In this document: one piece after another, positions 1 to 64,000 of the stretch
How the letters are laid out: the number at the start of each line of letters is the position of its first letter
Position numbering within the stretch: position 1 is the stretch's first letter
Source of the DNA: Candidatus Latescibacterota bacterium
GTDB lineage: Bacteria; Latescibacterota; UBA2968; UBA8231
Reading direction: 5' to 3'
Assembly: GCA_965242865.1 (NCBI GenBank)
Contig: CBDETK010000013.1
Coordinates: 4,576,001 to 4,640,000 of the forward strand
Length of the DNA: 64,000 bases
Position numbers and translations under genes: made by a program
Notes under the pieces: model-generated
The model's input: only the letters and a program-made list of their open reading frames with translations
Database searches by the model: none
What the model was told of the DNA's origin: nothing

Positions 1-388
1 GCGGACAGTCGAGGATGATGTAGGCGTATTGATCGCGGACTTGGTCGAGCAGCCCGTCTAACTTTTGCTCGCGGGCGATCATGTTGACCATTTCGACCTC
101 GGCCCCGGTCAGGTTGATGTGCGAGGGAATTAAGGACAGAAAGGATATCTTGGTCTCGTAGATGACCTCGGCCGAGGCCTTTTGCCCGATCAGCGCGTGG
201 TAAATGTTGGCCGCTTGGACGTCCGCGTCGGTTTGAAAGCCGCAGCCCGAAGAGGCGTTGGCCTGCGGATCCATATCGATGAGCAGGGTCTTTTGCTCGG
301 CCACGGCGAGGCTGGCCGCCAAGTTGACGGCGGTCGTGGTCTTGCCGACCCCTCCCTTTTGATTGGATATGGCGATGACCCGACCCAT
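1..388 (-). CDS. parA: ParA/Soj family chromosome partitioning ATPase (5' part; runs off window)
   Basis: Manual translation from ATG at 388: [48 protein letters not shown], with deviant Walker A KGGVGKTT and DxDPQ. Confidence 0.93.
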
Positions 389-397
389 GGCGGCAGC

Positions 398-3028
398 TCA
401 CTCGGCCAGAGCGGCTTGGGCGGCTGCCAAGCGGGCGATGGGCACCCGGTAGGGGGAACAAGACACGTAGTCGAGGCCCACTTCGTGGCAAAAGGTCACC
501 GAGCTTGGGTCGCCGCCGTGCTCGCCGCAGATGCCCACCTTGAGCTGGGGACGGGTGCTGCGGCCCCGCTCGGTGCCGAGGCGCACGAGCTGGCCGGTGC
601 CCGCTTGGTCGAGGCTTTGGAAGGGATCGTCGGCGAGAATGCCTTGGGCCACGTATTCGGGGAGGAACTTGCCGGCGTCGTCGCGGCTGTAGCCAAAGGT
701 GAGCTGGGTCAGGTCGTTGGTCCCAAAGCTGAAAAACTCGGCTTCTGCGGCGATTTGGTCGGCGAGGAGGGCAGCGCGGGGAATTTCGATCATGGTGCCT
801 ACTAGGTACTCGATCGCGCGGCCGCTGGCAATGGCGACGCGGTCGACCATGGCTTTTAGGTCGCTAAATTCGCGCTCGGTGCCCACGAGGGGGATCATGA
901 TTTCGGGCAGGGGCTCGCCGCCGGCGGCCCGCACGTTGACGGCGGCCTCAAAAATGGCCTCGACCTGCATCTCGTAGATTTCCGGGTACGTGATCCCCAA
1001 GCGACAGCCGCGGTGCCCCAACATGGGGTTGAACTCGTGCAGCGAGGCGATTTTGGCCTCGATCTGGCGCAAGGGGACGCCCAGTTCCGCGGCCATTTGC
1101 GCTTGCTGGGCCGGCTCGTGGGGCAAGAACTCGTGCAGCGGCGGGTCGAGCAGGCGGATGGTTACGGGCAGGCCGTCCATGGCGGTAAAGATGCCTTCAA
1201 AATCGCGCCGCTGCATGGGCTTGAGCTTGGCGAGGGCGCGGCGTCGCCCGGCTTCGTCGCCGGCGAGGATCATCTCCCGCACCGCCACGATGCGGTCGGC
1301 TTCAAAGAACATGTGCTCGGTGCGGCACAAGCCGATGCCCTCCGCGCCGAACCTGCGGGCCACTTGGGAGTCGTGGGGCGTATCGGCGTTGGTGCGCACG
1401 GCCAAGCGGCGCGTGTCGTCGGCCCAGCCCATTACGGTGTCAAACGCGGCCGAAAAGCTGGGCTCCACCGTGGGCACTTGGCCCAGCATGACTTGGCCGG
1501 ACGAGCCGTCGATGGAGATCCAATCGCCCTTTTTGACGGTCTGGCCGCTGGCGGTAAACAGCTCTTGGTGATAGTCGATGGCTAGGGCCTCGCAGCCGGC
1601 CACGCAGCACTTGCCCATGCCGCGCGCGACGAGGGCCGCATGGGAGGACGCGCCCCCCCGCGCGGTGAGGATGCCTTGGGCCGCGTCCATGCCGCCGATG
1701 TCTTCGGGCGACGTCTCTTGGCGCACCAAGATGACCTGCTGGCCTTGGGCCGCTTGAGCTTCGGCTTCTTCGGCGTTAAAGACCACTTGGCCGACCGCGG
1801 CCCCCGGGGAGGCCGGCAGGCCCTCGGCGATGACGTCGCGGGGGCTGGTGTCGGCAAACGTGGGATGGAGGAGCTGGTCGAGCTGCGCTGGCGTGACGCG
1901 CCGCAGGGCTTCGTCTCGGGCGATCAGCCCTTCGGCGACCATGTCCACGGCGATTTGGAAGGCCGCGGCGCCCGTGCGCTTGCCATTGCGGGTTTGCAGC
2001 ATCCACAGCTTGCCCTTCTGGACCGTGAACTCCACATCCTGCATGTCGCGGTAGTGCGGCTCTAGCTGGGCGCAGATTTGTTCAAACTGCTCGTACACTT
2101 GCGGCATGTGGCCGCTGAGCTCGGCCAGGGGTTGGGGCGTGCGGATGCCAGCGACCACGTCTTCGCCTTGGGCGTTGGTGAGGAACTCGCCGTAGAGTTG
2201 CTTGGCCCCGGTGGAGGGATTACGGGTGAAGGCCACGCCCGTGGCGCAATCGTCGCCCATATTGCCGTACACCATGGACTGGACGTTGACGGCCGTGCCC
2301 CAGTCGTGGGGGATGCCTTCGATTTCTCGGTAGCGAATGGCGCGCTGGCCCTGCCAAGAGCCGAAGACCGCGCCGATGGCCTGCCACAACTGCTCGTGGG
2401 GATCTTCTGGGAATTCGCGGTTGAGCCGCTGGGCGATCTCGGCCTTAAACTCGGCGACCAAGGAGCGCAGATCTGCGGCGCTGAGTTCGCTGTCGAGCGA
2501 GACCCCGCGGGCGCGCTTTTTTGCTTCGAGCAGGGCCTCGAAAGGGTCTGTTTCCTTTTCGTCTTCTGGCCGCAAGCCCATGACCACGTCGCCGTACATT
2601 TGCACAAAGCGGCGGTACACGTCGTAGCAAAAGCGCGGGTCGCCCGATTGTTCGATGAGCCCCTGCACGATCTGGTCGTTGAGGCCGAGGTTGAGCACGG
2701 TCTCCATCATGCCGGGCATGGACACTCTGGCCCCGGAGCGCACGGATAGCAAGAGTGGGTTGGCCGCGTCGCCAAAGCGTGCGCTCATGGTTTTTTCGAC
2801 TTCTGCAACCGCGCGTTCCACTTGGGCTTTGAGGGCGGTGGGATACGTTTTGTCGTGGTGGTAGTAATGGGTGCAAACCTCGGTGGTGATGGTAAAACCG
2901 GCTGGGACGGGCAGGCCGAGCTGGGCCATTTCGGCGAGGTTGGCGCCTTTGCCGCCGAGCAGGTTGCGCATTTCCTTGTCGCCTTCGGATTGGGAGGTGC
3001 CAAACAGATATACGTACTTTTCCGTCAT
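398..3028 (-). CDS. ppdK: Pyruvate, phosphate dikinase
   Basis: 876 aa; LLGGKGANLAEM, PLLLSVRSGA, GEDVVAGIRTP, SSHAA phospho-His region, GIGLCRTEHMF, FSFGTNDLTQ, GICGEHGG. Confidence 0.98.
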   Translation of the reverse strand: MTEKYVYLFGTSQSEGDKEMRNLLGGKGANLAEMAQLGLPVPAGFTITTEVCTHYYHHDKTYPTALKAQVERAVAEVEKTMSARFGDAANPLLLSVRSGARVSMPGMMETVLNLGLNDQIVQGLIEQSGDPRFCYDVYRRFVQMYGDVVMGLRPEDEKETDPFEALLEAKKRARGVSLDSELSAADLRSLVAEFKAEIAQRLNREFPEDPHEQLWQAIGAVFGSWQGQRAIRYREIEGIPHDWGTAVNVQSMVYGNMGDDCATGVAFTRNPSTGAKQLYGEFLTNAQGEDVVAGIRTPQPLAELSGHMPQVYEQFEQICAQLEPHYRDMQDVEFTVQKGKLWMLQTRNGKRTGAAAFQIAVDMVAEGLIARDEALRRVTPAQLDQLLHPTFADTSPRDVIAEGLPASPGAAVGQVVFNAEEAEAQAAQGQQVILVRQETSPEDIGGMDAAQGILTARGGASSHAALVARGMGKCCVAGCEALAIDYHQELFTASGQTVKKGDWISIDGSSGQVMLGQVPTVEPSFSAAFDTVMGWADDTRRLAVRTNADTPHDSQVARRFGAEGIGLCRTEHMFFEADRIVAVREMILAGDEAGRRRALAKLKPMQRRDFEGIFTAMDGLPVTIRLLDPPLHEFLPHEPAQQAQMAAELGVPLRQIEAKIASLHEFNPMLGHRGCRLGITYPEIYEMQVEAIFEAAVNVRAAGGEPLPEIMIPLVGTEREFSDLKAMVDRVAIASGRAIEYLVGTMIEIPRAALLADQIAAEAEFFSFGTNDLTQLTFGYSRDDAGKFLPEYVAQGILADDPFQSLDQAGTGQLVRLGTERGRSTRPQLKVGICGEHGGDPSSVTFCHEVGLDYVSCSPYRVPIARLAAAQAALAE

Positions 3029-3214
3029 TTCTTTCCTATTCTATATATAAGATATATAAGGTGAATGTTTTGAAGCGAGAGGGCTTGGCCACGGCGATGG
3101 CAAGAGGGGCGATGGGGCGATGGGAAGAGTCCAAAAATCGAACATGCGCGGTGCTTTGAGAGGAACGGCCTGCGGAGGGCTGAATATATCCCAAAGGGGC
3201 GGTTCGTGCAAGCA

Positions 3215-4234
3215 TTACGCCCACACCTGTTCCCACCGCTGACTGGCGGCCGAGCGATAGAGTGCCAAGGCCGTGCGCAGCTCGCCGAGGGCGTGTTCCG
3301 GGGGCGCGTCCGGGGCCTTGCCATCGAGGACGGCCGCGGCGAAATCAGCGAGCTCCGGCCCAAAGGACTCGGTGTAGCCCGGGCTGGCAAAAAGCCGCGT
3401 GCCCTCGGGATGGTCGGCGTCCCACAGCCAGAGTTCGGCGCCGTCGAGCCCGGCGTTGATGGTTAGCTCGCCCTGAGTGCCCGTAATCCGCCACCAAGGG
3501 TCTGGGGCAAAGACCGTGTCGATCATCATGGCGTCGAAAACAGCGGTCTTGCCCGATTCAAAGCGGAAGAGCGCGCGGGCGAGGGACTCGCCCTCCATTT
3601 GCGCGAGCGGGTGCCCCAAGACGCCGACCACCTCTTTGATTTCGCCCAGCCACATTCGCAGGGGCCGAATCCAGTGCGAGCCGCCGTCGATGGTGATGCC
3701 GCCGCCGGTGCGCCCCTTTTCGTAGCGCCAAGGCCGCTCTTCCTTGAACCAGTAGGAGTCAAACGGATAGACAAAGGCCGCGCGGGCGGTGATGATTTCG
3801 CCGATGGCCCCGGCCGCAAGGAGCGTTTGTGCCTCGACGATTTCGGGCCAGTACTGGCTGTTTTCCGCGACCATAAAGACGCCCGGAGCCGTGCGGGCCG
3901 CGGCGAGAATGCGGTCGCAGGCGTCGAGGGTGGGGGCCATGGGCTTTTCCAAGAGCACGTGCTTGCCGGCGGCGAAGCACTTGAGGGCGATGGGTTCGTG
4001 CAAGTCGTGGGGCAGCATGATATCGACGGCGTCGAAGTCGCCCTTTTCGAGCGCGGCGTCGAGCGAGGTGAAGGCCCGCCCGCCGGTTTCAGCGGCGTAG
4101 GCTTGGGCTTTGGACTCGTCGAGATCGACGAGCGCGGTGACGTCAATGCGGGGAGCGTGCTCCTTGATGCCATCGAGGTGAAAGCGAGCGATGGCACCAC
4201 AGCCGATAAAGGCCAGCTTGAGTTGGTCCGGCAT
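3215..4234 (-). CDS. Gfo/Idh/MocA family oxidoreductase
   Basis: IGCGAIA Rossmann motif, HVLLEKPM, DGGSH; start placed at MPDQLK (4234). Confidence 0.9.
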   Translation of the reverse strand: MPDQLKLAFIGCGAIARFHLDGIKEHAPRIDVTALVDLDESKAQAYAAETGGRAFTSLDAALEKGDFDAVDIMLPHDLHEPIALKCFAAGKHVLLEKPMAPTLDACDRILAAARTAPGVFMVAENSQYWPEIVEAQTLLAAGAIGEIITARAAFVYPFDSYWFKEERPWRYEKGRTGGGITIDGGSHWIRPLRMWLGEIKEVVGVLGHPLAQMEGESLARALFRFESGKTAVFDAMMIDTVFAPDPWWRITGTQGELTINAGLDGAELWLWDADHPEGTRLFASPGYTESFGPELADFAAAVLDGKAPDAPPEHALGELRTALALYRSAASQRWEQVWA

Positions 4235-4371
4235 GAAAAATCTCCGATAGCGAGGTGAGTTCAGGCCGAGAAAATACGCAATGGAGGCGCGGGGAATCAA
4301 ATTTGCCGTTGCTTGGGTAGCGGAACCGGGGGCGTGGGGATACATTATGGAACCAAACCAAGGAGATTCTT

Positions 4372-7245
4372 ATGAAAGACAAATTGCTGTTATCCGCTTT
4401 CGTGCTGTGGGCGGGCGCGGCCTTTGGCGTCGAGGGGACGCTTTCCGGCGTGGTGATGGGGCCAGCCGGCGAAGTCATCCCCGGGGCCAACGTCGTCCTC
4501 GTCGGCGACCGGCTGCCGAGCGGCCGGGTCGGCACGGCGACCGACGAAGACGGGCGCTTCCGCCTAGCGGGGCTGCCGGCCGGCGAGTATCAACTCAGCG
4601 TCACGCATATCGGCTATCGGCTCCTGACGAGGGAAGGAGTTGGTATCGTCGCTGGGGAGCAGGAACTGACGTTGCGGCTGGAGACGGGAATAATTTTCCT
4701 CGACCAGAACGTAGTCTCGGCCTCGCGGCGGCAGGAAAAGGTCCTCGAAGCCCCGGCCTCGGTGGCCGTGGTCGAGGCCGAGGACATTCGCAACCGACCG
4801 GCCCTCAGCGTCGCCGAGCACATCCGCGACCTGCCGGCCGTGGATTTTTCCCAGACCGGCTTGGCGCAGAGCAATGTGGTCGTGCGGGGCTTCAACAATG
4901 TCTTTTCGGGTGCGCTGCTGACCCTGACCGACAATCGCATCGCCCGCGTCCCCTCCCTGCGCTTGAACGCCTACAACTTCATTCCGGTGACCAACGACGA
5001 TATCGAGCGCATTGAGGTGGTGTTGGGGCCGGGGGCCGCGCTCTACGGGCCGAATAGCGCCAACGGCGTGATGCACATCATCACCCACTCGCCGTTTACG
5101 TCAGCCGGGACCAACGTCAACGTTGGCGTGGGCGAGCGCAGTTTATACAAGGTGGGGATGCGCCACGCCGGGACAGCGGGCGATCGCCTCGGCTACAAGG
5201 TGTCGGCCCAGTACTACGAGGGGATGGACTGGGAGTACGAAGACCCGGTTGAGGTGCAGGCTAGGGCCGCCAATCCAACCATCCCACCGCGCAATTTTGA
5301 CATTGAACGCCAGAGTGCCGAAGTGCGCTTGGACTACCGGGCCTCGGACGACTTAACGGCCATTTTGGCGGCCGGCTACAACAAGGCCGATCAGATCGAG
5401 TTGACCGGCCTAGGGGCTGGCCAAGCCCAAGACTGGGAGTACAACTACGTCCAGTTGCGCCTGCTGTACAAGAATTGGTTCGCCCAAGTCTTTCAGAACG
5501 GGAGCAACGCCGGCGATACCTTTACCCTGCGCGATGGGAATCCGATCGTCGATAACTCTAGGCTGACCGCCTTCCAGCTCCAGCACTCGGCCGCGCTAGG
5601 AGGTCGGCAGCGCTTTACGTACGGCGCGGATGTGCTGCTGACGCGGCCCGATACCGAGGGGACGATCAACGGCGGCAACGAAGACTACGATCAGACCAAC
5701 GAATTTGGGGCGTACGTGCAGAGCGAGACGGCCCTGAGCGAGATGCTCGACTTGGTGGTGGCCCTGCGCTACGACGACCACAACCGCATTCCCGAAGGCG
5801 AAATCTCGCCGCGCGCCGGGCTAGTCTTCAAGCCGAAGGAGACCCAAATTCTGCGGCTGACGTACAATCGCGCCTTTGCGACGCCGTCGAGCAACAATCT
5901 CTATTTGGACATCAGCTCCAGCCAAGACGCCTTTGGCATTGGCGCGGCCTTTGAGCCATCGCTGGGCTTTGCACCGGCCATTGACGTGCGGGCGCAGGGG
6001 ACCTATCGAGAGGGTTTTGCCTCCGGCTGGACCTTTACTCGCTCGGGCAATGGCCGGCCGCAGTTTCGCTCGCCCTTCGCGCCGTTGGCAGAAAAGGCCG
6101 CGGCCGATTACATCGACTTGGGGGATCCGGTTTTTACCAATGTGATGTGGGGTCTGGGGCGCAGGGGGGTGTTGAGCCGGCTCAATACCCCGCTTTTTGA
6201 GGGACTCGCAGCGACTCAGATTGGGGTCCTGCAAGAGCTGGACCAAGCAGCGGCTGAGGAGGCCGCCGGGCAGCTATTGAGCGAGTTAGCGGCCTTGGTG
6301 CCCGAGCAATTGACCGGGTTGGACAACACCCTGCGCATGCTCAACCTAGAGAAGGTAGCGGCTGGCGATCCGGCCCCCTTTGATCCGGTAGGTGATGTGC
6401 TCGACGTGCCGCTGACCCGCTCGACGACCACCGAGACCTTTGAGTTGGGCTACAAGGGCGTAATCGGCGAGAAGCTAGTCGTGGCGGCCGACCTGTATCA
6501 CACCCGCATTGAGGATTTCGTCTCCCCGATTCAGGTGCAGACGCCCAATGTATTTCTCGATCCGGCCAGCCTTGGAGTGGCGCTAGGGACGAGCCTCGGC
6601 GAAGCACTGACTGATAATCCAGGGATGGCCGCGGCCGTTGCTCCGCTCGACAATATGCAGGTCCCGGGCACCTTGTCTGGCAACGGCAATGGCTCGCCCG
6701 TGGATGAAATTGTCACGTTGTTTGCCGGCGGAGCCGCGAGCATCCCGTTTGGCACGGTTACGCCCGAGCAAGCCTTCGACCCGACGGCCGTGATGTTGAC
6801 CTATCGCAATTTCGGCGAGATCACCCTCAACGGGCTGGACGTGAACTTGGCCTATTTCCCGAGCGACCAATGGTCGCTCACGGGCAGCTACTCTTGGGTC
6901 GATAAGACCTTGTTTGAAAAGGTCGATGACATCGCCGACATCGCGCTCAACGCGCCGGGCAACAAGTTCAAGCTGGGCACGTCGTACACCTTTAACCAAC
7001 CGCAACTAACCCTAGGGGCGCAGTGGCGCTCCGTGGGGGCGTTTCGCCAAGAGTCGGGGGTGTTCGTCGGAGATGTGGACTCGTACTCGCTACTCGATTT
7101 GAACGCCAGTTATCGGCTGCCGTTCGGGCGCCACCTACGGCTCGGGGTGGATGTTTCCAACGCGCTTGACACCAAGCACCGGACCTTTGTTGGGGCCCCG
7201 GAGATTGGCCGCTTAGTCTTTGGGCAATTGGGCGTGGCGTTCTGA
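4372..7245 (+). CDS. TonB-dependent receptor with N-terminal carboxypeptidase-regulatory-like domain
   Basis: Signal peptide, AAGGAG RBS, VVSASRR TonB-box region, IERIEVVLGPGAALYG plug motif, C-terminal Phe. Confidence 0.93.
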   Translation: MKDKLLLSAFVLWAGAAFGVEGTLSGVVMGPAGEVIPGANVVLVGDRLPSGRVGTATDEDGRFRLAGLPAGEYQLSVTHIGYRLLTREGVGIVAGEQELTLRLETGIIFLDQNVVSASRRQEKVLEAPASVAVVEAEDIRNRPALSVAEHIRDLPAVDFSQTGLAQSNVVVRGFNNVFSGALLTLTDNRIARVPSLRLNAYNFIPVTNDDIERIEVVLGPGAALYGPNSANGVMHIITHSPFTSAGTNVNVGVGERSLYKVGMRHAGTAGDRLGYKVSAQYYEGMDWEYEDPVEVQARAANPTIPPRNFDIERQSAEVRLDYRASDDLTAILAAGYNKADQIELTGLGAGQAQDWEYNYVQLRLLYKNWFAQVFQNGSNAGDTFTLRDGNPIVDNSRLTAFQLQHSAALGGRQRFTYGADVLLTRPDTEGTINGGNEDYDQTNEFGAYVQSETALSEMLDLVVALRYDDHNRIPEGEISPRAGLVFKPKETQILRLTYNRAFATPSSNNLYLDISSSQDAFGIGAAFEPSLGFAPAIDVRAQGTYREGFASGWTFTRSGNGRPQFRSPFAPLAEKAAADYIDLGDPVFTNVMWGLGRRGVLSRLNTPLFEGLAATQIGVLQELDQAAAEEAAGQLLSELAALVPEQLTGLDNTLRMLNLEKVAAGDPAPFDPVGDVLDVPLTRSTTTETFELGYKGVIGEKLVVAADLYHTRIEDFVSPIQVQTPNVFLDPASLGVALGTSLGEALTDNPGMAAAVAPLDNMQVPGTLSGNGNGSPVDEIVTLFAGGAASIPFGTVTPEQAFDPTAVMLTYRNFGEITLNGLDVNLAYFPSDQWSLTGSYSWVDKTLFEKVDDIADIALNAPGNKFKLGTSYTFNQPQLTLGAQWRSVGAFRQESGVFVGDVDSYSLLDLNASYRLPFGRHLRLGVDVSNALDTKHRTFVGAPEIGRLVFGQLGVAF

Positions 7246-7261
7246 GGGAAGGTACAGCAGG

Positions 7262-7302
7262 TAAAAGGGGGGGACGGGCATGGCCCATCCCCCCTTTTTT
7301 TA
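7262..7302. terminator. Bidirectional intrinsic terminator between convergent genes
   Basis: AAAAGGGGGGGACGGGC-ATG-GCCCATCCCCCCTTTTTTT: GC stem with A-tract and T-tract flanks. Confidence 0.8.
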
Positions 7303-7878
7303 CGTCGGCTCGTTGCCGCGGGCCATGACGACCTTGCCGGTGCGGACCATCTCCTTGAGGTCGAACTTGCTCAATAGGGACTCGAGCGCGTCCATCTTCT
7401 CGGTGGTGCCGGTGGCCTCGATGGTGATGGTTTCCTCGGATATATCGACGGTCTTGCCGCGGAACACCTCGGCGATCTGCAAGACCTCGGTGCGCTCTTC
7501 GACCGAGCAGCCGACCTTGAAGAGTGCCAACTCGCGGACGATGGCGTTTTCGGCCGAATGGTCCTTGGCGTGGATGACATCGACTAGCTTGTTGAGCTGG
7601 AGAATGATCTGGTGCAACTCGGCGGCCGGGCCAATGCTGGTGATGGTCATGCGCGAGCACTGGGGGATGTGGGCCGGCGAGACGACTAGGTTTTCGATGT
7701 TGTAGCCGCGGCGGGCAAAGCACTGGGCGATTCGCACCAGCACTCCGGGGCGATCGTTGACCAACAGGCCGATGGTCGCCTTGTGCTGGGGTTCGGCCAG
7801 CTTGAGCTGGGGCGCGTCCACCGCCTCTTGGCGGGCGTTGAGGTCGGCCGCGGCAAAGTCAATGGCGGTTGTAGGCAT
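7300..7878 (-). CDS. ilvN: Acetolactate synthase small (regulatory) subunit
   Basis: LVNDRPGVLVRIAQCFARRGYNIENL ACT domain, LNKLVDVI, EMVRTG; ATG overlaps the ilvB TGA. Confidence 0.93.
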   Translation of the reverse strand: MPTTAIDFAAADLNARQEAVDAPQLKLAEPQHKATIGLLVNDRPGVLVRIAQCFARRGYNIENLVVSPAHIPQCSRMTITSIGPAAELHQIILQLNKLVDVIHAKDHSAENAIVRELALFKVGCSVEERTEVLQIAEVFRGKTVDISEETITIEATGTTEKMDALESLLSKFDLKEMVRTGKVVMARGNEPT

Positions 7879-9596
7879 CAGGTGCTCCCTTTGGGTTGGG
7901 CCAGTTTCTGCTTGGGGGCCTCGACCAGCATGTCGGTAAGCGCGGCGCCAGCGGGGATCATGGGGAAGACGTTGTCTTCTTTTTCGCACTCGGCGTGGAT
8001 GACGCAGGGGCCTTCGTCGTAGGCGAGGGCCTGCTCGAGGACTTTGTCGATGTCGGCGGTGCGCCGGATGCGGAAGCCCTTAGCCCCGTAGGCTTCAGCG
8101 AGCTTGAAGAAGTCGGGGTTGCCCTCTAGGTCGACGCCGGAGAGGCGATTGTCGAAGAAGAGGTTCTGCCACTGGCGCACCATCCCCAGGTACTTGTTGT
8201 CGAGGACTAGGATTTTGACCGGCAGCCGATGGATGACGGCGGTGGCCAGCTCGCACAAGGTCATCTGGAAGCCGCCATCGCCGCAAATGGCGACGACGAT
8301 CTCCTCGGGGCGACCAAACTGGGCCCCAATGGCCGCGGGAAAGCCAAAGCCCATGGTGCCCGCGCCGCCGGAGGAAAGCCACTGGCGGTGGTGGGCCGTT
8401 TTGTAGAACTGGGCCGCCCACATCTGGTGCTGGCCGACATCCGTGGTCACTACGGCGCGGCCAGCGGTCAGCTCGTATAGACGGTCGATGACAGCCTGCA
8501 TCTTGAGCCCGCCGCGCTTGCCGTATTTGAGCGGGTATTTTGCCTTCCACTCGTCGATTTGGGCCAGCCAAGCGGCCGTGTTGAGCGGCTCGACATAGTT
8601 GACTAGCTCTTCGAGCACTTGGCGCGCGTCGCCTTCGATAAAAACGTCGGGCACGACCACTTTGCCGTATTCGGCCGGGTCGATGTCGATGTGAATTTTT
8701 TTTGCGTCTGGGCAAAATTCCGCCAGCTTGCCGGTGATCCGGTCGTCCCAGCGCCCGCCCACGGACATAATCAGGTCGCAGCCAACGACGGCTTTGTTGG
8801 CGTAGGCCGTGCCGTGCATGCCGAGCATGCCCACGGAGAGCGCGTGCTGCTCGGGGAAGGCCCCCTTGCCGAGCAGGGTGTTGGTCACCGGCATCCGCGT
8901 CTTTTCGGCAAAGGATTTGGCCGCCTCGTGCCCGCCCGAGGCGATGCAGCCGCCGCCCAAGTAGAGCAGGGGGCGCGTACTGCGGCGCAGGAGGGCGGCC
9001 GCGGCTTCGAGCAACTCGGGCGCGGGCTTGGTCTGCCAAGTATAACCGGGCAAGTACACCTTGTCGGGAAAATCCGTGGTGCATTCCGGGAAGGGGGCTC
9101 CTTGAGTGACGTCCTTGGGCAAATCGACGAGCACCGGCCCCTGTCGGCCCGTGGTGGCGATGTGGAATGCCTCGGTCATCACGCGGGGAATGTCGTTGGG
9201 GTCGCGCACGAGATAGGAGTGCTTGACGACGGGCATGGAGATGCCAAAGACATCGGCCTCCTGAAAGGCGTCTTTGCCGAGCATGGGCGTGACGGTCTGA
9301 CCAGTGAGGGCAATGACCGGAGCGGAATCCATCAGCGCGGTGAGCAAGCCGGTGATGGTGTTGGTCGCGCCCGGGCCGGAGGTTACTAAGACGACCCCGG
9401 GCTTGCCGGTGGCGCGGGCGTACCCGTCGGCCATGTGGGTCGCGCCTTGCTCGTGCCGGGTGAGGACGAAGCGGATCTGCTCGGAGTTGAGCAGCGCGTC
9501 GAAGATGGGCATGGCCGCGCCGCCCGGATGCCCAAAGACGTACTCGACGCCGAAGCGGTCGAGTGCCTCGATGACTTTGTCTGCCCCTCTCGCCAT
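7878..9596 (-). CDS. ilvB: Acetolactate synthase large subunit, biosynthetic type
   Basis: [42 protein letters not shown] motif, LGMVRQWQ. Confidence 0.97.
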
Positions 9597-9653
9597 GTCA
9601 ATTCCTCCCTACAGTGAATAGCTTGAGAATTATTATGTAATCAACTTGAGCAA

Positions 9654-9682
9654 AGTATAGGAAAAAAGGGCGGTAATGACAA
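9654..9682 (-). promoter_or_regulatory. Putative sigma70 promoter for ilvBN
   Basis: Minus strand TTGTCA-17 nt-TATACT, ~60 nt upstream of the ilvB start. Confidence 0.65.
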
Positions 9683-9759
9683 GGAGGAGGAGGAAAATTG
9701 AACGATTTTTAGCGAAAAAGAAGAAGTTGGCAGCGAAAGCGGCAACTTGCCGAGGAATC

Positions 9760-10872
9760 CTAGCGCACTCGATACCTTGCGACGACTTCTTCATCGATCG
9801 TCACGCCCAACCCCGGCCCCGCTGGCACGTGAACGCACCCATCGACGACCGCGAATTTTTCGTGCGTCAGGTCGTGGCGCAAGGGCGAGTCGGCCATGCA
9901 GTATTCGAAGATTTCGCCGTGGGGAACTGCTGCCAGCCCGTGCAGGGAGGCGGCGATGGTGATGCCGCTTTTGAACGAGTGATTGACGACCTTGCGGTGT
10001 AGGCGGTGGGCGAGGCGGCCGACCTCGACCATCGTCGAAAGCCCGCAGCGGCCTGGGTCCGGCTGGACCCAGTCGATGCGGCCCTCGACGAGCAGCCGCT
10101 CAAAGTCCCGATAGCGCGACTCGGCCTCGCCGGTGGCGATGGGGATTGGGCTGCGCTCGCACAGGCGCGCATAGCCCTCGACATCCTCGGGGTGCAGGGG
10201 TTCTTCGAGCCAGAATACGCCGTACTCGGCGAATTGCTCGGCGCGCTTGAGGCCGGTTTTCCAGTCCCACACCTGCCCCGCATCCACCAAGATGTCCACG
10301 TCCGGCCCGGCCCCCTTCCTCGCTTCGCGCACCAAGGCGATGTCGTTGGCCTCGCTTTGGCCCATCGGCCCCCACCCGAACTTGATGGCCGTGAACCCCT
10401 CGTCGGCAAAGCGGCGGGCCAACTCGCCGGTCTCGTGCGGCGTATCGCCGAAGAGGAGGGAGCAGTACGCGCGGAATTTGGTTTGATAGGGGCCACCGAG
10501 CAGCGCGTAGGCCGGGCAATTGCGCGCCTTGCCGGCAAGGTCCCACAGCGCGAGGTTGACCCCGGCCATGGCGTGCGTGCCCACGCCGACGCGACCGTAG
10601 TAGTTGGCCGCTTTGAGCATGCGCTCGCCGCACACGTCAATGGCCAGCGGGTCGAGGCCCACGAGGGCGTTGGCGAGGCCGTTGCTAATCTGGTGGGAAA
10701 GCGGGGCTTCGACGATGGCCTTGACCACGGTGGGGGCCGAATCGACTTCGCCCCAGCCGGTGATGCCGGCGTCGGTTTCTATTTGGATCAGACAGGTGTC
10801 TTGGGTGCCGTCGCAGCGGGCCGTGACGGCCGGCAGGCGCAGGTAATGGGCGGATACGCGCGTGATTTTCAC
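9760..10872 (-). CDS. Mandelate racemase/muconate lactonizing enzyme family protein (enolase superfamily)
   Basis: IETDAGITGWGE, ALWDLAGK, AIKFG, LVDAG, WLEEP, ATGE, VQPD metal-ligand pattern. Confidence 0.92.
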   Translation of the reverse strand: MKITRVSAHYLRLPAVTARCDGTQDTCLIQIETDAGITGWGEVDSAPTVVKAIVEAPLSHQISNGLANALVGLDPLAIDVCGERMLKAANYYGRVGVGTHAMAGVNLALWDLAGKARNCPAYALLGGPYQTKFRAYCSLLFGDTPHETGELARRFADEGFTAIKFGWGPMGQSEANDIALVREARKGAGPDVDILVDAGQVWDWKTGLKRAEQFAEYGVFWLEEPLHPEDVEGYARLCERSPIPIATGEAESRYRDFERLLVEGRIDWVQPDPGRCGLSTMVEVGRLAHRLHRKVVNHSFKSGITIAASLHGLAAVPHGEIFEYCMADSPLRHDLTHEKFAVVDGCVHVPAGPGLGVTIDEEVVARYRVR

Positions 10873-10873
10873 G

Positions 10874-12502
10874 TCAAAAGTGGAATACGGTTTCGAGGGT
10901 CATAATTTTGTGGCGCTGTAAGCGCCGATTGGCGGTGCGATCAAAGACGAAGCGAGTATCCCAGCGCACCGAGCTCCCTTCTTTCATGTTCAGGCCGATG
11001 TCAAAGCCGTAGAAGGTGTCTTGGGTCGGCTCGAAAAAGTCGTCCCGGCCGCTGCCGTCCTCGTTGAGGCCGCGGCCAATGTTGTTCTTGTGAAAATAAG
11101 CGTACGCGCGCTTGAGGCGAGGGAAATACTTGAGCAATTTGCGCGACAGGGCCGCGCTGGCGATGAGCTGCTGCTTGGGGTCGCTGGTGCCGGTCAGGTA
11201 CTGATAGGCCACTGAGGCGTACGCGTACGAGCCGAGGTCCGCGCCGAAGTGCCCGAAGAAGCCGGAGAGCTCGTCGCTGGGGCCGAGCCGTGCGTCCTTG
11301 GACTGGGCTTGGCCGGTGGCGCGGTCGAGGTGAGCGCGGTCGCGTTCGTACAGCTCGTCGAAGTAGCGTGCGTCGAACCCGCCGCGGAAGTGGCGGAAAT
11401 CGAGTTGGCCGTTGAACGGGCCGACCGCCAGCCACAGGCCCGGGGCGGCTACTCCGAAGCCGGTCGCTTGGCGATTGCCCGGGGACACGCCCTGCTGGTG
11501 CGCCTCGGCATTAGAGAGGGCGTCGTCGTCGTCGAGCAGCAGGGCGACTTGGCCGTAGAGCTTGAGGTGGACGCCCAAGTCGCGGATGAGCGGATAACTC
11601 GCATCCAAGCCCGCGATCGCAAAGAAGTCGCGGCCCACGCGGTTTTTGTTGAAGGGCTTGTGGCGGTCCACGTCTTGGTCCACCGGGAAGGCGTCGCCGA
11701 AATTGGCGTTGATCCCCAACAAGGCCGAGGCAATGTCAGGGGGAAGGCCACTGCCAGCGTCGGCGTCGATGATGCCGTCGTTGTCGTCGTCGGTGTCGAG
11801 GTGATCGGGGACGCCGTCGCCGTCGTTGTCGAGGGCGAAGTTGCCGTCGTCCGGGAAGGCGTCGATGGGGTCGGGGACGCCGTCGGCATCGCTGTCGCGC
11901 AGGCCGCTGTATTGGTCCAGATCGGCCGCAAAGGTCGCGCCCAGCTCGAAGTTGGCGACATAGCCAAAGGCCCGCAGCCCGATGAGCGCGCCGCCCTCTT
12001 GGAAGTCTTGCAGGTTGTTGATCGCTCCTTCGAGGCCGATATTAGTGCCGGCAACATGGGCGATGCGAAACTGGAGGCCGGTTTTTTTGATCCCTGGATA
12101 GTGCAGAGTATTGCGGTAGCTGTCCATGATTAAGCCGTACCCCAGCGTCACGTCGTCGAGCGCACCGATTTTGACATGCACTGCGTCGTTGGGATGGCCG
12201 TAGCGCACGTAGTAGATTTTGCGCAGGATCGAGTCAAAGGTTTGGGTTGACGAACCGGCCTCCCAGCCGCGCGAGCCGAGGTCGCCATTCCGCTCGACAA
12301 ACAGCTCCAAGTCGAGGCCAATGCCCACGCGGCCTAGGGGAAAGTCGGGCCGGAAGCTGAGGCGATACAGCTGCTCTTGGCCTACGGAGACGCTGCCCAT
12401 GCTGAGCGAGTAGCCGAACATGGCCACCGAGGGCTGAGCCAAAGAGGCGACCGGGCAAGCCAAGACCAATAAGACCAAGGCGCGATTGCAGCGAGAGCGC
12501 AT
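10874..12502 (-). CDS. Putative outer-membrane beta-barrel protein with TSP3-like Asp-rich repeats
   Basis: Signal peptide from MRSRCN (12502), amphipathic strands, C-terminal VFHF; DSDADGVPD / DNDGDGVPD / DDDNDGIID insert. Confidence 0.65.
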   Translation of the reverse strand: MRSRCNRALVLLVLACPVASLAQPSVAMFGYSLSMGSVSVGQEQLYRLSFRPDFPLGRVGIGLDLELFVERNGDLGSRGWEAGSSTQTFDSILRKIYYVRYGHPNDAVHVKIGALDDVTLGYGLIMDSYRNTLHYPGIKKTGLQFRIAHVAGTNIGLEGAINNLQDFQEGGALIGLRAFGYVANFELGATFAADLDQYSGLRDSDADGVPDPIDAFPDDGNFALDNDGDGVPDHLDTDDDNDGIIDADAGSGLPPDIASALLGINANFGDAFPVDQDVDRHKPFNKNRVGRDFFAIAGLDASYPLIRDLGVHLKLYGQVALLLDDDDALSNAEAHQQGVSPGNRQATGFGVAAPGLWLAVGPFNGQLDFRHFRGGFDARYFDELYERDRAHLDRATGQAQSKDARLGPSDELSGFFGHFGADLGSYAYASVAYQYLTGTSDPKQQLIASAALSRKLLKYFPRLKRAYAYFHKNNIGRGLNEDGSGRDDFFEPTQDTFYGFDIGLNMKEGSSVRWDTRFVFDRTANRRLQRHKIMTLETVFHF

Positions 12503-12600
12503 ATAGGGAAGATGCGGTGGCCGGGCCGCGGGTGCAATGCCGCGGCGGTCCTTGGTGCGCCGCAACCACAACCATACCAATCACCAGAAAGGGGCTTGCG

Positions 12601-14439
12601 ATGGGACAAACGCTGAGGGATCTGCTCAACCATAGCTTCGCAACTTATGCCGAACAGACGGCCATTCGAGAGCTCAAACCCGCGGAGGGCCGCCGCGCAT
12701 TGAGCTACCAACCCGTGACGTACGCCGAACTCAAAAGCCGCCGCGACCAACTCGCAGCCGGCCTAGCGGCCCAAGGCTTGGCTAAGGGCCAGCGCGTGGG
12801 CATTCTCACCGACGGCGGCAGCGAGCCGCTGTTGATCTTTTTGGCGACCGATTGCCTCGGGGTCAGTGCGGTGCCGCTGTGCATTGAGTCGCCCGACGAG
12901 GTTCTCGCCCACAGCATCGCCCACTCAGCGGTTGAACTGTTGGTCGTCGATCGCAAGGGCTATGAGCGGTTTGGCAGCGTCCGGGGCCCGCTAGACAATC
13001 CCCCGCGGCTTGCCTTGACCGAGGGCCAAGCCGAGGACGCGATCTCTTGGGAAGAGTTGGCAAAGAGCAGCGCGGACGTGCCCGAGGTTGAGGTGCGGCC
13101 GGAGGATGAATCGAAAATTCTCTACACCTCGGGTTCATCCGGCCTGCCCAAGGGCGTGATCCAGACCCACGCCAACATCGTCGCCAACATCGAAGAGGTG
13201 TGGGACGTGATTAGCAAGCGCGAGCCGCTCCGCATGTTCAAGTCCGCGCCCGACTACCACTCCATGGGCATTCTCAACATCTACTATCCCTTGGCCAAGG
13301 GGTGGACTTTGGACTTGGCGCGCTCGCCCGCCCGCGTCCTCAGCGACATTCGCCTGTCCGAGCCGGAGGGCTTTCTCACCGTGCCCCTGATTCTCGACAA
13401 AGTGCATGGCAATGTGCGCAAGGAAATCGACGCCGGCGGCCTCAAGGGCGGCTTGATCCAGCGCTCGGTTGCCGCCAAGGAGCGGTTGGTGCGCGGCCGG
13501 GCCGGGTTGTTCGACAAGCTGTTTTGGGCGGCCCTAGGCCAGTCCATCGTCGGCAAAATTCGCGCCCAACTCGCCACGCGCGTCGGGCCTCATCTCGAGA
13601 TTTTGATCGTCGGCTCGGCCAAGGCCGATCCCAAGGCGCTAGACTTCTTTCACGAGGTGCTCGACATCACCACGTACGAGGGCTATGGCACGACCGAGTG
13701 TGCGCCGCTGATTGCGACCAACCATCTCGGCGGGCGCAAAAGCGGCACGGTGGGCAGGCCGTTGCAGACGGTGAAGATCGTGGCCGCAGACGGGTCGGAA
13801 ATCGGGTACAACGATCCAGCGCAGGCCGAGTGCCGGCCCAGCGGCGATCAGGTCGGGGAGCTGTGGACCAGCGGCCCCAACGTCATGCGCGGGTACTTGC
13901 ACGATCCCGAGCAGACCGCGCAGGCGCTGGTGGAGGAAGGAGGCCAGCTCTGGTATCGGACCGGCGACTTGTTCAGCATGGATGCCGAGGGCTTTCTCTC
14001 GTTTCACGGGCGGGTGGGTCGGCAGTTTAAGCTACGCAATGGCGAGTTTGTCAATCCCGAAGCCCTAGAGCGGATTTTCGCCCGAGTGCCCCTAGTGGAG
14101 CACGTGGTCGTGTACGGAGACCAGCAGCGCGATTACCCGCTGCCGTTAGTGACGGTGGATGTGGAGGAGGCAAAAAAGAGCGGCGTGGACGGATTGCCGC
14201 TGGAGGACGAAGCCGCTTTGCGCACGCATCCGAGCTTGGCCGAGCGGCTCCGCGAAGGGTTTCTCGCCGAGGCCACGGCGGCTGGCCTGCCGAGCTACCA
14301 GCGGCCGCAGCGCGTCGCGCTCTTGCCCGAGCCGCTGAGCGAAGCCGCCGGGACCTTGACCAAGGGGCTGAAAAAAATCGTCCCCAAGGCGATCATCGAG
14401 CGGTATCGCCCGGTCATCGAACAAAGCTATGCGTCCTAG
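12601..14439 (+). CDS. Long-chain fatty acid-CoA ligase (AMP-binding)
   Basis: YTSGSSGLPKG, EGYGTTE, YRTGD; RBS-like GAAAGGGG before ATG 12601. Confidence 0.9.
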   Translation: MGQTLRDLLNHSFATYAEQTAIRELKPAEGRRALSYQPVTYAELKSRRDQLAAGLAAQGLAKGQRVGILTDGGSEPLLIFLATDCLGVSAVPLCIESPDEVLAHSIAHSAVELLVVDRKGYERFGSVRGPLDNPPRLALTEGQAEDAISWEELAKSSADVPEVEVRPEDESKILYTSGSSGLPKGVIQTHANIVANIEEVWDVISKREPLRMFKSAPDYHSMGILNIYYPLAKGWTLDLARSPARVLSDIRLSEPEGFLTVPLILDKVHGNVRKEIDAGGLKGGLIQRSVAAKERLVRGRAGLFDKLFWAALGQSIVGKIRAQLATRVGPHLEILIVGSAKADPKALDFFHEVLDITTYEGYGTTECAPLIATNHLGGRKSGTVGRPLQTVKIVAADGSEIGYNDPAQAECRPSGDQVGELWTSGPNVMRGYLHDPEQTAQALVEEGGQLWYRTGDLFSMDAEGFLSFHGRVGRQFKLRNGEFVNPEALERIFARVPLVEHVVVYGDQQRDYPLPLVTVDVEEAKKSGVDGLPLEDEAALRTHPSLAERLREGFLAEATAAGLPSYQRPQRVALLPEPLSEAAGTLTKGLKKIVPKAIIERYRPVIEQSYAS

Positions 14440-15460
14440 CGGCGCGGCCGCTCAGTTCGGCGGGCGAGGCCGTGCCGGTCGTGCCGACCTGCTGAATGGC
14501 AATGGAGGCGGCCAAGCAGGCGACCGCGGCCGCTTCCGTCAGCCCGGCCCCGGCCGCGAGGGCCGCGCTGATGGCGGCCGCACAAGTGTCCCCAGCGCCG
14601 ACCGGGTCAATGGGCGCGGTGAGGCGCACGGCAGGCACGTGCTCGACCGCGTTGCCGTCGGCCACGAGCATCCCCCTATTGCCAAGCGTTAGAAACACCG
14701 GGCGACCGGTTCGGTTGCTGAGCAAGCGGGCGTGGTGGTGCGCCGCCGCGAGCGACAACGCCCCTTGGCCGCCGACCGCGGCCCAAGCCTCGCGCTGGTT
14801 GGGCTTGAGGATGGCGTGCGTAAACAGCCCGATGCGCGTGCGCGAATCAGCAAGGACTATGCGCTCGGGCTGGGGGCCGAGTGCCGCGGCAATAGCGCGG
14901 CGGACGTGCGGGGTGAGGACGCCGCAATTGGGTTCGGCGACTTGGTCCACGAGCACGAGGCCATCCCAGTGGCCCAGCCGCTGGCGGATGTGGGCGATGA
15001 GGGCGCGCTGGAGGCGAGCAGGGGTTGGATGGCGATTTTTGATGTCGAGCCGCTCTAGTTCCTCCAGGGCGGGCCGGCCGCGCTGGCGGGTGGTGACCGG
15101 CTTGCCATAGGTCGGGGTCAAGCGGTCCGCGGCCGTGAGAAAGCCCGTCAAGTCGAGCTGCGCTCGGCGCATGGCCCGCCGCAACTCGTAGCCTTCGCCG
15201 TCGTCGCCGCAATAGCCCACGGCCTCAACCACACCGACGCCGAGGGCGCGCAGGTTGGCGGCCACATTGCCCGCACCCCCGGGCTGGCGGCGGCAGCCGA
15301 CCACCTGATGGCAGGTCTTGCCGGTCTCCAGCGACTTTTCGGCGAGGGTCGGGTCGCATTCGAGGTACGAGTCGAGAAAGAAATCGCCCACTACGCCAAT
15401 GCGGAGCGCGGGAAACGCTTCCAAGAGGGTCTGTAGGCGAGTTGGGGACAAGTTGAACAT
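14414..15460 (-). CDS. PfkB-family carbohydrate kinase, HldE/RfaE kinase-domain-like
   Basis: VVGDFFLDSY, PGGAGNVAANLRALG, KPNQREA, DPVGAGDT. Confidence 0.85.
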   Translation of the reverse strand: MFNLSPTRLQTLLEAFPALRIGVVGDFFLDSYLECDPTLAEKSLETGKTCHQVVGCRRQPGGAGNVAANLRALGVGVVEAVGYCGDDGEGYELRRAMRRAQLDLTGFLTAADRLTPTYGKPVTTRQRGRPALEELERLDIKNRHPTPARLQRALIAHIRQRLGHWDGLVLVDQVAEPNCGVLTPHVRRAIAAALGPQPERIVLADSRTRIGLFTHAILKPNQREAWAAVGGQGALSLAAAHHHARLLSNRTGRPVFLTLGNRGMLVADGNAVEHVPAVRLTAPIDPVGAGDTCAAAISAALAAGAGLTEAAAVACLAASIAIQQVGTTGTASPAELSGRAARTHSFVR

Positions 15461-15566
15461 GAGGAGGGCGGGCTTGATTTAGCCCCTTTCGCGCCCTATT
15501 TTCACCAGGTGCTAATTTTGTTATGTCCTTGATTATCTTAAACTTATAAAAAGATAAAAGGAAACC

Positions 15567-16442
15567 GTGCCGATTCGCAAAGCCGTATTTCCCGTAGCGG
15601 GTTTGGGCACCCGCTTGCTGCCGGCGACCAAGTCCCAACCCAAGGAGATGCTGCCGGTGGGGTGCAAGCCCGTCGTGCAGTACGTGGTCGAGGAGATGAT
15701 CGAGCAGGGGTTGGACAAGTTCCTCTTTGTAACGGGCCGCAAAAAGCGCTCGATTGAGGATCACTTCGACGATGATCCCGAGCTGGTCGCGCACTTGGGC
15801 GATGGCGCGATCGGCGAGGTTGACTACGCCGCGGCCGGCGTTGAATTCTATTATGTACGGCAACGCCGGGCGGCCGGCAATGCCGATGCCGTGCGCCAAG
15901 CGCGGGAATTTGTCGGCGACGAGCCATTTGCGGTGGGGTTCGGCGACACCATTATCGCCTCGCCGCGGGTGCCAGGCGTGGTTGGCCGGATGATGCAGTC
16001 GCACGTCCAACGGGGCGCGGCCGCCACCATTGCCGTCTGGGAAGTGCCACGCGCGGAGACCTACAAGTACGGAATCGTCACCCCGCAAGGCGTGGCCGTG
16101 GCCGACTTTGCCATCGCCGATATTGTTGAAAAACCGCCGGTGGAAGCCGCGCCGAGTTGTCTGGCGGTTGCGGCCCGCTATATTTTTTCGCCGGAAATTT
16201 TCGCCGCCATTGACGAGATTGAGCCTGGGGTCGGCGGCGAGTTGTGGCTAACCGATGCCATCCGCGTCCTGATCCAGCGCGGGGCTGAGGTCCGCTGTAT
16301 GCGCTTGGCGAGCGACGAGGTGCGCTACGACATAGGAACGCCCCTGACGTACTATCGGGCCTTTGCGGATTTCGCCTTGGCCGACCGCGAGTTCGGGGCG
16401 GCGTTCCGCGCGTATCTAGCGGACAAATTGCAGACGCCATGA
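15567..16442 (+). CDS. galU: UTP-glucose-1-phosphate uridylyltransferase
   Basis: KAVFPVAGLGTRLLPATKSQPKEMLP, IEDHFD, VEKP, LTDAI, YDIG. Confidence 0.9.
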   Translation: MPIRKAVFPVAGLGTRLLPATKSQPKEMLPVGCKPVVQYVVEEMIEQGLDKFLFVTGRKKRSIEDHFDDDPELVAHLGDGAIGEVDYAAAGVEFYYVRQRRAAGNADAVRQAREFVGDEPFAVGFGDTIIASPRVPGVVGRMMQSHVQRGAAATIAVWEVPRAETYKYGIVTPQGVAVADFAIADIVEKPPVEAAPSCLAVAARYIFSPEIFAAIDEIEPGVGGELWLTDAIRVLIQRGAEVRCMRLASDEVRYDIGTPLTYYRAFADFALADREFGAAFRAYLADKLQTP

Positions 16443-16485
16443 ATGGCCGCGACGGCCTCAAATTGCACACCAAAGGAGGGTCCTG

Positions 16486-17553
16486 ATGTCCGATAGCCAC
16501 AGGTGGTTTTTGTGGGGGGGATTGCTTTTGTTGGCCGCGCTGTACTGGGGGGCAGCCGGAGAGGCGGCTGTGGTGCCGATTATGGGGTTGGGCGATCAAA
16601 AGGAAGAGGAGGCGGCCCCCAAGGAGCCGGTGGTTAGCGACAGCGCCATCTCGGAGGAACTCAAGCAGCGGCTGCTGTTCATGCCCTTTCGCGACAAGTC
16701 TAAATACAAGGGCGAGTGGGACATATACTCGGCCCTACCGCGCGGCTTGGCCGATTCCCTGAGCGGTAGTGCCTTTTTCCGCACGGTGTCCATTGATTCG
16801 GCGCTCGTGCGGCTCAAAAAGAAGGAATTGCAGGGCAAGGTCCGCGTAGAGCGCGCCTTGGCCATTGGGCGCGCGGTGGATGCCGACTACGTCGTCTTGG
16901 GGCAGATCGACGAGATGAGTATGAAGCGCTTCCGCGCCACCGTGCCCATCGGCGGCTATCGCAGCTACCAGGGCCTGACCTCGGTGCGGCTGTTTCCCTA
17001 CAAGGTCATAGATGGGGAAACAGCCGGCGAGGTGACGCGGGAAGTCGCCGAGGACAGCAAGCGCTATGGGATCACCAACCCGGCCGCGTACGTGCCGCTG
17101 GAAAAGGAGTACTTCCTCTTGGGGCAGATGGAGTGGGGCAGCGAGGAATTCCACAAGACCTTGCTGGGCAAGTCGGTGAGTCGGTGTCTGGACCGCTTGG
17201 CGGCTGGGCTGGACAGCCTCATCCAACCCCCGGCCGCCCTGAAGGTCTCCGAGCCGAAAATCATCGAGGTGGTGGCGGATACCGTGCAGCACGAAGAATC
17301 GGTGCGCGTGCGGTTGAGTGCTTATATTAACGTGGGATTAGCCGATTCCGTGCAGAAAGGCAACAAGTACGGCGTGTGGGACAAGGGGCGAGAACTAAAA
17401 GACCCGGATACTGGCGAGGTGCTGGGAACGGCCCTGCCCCGGCGGGTCGGCGTCGTGCAAGTCGAACAGGTGCTCAGTCAACACCTGTCGCTGGTGAGAA
17501 TTCTGCAAGGGGAAGACGCCGTACAAAAGGACTACGGAATTCGCGCCGAATAG
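16486..17553 (+). CDS. Exported protein, CsgG/TolB_N-like plus FlgT C-terminal-like domain
   Basis: Signal peptide; ALAIGRAVDADYVVLGQI; YINVG...LKDPDTGEVLG...VGVVQVEQV. Confidence 0.6.
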   Translation: MSDSHRWFLWGGLLLLAALYWGAAGEAAVVPIMGLGDQKEEEAAPKEPVVSDSAISEELKQRLLFMPFRDKSKYKGEWDIYSALPRGLADSLSGSAFFRTVSIDSALVRLKKKELQGKVRVERALAIGRAVDADYVVLGQIDEMSMKRFRATVPIGGYRSYQGLTSVRLFPYKVIDGETAGEVTREVAEDSKRYGITNPAAYVPLEKEYFLLGQMEWGSEEFHKTLLGKSVSRCLDRLAAGLDSLIQPPAALKVSEPKIIEVVADTVQHEESVRVRLSAYINVGLADSVQKGNKYGVWDKGRELKDPDTGEVLGTALPRRVGVVQVEQVLSQHLSLVRILQGEDAVQKDYGIRAE

Positions 17554-17575
17554 CCGAATAGGACAAGGGTCAATT

Positions 17576-18013
17576 ATGAACGCACTGCGAACGACATGGA
17601 CGACGGGTTGTATTCTGCTGCTGGTCTTCGCGAGCGAAGCCAACAGCGGCCCGATCGCGGCCCTGCCAGAGGACAGCCGCGTGTTCTACGTATTCTCGCA
17701 CGACGAGGTCCCGCAGCGCCAGCGGGTCTTGCAGGTGTGGCAGCAGGTTGAGCAGCGGCTCGTCGCCATCGCCCGCGACGAGCACGCGCCGGCGGTTGAG
17801 GGGCTGACCGTGTGGTCGGTCGCAAAGGCCGCAGAGTCCGCGGCGGTCCCCGCGTACATCAAGGCGCGGCTGGACGCCGACGGGGATTATTTCGCAGCCA
17901 TGGATGCCGCAGGCACTTTGTACTGGGCCGGCCCGGGGCGAGACCTGCTGCAACCCGTGGCGACCGAAGTAGATGAAAGCACGTGGGGCAAGGTAAAGGA
18001 CTTGTTCAAATAG
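17576..18013 (+). CDS. Small exported protein with C-terminal WGxxK tail
   Basis: Signal peptide; ends TEVDESTWGKVKDLFK. Confidence 0.75.
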   Translation: MNALRTTWTTGCILLLVFASEANSGPIAALPEDSRVFYVFSHDEVPQRQRVLQVWQQVEQRLVAIARDEHAPAVEGLTVWSVAKAAESAAVPAYIKARLDADGDYFAAMDAAGTLYWAGPGRDLLQPVATEVDESTWGKVKDLFK

Positions 18014-18022
18014 GGTAGGGCC

Positions 18023-18706
18023 ATGGCCGCAGCACCTGAGCACAGAGACTTTTCCATCAAGCGCATCGACGCCGTCGCCTGCGGTGCTCGCTTGCTCGCG
18101 GCCGGTGCCATGCGGTATCACCGCTTGGTGGTGGAGGGGGGTTGCAATCTGCCGCGCGAAGGCCCAGCCCTGATTTTGCCCAAGCATTGCGCGTACCGCG
18201 ACATTCTGCTCGAAGGGGTCTTGCTATACAGGATCACCCGGCGCTATGCCAATTACATTATGAAGGTGGGCCTGTGGGGGATACTAGAGTGGATGGGGGG
18301 GGTCAAAGTGGAGCGGCCCAAAGATCTGAGGCGGATCGCCGACCGCGAGCAACGCCGGGCCGAGATTCGGCGAGCCCGCACGGCCAACCAGCAGATGCAA
18401 GATTATTTAGACGGGCTGTACCAGCGCGGGGAACTGATCGTCTCGCACCCAGAAGGCATGCGCTACCAAGACGAGTTGGGGCCGCTGCAAAAGGGCGTGG
18501 TTGAGCATCTGGTCCAGGCCGAAGAGCGGTTGGGGTTGCGCGTACCCCTGATTTCCGTTGGCTTGGAATACGATAGCTACGCTCGGGTTGGGTCGCGGGT
18601 GTACTTTCGGGTGGACGAGCCGCTCTACGCGGCTTCCTTCGCCAATATCAACGAACTGATGGATTACCTCAGCCAGCGCTTGCGGGTACTCAGCGGTCTA
18701 GCCTGA
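18023..18706 (+). CDS. PlsC-like lysophospholipid acyltransferase
   Basis: HxxxxD (KHCAYRD) and PEG motifs. Confidence 0.75.
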   Translation: MAAAPEHRDFSIKRIDAVACGARLLAAGAMRYHRLVVEGGCNLPREGPALILPKHCAYRDILLEGVLLYRITRRYANYIMKVGLWGILEWMGGVKVERPKDLRRIADREQRRAEIRRARTANQQMQDYLDGLYQRGELIVSHPEGMRYQDELGPLQKGVVEHLVQAEERLGLRVPLISVGLEYDSYARVGSRVYFRVDEPLYAASFANINELMDYLSQRLRVLSGLA

Positions 18707-18742
18707 GGGGCCGAATGGGCAATAACTCAGCGGGGAGCATGC

Positions 18743-19918
18743 ATGTTTAAGCTAGCTGCATTGGTGTTAGCGGTCGCGGTCACAGGCTGTGGCTCGAACC
18801 AACTTAAAATTGAGATCAAGGGCGGGGACGGCCAGTTCGTCCGCTTAGACGCCAATGACGTTCAATACAAATTCAACCACTTGGTCAAAGCCGGAACGTA
18901 CGTCTTGCCCGAGCCGGACAGCAAAATCGAATTGGGCCGCGGCGCGTACTCGGTTAAGGTCGCGGCTGGGGATTACCTAGGGCACGAGGTCTTGCAAGTG
19001 GAATCGCCGCCGCTCTGGGGGGTGCGGACCTACGAGGCGATCTTTGATATTCCCGCTGGCAGCAATGCTGCTTTTAGCCGCGAGGGCACGATTCTCTACG
19101 CCTCGACCAAGAAAAACGTCCGCAACTGGGACTTATTTACCATAAAGGCCGATGGCAGCGGCCGCCAGCAGCTAACCAACACCCCCGAACCCGAGCAGCA
19201 TCCCTCTTGGTCGCCCGACGGCAAGCAGATCCTCTTCACCCGCGGCGACGTGATGACCAACATCGACGTGTACGTCATGGATGCCGACCGCTCGAATGTC
19301 ACGCGCCTAACCGAACATCCCGAGCGCGACCAGCGCGGCGTTTTTTCGCCCGACGGCGCGACCATCGCCTTCGTCAGCCAGCGCGATGGCGATGTGGCCA
19401 TCTGGCTCATGGCCGCCGACGGGTCCAACCCGCGCAAGCTGGTTCAGGGCCGCGAGCCTTCGTTTTCGCCCGATGGCCGCCGCATCGCCTTTACTTCTTC
19501 GGCTTTTGACGACAACGACGAGATTTACCTCATCGACCTCGACGGGTCGAATCGGACGCGCCTCACCGACAACCGCCGCAAGCTCGACTGGTTCGCGTCG
19601 TTTTCGCCCAAAGGCGACCGCTTGGTTTACAACTCAGAGGCGTTTGGCGGCCAAGAGCTGATGCTCATGCGGGCCGACGGGCAGGGGCAAACCCGCATCT
19701 CCATTGCCGAAAAGACCTACGAGCAAGAACCCGTCTGGTCGCCCGATGGCAAAGGGATCGCTTATGCGGGCAAGATGGGCGACGACGAATACGACATTTA
19801 CTTAGTCGGAACGGCTGGCTTTGACCTAGACGAGCTAGACGCGCCGCCGCTGCTGCCAGTCAACCTCACCGACAACGACGACCGCGACGATATGTCGCCG
19901 AGCTGGCGTCCCTACTGA
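18743..19918 (+). CDS. TolB-like PD40 beta-propeller lipoprotein
   Basis: Lipobox VTGC; repeated PSWSPDG/FSPDG blades. Confidence 0.85.
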   Translation: MFKLAALVLAVAVTGCGSNQLKIEIKGGDGQFVRLDANDVQYKFNHLVKAGTYVLPEPDSKIELGRGAYSVKVAAGDYLGHEVLQVESPPLWGVRTYEAIFDIPAGSNAAFSREGTILYASTKKNVRNWDLFTIKADGSGRQQLTNTPEPEQHPSWSPDGKQILFTRGDVMTNIDVYVMDADRSNVTRLTEHPERDQRGVFSPDGATIAFVSQRDGDVAIWLMAADGSNPRKLVQGREPSFSPDGRRIAFTSSAFDDNDEIYLIDLDGSNRTRLTDNRRKLDWFASFSPKGDRLVYNSEAFGGQELMLMRADGQGQTRISIAEKTYEQEPVWSPDGKGIAYAGKMGDDEYDIYLVGTAGFDLDELDAPPLLPVNLTDNDDRDDMSPSWRPY

Positions 19919-19924
19919 TCCGAC

Positions 19925-21535
19925 ATGCAAATAAAGGGGGCTACGGGTGCTTCGTACCTCTATATCGTCCTTGCCCTAGGGCTAGCCCTGCGGCTGGTAC
20001 ACCTGCAAGCCCCCCTGACCGACAAGCAGGCTTGGCGGCAGACGGACACGGCCGCCATCGCTCGCAACTTCTACGAAGAGGGCTATTCGCTGTTCTATCC
20101 GCGCGTCGATTGGCGCGGCACGACCCCCGGATACGTGGAGGCGAATTTCCCGCTGTACCCCTTCCTCGTTGCCCTGCTCTACGCGGCCGCCGACGGCGCC
20201 TATGAATGGATCGGGCGGCTCGTGGCGGCGCTGTGCTCGACGGCGGCCGCGGCCGTTCTCTATGGGCTAGGGCTGCGATTGGGCATGAAGCGGCCGGGGG
20301 CACTGCTGGCCGCCCTGCTCTATCTGCTCTTTCCCATGAGCATCTACTACGGGCGCACCTTTATGCCCGAGGCGCTGATGATCCTGTTGAGCGTGGGGGT
20401 GCTGTGGGCTTTCGCACGGTGGATTGACAGCGGTCGCCGCTGGGACTTCGCGCTCGCGGCCCTGTTGGCCGCCCTGTCTTTCCTCGTCAAAATACCGACG
20501 CTCTATCTCGGTTTCCCGCTGGTCGCCTTAGCTTGGGTGCGCTGGGGCTGGGGCTTTGTCCGCAAGCCCGCGCTTTGGCTCTACCTCGGGCTGACCTTGA
20601 TGCCGGCCTCCCTCTGGTATTGGCATGTCAACCTGCTCTTTGAGGAAACCGGCCTGACGTTTGGTATTTGGAATCGCTACGGCTACGACAAGTGGGACCA
20701 CAGCCTGCTCTTTGCGACCGACTTCTACTGGACGCTATTGGACCGCTTCTGGCACCGCGTCTATACGCCGGTGGGGGTGGTGTTGGTGTTGGCGGGACTC
20801 GCCCTGGTGCCGACCCACCGGCGCGAGTGGACGCTCTGGGTGTGGCTGGGAGGGTTGGTGCTGTACGTCTTTGTCGTTCCCGAAGGCAATCGCGGGCTGC
20901 ATTACTACCAGTTGCCCTTTGCCCCGGTTGGGGCGCTGCTGGCGGGGCGGACGCTCGCAGCCATGCTCCGCGCCGATGCGGCCTTGGCGGGATGGGGTGC
21001 GTTCCTGCGGAACTGGAAGCCCCCTTGGCGCATCGTTTTAGTCAGTACTTTGGTCGTCGCGGTCGCGGCTTACAGTGCTTGGGCCGTTAGGCCGTATTAC
21101 GCGCAGCCCAACAATTGGCACCGCTACTACCAGAGCTGCTACTTGGTGGGACGAATTCTCGACGCCAAGCTGCCGCCGGACGCGCTGCTGGTCATCGGCG
21201 ACGAAGACGAAAACACCGGCGTGCCGCACCGGTCGCAAAGCCCGACCTTGCTCTACTACTGCCATCGCAAGGGATGGCAAATAACCCCGCCCGAGTTTGC
21301 GCCCGAGCGGCTCGACCGCCTCGCGGCCGAGGGCGCAGATTACTTTCTAGCGGCGGCTGGCTTCGTCGTGGATAACGAGCCTTTTTGGCAAGATCTCTTG
21401 CGCCGAGGCGTGACGATCCCTTCAGCGCACCCGCGCCAGTGGCACGACGAAGCAGAATTTATGCGCTTCGTTAGTCGGCAGGCGGGGGCGGACCGGCACT
21501 TCATTTTGGTGTCTCTTGCGGCCGGAGATGAGTAG
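19925..21535 (+). CDS. Glycosyltransferase family 39 / ArnT-like membrane protein
   Basis: WRQTDTAAIARNF, FPLYP, many TM helices. Confidence 0.8.
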   Translation: MQIKGATGASYLYIVLALGLALRLVHLQAPLTDKQAWRQTDTAAIARNFYEEGYSLFYPRVDWRGTTPGYVEANFPLYPFLVALLYAAADGAYEWIGRLVAALCSTAAAAVLYGLGLRLGMKRPGALLAALLYLLFPMSIYYGRTFMPEALMILLSVGVLWAFARWIDSGRRWDFALAALLAALSFLVKIPTLYLGFPLVALAWVRWGWGFVRKPALWLYLGLTLMPASLWYWHVNLLFEETGLTFGIWNRYGYDKWDHSLLFATDFYWTLLDRFWHRVYTPVGVVLVLAGLALVPTHRREWTLWVWLGGLVLYVFVVPEGNRGLHYYQLPFAPVGALLAGRTLAAMLRADAALAGWGAFLRNWKPPWRIVLVSTLVVAVAAYSAWAVRPYYAQPNNWHRYYQSCYLVGRILDAKLPPDALLVIGDEDENTGVPHRSQSPTLLYYCHRKGWQITPPEFAPERLDRLAAEGADYFLAAAGFVVDNEPFWQDLLRRGVTIPSAHPRQWHDEAEFMRFVSRQAGADRHFILVSLAAGDE

Positions 21536-21564
21536 TTGACAGCCGCTGAGGGCCTACATATTAT
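21536..21564 (+). promoter_or_regulatory. Near-consensus sigma70 promoter
   Basis: TTGACA (21536-41)-17 nt-TATTAT (21559-64). Confidence 0.75.
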
Positions 21565-21616
21565 GTCCAACATGTAGTTAAGTCCGTTTTCTGTAGCTCG
21601 TCACAAGGAGGGAAAG

Positions 21617-22303
21617 ATGGCGTCGAAAATCGAATATAAAAGGTGGTTTCTGGTTGGGGTGCTAGTGGCTGTTGTGGCTGGCTGTGCGACCACGGGCGGC
21701 AGCGGAGGCGGTTATGGCATGCCCCCTATTGCCGAGGGCAAGGGGCGGCTCATATTGGAGACGGGCGGGGTCAACGAAGTAAACTACTATGTGCTCGACG
21801 AAGAAACCGGCGAGGAGGTTCACTCGGAATCGCCGCGCATGGCTGCGAGTTCACCCATAGGATACGAGACGGGTCATCGCTCTCTGCCGCAATTCGCCGA
21901 TCTAGACCCGGGCAGCTATCGGGTTGTGGTCAATACGGATATCGACGACAGCGTCGAGAAGGAAGTCGAAGTGCTGATGGGGCAGGAAATGTATGCGACC
22001 ATACCCATTGGCCGTTTTCAGATCATTTTTTCTGATGCCCAGGGCCGCAGTCAGGTGCCTTTCTTGATTTTTGACTACAATTTGCGGACGATGCTGGGCC
22101 GAGGCATGACCTCGACCGAGGTGCGCTACTTTATCGTGCCGGTGGGCGAGTACAAGGTGCGGATTGAAAATTCTCCCACTGGCGTGGACGAAATTAGGCC
22201 CGTGCAGGTGAGCATGGGACAGACCCAAAACATTATCATCGGACCGCCTCCCTCGCCGGCACAACCGGGCGAAGGCGGGAGCGAAGGGGCCGCACAGCCT
22301 TAG
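21617..22303 (+). CDS. Hypothetical lipoprotein
   Basis: AAGGAGG RBS; lipobox VAGC; beta-rich. Confidence 0.75.
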   Translation: MASKIEYKRWFLVGVLVAVVAGCATTGGSGGGYGMPPIAEGKGRLILETGGVNEVNYYVLDEETGEEVHSESPRMAASSPIGYETGHRSLPQFADLDPGSYRVVVNTDIDDSVEKEVEVLMGQEMYATIPIGRFQIIFSDAQGRSQVPFLIFDYNLRTMLGRGMTSTEVRYFIVPVGEYKVRIENSPTGVDEIRPVQVSMGQTQNIIIGPPPSPAQPGEGGSEGAAQP

Positions 22304-22323
22304 GCTTAGCGCGGAGCAATGCC

Positions 22324-23229
22324 ATGCAGCACAAAGGACTATGGGGTGGAGTGGTACTCTTGGCCGCGCTATGGGTATCGGCCAGTGGAGCGGCTACTTC
22401 TTCCCTCAAGGCGACCATTATCGATCGCTACGGAAACCAGCACCAAGTCAATCAGTTCACCTTTCAAGGGCGTCAGGATTTGGAAATTTACATCCAAGGC
22501 CAGCGTCGGCTGGTGGAACTGGTCAGGGTTGCTAGGTTGCGCTTTGAAGGGGAGCGCAGCGACGAGGAGCAGCGCGTCGTGCTCGTCTTTCGGACCGGCG
22601 GCCAAGAAGTGGGCTTGATGGTGACGGGCAGCTCTTCTTCGCCGCACCAAGACGCCGTTGGCGGCGGGAGCAGCGGGCGTCGCTTCGCTGGGGTGACGGA
22701 GCTAGGGCCGTTCTTTATTCTCGCCAGCGATGTGCAAGAGATTGTCTTGCGCCATCCCATCGGCGAGGAGCCACCGGCGGAAACTATCCTCAAGGCCACG
22801 GTCATCACGCTAAACGGCCGGCGCTTTGAGGTGGAAAACTTGCGCTTTCACGGCAAGCAGCGGCTCGACTTTTTCAAGGGCCGCAACAAACGCTTTATTC
22901 CGCTAGACAAAGTGGCGCGAATCGACTTTGAGGACGGCGGGATGGGCGACGAGTTTAGGCCGATAACGGCGACCTATTGGTCGGGAAAAACCGTTATGGG
23001 CACGGTCGAGGCGAGCCTCGTCCGCCTTTCGGGCGAGACGGACAAGAGCTATTTCGAGCGCGTCAACCAAGCCTTTACGGGAACCATAGGGTCGAGCCCG
23101 TTTGCGATTGGTATGCACGACATAAAGCATATTCGCTTTCGGCAAGATGAGGACGAAGAAAGCGAAGAAGGCGATGCTGACGCCCCTGCCGGCGAGAGCA
23201 CCGGCGACGGTGCTGGAGACGCTCAATAA
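22324..23229 (+). CDS. Hypothetical exported protein with an internal domain duplication and acidic tail
   Basis: Signal peptide; two similar halves, each starting LKAT. Confidence 0.7.
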   Translation: MQHKGLWGGVVLLAALWVSASGAATSSLKATIIDRYGNQHQVNQFTFQGRQDLEIYIQGQRRLVELVRVARLRFEGERSDEEQRVVLVFRTGGQEVGLMVTGSSSSPHQDAVGGGSSGRRFAGVTELGPFFILASDVQEIVLRHPIGEEPPAETILKATVITLNGRRFEVENLRFHGKQRLDFFKGRNKRFIPLDKVARIDFEDGGMGDEFRPITATYWSGKTVMGTVEASLVRLSGETDKSYFERVNQAFTGTIGSSPFAIGMHDIKHIRFRQDEDEESEEGDADAPAGESTGDGAGDAQ

Positions 23230-23243
23230 GTGCGCCTCGCTTA

Positions 23244-23271
23244 ACTCCCCATAATACCCCTTATCGGGAGT
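23244..23271 (+). repeat. dif/Xer-like 11-6-11 site 1 (left inverted repeat)
   Basis: ACTCCCCATAA TACCCC TTATCGGGAGT: palindromic arms, asymmetric 6-bp spacer. Confidence 0.75.
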
Positions 23272-23307
23272 ATGCCAACGGGCCAGTCGCTGCCAAATAC
23301 AAGATAC

Positions 23308-23336
23308 TTGCAGTACAGGGTAGGATGTTCTATATT
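23308..23336 (+). promoter_or_regulatory. Sigma70-type promoter between the inverted sites
   Basis: TTGCAG-17 nt-TATATT pointing at CDS 23543. Confidence 0.6.
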
Positions 23337-23506
23337 ACGCCCCAATAAAAGCCCTCTAAAGCGGCACCGATAGGTTGGGAAAGGTCGGATGTCGATAATT
23401 ATGGGCTTAATTTTTCTGAGGGGAAGGACCTATGGACGCAATAAGCGGTAGCTCACGCTACGACGCCGGTCGAGCTGAAAAGGTCGCTCTTTCCCAAAAC
23501 CACCAC

Positions 23507-23534
23507 ACTCCCCATAAGGGGTATTAGAAGGAGT
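23507..23534 (-). repeat. dif/Xer-like 11-6-11 site 2 (right inverted repeat, overlaps RBS)
   Basis: Plus strand reads ACTCCCCATAA GGGGTA TTAGAAGGAGT; spacer is the reverse complement of the site 1 spacer. Confidence 0.75.
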
Positions 23535-23542
23535 TTCAGCTT

Positions 23543-24439
23543 ATGAAACGGCTGTATGGCTTTATCGCTATGGGCCTGATAGTGGGCCTGACGAGCGGTG
23601 CTAATGCACATATTGGCGAACAGGTTTACCTGCTCTTTGAAATCGCCGAGGAGGATCTGGCTGACATTGATCTGCGCGATGCCAGCATAGCCGACTGGGA
23701 AGACGTGATTGGTGAGGCTGCGTTGACCACCACTGATTTCTTTCACGATCCGACTGTCGGCGACGGTGCTCAGTACGATCCGGCAGACCTAGACTACCGC
23801 ATCTGGCTGGGCTGGAACGGCAATCTCGGAACTATCTGGATGGGTATGGAGCGCATCGACAATGTGTACATCAACGAGTACGCTGGCGGTGACTTGGGTA
23901 GCTTGTGGAGGCAAGATGCTATTGAGTTCATGCTCGATGGCGACCACACCGGCGGAGATTATACTGGTTCGGCAGACGAGAACTGGACCGACGAAGAGAA
24001 AGACCTGAACAACAACCGCACGGCTCAGCAGTACGTGGCTATCGGCGATACTCCTGACGGCCGCCATGTCGGCTATTTGGGCAAAGGCACCGAGTGGGTC
24101 AACGCGCTGCCCTATGCCGATGGCGGTGGGGGTTCGGTAGGGGACGGACCGACTACTACGATCATTGAGTTTTTCGTCACGCCTTTCGACGATCTGATCT
24201 GGAATAGTCCCGACGACAGCGTCCCGTCGCCTCTCTTCGACGGCAAGATCATTGGGTTCCAGATTTCGGCTCAGGACATGGATACGGGTCCGTCCGAATA
24301 CCGCGCTTTTCACACCTTGTCTGGTCAGGCCGCGACTTGGCGCTATGCCGAGCGCTTTGTCGATGGTCGCTTGGTCGGCGCCGGTGAAACGTCGGTCGAA
24401 GAAGAGTCTTGGGGCCGCATCAAAGCCGCATTTGAGTAG
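23543..24439 (+). CDS. Exported CBM9/DOMON-like protein with WGxxK tail
   Basis: Signal peptide; LGWN, QDAIEFMLDGDHTGG, KIIGFQI; ends SVEEESWGRIKAAFE. Confidence 0.75.
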   Translation: MKRLYGFIAMGLIVGLTSGANAHIGEQVYLLFEIAEEDLADIDLRDASIADWEDVIGEAALTTTDFFHDPTVGDGAQYDPADLDYRIWLGWNGNLGTIWMGMERIDNVYINEYAGGDLGSLWRQDAIEFMLDGDHTGGDYTGSADENWTDEEKDLNNNRTAQQYVAIGDTPDGRHVGYLGKGTEWVNALPYADGGGGSVGDGPTTTIIEFFVTPFDDLIWNSPDDSVPSPLFDGKIIGFQISAQDMDTGPSEYRAFHTLSGQAATWRYAERFVDGRLVGAGETSVEEESWGRIKAAFE

Positions 24440-24462
24440 TAGTAGCGTCCTGCTGTTTTCCT

Positions 24463-24505
24463 AATTTTAAGGAGAGGGGGAATGCTTCCTCCTCTCCTTA
24501 AAATT
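24463..24505 (+). terminator. Strong intergenic stem-loop (terminator or mRNA stabiliser)
   Basis: AATTTTAAGGAGAGG...CCTCTCCTTAAAATT, perfect 15-bp stem. Confidence 0.7.
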
Positions 24506-24613
24506 ATCTTGTGGCTATCGCATAACGTAGATAGCTACCTTCCTCGCGTCATAATACCTCGCTCCTGTTTGCCCATGCTGAGATCCGGGCAAATTCTACC
24601 GGGGAGTAACGGA

Positions 24614-27085
24614 ATGAGAGTTGGGATTTGTGTCGCCGTGCTGATTTTGGCAGGTGGGGCAGTAAATGCTGCAGAGTTGCGTCTATTTGCCATTCCGGGC
24701 AACACAACTTGGGCCGACGCCAAACAGGGGCCACTTTCAAAGAATCGCTTCATTGAAGTAATAGACTTTGAAAGCTATGAAAATGGCATTGGGCCTATCG
24801 CGCCCCTGCGCGTAGTGCCCGTTCCCGAAATCCCTCTCGCCGCCGAAGTGGATGCGGCGACCGATTCCAGCCTCTTTGCTTTCTCGCTCAATGTAACCAG
24901 AGCCGATGTAGTAGCACCGACCGATATCGAACTCGAAGATGGCGAGATCGTGGAGGCGGGCACGGTCTTGATTACTCGCTGGAGTCCCTTTCCGCGAAGC
25001 CTAGAAGATGTCCAGCTATTGCGCCAGGCTGGCATTACCGAGATTGAGGCCATGATCAATGTGGCCGAATCCTTTCCTCGCCCTCCCGGCGGCGACAAGT
25101 ACAACAAGGGGCTCAACCTCACAACGCTCGGCATTTTTGAAAGGGCTTTGACTGACCAGCGACTCCAAGAGGGCTTGGGGCGCGTTTTCGATGGCGATCC
25201 ACGCACCCATTTCGAGCGCATTGACCGAGTTGGGCAGGACGTCAAGCAGATATGGATCCTCTATATCGACTTAGGACGCTACTTTCCAATTCGCTTGTTC
25301 CGCCTCTATCCCAGTCTCGAAGAACCCGCACGTGTTTCCGCTTATACCTTCCATAGGGGGCTGCCTGGGACTGAGAAGATAATCGCTGGTCTTAGTCTCG
25401 ACGATCCGAGCATTGGGCAGTTGGCATTCCCTAGATTTACTAGCATCGCTCCGACTTTTCCGACTTTCGTTCCCGAGACGAGCGTACCGGTCAATGTGGA
25501 AGACACCATTGCTGTGGCCTTTGATCCTCAGGCTTACATGCGCTACGCACGCTTCGATTTTCAGACTTCGCTGGATTACGACTTGGCTGAAATGGAGTTT
25601 TTCGCCGACGGGTTTGTGTCCGAAGCGGTCTATACTTCCAACGCTCTGCCGTTGCCCCCGGCCACCTTGGGGCGGATTTTCTGGGACGAGAGGAAAATTG
25701 GCGATCCTAATAGGTCGCGTGCTATCGTGCGCGTCCAGACTGGCGTCAATCCCGAGCCGGATGTGCTTTTTCGCGTCAATGACTTTGAGCGCGAAGTGGA
25801 GTGGCGCGCAGAGGGGGCAACTATTATTGACCGGAGGCTCGGTTCATTGACCGAGGGCCAAGAAGTGGACCTTAACGATGAAAATTTCAATCTAGAAGCT
25901 CGCGAGATCTTCAGTGCCGCTCTGCCCGAGGACCGAGCGCGAGTCCGCCTGACCCGCGAGGAATACAAGGTCCTGCCGGGCAATGTACGGCGCCACGTCG
26001 AACCCGATCTCGAGTTTTGGAGTGGCGTCCAGCTAGCCAACAATGGCGAGTTGATCAATGCACCGGGTGGGCGGCCCTTCATTCAGATAGAGGTTGAGTT
26101 TCTGAGCAACGAACCCGAGTCGGCCACGATTATTAGCAACTTGCGCTTTGAATACTCTGCCCCACAGATAACGGATCAGGTCGGCGGCGAGATCGCTCCG
26201 GCCGTGGATGTGATTGCTGGGCGCGACACCTCCTTTGTATTGGTCCTCAACGCTGAGATAGGGGCCGAGAACAATGGTTTCAATCGCTTGCAGGTTTTTA
26301 CTCCGGCGCGCACGGAGGCCATTGAGGGAGTAGAAGTGGATCTAGGCGATGGGCAAATTTTGGACTTGGAACGAGTGGATGGAGAGGGTGCGATCGGCGA
26401 AGGTCAGTTTCGGGAATTGTACATCGCCGACGATCAGTTCGTCGTTGGCTTTCCAACCATCGGCCCAGCCGAGGATGGCCAAGTCCGCAACGCATTGGTA
26501 AAGGTCCGCTTTCAGGGCCGGGTCATTGACTTCCGCACCAACTTCGCTGCCAATGTTTTCTTAGACACCTTAGGTGCAGAAGCAGAGCGCCGCTTTACTA
26601 ATAGCGGCATTTTGGCGTTAGGAGGCAGCGAGACTGCGCTCGATACGCTGGCCCTTTTCTTGCCGCAGCGGGTGACGGACAACGACGTGGTGGATTTCGC
26701 CGCGACGGACCAGCTCTCAGATCGCAATTCCCTAGCGGTGATCGCCGATATTTCAGCGCAAAGCGAGAATCTCGTGACCAATTTCAGGGTCGCGCCCAAT
26801 CCGTTTACGCCCAATGGCGACGACGTCAACGACGAAATAGTCGCAGCTTTTGATATACAGCGGCTGCTAACGCCACGGGCAGTGCATCTAGAGATATTTG
26901 CTTTGAATGGTAGGCGACTGCGCTTTATTGAGCGCCATCTGTCGTCGGGGGGGTATTCTCAACCGTGGGATGGCCGCGACGATGCTGGCCGGGTAGTGCC
27001 TCCGGGCCTATACATGTTGCGCATTTTGACCGCAGCCGATCATGCTGGCGAGCCCCAGACGCGCATCGTTTCCGTAGCGTACTAA
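24614..27085 (+). CDS. Large exported protein with C-terminal FlgD-Ig/CHU_C-like domain
   Basis: Start moved to MRVGIC (GGGGAG RBS); PNPFTPNGDDVND...WDGRDDAGRVVPPGLY...VAY. Confidence 0.8.
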   Translation: MRVGICVAVLILAGGAVNAAELRLFAIPGNTTWADAKQGPLSKNRFIEVIDFESYENGIGPIAPLRVVPVPEIPLAAEVDAATDSSLFAFSLNVTRADVVAPTDIELEDGEIVEAGTVLITRWSPFPRSLEDVQLLRQAGITEIEAMINVAESFPRPPGGDKYNKGLNLTTLGIFERALTDQRLQEGLGRVFDGDPRTHFERIDRVGQDVKQIWILYIDLGRYFPIRLFRLYPSLEEPARVSAYTFHRGLPGTEKIIAGLSLDDPSIGQLAFPRFTSIAPTFPTFVPETSVPVNVEDTIAVAFDPQAYMRYARFDFQTSLDYDLAEMEFFADGFVSEAVYTSNALPLPPATLGRIFWDERKIGDPNRSRAIVRVQTGVNPEPDVLFRVNDFEREVEWRAEGATIIDRRLGSLTEGQEVDLNDENFNLEAREIFSAALPEDRARVRLTREEYKVLPGNVRRHVEPDLEFWSGVQLANNGELINAPGGRPFIQIEVEFLSNEPESATIISNLRFEYSAPQITDQVGGEIAPAVDVIAGRDTSFVLVLNAEIGAENNGFNRLQVFTPARTEAIEGVEVDLGDGQILDLERVDGEGAIGEGQFRELYIADDQFVVGFPTIGPAEDGQVRNALVKVRFQGRVIDFRTNFAANVFLDTLGAEAERRFTNSGILALGGSETALDTLALFLPQRVTDNDVVDFAATDQLSDRNSLAVIADISAQSENLVTNFRVAPNPFTPNGDDVNDEIVAAFDIQRLLTPRAVHLEIFALNGRRLRFIERHLSSGGYSQPWDGRDDAGRVVPPGLYMLRILTAADHAGEPQTRIVSVAY

Positions 27086-27119
27086 CCTTAGCTGAAGCGC
27101 AAAAAAGAAAGGAAATGCT

Positions 27120-30100
27120 ATGAAACGACTGCTAAAACGGCCGGCGGCTCTCTTCGCCGTACTAGCCGTATTTATGCCCAATTTCTGTCTGGCCCAAACA
27201 AATGCCTACAGGCTTTTCGGCAACTCGATTCGCGTAGATCGAGCCTCACACTGGGAAAACTGGCACTATCAGAATGATCTGGTTGCGAATTTGAATGTGC
27301 CAATCCGCGATGCGGATATCTTCCAAGTTGAGGCCGACGGTCTGCGGCCGACGTTTTTTCGCCGCAATATCAACGTGGCTCCGACGGCTGTCGATTTCAC
27401 CTATCCTGATTTGGTCCGCGCTAATGGCGATCTAGTCTCTGGAGGGGTGACCGCCAAATCCAACGACGCCTTGGCTAACAATGTTATAGATGGCGATTTG
27501 AGCACCTTCTGGGAGCCGGACACCCCGGTCAGTTTTGCGAGGCGGCTGACTCGTCCTAGGGATTTCAATCTCGATGGTCTGCGCAACTGGGAAATTGAAA
27601 TCGATCTGGGACGATTGGTTTTTGCCGACAGCCTGACGATCATCTTTCCCGCTGGTCAGTTTGAGGGCGAATTTCTCGGCGAGCCGATTAAGTCCTTTGC
27701 GCTTTTCGCCTCAATGGGTGAGCGTTTCCCCTTTCCTTTGGGCAATAACCTCAAGTTTTCCCTCATAGGGCGAGTATCGACTGGCTTCGTCGCTGGCAAG
27801 TTAGCCCAATGTGTGCGCGACGAAAGCTCGGGCTACGCCGGCGAGACGCGCTGTGAAGGTGGGGGAGGGGGTGAGAGTGGCGAAGTGACGCTGGTTCCGA
27901 TGCCTGGCACCGAGGGGCGCTATGTGCAGATGACCTTTCCGCTCTGGCCGCTTGATCGAGCCGATTGGGACTTGAATGGCTTACCCGACATCAACGGAGC
28001 CTTCATCCAATACGTTCGCGTCAAGGCCACGGGTTCAGATCTCTGGCGCGATTCCTTTTTAGGTGCCGGCGAAGAGGCTCGCCTTGCTTATGAAGCACTG
28101 CCCCAAGAGCAGCGCGGTGCGATTGTCTATCAGCGTCAAACTGCTGGTGGCCTACTCGTCGAGCTCCAAAGCGACGACGACCTGACGGCCGAAGAAAAGT
28201 ATCAAAATTTGCTCGTGGAAAAGCGCGGCTCGATTCTCTACTACAGCAAAGAGGTCCCGCGTATCGCCGAGGTCCAAGTTTGGGCTAAGGGCGACAACTA
28301 CGCGCTACAGCCCGAAAGACGCGGTGGGGCTTCGTTTGAAAACGGCGGCTTGGGTGCCCCCAATTTGGCTACGGATGGGCTGTACGACTCGGAGTGGGTG
28401 GCCAATACGTGGTCGCCGGTGTACCTCAAGGGCACGGCTTGGTACGACTTAGGGGCCGTGTTTTGGGTCGATAATGTCTCGGTGGTCAACAAGCGCATCA
28501 ACCAGAGCCACCAAGGAGCCTTCTTAGGGCCGGATATCTTGGTGTCCGATGGCACTCTGCTCAAACCCGTGAGCATGAACGACCGCGACGACTTCCCCCA
28601 GCTTGAGGAAGCGCTCAAGTGGGACAACATCATCAGTGAGGAACACGTCGATAATCACACGCCAGTAGTGCGCATTTTCCGCGAGACTTTTCTCAGGCGC
28701 AAGATCCGCTTCTTGCAAATCCGCGACATCGACATCACCGGGCATCAATCCGGTCGCTATGGATCGCTGGCGACCTTGGGCGAGATCCAACTCTATGGCG
28801 AAGGCTATCCGGTGAGTGTGTGGGCGTATTCTCCGCCGATTACGCAGACCGATTCGCGCGGCAATTTCATCCGCAAGACTCTGCCGCGCATCGCTTGGGA
28901 AGGCGATGTCATCGTCCGCGACACCGACCCGAGCACCGGCCAAGCGATAGAACGAATCGAGCCGTTGAATCTTCACCCGGATGTCCGCTTGCAGATACAG
29001 ACTCGCACCTCGGATCAGACCGACACCAACTTCACGTACTATCAGGTCGTCACAGTCGCCGGCAGCGAAGAGCGCGAGGAAGTGTCAAAAGAGGTTTACG
29101 ACGAGATTGCCTTGGAGTGGACGGCATGGGAGATTTGGCAGACCCTGCCCTCGAGCCAGAGACACGCCTCGCGCAAGGACGACGATGGCGACGGGGTCAC
29201 CGACGAAGATCCGATTGACCTCATCGACAACGATGGCGATGGCCTCGTGGACGAAGATGGCAAGAAGCTACGCCGCGCACCGCGGTCGAGCTTTGACAAG
29301 GATGGCGAGTTGGCCTTCGTCGGCTGGAGCGAGTGGAGCGAAAGCTATCTACCCACCAATGGAGTCAACGAAGCGACGATCACCTCGCCCAATCCGCGCA
29401 AGTTTCTCCAAGTGCGGGTCAATATCTCCTCAGAAGATCCCTTCAAGACGGCGCGCATCCGCAGTTTGCGCGTTGAGCTGGCCCCGCCGCTGGCCCTGGA
29501 ACTGGCTGGCGAGTTGGCGCTCCTCAGCGACGAGGGCGCGACGCGCATTCCGAGCGACTTAGGCGTCCAGGCCTCGGACTACACCCCGCCGCGCGATGTC
29601 GATCCGCTCGCGCCGCAGCAATTTGCTTACTTCATCCGTGCCGCCACGCCCGACCCGACTGACTCGACCGTGCGCGATGGCTTTGACGAGGTGCTGGTCG
29701 TCGCGCCGCGTGACGTGCGCTTGACCGGGGTGCGCTTGGGACAGGTCGCCATCTCCCAGACGTCCTCGTTCCTCAACCCGGAAGAAGTGGTGACCTCGGC
29801 GACGACCACGGAGTTTCACCGCGCCTTTGCCCCGGGCGACGACGGAGTCTTCCGCGCCGAGGACGGCTTGGTGCTGGACCGGATGGCGACCGGTGCGGAC
29901 TCGATTTGGGTGCGCTTTCCCTTTTCGCTCAATGCCGATTTGCCGACAGGCCAGCACACCCTCATTGAGGTGCAGTTTGAGTCGCAGAGCTTTCGCGAGG
30001 GCATTGAGTTCACCTCGTTCGTGCGGTCCTCAGACTCGGACGAGGGCGTATTTCAACGGGTTGACACCGCCGATAAGGATGCGACCGAGTTGGTGGATTC

Positions 30101-30461
30101 TTCGACAGCGCGGGTCAGCCTGATGGACTTGCCGGGGTCATTGATCCAAGATGTGGGCATGGCGTCGGTCTTTACGCCCAATGGCGACGGAGTCAACGAC
30201 CAACTCTTGGTGCATTTCGTCTTATTGAAGGTACAGGAGGAACGGCCATTAGAAGTCGCGTTTTACGATTTGGGCGGGCGTTTGGTGGGCCAAGGGCAGA
30301 GCGCGGCGACCGGCGGCAAGGTCGGGATGCAGGCATTCGTCTGGGACGGGCGAGATATGGGTGGACAGGTCGTACCGCCGGGGCTCTACCTCTGTCAGAT
30401 CAAGGTGGAGGCCGACGACCGGGACAGCGAGTTGACGCGGCTGGTACACGTGGCCTATTGA
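27120..30461 (+). CDS. Large exported protein with discoidin-like motifs, Asp-rich repeats and FlgD-Ig/CHU_C-like tail
   Basis: IDGDLSTFW, IDLG; DDDGDGVTDED / DNDGDGLVDED; VFTPNGDGVND...WDGRD...PPGLY. Confidence 0.8.
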   Translation: MKRLLKRPAALFAVLAVFMPNFCLAQTNAYRLFGNSIRVDRASHWENWHYQNDLVANLNVPIRDADIFQVEADGLRPTFFRRNINVAPTAVDFTYPDLVRANGDLVSGGVTAKSNDALANNVIDGDLSTFWEPDTPVSFARRLTRPRDFNLDGLRNWEIEIDLGRLVFADSLTIIFPAGQFEGEFLGEPIKSFALFASMGERFPFPLGNNLKFSLIGRVSTGFVAGKLAQCVRDESSGYAGETRCEGGGGGESGEVTLVPMPGTEGRYVQMTFPLWPLDRADWDLNGLPDINGAFIQYVRVKATGSDLWRDSFLGAGEEARLAYEALPQEQRGAIVYQRQTAGGLLVELQSDDDLTAEEKYQNLLVEKRGSILYYSKEVPRIAEVQVWAKGDNYALQPERRGGASFENGGLGAPNLATDGLYDSEWVANTWSPVYLKGTAWYDLGAVFWVDNVSVVNKRINQSHQGAFLGPDILVSDGTLLKPVSMNDRDDFPQLEEALKWDNIISEEHVDNHTPVVRIFRETFLRRKIRFLQIRDIDITGHQSGRYGSLATLGEIQLYGEGYPVSVWAYSPPITQTDSRGNFIRKTLPRIAWEGDVIVRDTDPSTGQAIERIEPLNLHPDVRLQIQTRTSDQTDTNFTYYQVVTVAGSEEREEVSKEVYDEIALEWTAWEIWQTLPSSQRHASRKDDDGDGVTDEDPIDLIDNDGDGLVDEDGKKLRRAPRSSFDKDGELAFVGWSEWSESYLPTNGVNEATITSPNPRKFLQVRVNISSEDPFKTARIRSLRVELAPPLALELAGELALLSDEGATRIPSDLGVQASDYTPPRDVDPLAPQQFAYFIRAATPDPTDSTVRDGFDEVLVVAPRDVRLTGVRLGQVAISQTSSFLNPEEVVTSATTTEFHRAFAPGDDGVFRAEDGLVLDRMATGADSIWVRFPFSLNADLPTGQHTLIEVQFESQSFREGIEFTSFVRSSDSDEGVFQRVDTADKDATELVDSSTARVSLMDLPGSLIQDVGMASVFTPNGDGVNDQLLVHFVLLKVQEERPLEVAFYDLGGRLVGQGQSAATGGKVGMQAFVWDGRDMGGQVVPPGLYLCQIKVEADDRDSELTRLVHVAY

Positions 30462-30509
30462 TACCGGCAGGAGTTCGGACCGGAATTTCGACAACAAGGG
30501 AGGGTCTTT

Positions 30510-33260
30510 GTGAACATAGTTAAGAGTTTCCGCACCGGTTCGGTGGCGATCTTGATGTTGGGAGTGATGGTGGAAAACCTCCCAGCCCAGGAGGATTTCG
30601 GCTCGCGCTTGGGTGTGCGCCGCGGCGGGGAGGTGTTCTACGATCCCACCGGGCCGGGGGTGCTTTTTGACGCCCTGGATCCAGCGGTGAAGAAGTGGTA
30701 TGTCCCCCAGGAACTTTTCAATGAATACCAGTGGCGGCAACAGGACTATACCAATTACGCCCGCCGACATTATCAGCGCTTTGTGAACACCAACCAAGAA
30801 GGCGAATACTTCTACGATCTCTACGGGAATTACATCACCCGCGGCGAACTCATTTACGACTGGAGCATTGCAGCACCGCAGACATCGGGTAGCAGCCTGT
30901 TTAAGGCCGCCCGATTCAGTAGCTGGTTTTCAAATTTGGTCATCGCCTCGGACCAGAAGGGCCAATACGCCTATGCCCTGACTATTGGCGACCGCATTCG
31001 CACGACGCTTACGCCGATGACCTTTTCCAAGCCGACCTTTGCCGGTATTCAGTTCGACTTGGCCACGGATAAATACGAGGCGACTTTTCTCTTCTCGCGT
31101 CCTAGTGCTCCTGGGCAAGTCGAAACAGCGCAGACGACTAGCACGGGTCGTTACCGTTCGAACGACACCAACTTAATCGGTGGCCGCGGCACCATGCAGG
31201 TCGGCGACTTTGTCAAGTTTGGCGCGACGTATATCAATGCTTTCAACTCCTCAACTAAGGGGCAGGCATTTCAGGGCAACCCCTTCAAGGGTACGCTCAC
31301 CGAGGGCCAGAACAACGCCGACGTTTCGCGTATCGAAGTGCGGTTGAGCGACGATTCGCCCGAGGACAACATCGCCGGCGCGGCCTTCTTTCAGGAGGAG
31401 ATGATCATTACGACCATCGATGGCGAGCGCATCAGCAACCGCCGCCGCATTGGCAACAACAATATCCTCGACTTCGCCCCAGCGGTGCAGGGCGGCTTCC
31501 GTCGCGAAGGGTTCCTTGCGGCCGATGGCAATGAGGTCATCGTGCTGTTGTACGACCTCGAAGGTCCGCAGTACCGCAATTCCTTCGGTCCCCAACCCGA
31601 GCAGATCAAGAGCATTGAGTTCCTGTTGCTCTTGGCCAACGACTACCGGATTGACGTTACCTCCAACCGCCAACTCAACGCCAACGGTCAGCCGGTTTTG
31701 CTCTCTGAGGGCATTCCCGAACGCACGGTGCGCGCCGACGGCAATGTGCAGGATGGCTCGAATCAGAGCTTTGTGCGCGTCAAATACGGGTTGCCGGTGG
31801 CCAATGAGATCTTTGGCTTTACGCTCGACATTACGGACGTCAGCGGGTTTTACTTCTCGGGGGAATACGACCGCAACCGCCTGCACTTTCGCTATCCGCG
31901 GCGGTCAGAAACCGACGTGACCCAGCACAAGGCGCACAGTACCTCGGCCGACGCTTGGTTTTTCAACGTGTATAAGCGGGCGTATCCCTACTACGGCTTT
32001 GGTGAAGTCTATAGCGTCGATCCCGCCTACAGCACCAGTTCCTTTCTAGCCGGCACCCAAAACGACGCAGCCGATATCAACTACGACGATGACCTCCGTT
32101 TTGTGTACGAATTCGTTGATGACAACGACGACCAAGACCGCAACCCCGACTGGCAGCGGGCCAATTTCTCGCAGGATAGGAAAATTTTCCCCGGGTTCGA
32201 CGAAAACAACGATTTCATTAACGACTTCAATCAGAATGACTCCGAGGATCGCTGGAATACGGTGCCAGACTACGAGGAGCCTTTTCTCCGCTACGCCTCG
32301 GATCGGCCCGAATTCCTCTTTGGAGTCGATATGAACAACAACGGCATCGTCGACCGCTTTGAAAACGACATTCTGCCCGACTACCTATACAAACGGGATC
32401 GGCGCGGATACAACATCTACGTGGGGTCTCATTTGGGGCCAGAGGCGCGGCTGACCGTTGGGCGCCTCGACGAGCGCCAGCTAGCCGACGCCCGCGAAAA
32501 CGTCACCAATTACGCCTTGCTGACCTTTGACAAGGACTACGCCAGCAAGGGGCGCGTGCAAGTGTACAACAACTATCGAAGAGTCCAAGACAATATTCGC
32601 GACGACGTGATTGAATGGGTGGTGCGCGAGGGGTCGCGCGGCGACTTAGTGCCCTATACCGATCTCCTGCCCCTGCGCGATGGTTGGGCCAATACCCTGT
32701 ACTTGGGCTATCAATACCAGAGCGACCGCATCCACTTCAAAAACCGCGCTAAGTGGGAGGTTTTCAAGCAATCCAATTTCGCCGACCGCCCCATTGAGGA
32801 GCAGGACATCCGCGAGACCGCTTCCTTCTTTGGGATCCTCAATAAGGTTGATTACACGTTTGACCTCGGCGTCCTCAAGCTGCAGCCGCGCTGGAAGAGC
32901 GAGTTCCAGCGCCAGCGGCCATCGCGCCGCGAAGATACGCAGGTGCGGTTGGCTACTACGGAATTGCGCGAGCTCTGGTCTTTGGTCGTGCGCGTACCCA
33001 TCTTGGCGCGCACCGAATTGCAGACCGGCCTAGAGTACCTGCTCGTCGAGCAGTTCCGCGAGGATCTGGAAACCCACTTGCTGCGCTCGGATCGCAACGA
33101 GATGGTCTTTGCCCTGCAGTTTACCAACAATGCCGAATACCTAGGCTATAATCTGTGGACCCAGACCGGGTTCCGCGTGTCGCGGATCGATCGCGCCTCG
33201 GCCGAAAGGACGCGCACCGAAACAGCCATGTTCGTCACCGTGTTCGCTGGCTTAGAGTAG
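30510..33260 (+). CDS. Large uncharacterised exported, probably outer-membrane beta-barrel, protein
   Basis: 916 aa; signal peptide; aromatic-rich amphipathic strands; DENND and DMNNNG loops. Confidence 0.7.
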   Translation: MNIVKSFRTGSVAILMLGVMVENLPAQEDFGSRLGVRRGGEVFYDPTGPGVLFDALDPAVKKWYVPQELFNEYQWRQQDYTNYARRHYQRFVNTNQEGEYFYDLYGNYITRGELIYDWSIAAPQTSGSSLFKAARFSSWFSNLVIASDQKGQYAYALTIGDRIRTTLTPMTFSKPTFAGIQFDLATDKYEATFLFSRPSAPGQVETAQTTSTGRYRSNDTNLIGGRGTMQVGDFVKFGATYINAFNSSTKGQAFQGNPFKGTLTEGQNNADVSRIEVRLSDDSPEDNIAGAAFFQEEMIITTIDGERISNRRRIGNNNILDFAPAVQGGFRREGFLAADGNEVIVLLYDLEGPQYRNSFGPQPEQIKSIEFLLLLANDYRIDVTSNRQLNANGQPVLLSEGIPERTVRADGNVQDGSNQSFVRVKYGLPVANEIFGFTLDITDVSGFYFSGEYDRNRLHFRYPRRSETDVTQHKAHSTSADAWFFNVYKRAYPYYGFGEVYSVDPAYSTSSFLAGTQNDAADINYDDDLRFVYEFVDDNDDQDRNPDWQRANFSQDRKIFPGFDENNDFINDFNQNDSEDRWNTVPDYEEPFLRYASDRPEFLFGVDMNNNGIVDRFENDILPDYLYKRDRRGYNIYVGSHLGPEARLTVGRLDERQLADARENVTNYALLTFDKDYASKGRVQVYNNYRRVQDNIRDDVIEWVVREGSRGDLVPYTDLLPLRDGWANTLYLGYQYQSDRIHFKNRAKWEVFKQSNFADRPIEEQDIRETASFFGILNKVDYTFDLGVLKLQPRWKSEFQRQRPSRREDTQVRLATTELRELWSLVVRVPILARTELQTGLEYLLVEQFREDLETHLLRSDRNEMVFALQFTNNAEYLGYNLWTQTGFRVSRIDRASAERTRTETAMFVTVFAGLE

Positions 33261-33270
33261 GAGGTTTTTC

Positions 33271-34029
33271 ATGCTGAACTATTTCACGCCGCTGCTTTTG
33301 GCCGGGCTGTTTTTTTCGGGCTGCTCCTATCGCTACTACGCCGAAGACCTCACGCCGATGAGCGAGGCCGAGCAAGGAGCCAACAAGACGGTGGCCGACG
33401 ACGGTACGGTGTCTTATAGACAGGCCCGGCTCGAAATTAGCCTGCGGCCGATGACCGACGAGGAGTTGAACCGCCAGTTCAGCACCTACTCCAATGAGGG
33501 CGCTGACTCGCGCAACCCCTACACTTTTGGCAATTCGACGCACTTTCGCACGGGGGACACCCCGCAGCGATTCACCGTCTTTCGCCTGTACCTTTCTAAT
33601 TACGAATACCCCAAGGTCTATCTCGACCCCAAAGAGGTCTATATAACCACTTCTAACGGGCGCAAGTACTACGCACTGAGGCACGAGCAGCTTTCGATAT
33701 ATTATCGCCGGTATGTCGGCGGCGGCATCGGGGGCAACGACCCTGGGACGCCCGGTAACGCTCGCTACGTCTGGCAGGAACGCATCGGCGTCCTGCGGGG
33801 TACGATGTTTCCCGATGAGGAAGTGTTCAGCGCCCAAGAGAGCGAGGGGTATCTCGTCTTTAAGCCGCTGGCCCCAGATGTGGAAGAACTGACCGTGCAT
33901 ATTCCCGATGTGGTGGTGCGCTTCGACTTCAAGGGAGATCCGATTGAGGCCGTGGACGTCGAAATGCACTTTGAGCGGGAGATCGGCCGCATCTACCCCG
34001 ACGGGAGCAAGGTGGCGACCGGCCAATAG
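33271..34029 (+). CDS. Lipoprotein, paralog of 51362..52111
   Basis: Lipobox FSGC; VADDGT...PMTDEELNRQF...NPYTFGN...QRFTVFRL...NYxYPKV. Confidence 0.8.
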   Translation: MLNYFTPLLLAGLFFSGCSYRYYAEDLTPMSEAEQGANKTVADDGTVSYRQARLEISLRPMTDEELNRQFSTYSNEGADSRNPYTFGNSTHFRTGDTPQRFTVFRLYLSNYEYPKVYLDPKEVYITTSNGRKYYALRHEQLSIYYRRYVGGGIGGNDPGTPGNARYVWQERIGVLRGTMFPDEEVFSAQESEGYLVFKPLAPDVEELTVHIPDVVVRFDFKGDPIEAVDVEMHFEREIGRIYPDGSKVATGQ

Positions 34030-34093
34030 CGCGGCACCGGGGTAAGCCAATTTCAACTCGCTGCGCGGTGCCGCTGGGGAAGCGGTGCCGCGC
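34029..34093. other. Intergenic GC stem-loop with an alternative pairing arm
   Basis: GCGCGGCACCG (34029-39) pairs with CGGTGCCGCGC (34083-93), or partly with CGGTGCCGC (34066-74). Confidence 0.4.
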
Positions 34094-34118
34094 AGTTTTG
34101 TACACAGGTGATGCCATT

Positions 34119-35780
34119 ATGTTGCAGGGATTTTTTGTCTGCGGCCTCCTCTTAGCGGTCGCAGGTTGCGAGCGGGAAAGTGGACCGGCCACTCCGGTCT
34201 TGGCCACGGTGGCCGGGGAGGCGATCACGGCCTTAGACCTCGACCGCTTTGAGCGGGAATTGCCCGATTATCTGCGCTCGAAGAAGGAGGGCGTAGCGGC
34301 CCATCGCGCCCATTTGCAGAGCTTGATCGACAAGAAGCTCGTGCTGCGCGAGGCTAGGAAGCGGAAACTGGAGCAGCTACCCGGCCTGAAGCGCGAGCTC
34401 GCCAAGATGGTCAACAAGCGCCTCGTGGAGGAGCTGTCGCGCGAACTGGTCGATGCCCAGCTCGCAATTACCGAAGAGGAACTGCGCGCGGATTATGAGG
34501 AGCAAGCGCTGGGTTGGGAAATCTGGCCGGCGCACATCCTCTCGGCCAGCGAAGAAGACGCCCGCGCGATCATCCGCTTACTCGATGCAGGGGCCAGCTT
34601 CTCCGAATTGGCCCGCGAGCGTTCCCTCGCCGACGACGCAGACAAAGGCGGCAACCTCGGGGCCTTCTTCGGCCAAGGGGGGGCCGTGGCCAGCTTGCGC
34701 GCTGGCACCTTCCACTTGGAGGAAGGCCAAATCAGCGAGCCGATCCGCACCATCGATGGCTATGAAGTGGTCAAGGTGCTCAAAAAGCAGCGCATTCCCT
34801 TTGAAGAATTGCGCGACGATATTGCCAAGCGGATCAGTCGGCGCAAGTGGGTGAGCCGGCGCGAAGCAGTCATTGATTCGCTCAAGCAGGCGCACGACCT
34901 GCGCTATCACCGCGATCGCGTCCACGCCGTGCTCGCTGGGCTGCATGGCCGGGGACTGGACCAAGCGCACGCGCAAGCCCCGCTCGTCGAATACACCGGC
35001 GGGGCGATCAAGGCGGGCGACTTCGTGCGAGGGCTGCTCGATTTGGAAAAAGGCGCGTTGCCGCCCGACAGCGCCGCCGTCTTTCACGTGCTTGAGGTGT
35101 GGATTCTTCCCGATTCGCTGCTGGCTCTCGAAGCTCGCACGCAGGGGCGGCATCAGCGAGCCGATATAGTGGAGTGGAAAGAAAAAAAGCTCCAGCGGCT
35201 GCTCGCGTCCCAACTGCGCCTAGACCAAGTAGCGGGCCAGGTCGAAGTGACAGACGCTGAGGTTCGGGCCTATTACGACGACCACCTCGATGCCTACAAG
35301 TCCTTGCCCGGTATCATCGAGATGACCGAGGTGCTGGTCAATACGCACGCGGAAGCCGAGGAAATTCTCGTGCGGGCGCGCAGCGGGGAGCGGCTAAGGG
35401 AGTTGGCGATTCGCCATTCGGTGCGGCCGGGCATGAAGCCGGTGGGCGGCCATGCGTTCGCCGATAGCGGTCGGGTCACCCTTGAGTCGCTGTACCAGTC
35501 GCCGTACCGCACCTTCTTTGGCGACCACAATGCCAAAGACGTCGGGGTGCTGCAAGGCCCGCTAGAGGTCCAAGAAAAGTACAGCGTCTTTCGCCTCGAC
35601 CAGCCCTTTGAAATGGTGCCGTTGCCCTTTAAGCAGGTGCAGCGGCCCATTCGCGTCAGTATCCGCAAGCGCCGCGAAGGGGTGATTTTCGCCGCGTTCC
35701 TCGACTCACTGCGCCGAGCGGAGGCCGAGCAGGTGCAAATCAGCGAAGAAGCTCTCGCCCGTTACCCGGCCGCGCGTTAA
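34119..35780 (+). CDS. Parvulin-type peptidyl-prolyl isomerase lipoprotein (PrsA/SurA-like)
   Basis: Lipobox VAGC; VLATVAGEAIT, AHIL, FSELARERS, KGGNLG, ISEPIRT; second degenerate parvulin domain. Confidence 0.85.
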   Translation: MLQGFFVCGLLLAVAGCERESGPATPVLATVAGEAITALDLDRFERELPDYLRSKKEGVAAHRAHLQSLIDKKLVLREARKRKLEQLPGLKRELAKMVNKRLVEELSRELVDAQLAITEEELRADYEEQALGWEIWPAHILSASEEDARAIIRLLDAGASFSELARERSLADDADKGGNLGAFFGQGGAVASLRAGTFHLEEGQISEPIRTIDGYEVVKVLKKQRIPFEELRDDIAKRISRRKWVSRREAVIDSLKQAHDLRYHRDRVHAVLAGLHGRGLDQAHAQAPLVEYTGGAIKAGDFVRGLLDLEKGALPPDSAAVFHVLEVWILPDSLLALEARTQGRHQRADIVEWKEKKLQRLLASQLRLDQVAGQVEVTDAEVRAYYDDHLDAYKSLPGIIEMTEVLVNTHAEAEEILVRARSGERLRELAIRHSVRPGMKPVGGHAFADSGRVTLESLYQSPYRTFFGDHNAKDVGVLQGPLEVQEKYSVFRLDQPFEMVPLPFKQVQRPIRVSIRKRREGVIFAAFLDSLRRAEAEQVQISEEALARYPAAR

Positions 35781-35792
35781 GTCCGCATTCCA

Positions 35793-37832
35793 ATGAACGC
35801 AGGGGCCATGCGCGGCCGGTTTGCGGCCCTGCTGCTCGGCGTGGTTTTGGTCGCGCTCATCGAAGGGGGGTTGCGGCTGATCCCGGCGTTGGATCCGCCG
35901 CCGTTTGCCATCGAATTGGCGCGCGTTGAAGGTCGGGCACTCCACGCGGTCAACCCAGACTATGCCCGGCGCTTTTTCGCCGGCGTGGCTGAGCCCATCC
36001 GCCGCGGCATCCGCATGACCCCGCGGCCCTATATCGAACCCGCGCCCGAAGGCGCGTTGCGCGTGCTCTTTGCCGGGGGTTCAACGGTGCAGGGCTATCC
36101 CCACCCCAAGCGGTTATCGGCCCCGTCCTATCTCCAAGCAATGCTCGGCGACCTCTTACCAGACCGCCCGATCGAGGTCTTTAACGCCGGGATCACCGCG
36201 GCTTCGAGCTTTGCCGTGGCCCGCGCCGTGGAAGATGGCGTAGCCGCGCTCGGGGCGGATTTGGTCGTAGTCTATACGGGGCACAACGAGTTGTACGGGG
36301 TGTATGGGGCGGCCTCATTGGCCCAAGGCGGGCAAGCGGTGTGGATGAAGCGGGTCCACTACGCGCTGGTGCAGTGGCGGCTAAGGCCCTTGGTTGGCAA
36401 GCTGATCGGGCCGTTGGGCCACCAACCGGCGGATGGCCCCTTAATTGAGGTGATGTCTAAGGCGGGCGCGATCGCGGCGTCTGATCCGCGGCGAGCGCGG
36501 GCCGCGGCCAACTTGGAGACCAACCTCCGCGCCGTGGCGGCTCTTTGCCGGGCGCGGCACATTCCCTTGGTGCTCTGTACGGTGACCAGCAACGAGCGCG
36601 GTTTCGCGCCGGCGCGCCTTGAGCCGCCTTTGCCGACTGGGGAGCGCACGCGCTATGGGGATTTTTTGGCGCAGGGCCAGCGGGAGCAAGCCTCGCCGGC
36701 CGCGCTGGCGGCCTTGGCGCAGGCCGAGGAGCTGTACGCGGACGATGCCTATTTGCACTTCTTGCGCGGGTATCACTTAGAGCAGTTGGGCCACGAGGCG
36801 CGGGCTCGGGCGGCATATAGGCAGGCGCGCGAGTTGGATCCTCGGCCTTGGCGGGCGACCGCCGCGTTGAACGAGGTCGTGCGCCGGGTCGCGGCCGAAG
36901 AAGGGGTGCTCCTCGCCGATGTGGAGGATCGCTTCCGCGCCCACAGCCCGGCGGCCGGCGTGGGCTGGGAGCTGATGGCCGATCACTTGCATCCGGCCGC
37001 GGCCGGCCAAGTCCTCTTGGCCCGGTCCATTGCCGTGGCCTTGGAAGAAGCACCGGCCCCTTGGCAGGTCGCGCCCGGCGCGGCGGATCGGTTGGCGTCC
37101 GCCGACGAGTACCGCCGTAGGCTCGGCGACCTGCCCGTTGAGCGGCTGGCCGTGCTGCGGGCCATGGTCGCGCTCTTGGCCGCGCCGCCTCTGGATGCGG
37201 GCAACGAGCGTCGAGTGCAGACCTTGCGCGCACAGGCCGCGGCTCGGTGGGACGAACTGAGTGCTGGAGAGCAGAGCGGAGTTGAGCGTTGGCAAACGGG
37301 CGCGGGGCCGGATCTGCTGGCCCTGAACGTGGCTGAAGCGTGTTACGAGGCGCGGGAATACGAGCGGGCGCGGGCCTATTATCGCGCGGCCCGTCTGGAG
37401 GAGCCGTACACGATCTGGGGCGATTTGTGGAGTACGCTGCGCTATGTGCGTTGCGGACAGCTCGCGGGCGATGCCATTGGGCCGACCGAGCGCGCCGCGC
37501 TCTCCGCCCTGCTAGACCGCTTGCGCTTTTTGAGCGCGGCCCCGGACTTTTCCTTGGGGTTACAGGATTTTATTCGCGGCCATGCCCATCATTTGCTCGG
37601 GCAGCATGTCAGGGCGTTAGCCGCGCTAGAACGCGCCGCGCAAGACGCGAACATCCGCAAGACATTCACAACGGACTTGCTGGAGTTGCTCGTCGCCGAG
37701 CTAATGACTGCGGGCCGCTTGGCCGACGCCGAGCGATATGCGATAGAAATCGCTGCCGAGCAGGGCCAAGAGGCGTTTGGTCGCACACTCGTTGAGCAGA
37801 TTAGGGTCGAGCAGATTAGGGCGGTCCCTTAG
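35793..37832 (+). CDS. SGNH/GDSL hydrolase-like protein with TPR repeats
   Basis: GGSTVQG, FNAG, YTGHNE, DHLHP blocks; helical repeats. Confidence 0.8.
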   Translation: MNAGAMRGRFAALLLGVVLVALIEGGLRLIPALDPPPFAIELARVEGRALHAVNPDYARRFFAGVAEPIRRGIRMTPRPYIEPAPEGALRVLFAGGSTVQGYPHPKRLSAPSYLQAMLGDLLPDRPIEVFNAGITAASSFAVARAVEDGVAALGADLVVVYTGHNELYGVYGAASLAQGGQAVWMKRVHYALVQWRLRPLVGKLIGPLGHQPADGPLIEVMSKAGAIAASDPRRARAAANLETNLRAVAALCRARHIPLVLCTVTSNERGFAPARLEPPLPTGERTRYGDFLAQGQREQASPAALAALAQAEELYADDAYLHFLRGYHLEQLGHEARARAAYRQARELDPRPWRATAALNEVVRRVAAEEGVLLADVEDRFRAHSPAAGVGWELMADHLHPAAAGQVLLARSIAVALEEAPAPWQVAPGAADRLASADEYRRRLGDLPVERLAVLRAMVALLAAPPLDAGNERRVQTLRAQAAARWDELSAGEQSGVERWQTGAGPDLLALNVAEACYEAREYERARAYYRAARLEEPYTIWGDLWSTLRYVRCGQLAGDAIGPTERAALSALLDRLRFLSAAPDFSLGLQDFIRGHAHHLLGQHVRALAALERAAQDANIRKTFTTDLLELLVAELMTAGRLADAERYAIEIAAEQGQEAFGRTLVEQIRVEQIRAVP

Positions 37833-37860
37833 CGAATAGGGATTGGGTCGGTTCTGGGTG

Positions 37861-38097
37861 TCAGGGACGTCCGTGGTTGCTTTGATGGCTTGGTTTGGCC
37901 GAGTTATTCTGAGGAGCCGACTGGCCGGTCCCCCCCGTAGGAGGCTTCGGAGGTTGTTGAGCTGGTCGCTCACTTTGGGCAGCTTGAGCACTGGCCACTG
38001 GTCGATACCCTTCATCAAGCGGACGATAGCCAGCCCTCTTTTCAATACCGGACTGTACCGGCTGTTGTGTATTTTCATTTCGACTGTTCTTTGCCAT
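37861..38097 (-). CDS. Small low-complexity protein with tandem GYRP motifs
   Basis: 78 aa from ATG 38097 with GAGGA RBS, overlapping the end of the upstream gene; AGYRPLDEGYRP...PPKPPTGGTG. Confidence 0.5.
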   Translation of the reverse strand: MAKNSRNENTQQPVQSGIEKRAGYRPLDEGYRPVASAQAAQSERPAQQPPKPPTGGTGQSAPQNNSAKPSHQSNHGRP

Positions 38098-38704
38098 TGT
38101 CTTGTTCCTCTTGGGGTTTTTTGAAGAATTCAATTAGCTCGTACTGATCTTTCCGTATTATTGCTCCATCTGAGGCATCAATAGGTTCCCTGAATTTCCC
38201 GTCTTCATCCACAGAATATACGGTTTCCAGATAAATATCGCCCTCTGTTGGAAAAGAGGTTGCATAGGACTGAGGCCCGTAGTACCCGCCAATTTTGGAT
38301 CCATTTCTGAGTTGCACTAAAACAAAGACGGGTATCCTCTGGTCGAAGAAGTAATCCCAAGCAGTCGGGTATGGCAACTGAATTTTTGAAGCTAACCACC
38401 GCCATCTCAAAAGACGCCTATATAGAAAAGGCCAGACCACTGGTAACACCAGCAAAACCATCATCAAGCTCGCCACATACCAGTACGGATGTTCTTTTAT
38501 AAAACCACCTTGGTGAATTGGAACGAGAAGCGGCAAGCAGATGGCAAGGTTGAGGCTGCTGTAGAAGAGGGCCTGCACAAGTCCACTTTTCCAATCGATC
38601 TCTTTTGCCGCAAAGAGAAGTCGATATACGTGCATAGATATAAGCCCTGGTACTACCATAACAAGGAATAGAGTCCACGATTCCAAATCCGGGGCAATTT
38701 TCAT
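38075..38704 (-). CDS. DUF6338-like membrane protein in an AT-rich insert
   Basis: LVMVVPGLIS, 3 TM helices, PTAWDYFF, VQLRNGSKIGGYYG, DIYLE. Confidence 0.7.
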   Translation of the reverse strand: MKIAPDLESWTLFLVMVVPGLISMHVYRLLFAAKEIDWKSGLVQALFYSSLNLAICLPLLVPIHQGGFIKEHPYWYVASLMMVLLVLPVVWPFLYRRLLRWRWLASKIQLPYPTAWDYFFDQRIPVFVLVQLRNGSKIGGYYGPQSYATSFPTEGDIYLETVYSVDEDGKFREPIDASDGAIIRKDQYELIEFFKKPQEEQDNGKEQSK

Positions 38705-38847
38705 ATCTGCATTTCTCTTGAAAAATGTAAGGTCTCAACTTGGTGATTCGGGACATGCATCACAATAGAGACCTAGAATAATTTAGACGAATAACAAAAT
38801 CAAGATCAGCGTGGAGATATTGATCTTGGGATAGAGGCCGATCCCAT

Positions 38848-40623
38848 CTATCGCACCGGGTCAGAAGCCGCGCTGACGCCTTTGCCTTCGACGAGGGCGA
38901 TGGCTTGGTTGGCGGCAAAGGGGCCGAATTGCTCCACTCGGCCCGAAGGCCAATGCACGACGAGCGCGTCGAGTTGCGGCCGGTTCCCCAGGCCCAAACA
39001 GATGCGGAGCTGACTTTGCGATAGGTACGAGCGGCTGCCGCGCAATTCCCTCGTCTGGACCCAGTCGCCGCTTTGAGCCGTCAGCCGGGCACCGATGCCA
39101 TTCGGGTTGCCGCTGGTCCCCACGAGCCGAATGGTGATCGAGTGATTGGCCGCGCCGTGGTCGTTGCGCAACAAGCTGAGCGGCTGCCCGGAGTTGAAGA
39201 CGAGCAGGTCCGGGTCGCCGTCGCCGTCGTAGTCGCCGGTGGCACTGCCGCGACTGACGCGCTTTAGGGAAAAGCCGGGGCCGGACGCGGCCGACACCTC
39301 GGCAAAGTGACCGCTGTCGTTGCGGAAGAGCAAATTGCGCTGTCCATAGCTCGTGGATTGGTCGATGTCGGCGACGTTGTCGAGGACGTGACCGTTGGCG
39401 GCAAACAGGTCGAGATCGCCATCGAGGTCGGGGTCGAAAAACTGGGTGCCAAAACCGAGAAACGGCAGCGAGGGAAGGCCCAGCCCGGCCGCAAAGGTCG
39501 CCACCGAGAAGAAGCCGTCTTCGCCCCGATAGAGCGCATTTGGCTCGGCTTGGAAGTTGGTCACCGTCAAGTCGAGTACGCCATCGCCATTGTAGTCGCC
39601 CCAATCGACCCCCATGCCCGCCTCCATCTGCCCGTCTTGGCCATAAGCCACCCCGGCCAGCCCCGCCCGTTCGACAAAGGTGCCGTCGCGGCTGTTGTGG
39701 TAGAGGAAGTTGCGCACCGCGTCGTTGGCCACGTAGATGTCGGGCCAACCGTCGCGGTCGTAGTCGCCAAAAGCGACCCCCAGCCCCTTGCCGCTCGCAT
39801 CGGCGATCCCGGCGGCGGCCGACACATCGACAAAGCGCCCCGCCCCGTCGTTGCGAAAGAGCAGGTCGGCTTGCCCCGGGAAGTTGTCTGGATGCGGGTA
39901 GCCGACCGGCGCAGGGCCGCCGTAGCTTTCGTAGCCGGCCATGTAGGGCACTTGCTCGGCGCGGGCCGCGCCCGGATCGTAGGCCACGTAGTTGGCGACA
40001 TAGAGGTCGAGATCGCCGTCGCGATCGTAATCGGCCGCGGCGCAACTCGTGCCCCAGCGCGCATCGGCCACGCCGGTCTGCCGCCCGATTTCGGCAAAGT
40101 GCCCGTGGTCGTTGCGAAAGAGCGCGTTGGGGCCAAAGTTGGTCACATAGAGGTCGAGATCGCCGTCGCCATCGTAGTCGGCCGCGGCAACCCCCATGCC
40201 AACGCCGCGGTGGGCGACGCCGGCCGCGATTTCGGCAAAGTGCCCGTAGTCGTTGCGAAAGAGCGCGTTGACCGGGGCCGCGTCCGGCGGGTCGGCGGCA
40301 ATAAAAGCGCCGTTGACCGCGTACACATCCAAATCGCCATCGCTGTCGTAGTCGAAGAAGGCGCCGCCGCCGCCCATGGTCTCGGGAAAGTAGCGCTGGG
40401 GGCTGCGGCCGTTTTCGTGCCGCCAAGTTAGGCCGACGGCCGCCGCTACTTCGACAAAGTGGAGAGACGAGCGCACGGGTGCGGCGTCCTGCAGCGGTGC
40501 CGGCGGTGCGGTCTCTTCGGCGGGGGTACAGGCCAGACCGAGAAGGCATAAAAGGAGAACGAGGCTGGATTCCCGCTTTCGCGGGAATGACGAAGCGGCG
40601 CAAAGCAGCGGCAAGACGCGCAA
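38848..40623 (-). CDS. CRTAC1/ASPIC-UnbV family FG-GAP repeat lipoprotein (start uncertain)
   Basis: ETMGGG, repeated DYDGDGDLDLYV, SRGSATGD, NPNGIGA, SYLSQS; lipobox GLAC; TTG start at 40623 assumed. Confidence 0.85.
   Translation of the reverse strand: MRVLPLLCAASSFPRKRESSLVLLLCLLGLACTPAEETAPPAPLQDAAPVRSSLHFVEVAAAVGLTWRHENGRSPQRYFPETMGGGGAFFDYDSDGDLDVYAVNGAFIAADPPDAAPVNALFRNDYGHFAEIAAGVAHRGVGMGVAAADYDGDGDLDLYVTNFGPNALFRNDHGHFAEIGRQTGVADARWGTSCAAADYDRDGDLDLYVANYVAYDPGAARAEQVPYMAGYESYGGPAPVGYPHPDNFPGQADLLFRNDGAGRFVDVSAAAGIADASGKGLGVAFGDYDRDGWPDIYVANDAVRNFLYHNSRDGTFVERAGLAGVAYGQDGQMEAGMGVDWGDYNGDGVLDLTVTNFQAEPNALYRGEDGFFSVATFAAGLGLPSLPFLGFGTQFFDPDLDGDLDLFAANGHVLDNVADIDQSTSYGQRNLLFRNDSGHFAEVSAASGPGFSLKRVSRGSATGDYDGDGDPDLLVFNSGQPLSLLRNDHGAANHSITIRLVGTSGNPNGIGARLTAQSGDWVQTRELRGSRSYLSQSQLRICLGLGNRPQLDALVVHWPSGRVEQFGPFAANQAIALVEGKGVSAASDPVR
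40565..40592. repeat. REP-like palindromic element
   Basis: CTGGATTCCCGCTTTCGCGGGAATGACG. Confidence 0.8.
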
Positions 40624-40636
40624 GGCGACGGGGCGA

Positions 40637-40691
40637 CCGGATTTCCGCCCCGTGTCGGAGCACGGGGTGACGTCCGTGCGCGGGAATGACG
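40637..40691. repeat. Second, extended REP-like element
   Basis: CCGGATTTCCGC-CCCGTGTCGGAGCACGGGG-TGACGTCCGT-GCGCGGGAATGACG: same ends as the first copy, with an inner hairpin. Confidence 0.7.
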
Positions 40692-40742
40692 TTTTATAAG
40701 CAAAAAAGACGGCGTTGATGAACATTTCATGCCTTCAAGTCA

Positions 40743-42233
40743 TTAGGGACTCGGCAGCTCGGCGAGGCGTTCGCGGGCTTGGCGCAGGAAGTCTGGGTCG
40801 CCTTGCCACTGGTCGATAAAGGCTTGGTAGCAACGGCGGGCCTGATCAATCGAGCCTTGGGCTTGGTACACGGTGGCCAGCGCGTAATAGGTCCGCGCAA
40901 AGGTCGAATCGGCTGCCAGTGCCGCCCGATAGGCGCGTTGCGCTTGGGCTAGCTGCCCCTTTTGCAGGAAGAGGCCGCCGAGATTGTAGTGGGCATCGGC
41001 TAGGGTTGAATCGGCGGCAATGGCCGCTTCCAGTGCCCGTTGGCCGGCTGCTTCTTCGCCCAAGCGCAGCCGGACGTGGCCGAGGTTGTTCCAAGCGGTA
41101 GCCGAGGAAGAATCCAAGGCTAGCGCGTACTCGAAGGAAGTGCGAGCGTTCTCGTATTGGTTGCGCTGCATATAGACGTACCCCGCGGCAAAGTGGAGCT
41201 TGCTGGTGCGTACATCCGCGGGATGCTGGGCGATGCCCCGGCCGCATAGTTCGAGCACTTCTTGGTGCTGTCCTCGCGCCAACAAAAGCCCGCTAAGCGG
41301 AATTAGGACCGCTAAGTGGGCCGGGTCGGCCAGCAGGGCGGCCCGATAGTGGGTGAGGGCGTCGTCGTCGCGCCCCAGTTGCCGATAGTGATGGGCCAGT
41401 TGCAAGCGAGTATCGCGGTCGTTGGGGTCGGCGTCGAGCTGGCGGCGCAGATAGGCGACTTGGGCCGCGTGTGCGGCGAGGGCTTCAAAACGCGCGAGGG
41501 CTGTCTGCGCTTGGGTTGGCTGCCCCAGCCCCAAAAACGCCGAAGAAAGGTTGTAGTGGGTCTCGATTCGGTGTGGGTCGAGGGCGAGGGTGCGGCGAAA
41601 GGCGGCCAATGCTGCTGGATAACGCCGCTCCGCTAGGTGCAGCAGCCCCAGCAGCCGGTGGCTTTCGGCTTGGGTCGAGTCTTGGCCGAGGGCACGGTTG
41701 AGGGCGGCCCGGGCCTCGTCGTAGCGGCCTTGGCGCAAGTAGAGCCGGCCGAGTTGTTGCCGCACGTCAATGCTTTCCCCGCCGGCCGCTAGGGCGGCGT
41801 GCAAACCTTGTTCGGCTAGGTCGTAGCGTCCCTGCTTGGCGTAGAAGAGAGGCAGGGTGCGGAGGGCGGGGATATAGGTCGGAATGTGTTCGAGCAGCTC
41901 AATGGCCAAGGGCAGGTGGCCCCGGTCGGCTTCGAGCACGGCTAAGTTATGCCGAGCGCGATGGTGCGTAGAGTCGGCCGCGAGCGTAGCTTCGTAGGCC
42001 CGGGCCGCTCTCTCCACGTGCCCGAGCCGAGCGTCGAGATCGCCCAATGCACAGTGCGCTGCCGCGTCGAGCGAGTCTAAGGCTAGGGCCCTTTCAAAGG
42101 CGCGCCGGGCCTCGGCATAGCGGTGTTCTGCAGCCAAGGCGCGCCCGGCCCGCACGTAGTGCTCCCCCTCTTCTTCCGGCCCGCACCCACTCAAGGTCGC
42201 CCATAGTGCGGCGAGCGGGACAGCCCAACTCAT
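40743..42233 (-). CDS. TPR-repeat lipoprotein
   Basis: Lipobox LSGC; many TPR units. Confidence 0.85.
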   Translation of the reverse strand: MSWAVPLAALWATLSGCGPEEEGEHYVRAGRALAAEHRYAEARRAFERALALDSLDAAAHCALGDLDARLGHVERAARAYEATLAADSTHHRARHNLAVLEADRGHLPLAIELLEHIPTYIPALRTLPLFYAKQGRYDLAEQGLHAALAAGGESIDVRQQLGRLYLRQGRYDEARAALNRALGQDSTQAESHRLLGLLHLAERRYPAALAAFRRTLALDPHRIETHYNLSSAFLGLGQPTQAQTALARFEALAAHAAQVAYLRRQLDADPNDRDTRLQLAHHYRQLGRDDDALTHYRAALLADPAHLAVLIPLSGLLLARGQHQEVLELCGRGIAQHPADVRTSKLHFAAGYVYMQRNQYENARTSFEYALALDSSSATAWNNLGHVRLRLGEEAAGQRALEAAIAADSTLADAHYNLGGLFLQKGQLAQAQRAYRAALAADSTFARTYYALATVYQAQGSIDQARRCYQAFIDQWQGDPDFLRQARERLAELPSP

Positions 42234-43549
42234 CGCGGTGTGCGCTCTGCGGATAGCTGCTGGCGGGCGTCCGCGATCTTGGCTTGTAACGCCTCATTGG
42301 CCGCCCCACCGGACGGAATGGCCTCCCAAAGCGCGATGGCCCGGGCGAATTCGCCGCGGCGGGCGTGAATGTCCCCGAGCAGGATGTGCGCACTGTAGAG
42401 CTTGGCGTCCAGCGCGATGGCGCGCTCGACAGCCGCTTGGGCCTGGTCCAGTTGCTCCATTTCGAGGTACGCATTGCCGAGATTGGAGTAGTAAAAACCC
42501 GTAGCTGGGGCGAACCGAATGGCCTGCTCGTATCGTTGGAGGGCCTTTGCGAGGGCGCCCTGCTTGTGAAAGATCAAGCCGAGGTTGTTGTGGCTTTCGG
42601 CCAAGGTCGAGTCGTGACTCAGTGCTCTGAGGTAATAGTGCGCCGCCAAATCGTCCTTGCCCCGGCGCTGGAGCAGGGTGCCCAACCCTTGATACCCCAA
42701 GCCATACGTCGAGTCGATGAGGATGGACTGGCGATAGTGTTCAACGGCCAGTTTGAGACGCCCAAAGCGGCTGTACGCCGCGGCGAGATTGGAGTGGGCT
42801 TGGGGTTGGTCTGGGTACTGGCGTAGCGCGTCTTGGTGGGGCTTGAGTTGGGCGTTTTGTTCGTCCAAGACGCGCGCCCGCTCGAGGACGCGCTGCCCTT
42901 CGGCGGTGCGTCCCAAGCGCAACAGAGCCTGCCCGATCCCCAAAAACGCGGCCGGCTCGTGGGGACTAAGGCGGGCGACTTGGCGCAGTTCGCGCTCGGC
43001 TTCTTGATAATTGCCTAGCTTTAGATCCACGAGGCCGAGCTGGAGTCGGGCTTGGAGGTGGGTGGAGTCGGCCACGGCAATGGCGGCGAAAATTTCGCGG
43101 GCCTCTTGTAGCTGGCCTTCGCGCTGGTGGATCGCGCCGAGGATGTACCGCGCTTCGACCGCACTCGGCGCCAGTTCTAGGGCCTCGGTGAGGAGCTGGC
43201 GCGCTTGTTCTACTTTCCCGTGGACATCGTAGAGCATTTTGCCCAAGGCAATGCGCGGACCAGCGTAGTCGGGTTTTAATTCGAGTGCTTTTTCAAACTG
43301 GGTGCGCGCCTCGGCAAACCGGCTTTGGGCATGCAATGCAACGCCGAGATAGTAGTGGTATTGGGGGTTGGTCGGGGCTTGTTGCAGGGCGCGGCGATAG
43401 GCTTGCTCGGCTTGGGTGAACAAGCCACGCGCTTGGAGGGCGCGGCCGGTGGCAAAGGTCTGCGCCGCTGGGTCGGCGGGCGCGGGGGGATCGGGTGTTT
43501 CGCGGGTACAGGCGATGCAGGTTAAGAAAAAAAGCAGGGCAAAGCGCAT
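42230..43549 (-). CDS. TPR-repeat lipoprotein
   Basis: Start MRFALLFFLTCIAC; TPR units. Confidence 0.85.
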   Translation of the reverse strand: MRFALLFFLTCIACTRETPDPPAPADPAAQTFATGRALQARGLFTQAEQAYRRALQQAPTNPQYHYYLGVALHAQSRFAEARTQFEKALELKPDYAGPRIALGKMLYDVHGKVEQARQLLTEALELAPSAVEARYILGAIHQREGQLQEAREIFAAIAVADSTHLQARLQLGLVDLKLGNYQEAERELRQVARLSPHEPAAFLGIGQALLRLGRTAEGQRVLERARVLDEQNAQLKPHQDALRQYPDQPQAHSNLAAAYSRFGRLKLAVEHYRQSILIDSTYGLGYQGLGTLLQRRGKDDLAAHYYLRALSHDSTLAESHNNLGLIFHKQGALAKALQRYEQAIRFAPATGFYYSNLGNAYLEMEQLDQAQAAVERAIALDAKLYSAHILLGDIHARRGEFARAIALWEAIPSGGAANEALQAKIADARQQLSAERTPR

Positions 43550-43553
43550 GGTT

Positions 43554-45185
43554 CTACTCCGGCATGAGGCGATGGACGCCCCGGTGAATGACGTAGTGGC
43601 GGTCGGCAGGCACGGCGCGAAAGGCTTGGCGGTCGCCGCTCGGCCACGTGATTTCGATGTCGGCCGCGGTGGCTCGTCCCAAGCCAAAGTGCAAGCGCGT
43701 ATCGCTCTGGGCTTGAAAGCTAGAGCCGGTCAGCACTTCGCGCATCTGGTCTTGGCCGCCGGCATGGACCCGCACGTGCGCCCCGATGGCCTCGGTGGCT
43801 CCTTGGCGTAGCGTCAACAGCAGATAGTGGCCTTTGTGCGCGACGTCGTTGCGCAAGAGGGTGGGGGCGTCGTCGAGATTGGCGATTAAGAGGTCGAGGT
43901 CGCCATCGCCGTCGTAATCGCCGCTGGCCGCGCCGCGGCTGACCCGCTCGGCTGCGAGCGCCGGCGCGTTGGCGATTTCGCGAAAGCGTCCGTCGCCCAA
44001 GTTGCGGTAGAGTTGGTTGCGCTGGCGGTAGCGGAGCCCGCCGCCGGCGCGTTCAATGGCCGGCATTAGGTGGCCGTTGGCGATGAAGAGGTCCTGCCAG
44101 CCGTCGTGGTCGTAGTCGAAGAAGAGGGTGCCCCAGCCCATAAAGGGACGGCTGCTGCCGGCTAGCCCAGCGCGCCCACTGACGTCGGCGAAAAACCCAT
44201 GGCCCTCGTTGCGGTAGAGGGTGTTGTGGTCTTGGGAGAAGTTGGTCACGAAAATGTCCGTCTGTAAGTCGTTGTCGAAGTCGGCGAGGGCGACGCCCAT
44301 GCCGGCTTGGGCCCGGCCGTCGCCGCTGTACGCGGTGCCGGTTGCCAGCGCGATGTTGACGAAGCGACCTCGGTCGTTGCGATAAAGGCTGTTGGGATGC
44401 CCGTCGTTGGCCACGTAGAGATCGGGGTCGCCGTCGCTGTCCAAGTCGGACCAAGCCACGCCCATACCGTAGTAATGCGGCCCGCGAAGGCCCGCTTGTC
44501 GGCTGGCGTCGATAAAGGTGCCATCGCCTTCGTTGCGGTAGAGCAAGTCCGGCTGGGCTTGGGCGCCGCTCGGACCGCAGGCGGCGAGGACGCCGTTGTG
44601 CTTGCACCAACGGTCGTAAAAAGGCGGCCCCCCGCGTTCATACGTTATGTAGTTGGCGACGTAGAGGTCGAGATCGCCGTCGCGGTCGTAGTCGGCAAAG
44701 GCCGAGCCGATTCCCCAGCCTTCCGACCCGAGGCCGGCTGCGGTCGTGACGTCTTTGAAGGGCGCGTCGGTCTCGTTGGCCAAAAGCGCGTCCCGGCCCC
44801 AACGAGTGAGGTAGAGGTCGGGGTCGCCATCGCCATCGTAGTCGGCAAAGGCCACGCCCATATTCCAGCCGCCCAACCCCGTGCCCGAGCCGGCGGTCGC
44901 CTCGCTAAACGCGCCGCGACCGATCCCGCGATAGAGCGCGGTGCCGGTCGTCGAGTCCGGGCGGACGCCGCTGGTGAGAAAGATGTCGAGCTGGCCGTCG
45001 CCGTCGTAGTCCCAAAAGCCGCCGCCAGCCGATTGGGTTTCGATGATGTACTGCTTGGCGGCCCCGCCAGACTCATTGATAAAGGCGATACCGGCGGCTT
45101 GGGTCACATCGGTAAAGAGCGGCCCCGCGCTGGAGACGGGCCACGCGCAGGCGAGGAACAAAAGAGCTTGGAGGTAGCCGGACAA
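43554..45185 (-). CDS. CRTAC1/ASPIC-UnbV family FG-GAP repeat protein (start uncertain)
   Basis: FTDVTQAAGI, DYDGDGD repeats, SRGAASGD, LHFGLG; TTG start at 45185 assumed. Confidence 0.85.
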   Translation of the reverse strand: MSGYLQALLFLACAWPVSSAGPLFTDVTQAAGIAFINESGGAAKQYIIETQSAGGGFWDYDGDGQLDIFLTSGVRPDSTTGTALYRGIGRGAFSEATAGSGTGLGGWNMGVAFADYDGDGDPDLYLTRWGRDALLANETDAPFKDVTTAAGLGSEGWGIGSAFADYDRDGDLDLYVANYITYERGGPPFYDRWCKHNGVLAACGPSGAQAQPDLLYRNEGDGTFIDASRQAGLRGPHYYGMGVAWSDLDSDGDPDLYVANDGHPNSLYRNDRGRFVNIALATGTAYSGDGRAQAGMGVALADFDNDLQTDIFVTNFSQDHNTLYRNEGHGFFADVSGRAGLAGSSRPFMGWGTLFFDYDHDGWQDLFIANGHLMPAIERAGGGLRYRQRNQLYRNLGDGRFREIANAPALAAERVSRGAASGDYDGDGDLDLLIANLDDAPTLLRNDVAHKGHYLLLTLRQGATEAIGAHVRVHAGGQDQMREVLTGSSFQAQSDTRLHFGLGRATAADIEITWPSGDRQAFRAVPADRHYVIHRGVHRLMPE

Positions 45186-45189
45186 GGTG

Positions 45190-47286
45190 TTATGGCGAGT
45201 TGAGCCGGCGATAGGCTTCGTCGAGCAGCCGCTGTGCGTGAGGGGAAGGGCCGTGCGCCAGTACTCGGCGCAGCCGGGCAATGGCGGCCGCGTGGTCCCC
45301 AGTTTCGAGTTCGATGAGCGCGAGATTGACGTGGACTTCTGGGTTGTCTGGTGCCAACTCTAGTGCTTGAAGAAAATGCGTCCGCGCCACTTGGGTGCGC
45401 CCGGCGAGCAGATGCAAGGCCCCGATGGCGTTTAGGGCCTCGGGCCTCCTTTCGAGCGCGAGGGATTGGTGGTACTGCCCGAGTGCCGCCTCGGCTCGCC
45501 CGGCCTGCTGTAAGGCCCGCCCCAGTTCGTAGTGTAGCCAGAAGTCCTGTGGCTGCCAAGCAACGGCCCGCTGCAAGTGGGTCGCGGCCGCGGCGTGATG
45601 CCCTTGGCGGTAGAGCAAGCGGCCGTAGTAGTAATGGGCCGGGCCGGACTCTGGAGCCCGCTCGAGCGCACGACGCAGATGCGCGGCAGCCTGCGGCAAC
45701 TTATGGGTCGCTAGGTAAATCCGCCCTAGGAGGATATGAGTGTCGGCGCGCCGGGGATTTTCTGCGAGGGTCTGTAGGGCCTCGCGCTCGCTTGCTCCAT
45801 AGCGTTCTTGATGAAAATACGCCACGGCTAGATTGTGGCGAGCGTAGTTGTACGCCGGGTCCAGTTCCAATGCCCGACGCGAGTAGCGCGCAGACCGGAC
45901 ATAGTCTCGCTGGCGCAGATGCACCTCCCCGAGGTCGAAGTAGAGCTGGGCGTCCTCGGTCGTTGGCGCGGCTTCGGCGAGGTTGCACAGCACCAATAGA
46001 CCGCCGAGGGGCAGGGCCAGTGCTGAGGTGCGGAGATAGGCTTTGCGGCGCAGGCCTAGGTAAAACTGAAAGGCGGCAAAAGCAGCAAAGGCGATCAGCA
46101 CCGGCACGACTGGCATGCGGTAGCGGGCCGCCGGAAAGAAGAGCACGACCGAGGCCGTGTACGCAAGAGCGTAGAGCCGCAGCAAGGCCATCGGCGGCGT
46201 CCACTCCCTCCTCATGCTCAACCCCAAGCCGAGCAAACTCAGCGGCCCGATTAGGCCGAAGGGCATGGACAGGTGCCAATCCCAGAGCAAGAGACTCAAG
46301 ACCCACGAGTGTTGGCGGGCGTAGTATATATCTTGGTTGCGCTTGGTCTCTGGGCCGCTCCAAAAGTGACCCCCCTTTTTGCAGAGCAGCCCAAGATAAT
46401 TGAGGGGTTGCGCGGTTATGTAATCAAGGGCCTTGCCAAAAAAAAAGGCCGATTGGCCGGCCGCCGTCTCATGCCCCGAATGCGCCGCTTCGGCGATCAT
46501 GGCCTCCCACGGCATACCCGGACGCAGCGAGACCGTGCGCTCGTACTCGGCGTTGTTGCCGATGTAGAAGTTGACGCCGGCATTGGAGGAAATGAGGACG
46601 AGGTCCGGTTCAATGGTCCAGTTGCGATAGGTGATGGGCAAAACGACTAGGGCTATGGGCAAGGCTAACAAGACTAGGGAACGATAGGCCGATACGCGCC
46701 GGTGCCACAGTGCCCAAGCGCAAAAGGCCGCGATAAAGAGCAAGATATTGGGGCGAGTCAGGGCCGCAAGGCCGGCGACGAGGCCGGCTAGCACCCAGTC
46801 GTGCCCGCGATCTCGCTGCCACGCCCGCAATAGGCCGGACAGGAGCAGGAGATTGAGGAATACTTCCACTGGTACGGCCAATAGCTCGCCCTCAAAGTAA
46901 AGCAGGGAGCCGCACAAGGCCGCTGTGACGCCGGCGATGCGGCCGACCTGTTCGCCAAAGGCGCGCCGGGCCAACGCATAGACCAAGAGGCAGGAAAGAA
47001 CGCCGAGGCCGGCGTGCATGAGCCGGATGCCGACGAAGTACGAGGCCGGCAGGAGCCAGCAAACGAAGGCCAGCAGATAGATGTAGAGGGGCGGCTGCCA
47101 ATACGGTTCGTCGCCTCCCCAGAATGGGCCGCTGGCAAGGGCTTGTGCTTGGTTGAGAAAGGTCTGGGCGTCAACTATGGGCGCGTCGAAGAAGGGGCTG
47201 GCGCGGTGTTCCCATAAATAGCCCAACCGCAGCGCGAGGGCGACGAGCAGGAGTGCGCCGCAAAAGAAGCGGGTGTTGTAGGCCAT
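45190..47286 (-). CDS. GT39/PMT-like glycosyltransferase fused to TPR repeats
   Basis: IVDAQTF, WQPPLY, TRPN, RNW, NFYIGNN, ARYRMP; C-terminal TPRs. Confidence 0.85.
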   Translation of the reverse strand: MAYNTRFFCGALLLVALALRLGYLWEHRASPFFDAPIVDAQTFLNQAQALASGPFWGGDEPYWQPPLYIYLLAFVCWLLPASYFVGIRLMHAGLGVLSCLLVYALARRAFGEQVGRIAGVTAALCGSLLYFEGELLAVPVEVFLNLLLLSGLLRAWQRDRGHDWVLAGLVAGLAALTRPNILLFIAAFCAWALWHRRVSAYRSLVLLALPIALVVLPITYRNWTIEPDLVLISSNAGVNFYIGNNAEYERTVSLRPGMPWEAMIAEAAHSGHETAAGQSAFFFGKALDYITAQPLNYLGLLCKKGGHFWSGPETKRNQDIYYARQHSWVLSLLLWDWHLSMPFGLIGPLSLLGLGLSMRREWTPPMALLRLYALAYTASVVLFFPAARYRMPVVPVLIAFAAFAAFQFYLGLRRKAYLRTSALALPLGGLLVLCNLAEAAPTTEDAQLYFDLGEVHLRQRDYVRSARYSRRALELDPAYNYARHNLAVAYFHQERYGASEREALQTLAENPRRADTHILLGRIYLATHKLPQAAAHLRRALERAPESGPAHYYYGRLLYRQGHHAAAATHLQRAVAWQPQDFWLHYELGRALQQAGRAEAALGQYHQSLALERRPEALNAIGALHLLAGRTQVARTHFLQALELAPDNPEVHVNLALIELETGDHAAAIARLRRVLAHGPSPHAQRLLDEAYRRLNSP

Positions 47287-47340
47287 GGCGTTAGGACGAC
47301 GACCCCTGCACGGCCCCCTCTCGCTTGGCGGCCCGTGCGG

Positions 47341-49995
47341 TCAATAGACCAGCGAGAGGGTACCCGTATAGGCCGTGGAGGTCGCGTCCGAATCTGCGAC
47401 GAGCCGGTAGAGATAGATCCCCGGCGGTGCGAGTTGGCCGTGGCTTGCGCGGCCATCCCACTTAATTTGGACGTTGCTCGCGGGCGAGCCGCCGGTGTGT
47501 ATCTCGGCGATGGAGCGGCCGGACAGGTCGTAGATGGTGACGTGAACGTTAACCGGCTCTAAGAGGCGGACGAGATCAAAGGAAAAGATCGCCTCGTCGT
47601 TGATGCCATCGCCGTTGGGGGTAAAGGGGTTGGGAATGATACGGGGCGCCTCGATGAGCTGATTGATCTCGTCGGCGACCACGAGGCGGGCGTTGGTGGC
47701 TATGTCCGGGGTGGCGTCTCCATCTTCGGTCGGCTGGGGGATAAATTCGACGTCGTGGCCGCTCTGGTCGTTCCACACCGTGCTGACGAACTCTTCTGAG
47801 CCGCGGAAGAGCTTGGAACGAAAGACGATTTCGATGTTTTCCCCGAGTTGGAAATGCTCCGCGCCCATTGTGGGCAGCTTGATGTGTAGCTTGGACGAGC
47901 CGGTGAGCGGGTCGGAAATTAGGCTCTGAGCGAATTGCCCGAGGCTGTCGGAGCGGCCCGCGGCTGGAGCGAGGCGGCTGGGACGAACATCGCGCAGCGG
48001 ATCGGCGGCCGTGCCAGCCGCGATTTCGACCCAATCTTGGCCGTCAAAGCGCAAGGTGTCGATGCGCGTGTCGGCACTGGGCACGGCGATCTCGATGCGG
48101 TTGAAGGAGGTGGCCTCGCCCGTTTTGAAGAATGGCCGGACAAAGTAGCGGAAAGCAGTCTCCTCGCCCAAGGTGACGTACGGGGGAAAAATTTCGGCGA
48201 CGATCCCGCCCGAGACCAGCGGCGCGTCGTAGTCGAACTCGATGAAGTCCAACCGGGCCGCGCTGTGCTGGGCGGAATCAAAGAAGATGCGGAACTGGAT
48301 GTAGCGAGTGCCGCCGGGCAGAGGCAGCTGGACGCCGGCGTTTTGCCACTCGGATTCGGGCAAGCTCTCGTCGATAAGCCCGTCTTCGAGCTTGAACGGT
48401 GCCGACCAGAAGCTCCAGCCCAAGAGGCCGTCGTCGCCTAGGTCAACCCCTAGCTCGTTGTACTGAAGCTCGTGTTCGGGGACGCGGCCTTCGGGGAGCT
48501 TGATCCAAGAAAATAGGTCGAGGGGTACGCCGTTTTCGTCTTGGGTGTCGGAGAGGCCCGGGCCTAAGCGGCGGGCGTATATGTGGGTGTCGAGGGTGTT
48601 GCCAACGCGGAACTGGATGCGGACATCGCTGTCGCGGCTGTCCCGACGCCCGCGCCAACGGACCTTGCCCCAGTTGACTTGGCCGCCGGCCACATCAAAG
48701 GGAAACTGGCTTTCATACCCAGCGCGATCCGAGCCGGCGAACTGCTCAATCTCTCGGTCGTAGCGACGAATGCGCGGGGTGGGTGTGCCCACGTCAATGA
48801 TCGCCGAGGTGTACCGTGCGTCGATGGCGTAGCCGTCGCCGAAATAGCTAGCTTCGGCGGTCTCCACGTAGGTGCCTTTGGGATCAATCGAGACTATGTC
48901 GAGGCGGCCGGCGACAAAGGGCAGTCCGAATCGGATATCCTTGACTACCGGATTGAACTGGCCGTTGATGACAGGGACTAATGTTTTGCTCGCTTGGATA
49001 GTTTCGGAGCGGCTGTCGATGGTGGTGGGGTCTCCATAGCGGATGAAGTAGTTGGCAATAGTGGTGGCGGGCAAGGTCGGCCGTGGACGGAAGACAATGC
49101 GATTGAGATAGTAGTAGCCCATCAGGTTGATGCCGACTCCGCCGCGGCCGTAAAGGGCGGAGCCGTATTCGGTACGCAGGTTGCCGTCAACCGACTTTTC
49201 TGCATCGACTCGACCGATTACCTGCGCGGTCGACCAGTAGTCTGCCGAAATCGGGTCAGCTATTTCACGGCGGAAGCCGTATTCGCTCGGCACCACCATA
49301 AAGGGGCGCTGAGGAGTCTTACCGGGGATGATGCCGCCGAACTCGCCGATCTTGAAGCGCTGGTTGAGCAGGTAGGCGAGGTTTCGCAGGCTGTCCAAAT
49401 GCACCGGCCTAATCCAAGAGGTAACTCCCCCACCGTGTTCGGGCAGTGGCGGGTCTTCATCGATCAGCCCGTCGTTGTCGTCGTCGAGAGCATTGACCGG
49501 ATCTTCGTTGAGCAGTCCGTCCCAGTCGTCGTCAAAAGGAGAATACAACCCGTCCTCATTGAGCAGCCCATCGCCGTCATTATCGAACTGAGGATCCGGC
49601 CCATCCTCGTCGATGCGCCCGTCGAGGTCGTTGTCGAAAAATTCCGGGGGGTCTTCGTCGATGAGGCCGTCGCCATCGTCGTCGCGCCCGTTGGCTGGGT
49701 CTTCGTTGATCTGGCCGTCGTCGTCATTGTCAACTTGTGGGTCTATGGGGTCTTCGTTGATCTGGCCGTCGTCATCGTTGTCGACTAGCTCGACCGGGTC
49801 TTCGTCGATGCGCCCGTCGCCATCGTCGTCGGCGATCAACTCGACAGCCCAGCTACGGCCCAAGTCGAGACGACCTGTGACCGGCCGCAGGGTCCAAGGA
49901 TGCACATCGTCGCCGATGCGCCACCGCTTGATTTCGGCGTAGCCGTTGCTGAGTATAGACGCGACGCCGAGTGCCGCTACCAACAACCTGATCAT
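47341..49995 (-). CDS. Large exported protein with 8 Asp-rich repeats and FlgD-Ig/CHU_C-like tail
   Basis: Signal peptide, GGAGG RBS; PNPFTPNGDGIND...WDGR...PPGIY...LVY. Confidence 0.85.
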   Translation of the reverse strand: MIRLLVAALGVASILSNGYAEIKRWRIGDDVHPWTLRPVTGRLDLGRSWAVELIADDDGDGRIDEDPVELVDNDDDGQINEDPIDPQVDNDDDGQINEDPANGRDDDGDGLIDEDPPEFFDNDLDGRIDEDGPDPQFDNDGDGLLNEDGLYSPFDDDWDGLLNEDPVNALDDDNDGLIDEDPPLPEHGGGVTSWIRPVHLDSLRNLAYLLNQRFKIGEFGGIIPGKTPQRPFMVVPSEYGFRREIADPISADYWSTAQVIGRVDAEKSVDGNLRTEYGSALYGRGGVGINLMGYYYLNRIVFRPRPTLPATTIANYFIRYGDPTTIDSRSETIQASKTLVPVINGQFNPVVKDIRFGLPFVAGRLDIVSIDPKGTYVETAEASYFGDGYAIDARYTSAIIDVGTPTPRIRRYDREIEQFAGSDRAGYESQFPFDVAGGQVNWGKVRWRGRRDSRDSDVRIQFRVGNTLDTHIYARRLGPGLSDTQDENGVPLDLFSWIKLPEGRVPEHELQYNELGVDLGDDGLLGWSFWSAPFKLEDGLIDESLPESEWQNAGVQLPLPGGTRYIQFRIFFDSAQHSAARLDFIEFDYDAPLVSGGIVAEIFPPYVTLGEETAFRYFVRPFFKTGEATSFNRIEIAVPSADTRIDTLRFDGQDWVEIAAGTAADPLRDVRPSRLAPAAGRSDSLGQFAQSLISDPLTGSSKLHIKLPTMGAEHFQLGENIEIVFRSKLFRGSEEFVSTVWNDQSGHDVEFIPQPTEDGDATPDIATNARLVVADEINQLIEAPRIIPNPFTPNGDGINDEAIFSFDLVRLLEPVNVHVTIYDLSGRSIAEIHTGGSPASNVQIKWDGRASHGQLAPPGIYLYRLVADSDATSTAYTGTLSLVY
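49451..49830 (-). repeat. Coding tandem repeat D-x-D-x-D-G-x-x-[DN]-E-D, 8 copies
   Basis: DDDGDGRIDEDP, DNDDDGQINEDP x2, DDDGDGLIDEDP, DNDLDGRIDEDG, DNDGDGLLNEDG, DDDWDGLLNEDP, DDDNDGLIDEDP. Confidence 0.85.
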
Positions 49996-50349
49996 CGAAC
50001 ACCTCCGCGCAAGAATGTGAGCCCTTGGCTGCCTGCGACGAGGAGAACAAGGACGCCGACGGGGCTACAGACTCCAAAACTTAGTCCGCACCGGCCGGGT
50101 TAATCACGCATTTCGTTTGCTATTCTATTATATAGTATATTGGTGAACATCTCAAGATAGTCGGATCGGGCCGCTGATCCTAGAAAAGAGGAGCCTTTGT
50201 CGTCAATCGCTTAGATAATTAGTGGAGTTGAGGCGCAGATGAAGGGACTTGCAGCGACTTACGCGGGGGTTGAATAGACCTAACTTATTGTTATTCATTG
50301 ACTTTATTCGTTATAGGCTCGTTGTTTCCACCGCTATCTTTAATATATC

Positions 50350-50378
50350 TTGACACGTCTTAGGCCATTGATTATCAT
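50350..50378 (+). promoter_or_regulatory. Near-consensus sigma70 promoter for the 50394-58935 operon
   Basis: TTGACA-17 nt-TATCAT in an AT-rich divergent intergenic region. Confidence 0.75.
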
Positions 50379-50393
50379 ACAACCCGATAATAA

Positions 50394-51365
50394 TTGAAAG
50401 CCATCAAAACGAATGAGAAGGGGTCGGCTGAGGTGCTGGTCGCGTTTGTTTTTTTAGGGCTGATGCTATGGATGACAGTAGGCTCAGTTAAACCGGCTCT
50501 GGCGCATTATCCCGCAGGAGTGGCCTACAGAGCTTTTCAATTTCCCGACCACTTGGTCCCCGCCATTGACGGAGACTTGAAAGATTGGGAAGTTGTAGGC
50601 GACTCTTACGTCGTATTAACGGATCAGTTTCACGATCTAATTAGTCCAGAAGTTGAGGCGAGTGATTCGGATGATTTTGCTGCTCGTCTCATGGTAGGGT
50701 GGAACAAAGCGGAGAACAGAATTTACATAGCCGCTCAGGTCCGCGATGATATACACCAAATCGATCGTCCCGCTGGCAGTGCTACGATGCTTTTCCAAGA
50801 CGACGCGATGGAATTGTTTATTGACGCGGACCACTCAGGTGGACAATTTGCGAATTTCACCGAGTTGAGCCACGAAGAGCAGAGGCGGCGCAACGGGGCT
50901 GAGGCCAACCATTTCGTTTTGGCTGGCCCGCCGCCCGACGAGGATTTTTTCGTCAACTTTTCCGCCGCCGCTTGGTACGCGCTACCCGATGGCCCCTATT
51001 CCGGCGCGGCGGTCGAGTTTATCGGTGTCTTGGGAGGAGAGGGCGTGACGAATTACGAAGTCATGCTCGTGCCATTTGATCGGGTCGATATCAATGCGGT
51101 CTTTCAAAGCGAAGAGCATATCTTGCAAGAAAATGAAATCCTTGGTTTTAACGTAGAGTTTAACGACTTCGACGTGCATTCAGAGCTTTTTGACGCTAAA
51201 TGGTCGCTTTCGGGCCAACACAATTCTTATCGCTTTTCCGATCGCTTTACCGACTTGATCCTAATGCCACTAGAGGGTACTTTTACGGCTGTGGAGCCGA
51301 GGTCTTGGGGGCGTTTGAAAGCCTCTTTGCACACAGAGCAGTACCATCAAGGAGTTTCTGAATGA
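50394..51365 (+). CDS. Exported CBM9/DOMON-like protein, paralog of 23543, with WGxxK motif (true start possibly 50433)
   Basis: PAIDGDLKDW, VGWN, QDDAMELFIDADHSGG; AVEPRSWGRLKASL. Confidence 0.78.
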   Translation: MKAIKTNEKGSAEVLVAFVFLGLMLWMTVGSVKPALAHYPAGVAYRAFQFPDHLVPAIDGDLKDWEVVGDSYVVLTDQFHDLISPEVEASDSDDFAARLMVGWNKAENRIYIAAQVRDDIHQIDRPAGSATMLFQDDAMELFIDADHSGGQFANFTELSHEEQRRRNGAEANHFVLAGPPPDEDFFVNFSAAAWYALPDGPYSGAAVEFIGVLGGEGVTNYEVMLVPFDRVDINAVFQSEEHILQENEILGFNVEFNDFDVHSELFDAKWSLSGQHNSYRFSDRFTDLILMPLEGTFTAVEPRSWGRLKASLHTEQYHQGVSE

Positions 51366-52111
51366 TGAGTCCCACACGAGTATTATTATTCTTGGCCTTG
51401 GTTATCGGCTCGGGTGTGCTAGGCTGTGGATATAGCTATTACACGGGGCCATTGCAGCCCGGCCAAGATCAGGCCTCGTTGATCAGCGTGGCAGATGACG
51501 GGACCTTGACCTTTGCCCAAGATCGTTTTGAAGTGCGACTTAAGCCGATGACCGATGAAGAATTGAATCGCCAGTTTTTCAATAATTCCCAAGCAGGTCC
51601 TAAGTCCACAAACCCCTATACCTTTGGCAACACGGTATTTTGGGGGACGGATAAAGAAAAACAGCGATTTACCGTCTTCCGTCTCAGCGTTAAGAATTAC
51701 GCCTACCCCAAAGTCAGAATTGATCCGAGCAAAATCGTCGTCAAAGCGAGCAATAATCGCGAGTATTGGAGCCTCAACTTTGAGCAGCTCGACACGTATT
51801 ATCGCGCCTATGCCATAGGTTATAGAGGCAATGAATATGCCCGCTACCAAGAACGTCGCGACTTGCTGCGGCGGACGATGCTCAAAGACGAGGAGATCTT
51901 CAGCGGTCAAGAGACGGAGGGCTTCGTTGTTTTCCCCGTGCTCCACCCCGACGTGAGTGATATCGAAGTCCAAGTGCTCAATGTAATCCTGCGATTTGAC
52001 TTTCGCAACGAGCCGGTGGAGACCACCAATATTTCCTATAAATTCGTCCGAGATATCGGCAAAGTTTACAAGGACGGCACGGTCGTCCCTAGAGTTGCTA
52101 AGGCAAACTAG
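51362..52111 (+). CDS. Lipoprotein, paralog of 33271..34029
   Basis: Lipobox VLGC; shared motifs PMTDEELNRQF, NPYTFGN, QRFTVFRL, RFDF. Confidence 0.8.
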   Translation: MMSPTRVLLFLALVIGSGVLGCGYSYYTGPLQPGQDQASLISVADDGTLTFAQDRFEVRLKPMTDEELNRQFFNNSQAGPKSTNPYTFGNTVFWGTDKEKQRFTVFRLSVKNYAYPKVRIDPSKIVVKASNNREYWSLNFEQLDTYYRAYAIGYRGNEYARYQERRDLLRRTMLKDEEIFSGQETEGFVVFPVLHPDVSDIEVQVLNVILRFDFRNEPVETTNISYKFVRDIGKVYKDGTVVPRVAKAN

Positions 52112-52154
52112 CCTTTAAGCCTTTAAGCGAGATTACCAAGGAGGAGTTGGCATT

Positions 52155-53117
52155 ATGAAATCTCTGAAAATGCTTAGTGTTTTAGTCGGCTTGCTGTTAG
52201 TCGCCCAATCAAGCGAAGGGGTTGTGAACATTCAGAATGTCGGTTCGGGTGCTCGGGCGCAGGGGTTGGGCAACAGCTTCGTGGCGGTGGCAGACAATGC
52301 GGATGCCGTGTTTGCCAACCCGGCGGGGTTGGGTCAGGTGTCGGGTCGTCAGGTTTCCTACACGAACGTGTCGCTGTTGTATGTGGGAATTGACGGCAAT
52401 GATCTGGGGCAACACGTGGTTTCGTACGCGCAGCCGCTGGGCGACAAGCTGGGGCTGGGGTTGGGCTATGAGCGGATCGGCTCGTCGCTGATGAGCGAGA
52501 ACGGGGCGTTTGTGTCGGTGTCGTATCAGGTGCAGCGTCGGCTGCAGGTGGGGGTGTCGGCCAAGTATTTGTTTTGGAGTGTCGGCGCGATTCCCCCCGA
52601 TCCCGATAATGGGCGGGAGGATCCGGTATCAAACAAGAGCGCGGGCAATGTGGGCTTGGATTTGGGGTTGTTGTGGCAGAGTCCGGTGGCTGGGGCGCAG
52701 GTGGGGGTGTTGTTGAAGAACATCAATCAGCCGAATGTGAAGTGGGGCGAGGTCAAAGACGCCAGCGGCCAGGTGGATTCGGATGCGGGTGGGTTGCCGA
52801 TGGATGTGCATATTGGAGTGGGCTATCGTCTGAGCAGCCAGTCGTTGGTGTCGGTTCAGTATGTGCGTCACGATGCGACGGGGGATGGTTCGGACAACAG
52901 GGTGGTGGTTGGGGGGGAGACGCAGTTGTTGGAGGGGCTGGTGTTGCGTGCGGGGGGTCGTCGCTTGCTGTCGGATTCAGAGGATTCGGGTGCGGGCTTG
53001 AACGCGGGGTTGGGGTATCAGTGGAACCAGTTGGTATTCGATTATGCCTATGACATCGGCTTGGAGTTGACCGATACCAATGGAGCGCACCGGTTCTCCT
53101 TTGCCTACGAATTCTAA
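52155..53117 (+). CDS. PorV/PorQ (FadL-like) family outer-membrane protein
   Basis: GARAQGLGNSFVAVADNADAVFANPAGL, DLG, NINQP, LRAG, FDYAY, HRFSFAYEF. Confidence 0.85.
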   Translation: MKSLKMLSVLVGLLLVAQSSEGVVNIQNVGSGARAQGLGNSFVAVADNADAVFANPAGLGQVSGRQVSYTNVSLLYVGIDGNDLGQHVVSYAQPLGDKLGLGLGYERIGSSLMSENGAFVSVSYQVQRRLQVGVSAKYLFWSVGAIPPDPDNGREDPVSNKSAGNVGLDLGLLWQSPVAGAQVGVLLKNINQPNVKWGEVKDASGQVDSDAGGLPMDVHIGVGYRLSSQSLVSVQYVRHDATGDGSDNRVVVGGETQLLEGLVLRAGGRRLLSDSEDSGAGLNAGLGYQWNQLVFDYAYDIGLELTDTNGAHRFSFAYEF

Positions 53118-53170
53118 AACCAAAAAGCCCCCGATGAACTCCAAATTAGTATAGACAAGGAGATGCACAA

Positions 53171-56100
53171 ATGACGGTCTGGGCCGGACTTATCGCGCTG
53201 GGATTGGGGCTAGGAGCTAGCCTTTTTCTGCCGGTGCCGCAAAATCTGAAGACCAGTTTTGACGCCGGACAATCTCTCTATGCCCTTGGCGAGTTTGAAG
53301 GGGCGATCATTGAGTATTCAAAGATCGTCAAGTTTGATAGCAGGGCCGTGCGCACCGATAGTGTACGGGTGATGTTTGGCAACGACTTGGAATTACCCGT
53401 AGTCGCGGCGGCTTGGTATCAGCTAGGCAATGCTTACAAAAAGAGCGGACAGCACGAAAAAGCGGTGGAGGCCTACCGCCAAGTTATTGATGTAGGGAGC
53501 GTGGCCGAGGATTTCAAGTCGTTAGTGCAGTTCCAAGTCGCCGAGACCCGCTTCCTCGCCAAAGAGTACGGCGAGGCCGCAAAGGAATACAAGCGCTATG
53601 TCGAGTTGTTTCCCGAAACGAAGGAAGCCGGCAAGGCGTATTTTTACGCGGGCTGGAGCGAGTTTAATACCAAAGAATACGACCAGTCCATCGAAACGCT
53701 CAACGGCATGTTGGCGGCTTATCCGCAAGATCGCTACGCGCCGGATTCTCAGTTCCGCATCGCCAGTGCGCTTTATGAGAAGGGCGATTACGCCCAAGCC
53801 GTTGAGATGACCCAGGTAGTCCTCGACAAGTATCCCAATAGTCCGGTCATTGCCCAAGCCCTCTATCTGAAGGCCAATGCCTATGACCAGATGGGGCGCG
53901 ACGCGGAGGCGATTAAAGCCTACCGCGATGTGCGCGACCTCTACGACCGGATGTTTGAACTCTTGCGCGGCTCGTTCCGCGAGGGTAAGAACGTCGATTT
54001 TGAAAACTATCGACAGCTTTTTGAGACCTCCTCATTGCGCGTCGCTGAGATTTTCCGTAAAACAGACCAGTTTGAGGAAGCCTATCAAGAGTTGATCGCG
54101 GCCCAAGAAACCGCTGAGGAGCGCTTTTATAAGGCCAAGGTGCAGATGAGAATCGGCGACAACTACATGGAGTGGAATAAGTTCGACGAGGCATGGACCG
54201 CTTATAACCAAGTGATCGAACTCTACGGGGATACGCCGTACCCACCTAACGCTCAGTATCAGAAAGGCGAAGCTAAATACTTCGCCGGAGACTACGCGGC
54301 TGCCCGTGAAGACTACCTCCAACTGTTGGAAGACTACCCGGACAGCGATACGGGTTTGCGCTCCGCAGCACTCTACAGCGCAGGTTGGTCCGCTGAGAAA
54401 TTCGGCGGGGTGGACCAAGCTATCGCAAGCTATACGCAAGCAGTGGACAACTTCCCCCGCTCCGATCAAGCTCCGTTGTGCTTGTTGCGCATTGCTCGGC
54501 TCAGCTACGAGCAGCAGAAAGTCGATGAGGCCATTGAAGCCTACAAGGCCATAACGGAGAGCTATCAGGATACGCGGCATACGGCTGATGCGTACTATGG
54601 CCTTGGTATTCTCTACCGCGACGAGGATCGGAAAGACGAGGCCGTTGCTGCTTTTTCCAAAGTGGACCGCGACGCCCGCGAGACGTACATCGCCGCGCTG
54701 ATTGAGGCGGCCAATATCTATATTTCCCAAGATCGCACTGCCGAGGGGCGTGCGTTGCTCAATCAATTGCTGGAAGGTGTAACCGGCGACCGCGACTTGG
54801 AGGCTAGGGCCCATTTCCAGATGGCCCAACTCGACCTCAACAACAAAAACTACGTCGACGCAGTCGAGCGTTACAGCTTGGTGCTTGAAGAATACCCAGA
54901 GAGCGATGTCATTCGCGATACCCGCTACGGTCGTGCATTGGCCTATCACTATTCGGGCCGCTACGACCGTGCGCTGGTCGATTACAAGTGGCTATTGGAC
55001 ACCAAAATTCCCAAGGCTATGCAGCTAAAGGTCACGTTCTCAATGGCCCTCTCGTACTCTGCGGAAGGCAACGACGAAGAGGCCGAGAAGCTGCTAAACG
55101 AAGTCGTTGCTTCAGGGGACGAGAGCTTGGTGCGTTCGGCGAGGTTGCAGCTGATCTCAATGGCCGAAAAGAAGGGCAATCCAGAGGAAGCCGTACATAT
55201 CTACGAGGAGATGTTGGCTACTACTACCTCTAGCGAAGACCGGGAGCGTTTACTCATTCGCTTGGCCAATGCCTACTTCAAATTGGATAAGTTTCAACAG
55301 AGCATTGATGCGGCTCAGGAGCTAATTGACTTGGCCATCAATGCCGAGAGCATTGCCAACGCACTCTTCGTCCAAGGCAACTGCTTCTATAAGTCGGAGC
55401 AATTCGTCCAAGCGATTGCTACTTATAACACCATTATCGAAAATTACCCGCAGATTGCTTGGGCCAGAAACGCTCAGTTCCAGATCGGCGTAGCGTATAA
55501 CAGGCTATCGGCCAACGGCAATGTCGAAGTACTTCCAGCCATGTCAAAGGCGTTCAATGCCTATTACACTCAATATCCCGAAGATGACCGCGCGGTGCAT
55601 GCCTACTACTACGATGCTTGGGCGCATTATCGGATGGGTAAATGGCGCGCTGCCAGCGATATTTTTGCCAGCCTAGCAAATAAGTATCCTCAGTCTCGCT
55701 ATGCCTCTGAGGCACTCTTTCGCGCTGGTGATGCCCTGTTTAACATGACCAACCGGAGCGGCGCAGAGAACAAAAACCAGAACTTCCTAGACGCCATGGT
55801 TTTCTACAACCGCATCATTAAGGGCTATCCTAGGTCGAGTCATGTGGACGACGCGCTTTACAACAAGGCTTGGTGCCTGATCAACCTTGACCGGAAGGAA
55901 GAGGCAGTGCCCGTCTTCGAGCGCATCGTTGCGGATCATTCCGATGGGACTTATGGGGCACGCAGCCAATTTACGCTCGGAGATTACTATTACGGCCTCA
56001 AGGACTATGAGAAGGCCACCGAGAGCTACCAAGCTTTCTTGGAGCGCTTTCCCGCTGATAAGCTGATTGCCCAAGATCGAGTGCTGCCCAAAAAGGCGAG

Positions 56101-56416
56101 AACCCTGCTCGGGCATTTGGCTGAGATCGATGCCTACAATCTTTATGCAACGGGCGAAAAGCTCTTAGCTGAGAAGAACTACGACGAGGCCATGGCGATT
56201 TTCAAGGAGGTGCAGCAGAAGTACCCCAAGAGCGACCAAGCTGTCAACTCGCTGGTCAACATCGGTGCTGCCTATATGGCCCAAGAGGAATTCCGCCAAG
56301 CCGGTGCTGTCTTTCAGGAGGTCGTCGATAACTATGGCGACAGTCCCAAGTACAGGACGCAGGTGGATTATGCCAGAGAGCAGCTAGAGGTAATGCAGGA
56401 AGCTCGCGTCCTATAA
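53171..56416 (+). CDS. Very large TPR protein (BamD/CpoB-type repeats)
   Basis: 1081 aa; repeated YPxS..A.aqf.ig units; N-terminal TM or signal sequence. Confidence 0.88.
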   Translation: MTVWAGLIALGLGLGASLFLPVPQNLKTSFDAGQSLYALGEFEGAIIEYSKIVKFDSRAVRTDSVRVMFGNDLELPVVAAAWYQLGNAYKKSGQHEKAVEAYRQVIDVGSVAEDFKSLVQFQVAETRFLAKEYGEAAKEYKRYVELFPETKEAGKAYFYAGWSEFNTKEYDQSIETLNGMLAAYPQDRYAPDSQFRIASALYEKGDYAQAVEMTQVVLDKYPNSPVIAQALYLKANAYDQMGRDAEAIKAYRDVRDLYDRMFELLRGSFREGKNVDFENYRQLFETSSLRVAEIFRKTDQFEEAYQELIAAQETAEERFYKAKVQMRIGDNYMEWNKFDEAWTAYNQVIELYGDTPYPPNAQYQKGEAKYFAGDYAAAREDYLQLLEDYPDSDTGLRSAALYSAGWSAEKFGGVDQAIASYTQAVDNFPRSDQAPLCLLRIARLSYEQQKVDEAIEAYKAITESYQDTRHTADAYYGLGILYRDEDRKDEAVAAFSKVDRDARETYIAALIEAANIYISQDRTAEGRALLNQLLEGVTGDRDLEARAHFQMAQLDLNNKNYVDAVERYSLVLEEYPESDVIRDTRYGRALAYHYSGRYDRALVDYKWLLDTKIPKAMQLKVTFSMALSYSAEGNDEEAEKLLNEVVASGDESLVRSARLQLISMAEKKGNPEEAVHIYEEMLATTTSSEDRERLLIRLANAYFKLDKFQQSIDAAQELIDLAINAESIANALFVQGNCFYKSEQFVQAIATYNTIIENYPQIAWARNAQFQIGVAYNRLSANGNVEVLPAMSKAFNAYYTQYPEDDRAVHAYYYDAWAHYRMGKWRAASDIFASLANKYPQSRYASEALFRAGDALFNMTNRSGAENKNQNFLDAMVFYNRIIKGYPRSSHVDDALYNKAWCLINLDRKEEAVPVFERIVADHSDGTYGARSQFTLGDYYYGLKDYEKATESYQAFLERFPADKLIAQDRVLPKKARTLLGHLAEIDAYNLYATGEKLLAEKNYDEAMAIFKEVQQKYPKSDQAVNSLVNIGAAYMAQEEFRQAGAVFQEVVDNYGDSPKYRTQVDYAREQLEVMQEARVL

Positions 56417-56454
56417 CGTTGATTTCTTTGCGTCCTAACTTAAGGAGGAAAAAA

Positions 56455-57108
56455 ATGATTGAACTTTTTCGAGAAGGCGGACCTTTCATGTATCCTTTGG
56501 GGCTCTGGTCTATGCTTTCCATTGCGTTCTTTCTCGAGCGCATCTGGACTTATGCCCGGCTGCGCTCCGAGGATGAGTTGGCCGAAATCACCAACGATGT
56601 CAATGCGCGTATAGACTCGGGTGCTTCCATTGACCAACTCAAGGAGTACTGCTCCGAGGTCGGCAAGCTGGAAGGTGAGGTGTACGGCGAGGGGCTAGAG
56701 CGCTTTGAGCATTTGTCGCGCGAGCAGCGCACGATGGAGGAGATGCGCGAGGAAATGAACGGCACGGTTGAACGCGCCGCCTTGGGATACCTCGAACGGT
56801 ATCTGGCCGTTATTGACTTCGTCTCCAAATCCGTGGTGTTGCTCGGCCTGCTGGGTACGGTCAATGGTATGATCAATGCGTTTGAAGGTATTGCGGAAAA
56901 GGGTCTCGGTGAGCCGACGATCGTGGCCGCAGGTATCTCCGAAGCACTGATCACCACAGTTACCGGGCTGGTGATCGCCGTGCCTTCAATTGCTATCTTC
57001 ACGTACTTTAGCAACCGCGCCACAGGCAAGGCCGTTGAGTTTGAAGCATACGGCCACGGTTTTGTGGACGCCCTGCTGCGTCGCTGGCAAGGCACTCAGG
57101 CTGCCTAA
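56455..57108 (+). CDS. exbB: MotA/TolQ/ExbB proton-channel family protein
   Basis: GGPFMYPL, LLGLLGTVNGMI, GISEALITTVTGLVIAVP; AAGGAGG RBS. Confidence 0.9.
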   Translation: MIELFREGGPFMYPLGLWSMLSIAFFLERIWTYARLRSEDELAEITNDVNARIDSGASIDQLKEYCSEVGKLEGEVYGEGLERFEHLSREQRTMEEMREEMNGTVERAALGYLERYLAVIDFVSKSVVLLGLLGTVNGMINAFEGIAEKGLGEPTIVAAGISEALITTVTGLVIAVPSIAIFTYFSNRATGKAVEFEAYGHGFVDALLRRWQGTQAA

Positions 57109-57141
57109 AGGCAGCTCTTCCTTTAAGGAGGGATGAGATAG

Positions 57142-57549
57142 ATGGCTCAGAGAGTAGATAAAAAAGAACTGACCATGCCCGACCTGACGCCGATGATCGA
57201 CGTGGTCTTTCAGCTACTCATCTTCTTCATGGTGACTGCTGTGTTCGCCATTACTCCAGGTTTGGACATCAAACTGCCCGAGGCCGAAGAAGCGCAGGCT
57301 CCGGAGAAGGAGAACCTTTTTATCGTCGTGGATCAGGACGGGAACATGAAGCTGAACCACAAATCGGTGACCTTTGCGACCCTCAAAGAGGAACTGCAGG
57401 CCAAGAGGCAGCTACTAGACAACACCACGATGATTATCATCCAAGGCGACGAGCGTTCCACGCACGGACAGATCGTCCAGATCATGGATATTGCTCGCCA
57501 AGTGGGCGTTGTTGATCAGGTCATCGCCACGGAACCGCAGCGCAACTAG
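57142..57549 (+). CDS. exbD: ExbD/TolR family protein
   Basis: LTPMIDVVFQLLIFFMV with the conserved TM Asp; IQGD. Confidence 0.92.
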   Translation: MAQRVDKKELTMPDLTPMIDVVFQLLIFFMVTAVFAITPGLDIKLPEAEEAQAPEKENLFIVVDQDGNMKLNHKSVTFATLKEELQAKRQLLDNTTMIIIQGDERSTHGQIVQIMDIARQVGVVDQVIATEPQRN

Positions 57550-57573
57550 GTCCTTCCAAGAGGGGGAAGAACT

Positions 57574-58935
57574 GTGGTAGACGAGTATAAAAAATCAGTA
57601 CAGGCCCAGCGCCAAAAAACGGCCTATATAGCGGTCGGCGCGGCCCTTTTTATTCACGTACTTTTCATCCTATCTAAGTGGGTGGTGATCGCGGCTGGCT
57701 TGGCGGGTGCCGGGGTGCTGTTATACGCCCTATATACGGCAACCACTGGCCGCCGGCTAAGCATGAGCGTGGCCTTTGTGCTCTCGGTCGCCATTCACGC
57801 TGGCGTCTTCGTTTATGATTATCTCTTTGGCATTGGCGAAGAACAGCAAAAAGAGGAGCTAATAATTTTCCGCGCTCCTCCGCCGATTCTCGAAAAGAAC
57901 TTCGACTTAGCCAAGCGTCCCGAGATATCCGAAGTGCAGATGGAGATGCTACAGTCGATGGCACCGCCGGATTTGTCGCAGGATATATCGGCGATAGCCG
58001 ATGTTAGCGCGGTAGGTAGCGACCTCCTGAGTTCGGTTTTGCCTGGTACGCAGGTTTTAGGGGCCTTCTCAGGGGCCAAGGCCGAGGAGTTGGCCTTTGA
58101 CGAGGTCGCGATGATCGAGCTGGCTGAAACGTCGGCGCCGGTGCAAGAGGCCCTGAGTCTGAGGCACGAATTGCTCAATGTCGGCGACTTGGACATTGGT
58201 CGCTACCAAGCGATCTTGATTCACGATCCAGACAACAAACGCAATATTCGCGGCTTCTTTAACATGACGGTCATCGACTACGACATCGCAGACAAGAACC
58301 GAGATCGGTTCCCAACAGCGGTAGAGGAGTTGATGCGCTATATGCGCGACCATACCCAAATCAATGCCCGCATTGAGGGCACGACCTTGGAGTTTTCGGA
58401 TCCGCGCATCATGGACGCCCCCATGATTTACGTGACGGGATGGGATGCCGTCTTGCAAATCAGCGATACAGAGAAGACCAACTTGGGTGAATATCTCAAG
58501 AACGGTGGTTTTCTCTATGCCGAGGAAATTCGCCATAGCGACGCTGAGAACCAGCTTGAAGGCAAAGAAGCCGGGGTTTCAGGTACGCCGTTTGACCGCC
58601 AATTCAAGGCAACAATGAAAGATCCGCTGGTGCTGGGTAGCGACGGCTCTAAGTGGCAGAAAGTGCCCAAGAGTCACCCGCTGTACTACAGTTTCTGGGA
58701 TTTTCCCGATGGCCCACCCATGGGCGGTGCCCCCGGTGGCAATGTGTTCGACTTGGAGATGCTGGAGTTGCGCGGTCGGGTGGCGGTGGTTTTCAGCGAC
58801 CTGAATATTAGTTGGTATTGGGGTGATCCGCTGGCCGATGCCCGAGAGCGCGGGTTGCAGTTCGGGGTCAACCTAATCGTCTATGCGTTGACCCAGCCGG
58901 GCGGCATCGCCAACGTGACTCAGTTTACCCAATAG
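57574..58935 (+). CDS. Membrane-anchored DUF4159-like protein with a TonB-like SxxxH helix
   Basis: LSVAIHAGV TM helix, PPP linker; PMIYVTG, NLGEYLKNGGFLYA, HPLY, GRVAVVFS, FGVNLIVYALT. Confidence 0.75.
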   Translation: MVDEYKKSVQAQRQKTAYIAVGAALFIHVLFILSKWVVIAAGLAGAGVLLYALYTATTGRRLSMSVAFVLSVAIHAGVFVYDYLFGIGEEQQKEELIIFRAPPPILEKNFDLAKRPEISEVQMEMLQSMAPPDLSQDISAIADVSAVGSDLLSSVLPGTQVLGAFSGAKAEELAFDEVAMIELAETSAPVQEALSLRHELLNVGDLDIGRYQAILIHDPDNKRNIRGFFNMTVIDYDIADKNRDRFPTAVEELMRYMRDHTQINARIEGTTLEFSDPRIMDAPMIYVTGWDAVLQISDTEKTNLGEYLKNGGFLYAEEIRHSDAENQLEGKEAGVSGTPFDRQFKATMKDPLVLGSDGSKWQKVPKSHPLYYSFWDFPDGPPMGGAPGGNVFDLEMLELRGRVAVVFSDLNISWYWGDPLADARERGLQFGVNLIVYALTQPGGIANVTQFTQ

Positions 58936-58974
58936 CACTCTCTAAGCCTTTAAGCGGCAAAGAGATCAGATGCC

Positions 58975-60297
58975 CTATCGGCGAACCGGCCGGTAGGGCA
59001 TCTGCATTTCGACCGTTCCTCTTTCTCTTATCTGATCCCATACATCGAAGTACGTCGGAAAGGTTTTGCCAACGCAGCCTGGGTCATTGATGCGGATTCC
59101 GGGCACGAGCAATCCGACTAGGGCAAAACTCATAGCCACTCGGTGATCCTTATAGGTATCGATGGGGCTGCCTTTGGGCTTAGACGGCGCAATGGTAACG
59201 CCGTCTCTGTGCTCTTCTACCGCCACGCCGAGCCGACGCAGTTGGGCGACCATGGCGGCAACCCGGTCGGTCTCCTGCCAGCGCGTGTGCTCGATGTTGC
59301 GGATGCGCACTGGCTCCTTGGCAAAGGGCGCGATCGCGGCCAGCGTCAGCGAGGTATCCGATATAGCCTTCATATCGATGTCTATCCCCCTGAGTTGATC
59401 CGGCCCGATCACCTCGATTCCGTGGGCGTAGCGGTTGACCGTGCAGCCCATGTTCTCAAGTACATCGACGAAGTGGATATCGCCTTGGGCTGAGTCGGCA
59501 GCAATGTCGGCTACGCGCACTCGACCACCGCTGAGCGCAGCGGCCGCAAAGAAGTACGAGGCGTTGGAAGCGTCCGGCTCAATGGCGTAGGCGCGGGGCG
59601 TATAGCATTGACCGCCGGCAACGCGAAAACGCCGGTAATCGTCGTGCTCAACCTCGACCCCAAAGGACTGCATGACCGCCATAGTGATGTCGATATATTC
59701 GGTCTTAAACTCGCCGACCATCTCGATTTCCAAGCCGTTGTCGGCATAGGGGGCGACGAGCAGCAGCGAGGTGAGGAACTGGCTGCTCTTGCTGGCGTTG
59801 AGCTGGGTTTTTCCGCCGCTGAATCCCTTAGCCCGAATTTCTACGGGCAGGCATCCGTTGCGCGAGCGAGCGTCGATCCCGAGTTGGCCGAGCGCGTCGA
59901 GCAGGTCGGCAATCGGCCGGCTCTGGCGCATGGGCGCGTCGCCATCGATGACAAAGGTCCCATTGCCGAGCGCGACATAGCTCGTGACCGACCGCGAAGT
60001 AGTGCCCGAATTGCCAATGTACAGCTCGGCCCCATCGACGGGAATCCGTCCCCCGTTGCCGGCGACCGCAAAGCGGGCTGCTTTTGGATCGGCCTCTATG
60101 GAGACGCCGAGTTTGCGCAACGCTTGGACCATGTAGTCGGTATCGTCGCTAAAGAGCGCGCCCGTAAGGTGCGATTTTCCGTTGGCTAATGCCGCAACCA
60201 GCAGGGCTCGGTTGGTGTAGCTTTTGGAGCCGGGGACGGAGACCACGACGTTGAGCGGATCTTGCAAGGGTTGTATTTCGAGCGAATTGACGTTCAT
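58975..60297 (-). CDS. aroA: 3-phosphoshikimate 1-carboxyvinyltransferase (EPSP synthase)
   Basis: PGSKSYTNRAL, GNSGT, SSQFLT, ETDR, DHRVAM, KTFP. Confidence 0.97.
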   Translation of the reverse strand: MNVNSLEIQPLQDPLNVVVSVPGSKSYTNRALLVAALANGKSHLTGALFSDDTDYMVQALRKLGVSIEADPKAARFAVAGNGGRIPVDGAELYIGNSGTTSRSVTSYVALGNGTFVIDGDAPMRQSRPIADLLDALGQLGIDARSRNGCLPVEIRAKGFSGGKTQLNASKSSQFLTSLLLVAPYADNGLEIEMVGEFKTEYIDITMAVMQSFGVEVEHDDYRRFRVAGGQCYTPRAYAIEPDASNASYFFAAAALSGGRVRVADIAADSAQGDIHFVDVLENMGCTVNRYAHGIEVIGPDQLRGIDIDMKAISDTSLTLAAIAPFAKEPVRIRNIEHTRWQETDRVAAMVAQLRRLGVAVEEHRDGVTIAPSKPKGSPIDTYKDHRVAMSFALVGLLVPGIRINDPGCVGKTFPTYFDVWDQIRERGTVEMQMPYRPVRR

Positions 60298-60454
60298 GTT
60301 TGTTCGACAGCGCGGTTGGGTGGTATGGCGCGAGCAGGTTCCTGCATAATCTGGCGTCTCGCGGTGCTTTGAGCAACGTTGGCTTAGGCGGTCTTAGGCT
60401 GGAGGATACCGGGTTTTTCCTCTACCTTTACCCGCGAAAGGAGTGCGCCACGCC

Positions 60455-61351
60455 ATGCCATCAGACAAGACGCCGGACGAGATCAAAAATTTGCTCGAGG
60501 GGCCGGTCAACTCCATTCCCACTACCTTTTTGCCGAATGGCCAGCTAGACTGGGAGGGCATCGGCCACGTAATCGACATCGGCATCGTCAGCGGCAGCAG
60601 GGTCAGCTTGCTGACTTACGGGGACAGCCAGTTTGAGTTCCTCAGCGACGAAGAGGTCGCCCAACTCACCCGCTTTTTGATCGACCGGGTCGCCGGGCGG
60701 GCGTTGACGGTGGCGGCGACCCGACGCTGGCCAGACGATCGGGCGGTCCAATTCGCCGAGTACTGCCGCAGTTGGGGAGCCGATGTGCTGATGGTGCTGC
60801 CGCCGGACCAAGCCCAGCCGCGGGGCAAGGTTATCCAATACCGCAAAGTAGCCCAAGTAATGCCCCTGATGTTAGTGGGGTGTCCTCCCTATGAAATTCT
60901 CGACGCGCTGCTCGACGCGCCCAACATCTGCACCTTCAAAGAAGACGGCACACTCGAATACGCAAAGGCGACCATGCACCGCTATGGCGACCGGTGGAAG
61001 TTTATGACCGGCGGGGGGCTATGGCGCAATTTCGCCCAATGGCCCTGCGGCGTCCGCGCCTTCTTTTGCTATCCATCTTCGTTTGCTCCCCACATAGCGC
61101 GAAGCTACTGGCGGGCCTTCCAAGATGGCGACGCCAAAACGGCCCAGACCATCATCACCCAAATTGAGGAACCCTTTTGGGGAGTGGCCGCCGATGTGCT
61201 GGGCGGCGGCCAAGCGGTGTGGCGCACCGCGCTCGAACTCAACGGCATTGCTTCGCGCTGGTTGCGCCCGCCCATGGTGACGGCCACGGACGCGGAGGTG
61301 GACAAGATCGGGGCCGTTTTGGATGCCATCGGGCTGATAAATCCCCGCTGA
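60455..61351 (+). CDS. Dihydrodipicolinate synthase-family (class I aldolase/lyase) protein
   Basis: IPTTF, LSDEE, GADVLMVLPP, putative Schiff-base Lys in TFKED. Confidence 0.8.
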   Translation: MPSDKTPDEIKNLLEGPVNSIPTTFLPNGQLDWEGIGHVIDIGIVSGSRVSLLTYGDSQFEFLSDEEVAQLTRFLIDRVAGRALTVAATRRWPDDRAVQFAEYCRSWGADVLMVLPPDQAQPRGKVIQYRKVAQVMPLMLVGCPPYEILDALLDAPNICTFKEDGTLEYAKATMHRYGDRWKFMTGGGLWRNFAQWPCGVRAFFCYPSSFAPHIARSYWRAFQDGDAKTAQTIITQIEEPFWGVAADVLGGGQAVWRTALELNGIASRWLRPPMVTATDAEVDKIGAVLDAIGLINPR

Positions 61352-61361
61352 GCGGCTCGCA

Positions 61362-63422
61362 TCACCGGCTCGGCGAAAATTCTGCTTCCCAGAGGATGCG
61401 ATTCTCGATGGCAAGCTGGGCGATACGGATGCGGTCGATGGCGTAGGCGGGGAGGCGGACGAGCACCATGCACTCGTCGTCAACGTGCTCTCTGAGCCAG
61501 TTGAAGTTGAAGTCGAGATTATCAAAACCGTACTGTCTGCTGTAGGCGGGCAGATCGGCCGGATCGACCGGATAGACGTCTAGCACGAACTTGGCCTGCA
61601 CGTCGGCGGGGGCACACGGCTTCTTGCGGTAAACCAGCGTGCGTCCGGTGCGGTACACGTGCCAGCCAGCGCGGATGACTTGCTCGTCGGCCTGTTGGAT
61701 GAGTTGGTTCACGTAGCGTTGTCGCCGGGCGCGAGACCGGTCCGCATTGAAGGGTTTGGTCGTCGTTTTTGCACAGCAGGGTTCGCCCGTCGTCATGCGA
61801 AACACCACCCCATCGGCTAGCTCGGCCACGGGTTCCACATCGGGCAGGCCGCGGAGGTTCCGGTCGTCGTCGACCATTTGGATATTTCCGATATAGACGA
61901 GATACACATCGTCGCCAGCGGTCTGCCGCATTATGTGCGGCATCACCTTATAGCTCTTTCTCGGGAGCCGCTGGTGCTTTCCCGGGGCGGCGGTCCGATC
62001 CCAAAACCAAGCAAGACCCATTCTGTTGCTGTAAATCCGGCCCTCGCGGAGGTGGAGCCTGATGTAATTCAGAGTCTCGGAGGATGCCCAGTAGGAGGTA
62101 TTGTGCTTCCAGATTCCGAACCCGAATCCGAATTCCAATGCTTTGGTGGTAATACAGAGGTTCCTGTGCGCCGAGAAGCCGATGTGGGCGAGGGCGGCCA
62201 GCAAGACGAGGCCCTTTAGCCCCGACTTGGCCACGGCCATCCGACCCGCCATCGCGATGGACAGGAACCGGTCCAGCAGCAACACCGCCGCCGACAGCAA
62301 CGGCACATACACCGGCAGCAGGTAGCGACTGTCGATTTCCTGCCAAGTCATAAAGGGCACGACAGCGACGATGAATAGGAGATAGGCTAGAGCGAACCCC
62401 CCGAATGGGAGTGCCGGCCCCAACCCTAAGAGCAGCGACCCAGGCCGAAGCCGTAGATTCAGACCAACGGCACCCAACCCTGCGGCCCCCACTAGCCCGG
62501 CCGCTGTCCACAGGAGTAACCCGTCCGGCGCATCCGGGGGAATCACCCACTCTTGGAATACATCCACCACTTGGCTCAGCCCATCGGACACATCGGACAG
62601 GGACTGCCTCCTCTCTCTCTTTCCCGTCAGGGTCCCGGAGATCGCCCAGTTGCGCGTCAGCACTACCGCGAGGGGCAAGGAGGAGACCGCGCCAAATACG
62701 ACAGCGTCTTTCAACCGGGCGGCCAGCGGCGGGGTGCGCCACCCCAGCAGCAGGACGCCAGCACCGATCAGCACCACGCCCGGCCAACGGGTCAGCGCGG
62801 CCAGCGCGGTGAAAACCGCCGCCCACCACAGAGGCGTCCGCCCGCCGCGTTGCAGGAAGGACGCCAACTGGATCAAGGCGAGGAGCGTCAACAGGACGAA
62901 GAGGGGCTCGGTCAAGAGGGTTGACGCGAATTCGCTCAAGGGCAGGGACGCCGCGATGGCCCCGGTCGCGGCCAGTGCCAGCCCTCGCGACCGGAGATTC
63001 GAGCGCAACCAGCACCCCGCGGCGAGGATGGTCAGCCCGAAGGCGGTGGCGTTAATCCACCGACCCGCCTCCAGCGGCGCGATGCCGACCCAACCGCCAG
63101 CCGCCAGCCCCAAGGGAAACAAGGGCGGCCAGCCCACCAGCGGTCTGTCCCAGAAATCCCGCCAGCCTTCTCCGGCGAGGAAGTTTATGGCCGTGGACAG
63201 GAAAAGGGTGCTGTCGTGGCCGACCGCGGGACCGTAGGTGGCGGTGCGGACGAGGATGTGGGCGGTGCCCAGCCCGGCGAGGACGCCGATGAGCAGCGCG
63301 AAGCGGTCTCGCCCGAACCGGACGATCCGCTCGATGGCGGAGCACTTCTCTCTCCCCCCCCATAAATTTAATAAAAACAACCACTTACGATACGTCCAAA
63401 AATGAGAAATACCTCGTTCCAT
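61362..63422 (-). CDS. GT39/PMT-like polytopic membrane protein with soluble C-terminal domain (start uncertain)
   Basis: DST, WPPLFP, TEPLF, LTRWPG, RYLLP; C-terminal GFDNLDF domain. Confidence 0.7.
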   Translation of the reverse strand: MERGISHFWTYRKWLFLLNLWGGREKCSAIERIVRFGRDRFALLIGVLAGLGTAHILVRTATYGPAVGHDSTLFLSTAINFLAGEGWRDFWDRPLVGWPPLFPLGLAAGGWVGIAPLEAGRWINATAFGLTILAAGCWLRSNLRSRGLALAATGAIAASLPLSEFASTLLTEPLFVLLTLLALIQLASFLQRGGRTPLWWAAVFTALAALTRWPGVVLIGAGVLLLGWRTPPLAARLKDAVVFGAVSSLPLAVVLTRNWAISGTLTGKRERRQSLSDVSDGLSQVVDVFQEWVIPPDAPDGLLLWTAAGLVGAAGLGAVGLNLRLRPGSLLLGLGPALPFGGFALAYLLFIVAVVPFMTWQEIDSRYLLPVYVPLLSAAVLLLDRFLSIAMAGRMAVAKSGLKGLVLLAALAHIGFSAHRNLCITTKALEFGFGFGIWKHNTSYWASSETLNYIRLHLREGRIYSNRMGLAWFWDRTAAPGKHQRLPRKSYKVMPHIMRQTAGDDVYLVYIGNIQMVDDDRNLRGLPDVEPVAELADGVVFRMTTGEPCCAKTTTKPFNADRSRARRQRYVNQLIQQADEQVIRAGWHVYRTGRTLVYRKKPCAPADVQAKFVLDVYPVDPADLPAYSRQYGFDNLDFNFNWLREHVDDECMVLVRLPAYAIDRIRIAQLAIENRILWEAEFSPSR

Positions 63423-63637
63423 CTGTCGTAATCCCGTCAAGTTGGGAGCCGGTCATTCAATGAGTTCCCGTTTCCATGCACGGCGATTCTCCTCTGATGT
63501 ATCCCTAAGTAATGGCGGTATGAGAAGGTGTCAACAGAGCGTTTGCCGCGTCGGCGGCGATCAAGTAGTAGCATCAGCCCCCTGCAATGTTTAGCTTGAA
63601 ACGCCCGTCCATTCGGCCCATTAACGCGGAGGAAATC

Positions 63638-64000
63638 ATGGCCAGCCATCTCGAAGACGTCGAGTACAAAAACGGCAAAAAACACGGCCCTTGGGTGCTG
63701 TACTACGCCGCTGGCGGCAAGCGGCGCGAAGGTGCGTTTGACTTGGGCAAAAAGACCGGCCAATGGGTGGAGTACCACAGAAACGGCCGGCCGGCCAGCG
63801 TCAATCACTACCGAGAAGACCGGCTTACCGGCGACCACGTAGCCTACTACGAAAACGGCAACCGCAAGCAGACCGGGCAATTCAACGACTACCGCGGCAA
63901 GAGCACGGATGGGCGCAAAACGGGCACGTGGACCTTTTACGCCATTGACGGCGAAACGGTCTGGCGTCGCATTACCTACAAAGACGGCCGGCGCTGCCGG
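63638..64000 (+). CDS. MORN-2 repeat (YwqK-like) protein, partial
   Basis: GGAGG RBS; MASHLEDVEYKNGKKHGPWVLYY...GKKTGQWVEYHRNG...YYENGN...GRKTGTWTFY; runs off window. Confidence 0.8.
   Translation, partial: MASHLEDVEYKNGKKHGPWVLYYAAGGKRREGAFDLGKKTGQWVEYHRNGRPASVNHYREDRLTGDHVAYYENGNRKQTGQFNDYRGKSTDGRKTGTWTFYAIDGETVWRRITYKDGRRCR

What the first reader, a model, noticed from the sequence alone, without database searches (positions are those of the whole stretch)
23244..23534. Candidate invertible promoter bounded by two dif/Xer-like recombination sites, upstream of a 14-kb surface-protein operon
Seen: two 28-bp sites, ACTCCCCATAA-TACCCC-TTATCGGGAGT (23244-71) and ACTCCCCATAA-GGGGTA-TTAGAAGGAGT (23507-34). 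Each has palindromic 11-bp arms around an asymmetric 6-bp spacer, the left arms are identical, and the spacers are exact reverse complements (24/28 identity as an inverted repeat). Between them lies TTGCAG-17-TATATT facing gene 23543, whose RBS (GAAGGAG) sits in the outer arm of site 2 and would survive inversion. Known: 11-6-11 with CATAA...TTAT is the layout of XerC/D-type tyrosine recombinase sites, and inverted spacers give inversion, as in fimS-like or Bacteroides invertible promoters. Inference: an ON/OFF phase-variation switch (assembled ON) for 23543-37832, flipped by a recombinase acting in trans, since none is in the window. The symmetric arms suggest a single recombinase.
Basis: partly seen in the sequence, partly recalled or inferred. 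Interest (0 to 1): 0.88.

Follow-up and report, generated by a model that had tools for sequence, protein, structure and literature searches.

The report
Candidate invertible promoter, inversion not seen
Two matching 28-base sites bracket the promoter of a highly conserved secreted-protein gene and belong to a family of recombinase-type sites found across this bacterial genus, so a flip-switch is the best reading, but no flipped copy has been seen.

Summary
The two 28-bp sites are real, unique in the 6-Mb genome and form a significant inverted repeat around a conserved promoter and about 200-nt leader. In 12 of 27 orthologous loci of the genus the repeat is intact (19-20 perfect pairs) and its spacer and inner arms change in concert (four spacer variants, always matched). 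In the other loci both sites decay together or site 1 is missing.

Site 2 also forms a conserved anti-SD/SD hairpin. Site 1 sits 14 nt after the upstream gene's stop.

The same 11-6-11 motif (ACTNNCGATAA-N6-TTATCNNNAGT) lies just upstream of a third, Xer-like tyrosine recombinase gene kept in 29 of 31 genus genomes. It also occurs on a plasmid-like element. In some genomes it occurs as further inverted pairs with private matched spacers around other promoter cassettes. One such cassette is flipped between paralogous loci, with breakpoints at the sites.

No inverted copy was found at this locus: 0 of 26 genomes and 0 of 4 contig sets, which cannot show rare variants. No binding or inversion was tested.

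Best reading: a recombinase-driven invertible promoter, assembled ON (about 0.5). Rivals: RNA fold-back silencing of read-through transcripts, or non-inverting protein sites.

The parts
23244..23271 (.). Site 1: an 11-6-11 site, ACTCCCCATAA-TACCCC-TTATCGGGAGT, starting 14 nt after the stop codon of the upstream gene. It is a full member of the genus-wide motif family ACTNNCGATAA-N6-TTATCNNNAGT (1 mismatch).
   Evidence: Orthologs.
23507..23534 (.). Site 2: ACTCCCCATAA-GGGGTA-TTAGAAGGAGT, inverted relative to site 1. The inner (left) arm and the spacer match site 1. The outer arm is degenerate and carries the Shine-Dalgarno sequence. In RNA the two arms form an anti-SD/SD hairpin.
   Evidence: helix B; RNAalifold keeps A-CUCC/GGAGU in 14 of 14.
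23527..23533 (+). Shine-Dalgarno GAAGGAG of gene 23543, inside the outer arm of site 2.
   Evidence: AAGGAGT is invariant in 25 orthologs.
23308..23336 (+). Promoter-like TTGCAG-17-TATATT facing gene 23543, lying between the two sites.
   Evidence: Distant orthologs have TTGACA-17-TATTAT at the same place. The TSS is not mapped.
23343..23542 (+). Conserved leader (5' UTR) of about 200 nt with a predicted conserved fold.
   Evidence: 46 predicted pairs, 6 with compensatory changes.
23543..24439 (+). Gene 1: a 298-aa protein with a signal-peptide-like N-terminus and no Pfam hit. The protein-atlas neighbours are CBM9-like clusters. It belongs to a large paralog family.
   Evidence: (18 matches in the own genome).
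24462..24506 (+). A hairpin with a 21-bp stem just after gene 1, conserved in distant orthologs (AAGAGAGGGGG..CCCCCTCTCTT). Probably a terminator or attenuator.
   Evidence: (I2).
22324..23229 (+). Upstream co-directional gene (301 aa, no Pfam hit). It is the last gene of a run of envelope-biogenesis-type genes, and its 3' untranslated end carries site 1.

Best explanation
The segment 23272-23506, holding the promoter and leader of gene 23543, is most likely an invertible promoter cassette. It would be flipped by a tyrosine recombinase acting in trans.

The best candidate enzyme is the genus-conserved third Xer-like recombinase (G000 C13:927487-928464), whose own gene is preceded by a site of the same 11-6-11 family. 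Each site would be bound by a recombinase dimer. The well-kept inner arm and the spacer specify pairing, and strand exchange happens in the 6-bp spacer. That spacer is private to this pair, which would stop crosstalk with other family sites.

Because the inner arm and spacer are a perfect inverted repeat, both junctions read the same after a flip. The RBS in the outer arm of site 2 therefore stays with the gene. In the assembled (ON) state the promoter drives gene 1. In the flipped state it would point back into the 3' end of the upstream operon.

Shown: the anatomy; the conservation; the concerted evolution of spacer plus inner arm; the site family; its link to the recombinase gene; and one historical flip of a sister cassette.

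Inferred: that this recombinase binds these sites, that this cassette still flips, and that flipping is frequent enough to count as phase variation. Also inferred: the concerted evolution comes from Holliday-junction migration into the homologous inner arms.

Site 2 additionally works at RNA level as a weak SD-sequestering hairpin.
For: 1. Geometry and significance of the pair.

2. In 12 of 27 orthologous loci the pair is intact. RNAduplex gives dG -38 to -47, z -7.7 to -11.6, for 11 of them; the twelfth, L052, I read by eye. The spacers are always matched:
- TACCCC/GGGGTA: L001, L021, L025, L026
- TGCCCC/GGGGCA: L032, L048
- TATCCC/GGGATA: L016, L042, L051, L052, L071
- TTCCCC/GGGGAA: L035
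An inner-arm C/A variant is mirrored in the partner site. On the alignment, 87.7% of cells pair, against 42-51% when the partner is slid. Four pairs change on both sides, and the covariation score is reached by 1 of 500 shuffles.

3. In 13 other loci both sites are degraded together (z -0.4 to -3.2, plus one at +0.6).

4. The motif ACTNNCGATAA-N6-TTATCNNNAGT (up to 2 mismatches) hits 30 of 31 genus genomes. Its reversed control gives none in 27 genomes and 1-2 per strand in 3.

5. One copy lies 110-445 nt upstream of the third Xer-like recombinase gene in all 28 loci read. In one genome its arms are identical to the common ortholog form of the site 1 arms. The recombinase is present in 29 of 31 genomes at 76-93% identity.

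6. In G000 that site has a 17-bp perfect inverted partner 172 nt away, with a promoter-like TTGACT-16-TATACT between them.

7. A plasmid-like unit of about 10.5 kb carries one family site per unit.

8. Genome G043 has four promoter cassettes flanked by inverted pairs with private matched spacers: TAAAAG/CTTTTA (twice), CAACAA/TTGTTG and AAATAA/TTATTT.

9. One of these cassettes lies on the opposite strand relative to a shared flank, with breakpoints at the sites. One search confirms this across 6 genomes.

10. At that second locus the pair evolves in concert across 6 genomes, with perfect repeats of 21, 15, 18, 20, 20 and 22 nt. G008 differs from G005 at 4 positions, all mirrored in the partner.

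11. An asymmetric site, with core and one arm conserved and the other arm variable, is described for the inversion-only tyrosine recombinase Rci and its sfx sites (passage read in PMC11852207).
Against: - No inverted copy at this locus: 0 of 26 orthologous loci with the promoter.
- Single contigs span both sites in the assembled orientation in 3 of the 4 runs laid (X1, X2, X4). In the fourth (X5) one 2.8-kb piece covers both sites. No joints appear in any run. These are contigs, which drop rare variants, so this bounds only abundant OFF forms.
- At the second cassette locus all 6 orthologs also share one orientation.
- No recombinase is specific to genomes with an intact pair. Six of the 12 intact genomes have only the three PF00589 genes that G000 has (XerD, XerC-like and the third one), and the third one is also present in genomes without the pair.
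- No serine recombinase was found in G000, which is 93.6% complete.
- Recombinase binding to these sites is inferred from adjacency alone. A canonical dif-like site is also conserved next to the same gene in 24 of 28 loci.
- The outer arm of site 2 (TTAGAAGGAGT) misses the family core TTATC at three positions.
- Site 2 persists without site 1 in L031 and L036.
- The arms coincide with an SD/anti-SD pair and a post-stop hairpin, which an RNA reading explains without recombination.
- Concerted change of inner arms is not predicted by textbook 6-bp strand exchange.
Confidence: 0.5

Rival explanations
1. RNA-level fold-back. Site 1 is the 3' hairpin of the upstream operon and site 2 is the anti-SD/SD hairpin of gene 1. 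In transcripts that read through from the upstream operon, site 1 pairs with site 2 in a duplex spanning about 28 nt (19-20 contiguous pairs, an internal loop, then 5 more pairs) that buries the RBS or creates an RNase III site. Only transcripts from the internal promoter would then be translated. A loop-loop kissing contact in trans from a 3'-UTR fragment is a variant of this idea. The DNA never inverts.
For: - Site 1 starts 14 nt after the stop codon and this position is conserved.
- The anti-SD/SD helix of site 2 is kept in 14 of 14 sequences by RNAalifold and exists without site 1.
- The MFE and centroid folds of the read-through RNA contain the site 1:site 2 helix (-111.2 kcal/mol, z -2.69, 0 of 100 shuffles as good).
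- The outer (left) arm of site 1 shows C-to-U changes that keep U.G pairs with its right arm in L021, L032, L051, L016 and L035 (helix A).
- A promoter lying between an upstream complement and the RBS is how IS10 is said to silence outside transcripts. That detail is my recollection of Davis, Simons and Kleckner 1985, which I saw only in reference lists and one citing sentence.
- IS200 combines a terminator hairpin with an SD-sequestering stem-loop (passages read in PMC4513863).
Against: - The same architecture (perfect repeat of spacer plus inner arm around a promoter) occurs where no RNA could span both sites and no SD is involved: between divergent genes at the L163-type locus, and upstream of the recombinase gene.
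- The same motif recurs as a DNA site overlapping a -10 box and on a plasmid-like element.
- Within the 12 intact pairs, the 19 pairs inside the long-range helix contain no G.U pair; only the terminal pair is U.G in most.
- Over all 25 rows, G.U (48, of which 18 are one terminal column) is not clearly favoured over A.C (25).
- No evidence of read-through transcripts was obtainable.
Confidence: 0.15
2. Protein-binding sites that do not invert. The sites are bound by the Xer-like recombinase or another dimeric protein as operators or architectural sites (autoregulation at its own promoter, looping or insulation here), or they are attachment or resolution sites used for other reactions. The inverted arrangement and its identity would be kept by occasional gene conversion, and the promoter is effectively fixed ON.
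For: - All 26 loci here and all 6 loci at the second cassette locus have one orientation each.
- The recombinase-linked site overlaps the -10 box of that gene, as an operator would.
- In most genomes that site is single, with no partner.
- The plasmid-like unit has a single site, consistent with a resolution site.
- G005 carries a third exact copy of its site 1 elsewhere.
Against: - Looping or operator binding does not require the two spacers to be reverse complements, yet they are matched in every intact pair at two loci and in all G043 cassettes.
- One cassette did flip, with breakpoints at the sites.
Confidence: 0.2
3. A relic without present function: a decayed mobile promoter cassette or a chance similarity of two hairpins that share SD-like arms.
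For: The pair is degraded or absent in 15 of 27 orthologous loci. The window's own copy already has a C.C mismatch, and a related strain has a further G>A in site 1 at 23267.
Against: Matched double changes at several positions in two protein clades and at a second locus. The motif family is specific, with a reversed-pattern control near zero.
Confidence: 0.05

Closest known systems
Invertible promoters (invertons) driven by tyrosine recombinases, such as E. coli fimS with FimB/FimE, Bacteroides Tsr-type switches and Clostridioides difficile RecV switches (recalled; inverton surveys seen as search listings and abstracts only)
   Same: A short promoter-bearing segment bracketed by inverted repeats next to a surface or secreted-protein gene. 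One recombinase could serve several loci in trans. Several loci share one site family.
   Different: No orientation polymorphism has been seen here. The candidate enzyme is a Xer-like protein sitting at the replication terminus beside a canonical dif-like site. Each site is a full 11-6-11 core with a private spacer. One site overlaps the RBS.
Xer/dif chromosome-dimer resolution sites, and single-recombinase modules where the site adjoins the gene (xerS/difSL, xerH/difH; recalled)
   Same: An 11-6-11 layout with ATAA...TTAT flanking the central region. The family member next to the recombinase gene lies at the GC-skew terminus (927 kb, against a skew maximum at 920 kb).
   Different: Sites 1 and 2 are 3.7 Mb from the terminus, occur as an inverted pair, and lack the conserved XerD-type arm (TTATGTAAAT-like) that the genome's own dif-like sites have.
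Shufflon sfx sites of the tyrosine invertase Rci (passage in PMC11852207)
   Same: Asymmetric sites. The core and one arm are conserved while the other arm is variable. The cited passage proposes that this asymmetry limits the enzyme to inversion.
   Different: Shufflons swap coding segments of pilV on plasmids, with a 7-bp core and 12-bp arms. Here a promoter cassette is bracketed, with a 6-bp spacer and 11-bp arms. Whether the recombinase has an Rci-like C-terminal domain was not tested.
Fold-back protection of IS10 and IS200 transposase genes from outside transcription (IS200 passages in PMC4513863; the IS10 detail is recalled)
   Same: A hairpin upstream of the promoter and an SD-sequestering structure at the gene start. 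The complement of the RBS lies upstream of the promoter.
   Different: This is a chromosomal gene of a symbiont-type genome, not a transposase. About 235 nt separate the partners. The same DNA motif recurs at loci where an RNA reading does not fit.

Membership tests
Invertible promoter (inverton) | Inverted repeats bracket a short segment | tested here: met
   32-nt arms, 84% complementary, 229 nt apart. 19-20 perfect pairs in 12 orthologs.
Invertible promoter (inverton) | A promoter inside the segment faces a gene | tested here: met
   A conserved TTGCAG-17-TATATT with ACTTG and TATA.T invariant in 25 orthologs. The same position holds TTGACA-17-TATTAT in distant orthologs. This is sequence evidence only; the TSS is not mapped.
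Invertible promoter (inverton) | Both orientations occur in a population or among strains | tested here: not met
   0 of 26 orthologous loci are inverted. No joints in the contigs of 4 runs, and contigs cannot show rare variants. A sister cassette at another locus is flipped between paralogs.
Invertible promoter (inverton) | A cognate site-specific recombinase | tested here: inconclusive
   A third Xer-like recombinase has a same-family site upstream in 28 of 28 loci read. It is present whether or not the pair is intact. Binding was not tested.
Xer/dif-type core site | Two inverted arms of about 11 bp around a 6-8 bp central region | tested here: met
   Site 1 arms match 10/11 and site 2 arms 8/11, each with a 6-bp spacer. 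Site 1 arms match 11/11 in L025, L026 and L071.
Xer/dif-type core site | A conserved XerD-type arm as in canonical dif | tested here: not met
   The genome's dif-like sites read ATAA-N6-TTATGTNAA and TTTACATA-N6-TTATAAGACAT. Sites 1 and 2 share only ATAA/TTAT with them. The consensus I searched with was recalled from memory.
Xer/dif-type core site | Single site at the replication terminus | tested here: not met
   Sites 1 and 2 lie at C13:4.599 Mb. The cumulative GC-skew maximum is at 0.92 Mb and the minimum at 3.66 Mb.
Shufflon-type asymmetric inversion site (sfx/Rci) | Core and one arm conserved, the other arm variable | tested here: met
   Spacer plus inner arm is perfect while the outer arm is degenerate, at this locus, at the recombinase-linked pair and in the G043 cassettes. 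Compared with the description in PMC11852207.
Shufflon-type asymmetric inversion site (sfx/Rci) | An Rci-type recombinase with an extra C-terminal domain; segments lie within a coding region | not tested
   The best solved relative of the recombinase is XerD, 1a0p, E 6e-17. Domain architecture was not examined. The segment here is a promoter cassette, not coding.
RNA fold-back silencing of read-through transcripts | A complement of the RBS region lies upstream of the promoter and pairs with it in longer transcripts | tested here: met
   The predicted MFE and centroid folds of 23225-23560 contain the site 1:site 2 helix. This is a prediction only.
RNA fold-back silencing of read-through transcripts | Read-through transcripts exist and are untranslated | not testable with these tools
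RNA fold-back silencing of read-through transcripts | Strand-specific tolerance of G.U over A.C mismatches | tested here: inconclusive
   48 G.U (18 of them in one terminal column) against 25 A.C in the long-range helix. No G.U among the 19 inner pairs of the 12 intact pairs.

The most novel reading that the evidence does not exclude
A genus-wide set of invertible promoter cassettes in uncultured Latescibacterota is run by one conserved Xer-like recombinase that sits at the replication terminus beside dif. Each cassette carries asymmetric 11-6-11 sites with a private spacer that keeps loci from cross-recombining. Spacer and inner arm are homogenised by repeated recombination. At this locus the site doubles as the RBS and its anti-SD partner, so one 28-bp element would work both as a DNA recombination site and as an RNA translation-control hairpin.
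Probability: 0.3. Interest if true: 0.78.

Novelty: new variant of a known kind. Interest (0 to 1): 0.62.

Why it matters
If the cassette flips, this would be phase variation in a candidate phylum known only from metagenomes. It would control a highly conserved secreted CBM9-like protein, and it would involve a Xer-family enzyme other than XerC/XerD.

It would also offer a compact natural example of several orthogonal inversion sites, with private spacers, served by one recombinase. That is of interest for recombinase tools.

The concerted evolution of spacer plus inner arm at two loci is an unusual comparative signature. It could be used to find active recombination sites without read data. 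The test is cheap: orientation-aware mapping of existing reads at two named loci.

Tried and rejected
- Rfam scan of 22500-24200 at E up to 10: only three chance-level hits, none near its gathering score. The leader is not a described RNA family.
- Paralog upstream regions in the own genome (11 loci by tblastn, including this one) have no comparable repeat.
- A near-hit of the motif at C13:4240020 turned out to be the 3' end and trailer of the 16S rRNA gene. The hit at C13:3504170 is a single family-like site with no partner found.
- The idea that a recombinase specific to genomes with the intact pair exists was rejected. PF00589 counts in the 12 intact genomes are 3, 3, 5, 4, 4, 4, 3, 4, 3, 3, 4, 3, and they overlap the counts in the others.
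- PF00239 gave 0 hits in G000. Two IS110-type DEDD genes lie far from the window and were not pursued.
- The small contigs C1-C12 are not alternative arrangements of the chromosome; there is only one 1.3-kb match.
- The metagenome scan gave 54 loci, but only one close relative (85%), and that one has just 68 nt upstream. It added no orientation data.
- Laying contigs of 4 runs showed no joint or strand change. Because these are contigs, this is not evidence of absence.
- The gene tree scatters the intact state (5-7 changes). Near-identical genes (L051 and L058) have different upstream regions, so event counts from that tree are unreliable.
- The G.U versus A.C strand test was inconclusive.
- A minus-strand promoter-like TTGGCA-16-TATTAT overlaps site 1. 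Three such sites were found against 0.9 expected (sd 1.0), so it was not pursued.
- Literature: 6 searches. None of the 12 papers listed holds the word Latescibacter together with the inverton terms. No paper listed holds the phrase 'fold-back inhibition'. No supplements were opened.
It was corrected and resent.
Full report
OBSERVATION. They form the strongest inverted repeat in the 3-kb region scanned: 32-nt arms, 84% complementary, 229 nt apart. The shared 11-mer, allowing one mismatch, occurs 5 times in the window against 0.51 expected, and 0 of 100 shuffles reach 5. The exact 11-mer and the 13-mer core each occur only twice in the 6.0-Mb genome, both here. The repeat scores 17, against a maximum of 10 in 100 shuffles. 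Ten other paralog upstream regions score only 6-8. TTGCAG-17-TATATT (23308-23336) lies between the sites and faces gene 23543, and GAAGGAG (23527-23533) lies in the outer arm of site 2.

CONTEXT. The window is G000 C13:4576001-4640000. Records of relatives are titled Candidatus Latescibacterota, and some Gemmatimonadota, MAGs.
- Gene 23543 encodes a 298-aa protein with a signal-peptide-like start and no Pfam or PDB match. Its protein-atlas neighbours are CBM9-like clusters, which is a lead only.
- It has 18 matches in its own genome and an ortholog in 24 of 24 other genus genomes first searched.
- The genes downstream carry weak T9SS-type C-terminal domain hits, a PPIase and a GDSL lipase.
- The genes upstream are envelope-biogenesis types, all on the same strand.
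- A hairpin with a 21-bp stem follows gene 1 (24462-24506) and is conserved in distant orthologs. Gene 1 may therefore be largely monocistronic.

ORTHOLOGS. I read 27 orthologous loci of the close group: L001, L016, L021-L036, L042, L043, L048, L051-L053, L058, L070 and L071.
- The promoter and a leader of about 200 nt are conserved and point at the gene in all 26 loci that have them. L036 has a different upstream region.
- In 12 loci the pair is intact. RNAduplex gives dG -38 to -47 and z -7.7 to -11.6 for 11 of them. L052 I read by eye; there a 1.1-kb insertion separates site 1 from the promoter.
- In 13 loci both sites are degraded (z -0.4 to -3.2, and one at +0.6). In L031 site 1 is deleted while site 2 is intact.
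- Within the intact set the spacers are always matched, in four variants. An inner-arm C/A variant is mirrored in the partner site. The outer arms do not follow.
- On alignment A1 (25 rows) the long-range helix has 87.7% of cells paired, against 42-51% when the partner is slid. Four pairs and 14 cells change on both sides, and the covariation score is reached by 1 of 500 shuffles. Related sequences can exceed shuffles without any structure, so this supports the pairing but does not prove it.
- The intact state is scattered on the gene tree (5-7 changes). Near-identical genes carry different upstream regions (L051 and L058), so upstream regions recombine between lineages.

RNA FEATURES.
- The outer five pairs of site 2 (A-CUCC with GGAGU) are kept in 14 of 14 leaders by RNAalifold, and the leader has a predicted conserved fold.
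- A transcript starting before site 1 is predicted to pair site 1 with site 2 and bury the RBS.
- The left arm of site 1 shows U.G-compatible changes in five genomes.
- These points made an RNA fold-back my leading idea for a while. It would work like the protection of IS elements from outside transcription. I read IS200 passages in PMC4513863. The IS10 detail is recalled, and I saw that paper only in reference lists and one citing sentence.

READS. Contigs of four runs were laid on 22900-23900.
- Two of the runs are probably the source.
- In three runs one contig spans the whole stretch in the assembled orientation. In the fourth (X5) one 2.8-kb piece covers both sites.
- No joints appear in any run.
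- Two of the runs (X4 and X5) carry G>A at 23267 in site 1, with no change listed in site 2.
- Contigs cannot show rare variants, so this bounds only abundant OFF forms.

RECOMBINASES AND DIF.
- G000 (93.6% complete) has three PF00589 genes: XerD (TIGR02225, 335.9 bits), a XerC-like gene, and a divergent third Xer-like gene at C13:927487-928464.
- It has no PF00239 hit.
- Six canonical dif-like sites (ATAA-N6-TTATGTNAA) lie at C13:900-947 kb, around the GC-skew maximum at 920 kb. One of them lies just downstream of the third recombinase gene and is conserved there in 24 of 28 loci.
- Sites 1 and 2 share only ATAA/TTAT with these. They are therefore not dif.

THE SITE FAMILY. A genome-wide scan for perfect inverted repeats turned up a 17-bp pair 172 nt apart just upstream of the third recombinase gene.
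- One member of that pair is ACTACCGATAA-CGGGCA-TTATCGGTAGT. Its arms match the common ortholog form of the site 1 arms at 10 of 11.
- The other member repeats its left arm plus spacer in inverted orientation.
- A promoter-like TTGACT-16-TATACT lies between them and faces the recombinase gene.
- The motif ACTNNCGATAA-N6-TTATCNNNAGT (up to 2 mismatches) hits 30 of 31 genus genomes. The reversed control gives none in 27 genomes and 1-2 per strand in 3.
- A copy lies upstream of the recombinase gene in all 28 loci read. In G022 its arms are identical to the common ortholog form of the site 1 arms.
- The recombinase itself is found in 29 of 31 genomes, regardless of the state of the pair at gene 1.
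- Contigs C9 and C12 are each about two tandem copies of a unit of about 10.5 kb that does not match the chromosome. The unit carries one family site.
- Genome G043 has four promoter cassettes bracketed by inverted family pairs, each with its own matched spacer.
- In one of these (L163) the cassette lies on the opposite strand relative to a shared right flank when compared with L164 and L159. The breakpoints are at the sites.
- The L163 arrangement is the one shared by six genomes. The flipped copies are duplicates found only in G043.
- At the L163-type locus the pair evolves in concert across six genomes, with perfect repeats of 21, 15, 18, 20, 20 and 22 nt. The G008 pair differs from the G005 pair at four positions, all mirrored.
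- That locus lies between divergent genes and does not overlap an SD, so the RNA reading does not transfer to it.

SYNTHESIS. The pair at gene 1 is one instance of a recurrent DNA architecture: a promoter cassette between two inverted 11-6-11 sites. The spacer and inner arm are a perfect, co-evolving repeat, and at least one outer arm is degenerate.
- Private matched spacers are what one recombinase serving several inversion loci would need.
- A conserved core plus one arm with a variable second arm is described for the inversion-only recombinase Rci (passage in PMC11852207).
- I infer that the third Xer-like recombinase is the enzyme, because a family site always precedes its gene.
- I also infer that concerted change of spacer plus inner arm reflects junction migration into the homologous inner arms during repeated recombination.
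- Neither inference is tested. At gene 1 the arms carry the CC variant, which makes the outer arm an SD and the inner arm its complement, so site 2 also acts as a weak RNA hairpin.

CAVEATS.
- No flipped allele of this cassette has been seen.
- Each cassette locus shows a single orientation across species. Inversion may therefore be rare, strongly biased, or extinct.
- The recombinase is not specific to genomes with the pair, and a canonical dif-like site is an equally close neighbour of its gene.
- The spacer of the recombinase-linked site occurs in both orientations among genomes with the same flanks: CAGGCA or CAGACA in 20, TGCCTG in 5, and other spacers in 3. I cannot explain this by simple inversion.
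No supplements were opened.

VERDICT. I put the invertible promoter at about 0.5, non-inverting protein sites at 0.2, RNA fold-back at 0.15, and a relic at 0.05.

Noticed in passing
window 24462-24506: A hairpin with a 21-bp stem (95% complementary) lies right after gene 1. The mechanical ORF start of the next gene (ATG 24482) sits at the tip of the hairpin, between the two arms, so the true start of gene 2 is probably further downstream. The same AAGAGAGGGGG..CCCCCTCTCTT hairpin follows distant orthologs, and several 1.1-1.3 kb contigs of distant orthologs end at or near it.
   Followed up: partly
window 23343-23542, and leaders of paralogs and distant orthologs (L037-L068, L073-L112): This gene family has long conserved leaders with an internal SD-like box (GAAAGGAGGTG in distant orthologs and paralogs, GAGGGGAAG here), about 100-130 nt before the real SD. 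In distant orthologs the SD sits in a hairpin loop (TTTGGAAGGAGTCCAAA). There is no Rfam match. This may be an undescribed cis-regulatory leader.
   Followed up: partly
G000 C13:900397-946960 (outside the window): Six canonical dif-like sites (ATAA-N6-TTATGTNAA) lie within 47 kb around the GC-skew maximum. Three are on each strand, with the strand switch near the third recombinase gene. This may be an array of integrated elements exploiting Xer, or a multi-site terminus.
   Followed up: partly
L130-L157 (upstream of the third recombinase gene in 28 genus genomes): The 6-bp spacer of the recombinase-linked site occurs in both orientations among genomes with the same flanks on both sides: CAGGCA or CAGACA in 20, TGCCTG in 5. 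Simple inversion between two sites does not produce this.
   Followed up: no
G000 contigs C6, C9, C12: A plasmid-like unit of about 10.5 kb, assembled as tandem dimers in two variants (94-97% identical), has no match to the chromosome. Each unit carries one family site, ACGAACGATAA-TAGGAT-TTATCGTTAGT.
   Followed up: partly
L161 842-869 (G005 C1:2789142-2789169): Genome G005 carries an exact 31-nt second copy of its site 1, with the same spacer TATCCC, between two minus-strand genes 0.8 Mb from the gene 1 locus.
   Followed up: no
L052 61-1150 (G019): An insertion of about 1.1 kb with terminal inverted repeats (GAGATTATCTC / GAGATAATCTC) and a second small insertion separate site 1 from the promoter in this genome. 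The pair nevertheless remains perfectly matched.
   Followed up: no
window 50442-51326: A paralog of gene 1 (about 29-30% identity) lies in the same window. It has its own TTGACA-type promoter-like sequence and no inverted site pair.
   Followed up: partly
window 23251-23278, minus strand: A promoter-like TTGGCA-16-TATTAT (10 of 12) overlaps site 1 and the conserved block ATGCCAACGG just after it, pointing back into the upstream gene. The -35-like hexamer reads TTGACA in several orthologs.
   Followed up: no
G000 C13:4240000-4240050: The trailer just 3' of the 16S rRNA gene (AAGGGGATTATTGGGAGTTTAG) resembles the loop and SD half of site 2.
   Followed up: no

Follow-up and report, generated by a model that had tools for sequence, protein, structure and literature searches.

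A conserved operon of Candidatus Latescibacterota combines a PorV-like barrel with a TPR protein, an ExbBD-type motor and a DUF4159 protein

Can an outer-membrane barrel of the secretion-carrier type be driven by a motor of the Ton type? The question is raised by an operon in a 64,000-nucleotide stretch of DNA (the whole stretch analysed, hereafter "the window"), whose closest relatives come from Candidatus Latescibacterota. According to the original prediction, it encodes a relative of the T9SS with an ExbBD motor. This reading stands in part, as it agrees with the kinship of the barrel, the T9SS-type tails of neighbouring proteins, the predicted binding between barrel and tail, and the conserved gene linkage; what had to be given up is ORF1 as a cargo with a C-terminal domain (CTD). 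The operon itself is real, with all seven predicted ORFs found on the + strand between 50394 and 58935, separated by intergenic gaps of -4, 43, 53, 2, 33 and 24 bp:

50394..51365, +, ORF1, 323 aa, secreted CBM9/DOMON-like protein with the tag ...PRSWGRLKASLH... at its end (family scan, C-terminal motif)
51362..52111, +, ORF2, 249-aa lipoprotein of no known family (lipobox), usually encoded directly 5' of the barrel gene
52155..53117, +, ORF3, 320 aa, predicted outer-membrane barrel with 14 strands, PorV/PorQ/PorP-SprF superfamily, proposed as carrier (profiles, AF2 fold, complex model)
53171..56416, +, ORF4, 1081 aa, periplasmic TPR protein with CpoB/YbgF-type and BamD-type TPR units
56419..57108, +, ORF5, 229 aa, ExbB/TolQ-type stator subunit (MotA_ExbB, 81.7 bits)
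57142..57549, +, ORF6, 135 aa, ExbD/TolR-type subunit with transmembrane Asp20 (family profiles, alignment)
57574..58935, +, ORF7, 453 aa, DUF4159 head at residues 235-439 (DUF4159, 89.5 bits)

We propose, with about even confidence, that these genes specify a Latescibacterota-specific, PMF-driven, envelope-spanning module, in which an ExbBD stator, the ORF7 transducer and a TPR scaffold serve a carrier barrel for giant tailed proteins. In the inner membrane, the ExbB/ExbD (TolQR-type) stator would work with ORF7, a putative TonB/TolA-like force transducer whose DUF4159 head replaces the usual C-terminal domain; the TPR scaffold would occupy the periplasm; and in the outer membrane ORF3 and its partner lipoprotein ORF2 would act as carrier or anchor for giants with a T9SS-type CTD, such as an 884-aa protein encoded next to the operon. 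Mechanical energy from the module would reach the complexes of carrier and cargo and serve either for their release from a translocon or for their movement or holding on the surface, a task performed in Bacteroidota by GldLM/PorLM acting through GldKN/PorKN. We infer the coupling of ORF7 to the motor, a contact of ORF7 or ORF4 with the barrel side, the use made of the energy and the identity of the translocon protein. The joining of a Ton-like proton-driven motor to a secretion-carrier-type barrel suggests that the surface display of large proteins may be powered in a manner not described before.

Gene order and its conservation

The core, which we define as barrel-TPR-ExbB-ExbD-DUF4159, was compared across 77 fetched loci. 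It is complete in the window and in 21 of these loci, it occurs in all 15 complete Latescibacterota chromosomes found, and it lies on either side of the deepest split in the 49-row clade of Latescibacterota barrels. Because the core is kept in 21 of the 77 loci, among them one in each of the 15 complete chromosomes, the linkage of barrel and motor exceeds chance; the absence of exbBD-porV linkage had been set beforehand as refuting, and the synteny check found this linkage conserved across Latescibacterota loci. The adjacency of barrel and TPR gene (53 bp apart in the window) persists in the 21 loci and in two partial ones at contig ends, with the genes upstream reshuffled. In locus L027 the motor is a different ExbB-ExbD-ExbD set (24-29% identity), and the barrel, TPR and ORF7 genes stay in place. 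In another phylum, locus L065 presents a tailed protein, a PorV-family barrel, an unknown gene, ExbB, ExbD, ExbD and TonB_C in this order.

These comparisons bear on the alternative that survives best, although we consider it unlikely, namely the chance vicinity of two separate systems. ORF3, together with ORF2, would then be a cargo-specific carrier for a canonical T9SS encoded elsewhere, and ORF4-ORF7 would form an autonomous TPR-TolQR-transducer module with another target in the outer membrane or cell wall. The latter half could be autonomous, since barrel-free TPR-tolQ-tolR-transducer modules exist in PVC and other phyla (PMC12204202). Barrels also occur apart from motor genes: recently duplicated copies are solitary, in unrelated contexts of the same chromosomes, and sister barrels are accompanied by tailed giants and a 916-aa gene, and no motor genes follow them in the sequence fetched, which extends downstream for 10 kb in L037, for 6 kb in L035 and for no more than 4 kb in L033 and L038. 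However, the barrel-TPR adjacency shared by the two branches of the deepest barrel split, its retention despite the reshuffled upstream genes and the swapped motor of L027, and the recurrence of the tail-barrel-ExbBD-TonB series outside the phylum argue against separate systems and for a joint module.

Among the upstream genes, the predicted lipoprotein was recovered as ORF2, with an invariant G-C-G-Y lipobox. Searches of PDB and Pfam found no relatives of it, and a gene of its type adjoins a barrel gene in L027, L030, L035, L037, L038, L045 and close relatives. ORF1, which had been taken for a tailed cargo, has a single family match (CBM9-like, 24.8 bits); the CTD is absent from it, and its "tail" is the short C-terminal motif SWGRLK, with the consensus [ST]WG[RK][ILV]K, separate from the T9SS-type CTD. 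The synteny comparison revealed no ORF1 homologue in the distant core loci. A paralogue (29% identity, E 5e-30) is encoded in the window itself, in a region upstream of the operon:

18743..19918, +, PD40 beta-propeller lipoprotein, 30 kb upstream of the operon
21617..23229, +, 228-aa lipoprotein and 301-aa secreted protein, with homologues directly 5' of the barrel-TPR-motor core elsewhere
23543..24439, +, 298-aa ORF1 paralogue with the same C-terminal tag (...EESWGRIKAAFE*; motif, alignment)
24482..30461, +, two giant proteins of 867 and 1113 aa, with the T9SS-type tail of the 884-aa protein (tail models, alignment)
30510..33260, +, 916-aa secreted protein of no known family, with homologues in distant genomes

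Distant genomes have counterparts of the genes at 21.6-33.3 kb, for the lipoprotein, the 301-aa protein, the tailed giants and the 916-aa protein, next to the core or to a sister barrel. Homologues of the 228-aa lipoprotein and the 301-aa protein lie upstream of the core in the distant loci L030, L034, L040, L045 and L048, and those of the 916-aa protein have tailed giants on one side and an ORF2-like/barrel pair on the other in L033, L037 and L038 (E ~1e-199). In L030, an orthologue of the PD40 lipoprotein gene (38% identity, E 7e-88) directly neighbours that of the 228-aa lipoprotein.

Two promoter-like sites, each with 11 of 12 matches, separate the operon from its divergent neighbour; they are only suggestive, as the region has five such sites in total against a shuffle mean of 6.9 and is not enriched:

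50350..50378, +, TTGACA-17-TATCAT, 5' of ORF1
50155-50127, directed toward the 884-aa tailed gene, TTGAGA-17-TATAAT

None of the seven operon proteins matches the PADLOC defence-system models, including those of Zorya-type motors, at E <= 1e-3.

The barrel and its candidate cargo

The assignment of ORF3 to the PorV/PorQ family holds at the level of the superfamily: judged by sequence and modelled fold, ORF3 belongs to the PorV/PorQ/PorP superfamily as an orthologue of no named member. It exceeds the Pfam PorP_SprF cut-off (36.2 bits, cut-off 22.3), remains below those of the NCBIfam PorV/PorQ family (76.8, cut-off 90) and T9SS_PorP_fam (45, cut-off 90.55), and leaves T9SS_OM_PorV unmatched, a model matched by 14 of 26 relatives. 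The NCBIfam PorV/PorQ model matches 26/26 members of the barrel family; at E <= 1e-3, NCBIfam PorP/SprF matches 19/26 and Pfam PorP_SprF 11/26. The best PDB profile match is PorV (6h3i_F, E 2.6e-13). The AF2 model (pLDDT 85.9) has 14 strands and superposes most tightly on the PorV chains 8gl6_F (TM 0.73, rmsd 4.4 A) and 6h3i_F (TM 0.68, 5.4 A), with which it shares the FadL-type barrel; on the other hand, the identity to PorV is ~15% and ORF3 has 320 aa compared to ~400. The protein ends in ...RFSFAYEF, without a C-terminal tail.

The proposed cargo is the product of the divergent gene:

47341..49995, -, 884-aa secreted protein with a T9SS-type C-terminal domain (coded 47344-47673)

Its predicted CHU_C/FlgD tail was borne out, with both matches C-terminal and above cut-off (FlgD_ig 33.2 > 27; CHU_C 34.1 > 27). 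In the scan of the tails, that of the window scores 39.7 on CHU_C (> 27). By curated cut-offs the tail falls between the two T9SS types, just passing type A (24.8 > 23) and scoring below type B (30.2 < 35). Each of the 12 tails is recognised at E <= 0.01 by CHU_C as well as by the type B model, and they share the motif PNPFTPNGDG-IND...WDGRD..PPGIY...LSLVY*. The tailed gene is the divergent neighbour of the barrel operon in the window and in 14 close loci; in the distant operon-type loci L030, L034 and L046-L048 no tailed gene was found in the fetched sequence (<= 10 kb on each side).

A model of the barrel-tail complex, which the original prediction had proposed as a check, supports binding of the 884-aa protein's tail by ORF3: it scores 0.88 against 0.01 for the best of three controls and passes the mark. 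Of 157 solved complexes 116 pass as well, compared to 2 of 215 mismatched pairs; as our own alignments were used, these counts apply here only roughly. The runs share at least 92% of the contacts, the partner pLDDT is at least 77, and the modelled interface is formed by the conserved motifs of the tail. This agreement may echo the likeness to the solved PorV-CTD complex 8gl6.

A cargo with a conserved C-terminal domain is the feature of a canonical T9SS that is found within the window. Pfam scans (E <= 0.01 and 1e-4) of its 42 ORFs of at least 100 aa gave no domain of PorK/L/M/N, GldL/GldM or SprA, as the original prediction had stated. The nearest comparison is with type B secretion (SprB-SprF of Flavobacterium, PG1035-PorP-PorE of P. 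gingivalis), where, according to PMC12635249, PMC9143113 and PMC12618676, substrates have dedicated PorP/SprF-like carriers, often genetically linked, and the ejection of carrier-substrate complexes costs energy. In both cases a superfamily barrel is encoded beside giants with CHU_C-type tails, with the binding of the tail to the barrel supported by the complex model in the present case, and a TPR-containing periplasmic protein (PorE there, ORF4 here) accompanies it. In contrast to type B systems, the window has no GldLM/PorLM, GldKN/PorKN or SprA, and the barrel is hard-wired to an ExbBD-type motor. Close homologues of SprF carry a periplasmic Cys-x-Cys C-tail that links them to GldK (PMC12635249); since ORF3 has no cysteine, it lacks this disulfide link to a track.

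The locus might instead encode a gliding or adhesin-moving machine, in which carriers and their bound adhesins are pulled sideways through the outer membrane by motor and transducer, much as SprF-SprB moves on the Bacteroidota track or as in the Myxococcus Agl-Glt system. We regard this as improbable. The candidate cargos are indeed giant surface-type proteins (867-1113 aa), Flavobacterium carriers are described in PMC12635249 as staying on type B cargo and being moved by the energy chain, and a gliding role has been proposed for vWA transducers by the authors of PMC12204202. However, none of the window ORFs scanned with Pfam encodes a track protein (GldJ/K/N), ORF3 cannot provide the cysteine for a track link, and the Latescibacterota are an uncultured phylum.

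Very improbable, in our view, is Ton-type import, with a FadL-fold barrel and lipoprotein taking up a substrate bound by the carbohydrate-binding-like domain of ORF1, energised by ExbBD via ORF7. Import is the process that ExbBD usually powers, the FadL, TodX and CymD channels are the top Foldseek matches of ORF3 by E-value (5e-12), and Pfam Toluene_X matches 6 of 26 barrel relatives at E <= 1e-3 (ORF3 of the window being unmatched). Nevertheless, the profile search strongly prefers PorV (E 2.6e-13) to FadL homologues (E 0.086), superposition on FadL/CymD is much looser (rmsd > 7 A), the complex model favours tail binding, and ORF1 is missing from distant core loci; to our knowledge, FadL-type channels are not TonB-dependent. 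A powered carrier of tailed proteins remains our preferred reading of the barrel.

The motor and the DUF4159 transducer

ExbB and ExbD were recovered as predicted. The best NCBIfam match of ORF5 is TolQ (77.6, far under the cut-off of 221), with GldL unmatched, that of ORF6 is TolR (67.9, under 127.3), and Asp20 of ORF6 is invariant (11/11). To judge from these profiles, the motor is of the TolQR/ExbBD type and not GldLM. The predicted 1081-aa TPR protein is likewise present: ORF4 consists of TPR throughout, matches the CpoB/YbgF model TIGR02795 with 299.5 bits across 10 stretches, and begins with a signal or anchor without a lipobox. Its homologues in the distant loci L030, L034 and L048 have 1072-1074 aa, and similarity across distant loci ranges from E 1e-277 to 0.

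ORF7, correctly predicted to be a membrane-anchored DUF4159 protein, consists of a variable N-terminal hydrophobic region, an anchor helix, a conserved block, a linker and the periplasmic head. In the anchor helix (S71-x3-H75) His75 is invariant (9/9) and Ser at -4 occurs in 8/9. About 20 residues past His75 in the alignment follows a block [IV]-x-F-x-x-P-P-P-I-[LM] with F99 invariant, which in ORF7 reads F99-x-A-P-P-P-I-L...R-P-E-I-S-E-V-Q-M-E. Read with the E. coli TonB spacing, which we take as the reference for the SHLS motif, ORF7 has Asp82 and Gly86 at its Leu/Ser positions. Because ORF7 has the S-x3-H half only and the canonical TonB of L065 is without an SHLS-type motif, the motif is not diagnostic. 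Both SHLS and the "motor box" (a beta-strand of the disordered segment that follows the helix) were defined in PMC12204202, and the conserved block of ORF7 occupies the motor-box position of TolA/TonB. At E <= 0.01 Pfam detected only DUF4159 in ORF7, and neither TonB_C, TolA domain III nor a VWA family; in the PDB only the uncharacterised protein 4i66_A is convincingly related to it (E 2e-10). The gene lies 24 bp downstream of exbD, and this order is maintained in 21 loci, including L027 with its exchanged motor. Overlooked by the original prediction, this layout of anchor helix, invariant His, Pro-rich block and non-TonB head is like that of a TonB/TolA-type third component.

Comparison with TonB-ExbB-ExbD and TolQ-TolR-TolA-CpoB reveals shared 5:2-type stator families with a transmembrane Asp, a comparable third protein (anchor helix, Pro-rich segment, periplasmic head) and CpoB-type TPR units; the operon differs by the lack of TonB_C, TolA domain III, a TonB-dependent receptor, TolB and Pal, and by missing every equivalog cut-off. 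That it is the Tol-Pal equivalent of the phylum, for outer-membrane tethering or division with TolQR, ORF7 as a substitute for TolA and a giant CpoB, is the least probable of the alternatives, in spite of the TolQ, TolR and CpoB/YbgF matches and of the gene for a PD40 (TolB-like repeat) lipoprotein abutting the cluster in L030 and near it in the window, since the TolQ and TolR cut-offs are far missed, Pfam found no Pal/OmpA-like or PD40 gene in the operon, and the phylum already has Tol-Pal, given that the PMC12204202 supplement lists a canonical tolR-tolA-tolB-pal-cpoB locus from a Latescibacteria MAG.

For the motor half of the proposed carrier module, the closest precedent is a class described in 2025 (PMC12204202), also overlooked before, in which TPR-tolQ-tolR-tolR genes precede the gene of a transducer that has an SHLS anchor and whose head is of the vWA and not of the TonB type. 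ORF4-ORF5-ORF6-ORF7 appear analogous in gene order (TPR, tolQ-like, tolR-like, anchored transducer), in the S-x3-H anchor His, in the block at the motor-box position and in a head unrelated to TonB/TolA. They differ in the DUF4159 head (4i66-related), a family unmentioned in the main text and supplement of that study, and in having a single tolR-like gene where that class has a heterologous pair; moreover, the PorV-like barrel, lipoprotein and T9SS-type cargo attached here would provide a candidate client.

A looser parallel is found in the FCB group. The Fibrobacter succinogenes genes FSU_2396-FSU_2403, adjacent as judged from locus-tag numbers only, encode OmpA, TPR, TPR, ExbB, ExbD, ExbD and TonB (PMC6851124). 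Here TonB is canonical, and in the available text of that paper a PorV-like barrel is not reported and the Ton genes are read as serving cellodextrin uptake. According to the same text, however, the TPR and OmpA proteins form a surface complex with CTD-bearing cellulases.

Composition of the operon

The original prediction placed seven ORFs in one operon, and all seven were confirmed, coordinates included; they lie on the + strand. The intergenic gaps from ORF1 to ORF7 are -4, 43, 53, 2, 33 and 24 bp, and the operon sits between a divergent, AT-rich stretch of 398 bp and a convergent aroA gene. The features discussed here are:

50394..58935, + strand: operon of ORF1 (CBM9-like), ORF2 (lipoprotein), ORF3 (barrel), ORF4 (TPR), ORF5 (ExbB), ORF6 (ExbD) and ORF7 (DUF4159); ORF3 to ORF7 are referred to as the core
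47341..49995, - strand: 884-aa tailed protein, divergent neighbour of ORF1
24482..30461, + strand: tailed giants of 867 and 1113 aa
30510..33260, + strand: 916-aa protein
21.6-33.3 kb: cluster of a lipoprotein, a 301-aa protein, a paralogue of ORF1, the tailed giants and the 916-aa protein

Scans with Pfam and NCBIfam models bore out most of the family labels proposed originally, the exception being ORF1, described as a tailed cargo-like protein: it has no tail domain, and its sole match is a weak CBM9-like one. ORF2 is a lipoprotein outside any known family; its best match in the PDB, a phage portal (E 0.011), was judged to be due to chance. ORF3 scores above the cut-off of Pfam PorP_SprF (36.2 > 22.3) and below that of NCBIfam PorV/PorQ (76.8 < 90). 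ORF4 comprises 1081 aa with TPR units of the CpoB/YbgF and BamD types, ORF5 and ORF6 belong to the ExbB/TolQ and ExbD/TolR families (nearest to TolQ and TolR, far under the equivalog cut-offs), and ORF7 has N-terminal hydrophobic segments followed by DUF4159. At the end of the divergent 884-aa protein, CHU_C and FlgD_ig each exceed their cut-offs. Domains of PorK/L/M/N and SprA, which the original prediction did not recognise in the window, were not found in Pfam scans of 42 window ORFs.

The G+C content of the operon is 0.50-0.58 in 2-kb windows, compared to 0.61-0.65 in the adjoining ones. Lower values (0.50-0.58) characterize both envelope clusters (window 21000-33000 and 50000-58000), most of the window being at about 0.60-0.67; these clusters are nonetheless anciently conserved within the phylum. 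A scan for promoter and terminator sites revealed no enrichment over shuffles, and a defence-system reading of the operon was rejected, with 0/7 proteins matching PADLOC. Upstream of the tailed gene (window 38848-47286) there is a run of genes for FG-GAP/ASPIC proteins, TPR proteins and a PMT_2-TPR membrane glycosyltransferase, the last of which keeps its position relative to the tailed gene in all close relatives.

The barrel and its predicted complex with the tails

The AlphaFold2 model of ORF3, based on a 26-sequence alignment, is a confident 14-strand barrel (pLDDT 85.9). The lowest Foldseek E-values are those of FadL-type channels, but the tightest superpositions are with the PorV chains of T9SS translocon complexes (8gl6_F, TM 0.73, rmsd 4.4 A; 6h3i_F, TM 0.68, rmsd 5.4 A), FadL/CymD superposing with an rmsd above 7 A. 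PorV is also the top match of the barrel-family profile among solved structures (E 2.6e-13; the second match, 2.8e-4). In NCBIfam the family matches PorV/PorQ (26/26), 'PorV2' (25/26), PorQ (22/26), PorP/SprF (19/26) and PorV (14/26). Given these many overlapping matches and the PorV profile, the family is a member of the PorV/PorQ/PorP superfamily and not an orthologue of any named member. The weak match in 25 of the 26 relatives is to NF052325 ('PorVQ2', 'putative type IX sorting system protein PorV2'), which suggests that a second PorV-like lineage has already been recognised by curators.

Twelve tails, from the window and the compared loci, have in common the pattern PNPFTPNGDG-IND ... IYDLSGR ... 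WDGRD..G..PPGIY ... LSLVY*, which we tentatively take to be type B-like. All of them match CHU_C and, at full length, the type B model, and 9/12 match type A partially. Judged by curated cut-offs, the tail in the window qualifies as CHU_C, FlgD_ig and type A (24.8 > 23) but falls short of type B (30.2 < 35). According to PMC12635249, PMC9143113 and PMC12618676, type A cargo in Flavobacterium and Porphyromonas uses PorV, while each type B cargo remains bound to a PorP/SprF-like carrier of its own, frequently in genetic linkage; ejection of carrier and cargo from the SprA translocon requires energy from GldLM/PorLM via GldKN/PorKN. The same papers report disulfide links of SprF and PorG to GldKN/PorKN and a complex of PorP with the TPR-containing PorE (PMC9143113).

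The pairing of a PorV-like barrel with a tail, implied by the original prediction, is supported by modelling: the predicted complex of the mature barrel with the 110-aa tail scores 0.88, against 0.01 for the best of three controls; agreement between runs is at least 92% of contacts, and partner pLDDT is at least 77. The mark for this score is reached by 116/157 solved complexes and 2/215 mismatched pairs, counts that are approximate here because our own alignments were used in the barrel-tail model. Since a PorV-CTD complex has already been solved, the score may partly reflect likeness to it. On the tail side, the modelled interface involves the conserved motifs (residues 13-25, 48-54, 73-88 and 101-110); on the barrel side, it involves residues dispersed along the structure.

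Conservation of the barrel-motor linkage

Close relatives of the barrel (81-98% identity) are very numerous, and the related loci in the genome collection are titled Candidatus Latescibacterota. One barrel, P0056 (85% identical to the window's), bears the source label Gemmatimonadota, at odds with the Latescibacterota titles of chromosomes with the same operon. With an 11-sequence barrel alignment, 77 loci were fetched, and all their ORFs were compared with the window proteins by phmmer (E <= 1e-5). The full core is found in 21 of these loci: 14 close ones (84-91% barrel identity), where ORF1, ORF2, the tailed gene and aroA are present too, and seven distant ones (L027, L028, L030, L034, L046, L047, L048), with barrel identity from 57% down to 32%. 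In L040 and L062 the operon is interrupted by contig ends. Each complete chromosome in the set (15/15) carries exactly one full operon. The linkage of exbBD to porV on which the original prediction relied is thus conserved.

Quick IQ-TREE analysis of 74 barrel ORFs (fragments under 750 nt excluded) places the 49 Latescibacterota barrels in a single clade with support 100, and operon-linked barrels lie on either side of its deepest split; solo barrels beside adenylylsulfate kinase and amino-acid kinase genes are recent duplicates nested in the window barrel's own group. A second barrel per complete chromosome (L011-L018, L020-L024, L001) is a recent duplicate, with 79-87% identity and an unrelated housekeeping context; L001, L016 and L020 have an additional, more divergent barrel in tandem. 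In L031 (6791-13447) a pair of DDE transposase genes with identical Pfam scores alternates with a pair of barrel paralogues, which suggests transposon-mediated duplication.

The TPR protein, ExbB, ExbD and ORF7 are far better conserved than the barrel (in L046/L047, E-values of 1e-277, 1e-79, 1e-57 and 1e-124, respectively, versus 1e-32). Two rearrangements are informative: L027 (5726-7344) carries, in place of the motor genes, another ExbB-ExbD-ExbD set with 24-29% identity to ORF6, while retaining the barrel, the TPR gene and an ORF7 with a single anchor helix only, and in L030 a second barrel follows ORF7.

One functional neighbourhood seems to include both the operon and the 18.7-33.3 kb region: homologues of the lipoprotein gene 21617-22303 and of 22324-23229 lie directly upstream of the core in L030, L034, L040, L045 and L048; tailed giants and a 916-aa homologue (E about 1e-199) adjoin a barrel in L033, L037 and L038; ORF1 is paralogous to window 23543-24439 (29% identity, E 5e-30); and window 18743-19918 has as its orthologue a PD40 lipoprotein gene directly bordering the cluster in L030. 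The barrel of the L033/L037/L038 neighbourhoods has one of the operon-linked groups as its sister, and next to it in L037 and L038 there is also an ORF2-like lipoprotein.

Outside the phylum, barrel relatives with 24-30% identity occur without the operon in Elusimicrobiota, Rhodothermota, Ignavibacteriota, Cloacimonadota and others, with the exception of L065, from an unclassified bacterium. Here a FlgD_ig-tailed 958-aa protein, a PorV-family barrel (PF19572, 30.3 > 27), an unknown 590-aa protein, ExbB, two ExbDs and a TonB_C protein are encoded in this order, and a TonB-dependent-receptor-like gene at the start of the locus could be the real Ton client. In the Cloacimonadota locus L074, the gene immediately preceding the barrel is FlgD_ig-tailed. 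According to PMC6851124, the Fibrobacter TPR genes FSU_2397/2398 are numbered beside ExbB-ExbD-ExbD-TonB (FSU_2400-2403), and the TPR and OmpA proteins were reported to occur in a surface complex with CTD-bearing cellulases.

Proposed energy chain and possible functions

The transmembrane Asp20 of ExbD is invariant in 11/11 homologues. In the alignment of ORF7 (n=9), the N-terminal hydrophobic region is variable and missing in distant homologues, the conserved helix contains an invariant His75 with Ser at -4 in 8/9 sequences, and a strongly conserved block, F99-x-A-P-P-P-I-L-x-K-x-F-[DE]-L-x-[KR]-R-P-E-[IL]-S-E-V-Q-M-[EQ], precedes a linker and the DUF4159 head; among solved structures, only the uncharacterised 4i66_A (E 2e-10) is convincingly related to this head. 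According to PMC12204202, TolA and TonB contact their motors via an anchor helix whose motif is Ser-His-Leu-Ser, and just past it lies a beta-strand 'motor box'; ORF4-ORF7 show the architecture described there for vWA-headed transducers downstream of TPR-tolQ-tolR-tolR, with DUF4159 as the head and one tolR-like gene. ORF7 contains the Ser-His half of the motif only, and S-x3-H is absent from the canonical TonB of L065, so that its status as a TonB motif rests on the literature and, judged from sequence, the anchor of ORF7 is suggestive rather than diagnostic of a transducer. DUF4159 is not mentioned in the PMC12204202 supplement, and our literature search found it only in the Pfam database paper.

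We propose that tailed surface proteins of Latescibacterota have a PorV/PorP-type carrier to which a Ton/Tol-type, PMF-driven energy chain is hard-wired. This is the most likely reading, although we would put its chances at about even, and it combines two already known kinds of system. The original idea of ExbBD-powered, T9SS-related machinery is partly supported: it keeps the conserved barrel-motor linkage, the PorV-like barrel, the T9SS-type tails and their modelled binding, and loses the tail of ORF1. The main alternative, that the carrier works for a canonical T9SS encoded elsewhere and that the TPR-motor-transducer module has another client, seems unlikely to us. Abby et al. 2016 reports T9SS in Bacteroidetes only, two reviews place it generally in the 'FCB superphylum' with no finer statement, and in Williams 2021 it appears in the reference list only; our searches linking Latescibacter* with T9SS or 'type IX secretion' found nothing, and those joining PorV, ExbB and TPR found unrelated work only.

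It is also conceivable, with a similarly low probability, that Latescibacterota lack GldKLMN and perhaps SprA, and that the operon and the 21.6-33.3 kb cluster constitute a self-contained system of secretion and surface display (or gliding). The 916-aa family would then be a new outer-membrane protein through which PorV-like carriers take the tailed giants, and these would be pulled free or moved by a Ton-like, DUF4159-headed transducer. Small accessory proteins would have another, undescribed sorting signal in the short C-terminal tag [ST]WG[RK][ILV]K, with the giant TPR protein as its possible reader. A Tol-Pal function of the operon is made less attractive by the canonical tolR-tolA-tolB-pal-cpoB locus listed for a Latescibacteria MAG in the PMC12204202 supplement.

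The mechanical route of energy to T9SS carrier-cargo complexes in Bacteroidota is an active question, and work from 2025 invokes disulfide links to the moving GldK/PorK track. If a Ton/Tol-type chain indeed serves the Latescibacterota carrier, the carrier-plus-tail principle could be powered by a different energy chain in a sister phylum of Bacteroidota, with a bearing on T9SS evolution; DUF4159 would for the first time be placed in a functional context, and a first candidate client would emerge for the class of non-TonB force transducers proposed recently.

Both the tag and the conserved 916-aa outer-envelope protein deserve study. The latter (window 30510-33260) is secreted, has zero cysteines and an Asp/Asn-rich middle, and in distant Latescibacterota it is found with E about 1e-199, yet with 43-44% identity to the window copy. 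No named relative was found in Pfam, NCBIfam, a PDB profile search or the Atlas, where it resembles unnamed clusters of Latescibacterota and Gemmatimonadota; the nearest named cluster, DUF6029 (0.89), is a lead only. Its predicted fold, from a 4-sequence alignment, is unusable (pLDDT 29.6, pTM 0.29).

The tag, in full E-x-x-[ST]-W-G-[RK]-[ILV]-K-x-x-[FLY], ends small secreted proteins. All-frame locus ORFs (770,011 residues) contain 19 occurrences no more than 25 residues from a C-terminus and 0 internal ones, with one case from a Cloacimonadota locus, and the tag matches no Pfam or NCBIfam model. Its carriers include:

Window: 17576-18013, 23543-24439, 50394-51365
L045: 2492-3100, 7136-8056
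L074: 1-687

In the CBM9/DOMON-like paralogues 50394-51365 and 23543-24439, a His residue directly follows the likely signal-peptide cleavage site (A-L-A/H and A-N-A/H, respectively), a feature reminiscent of proteins that bind metal through an N-terminal His.
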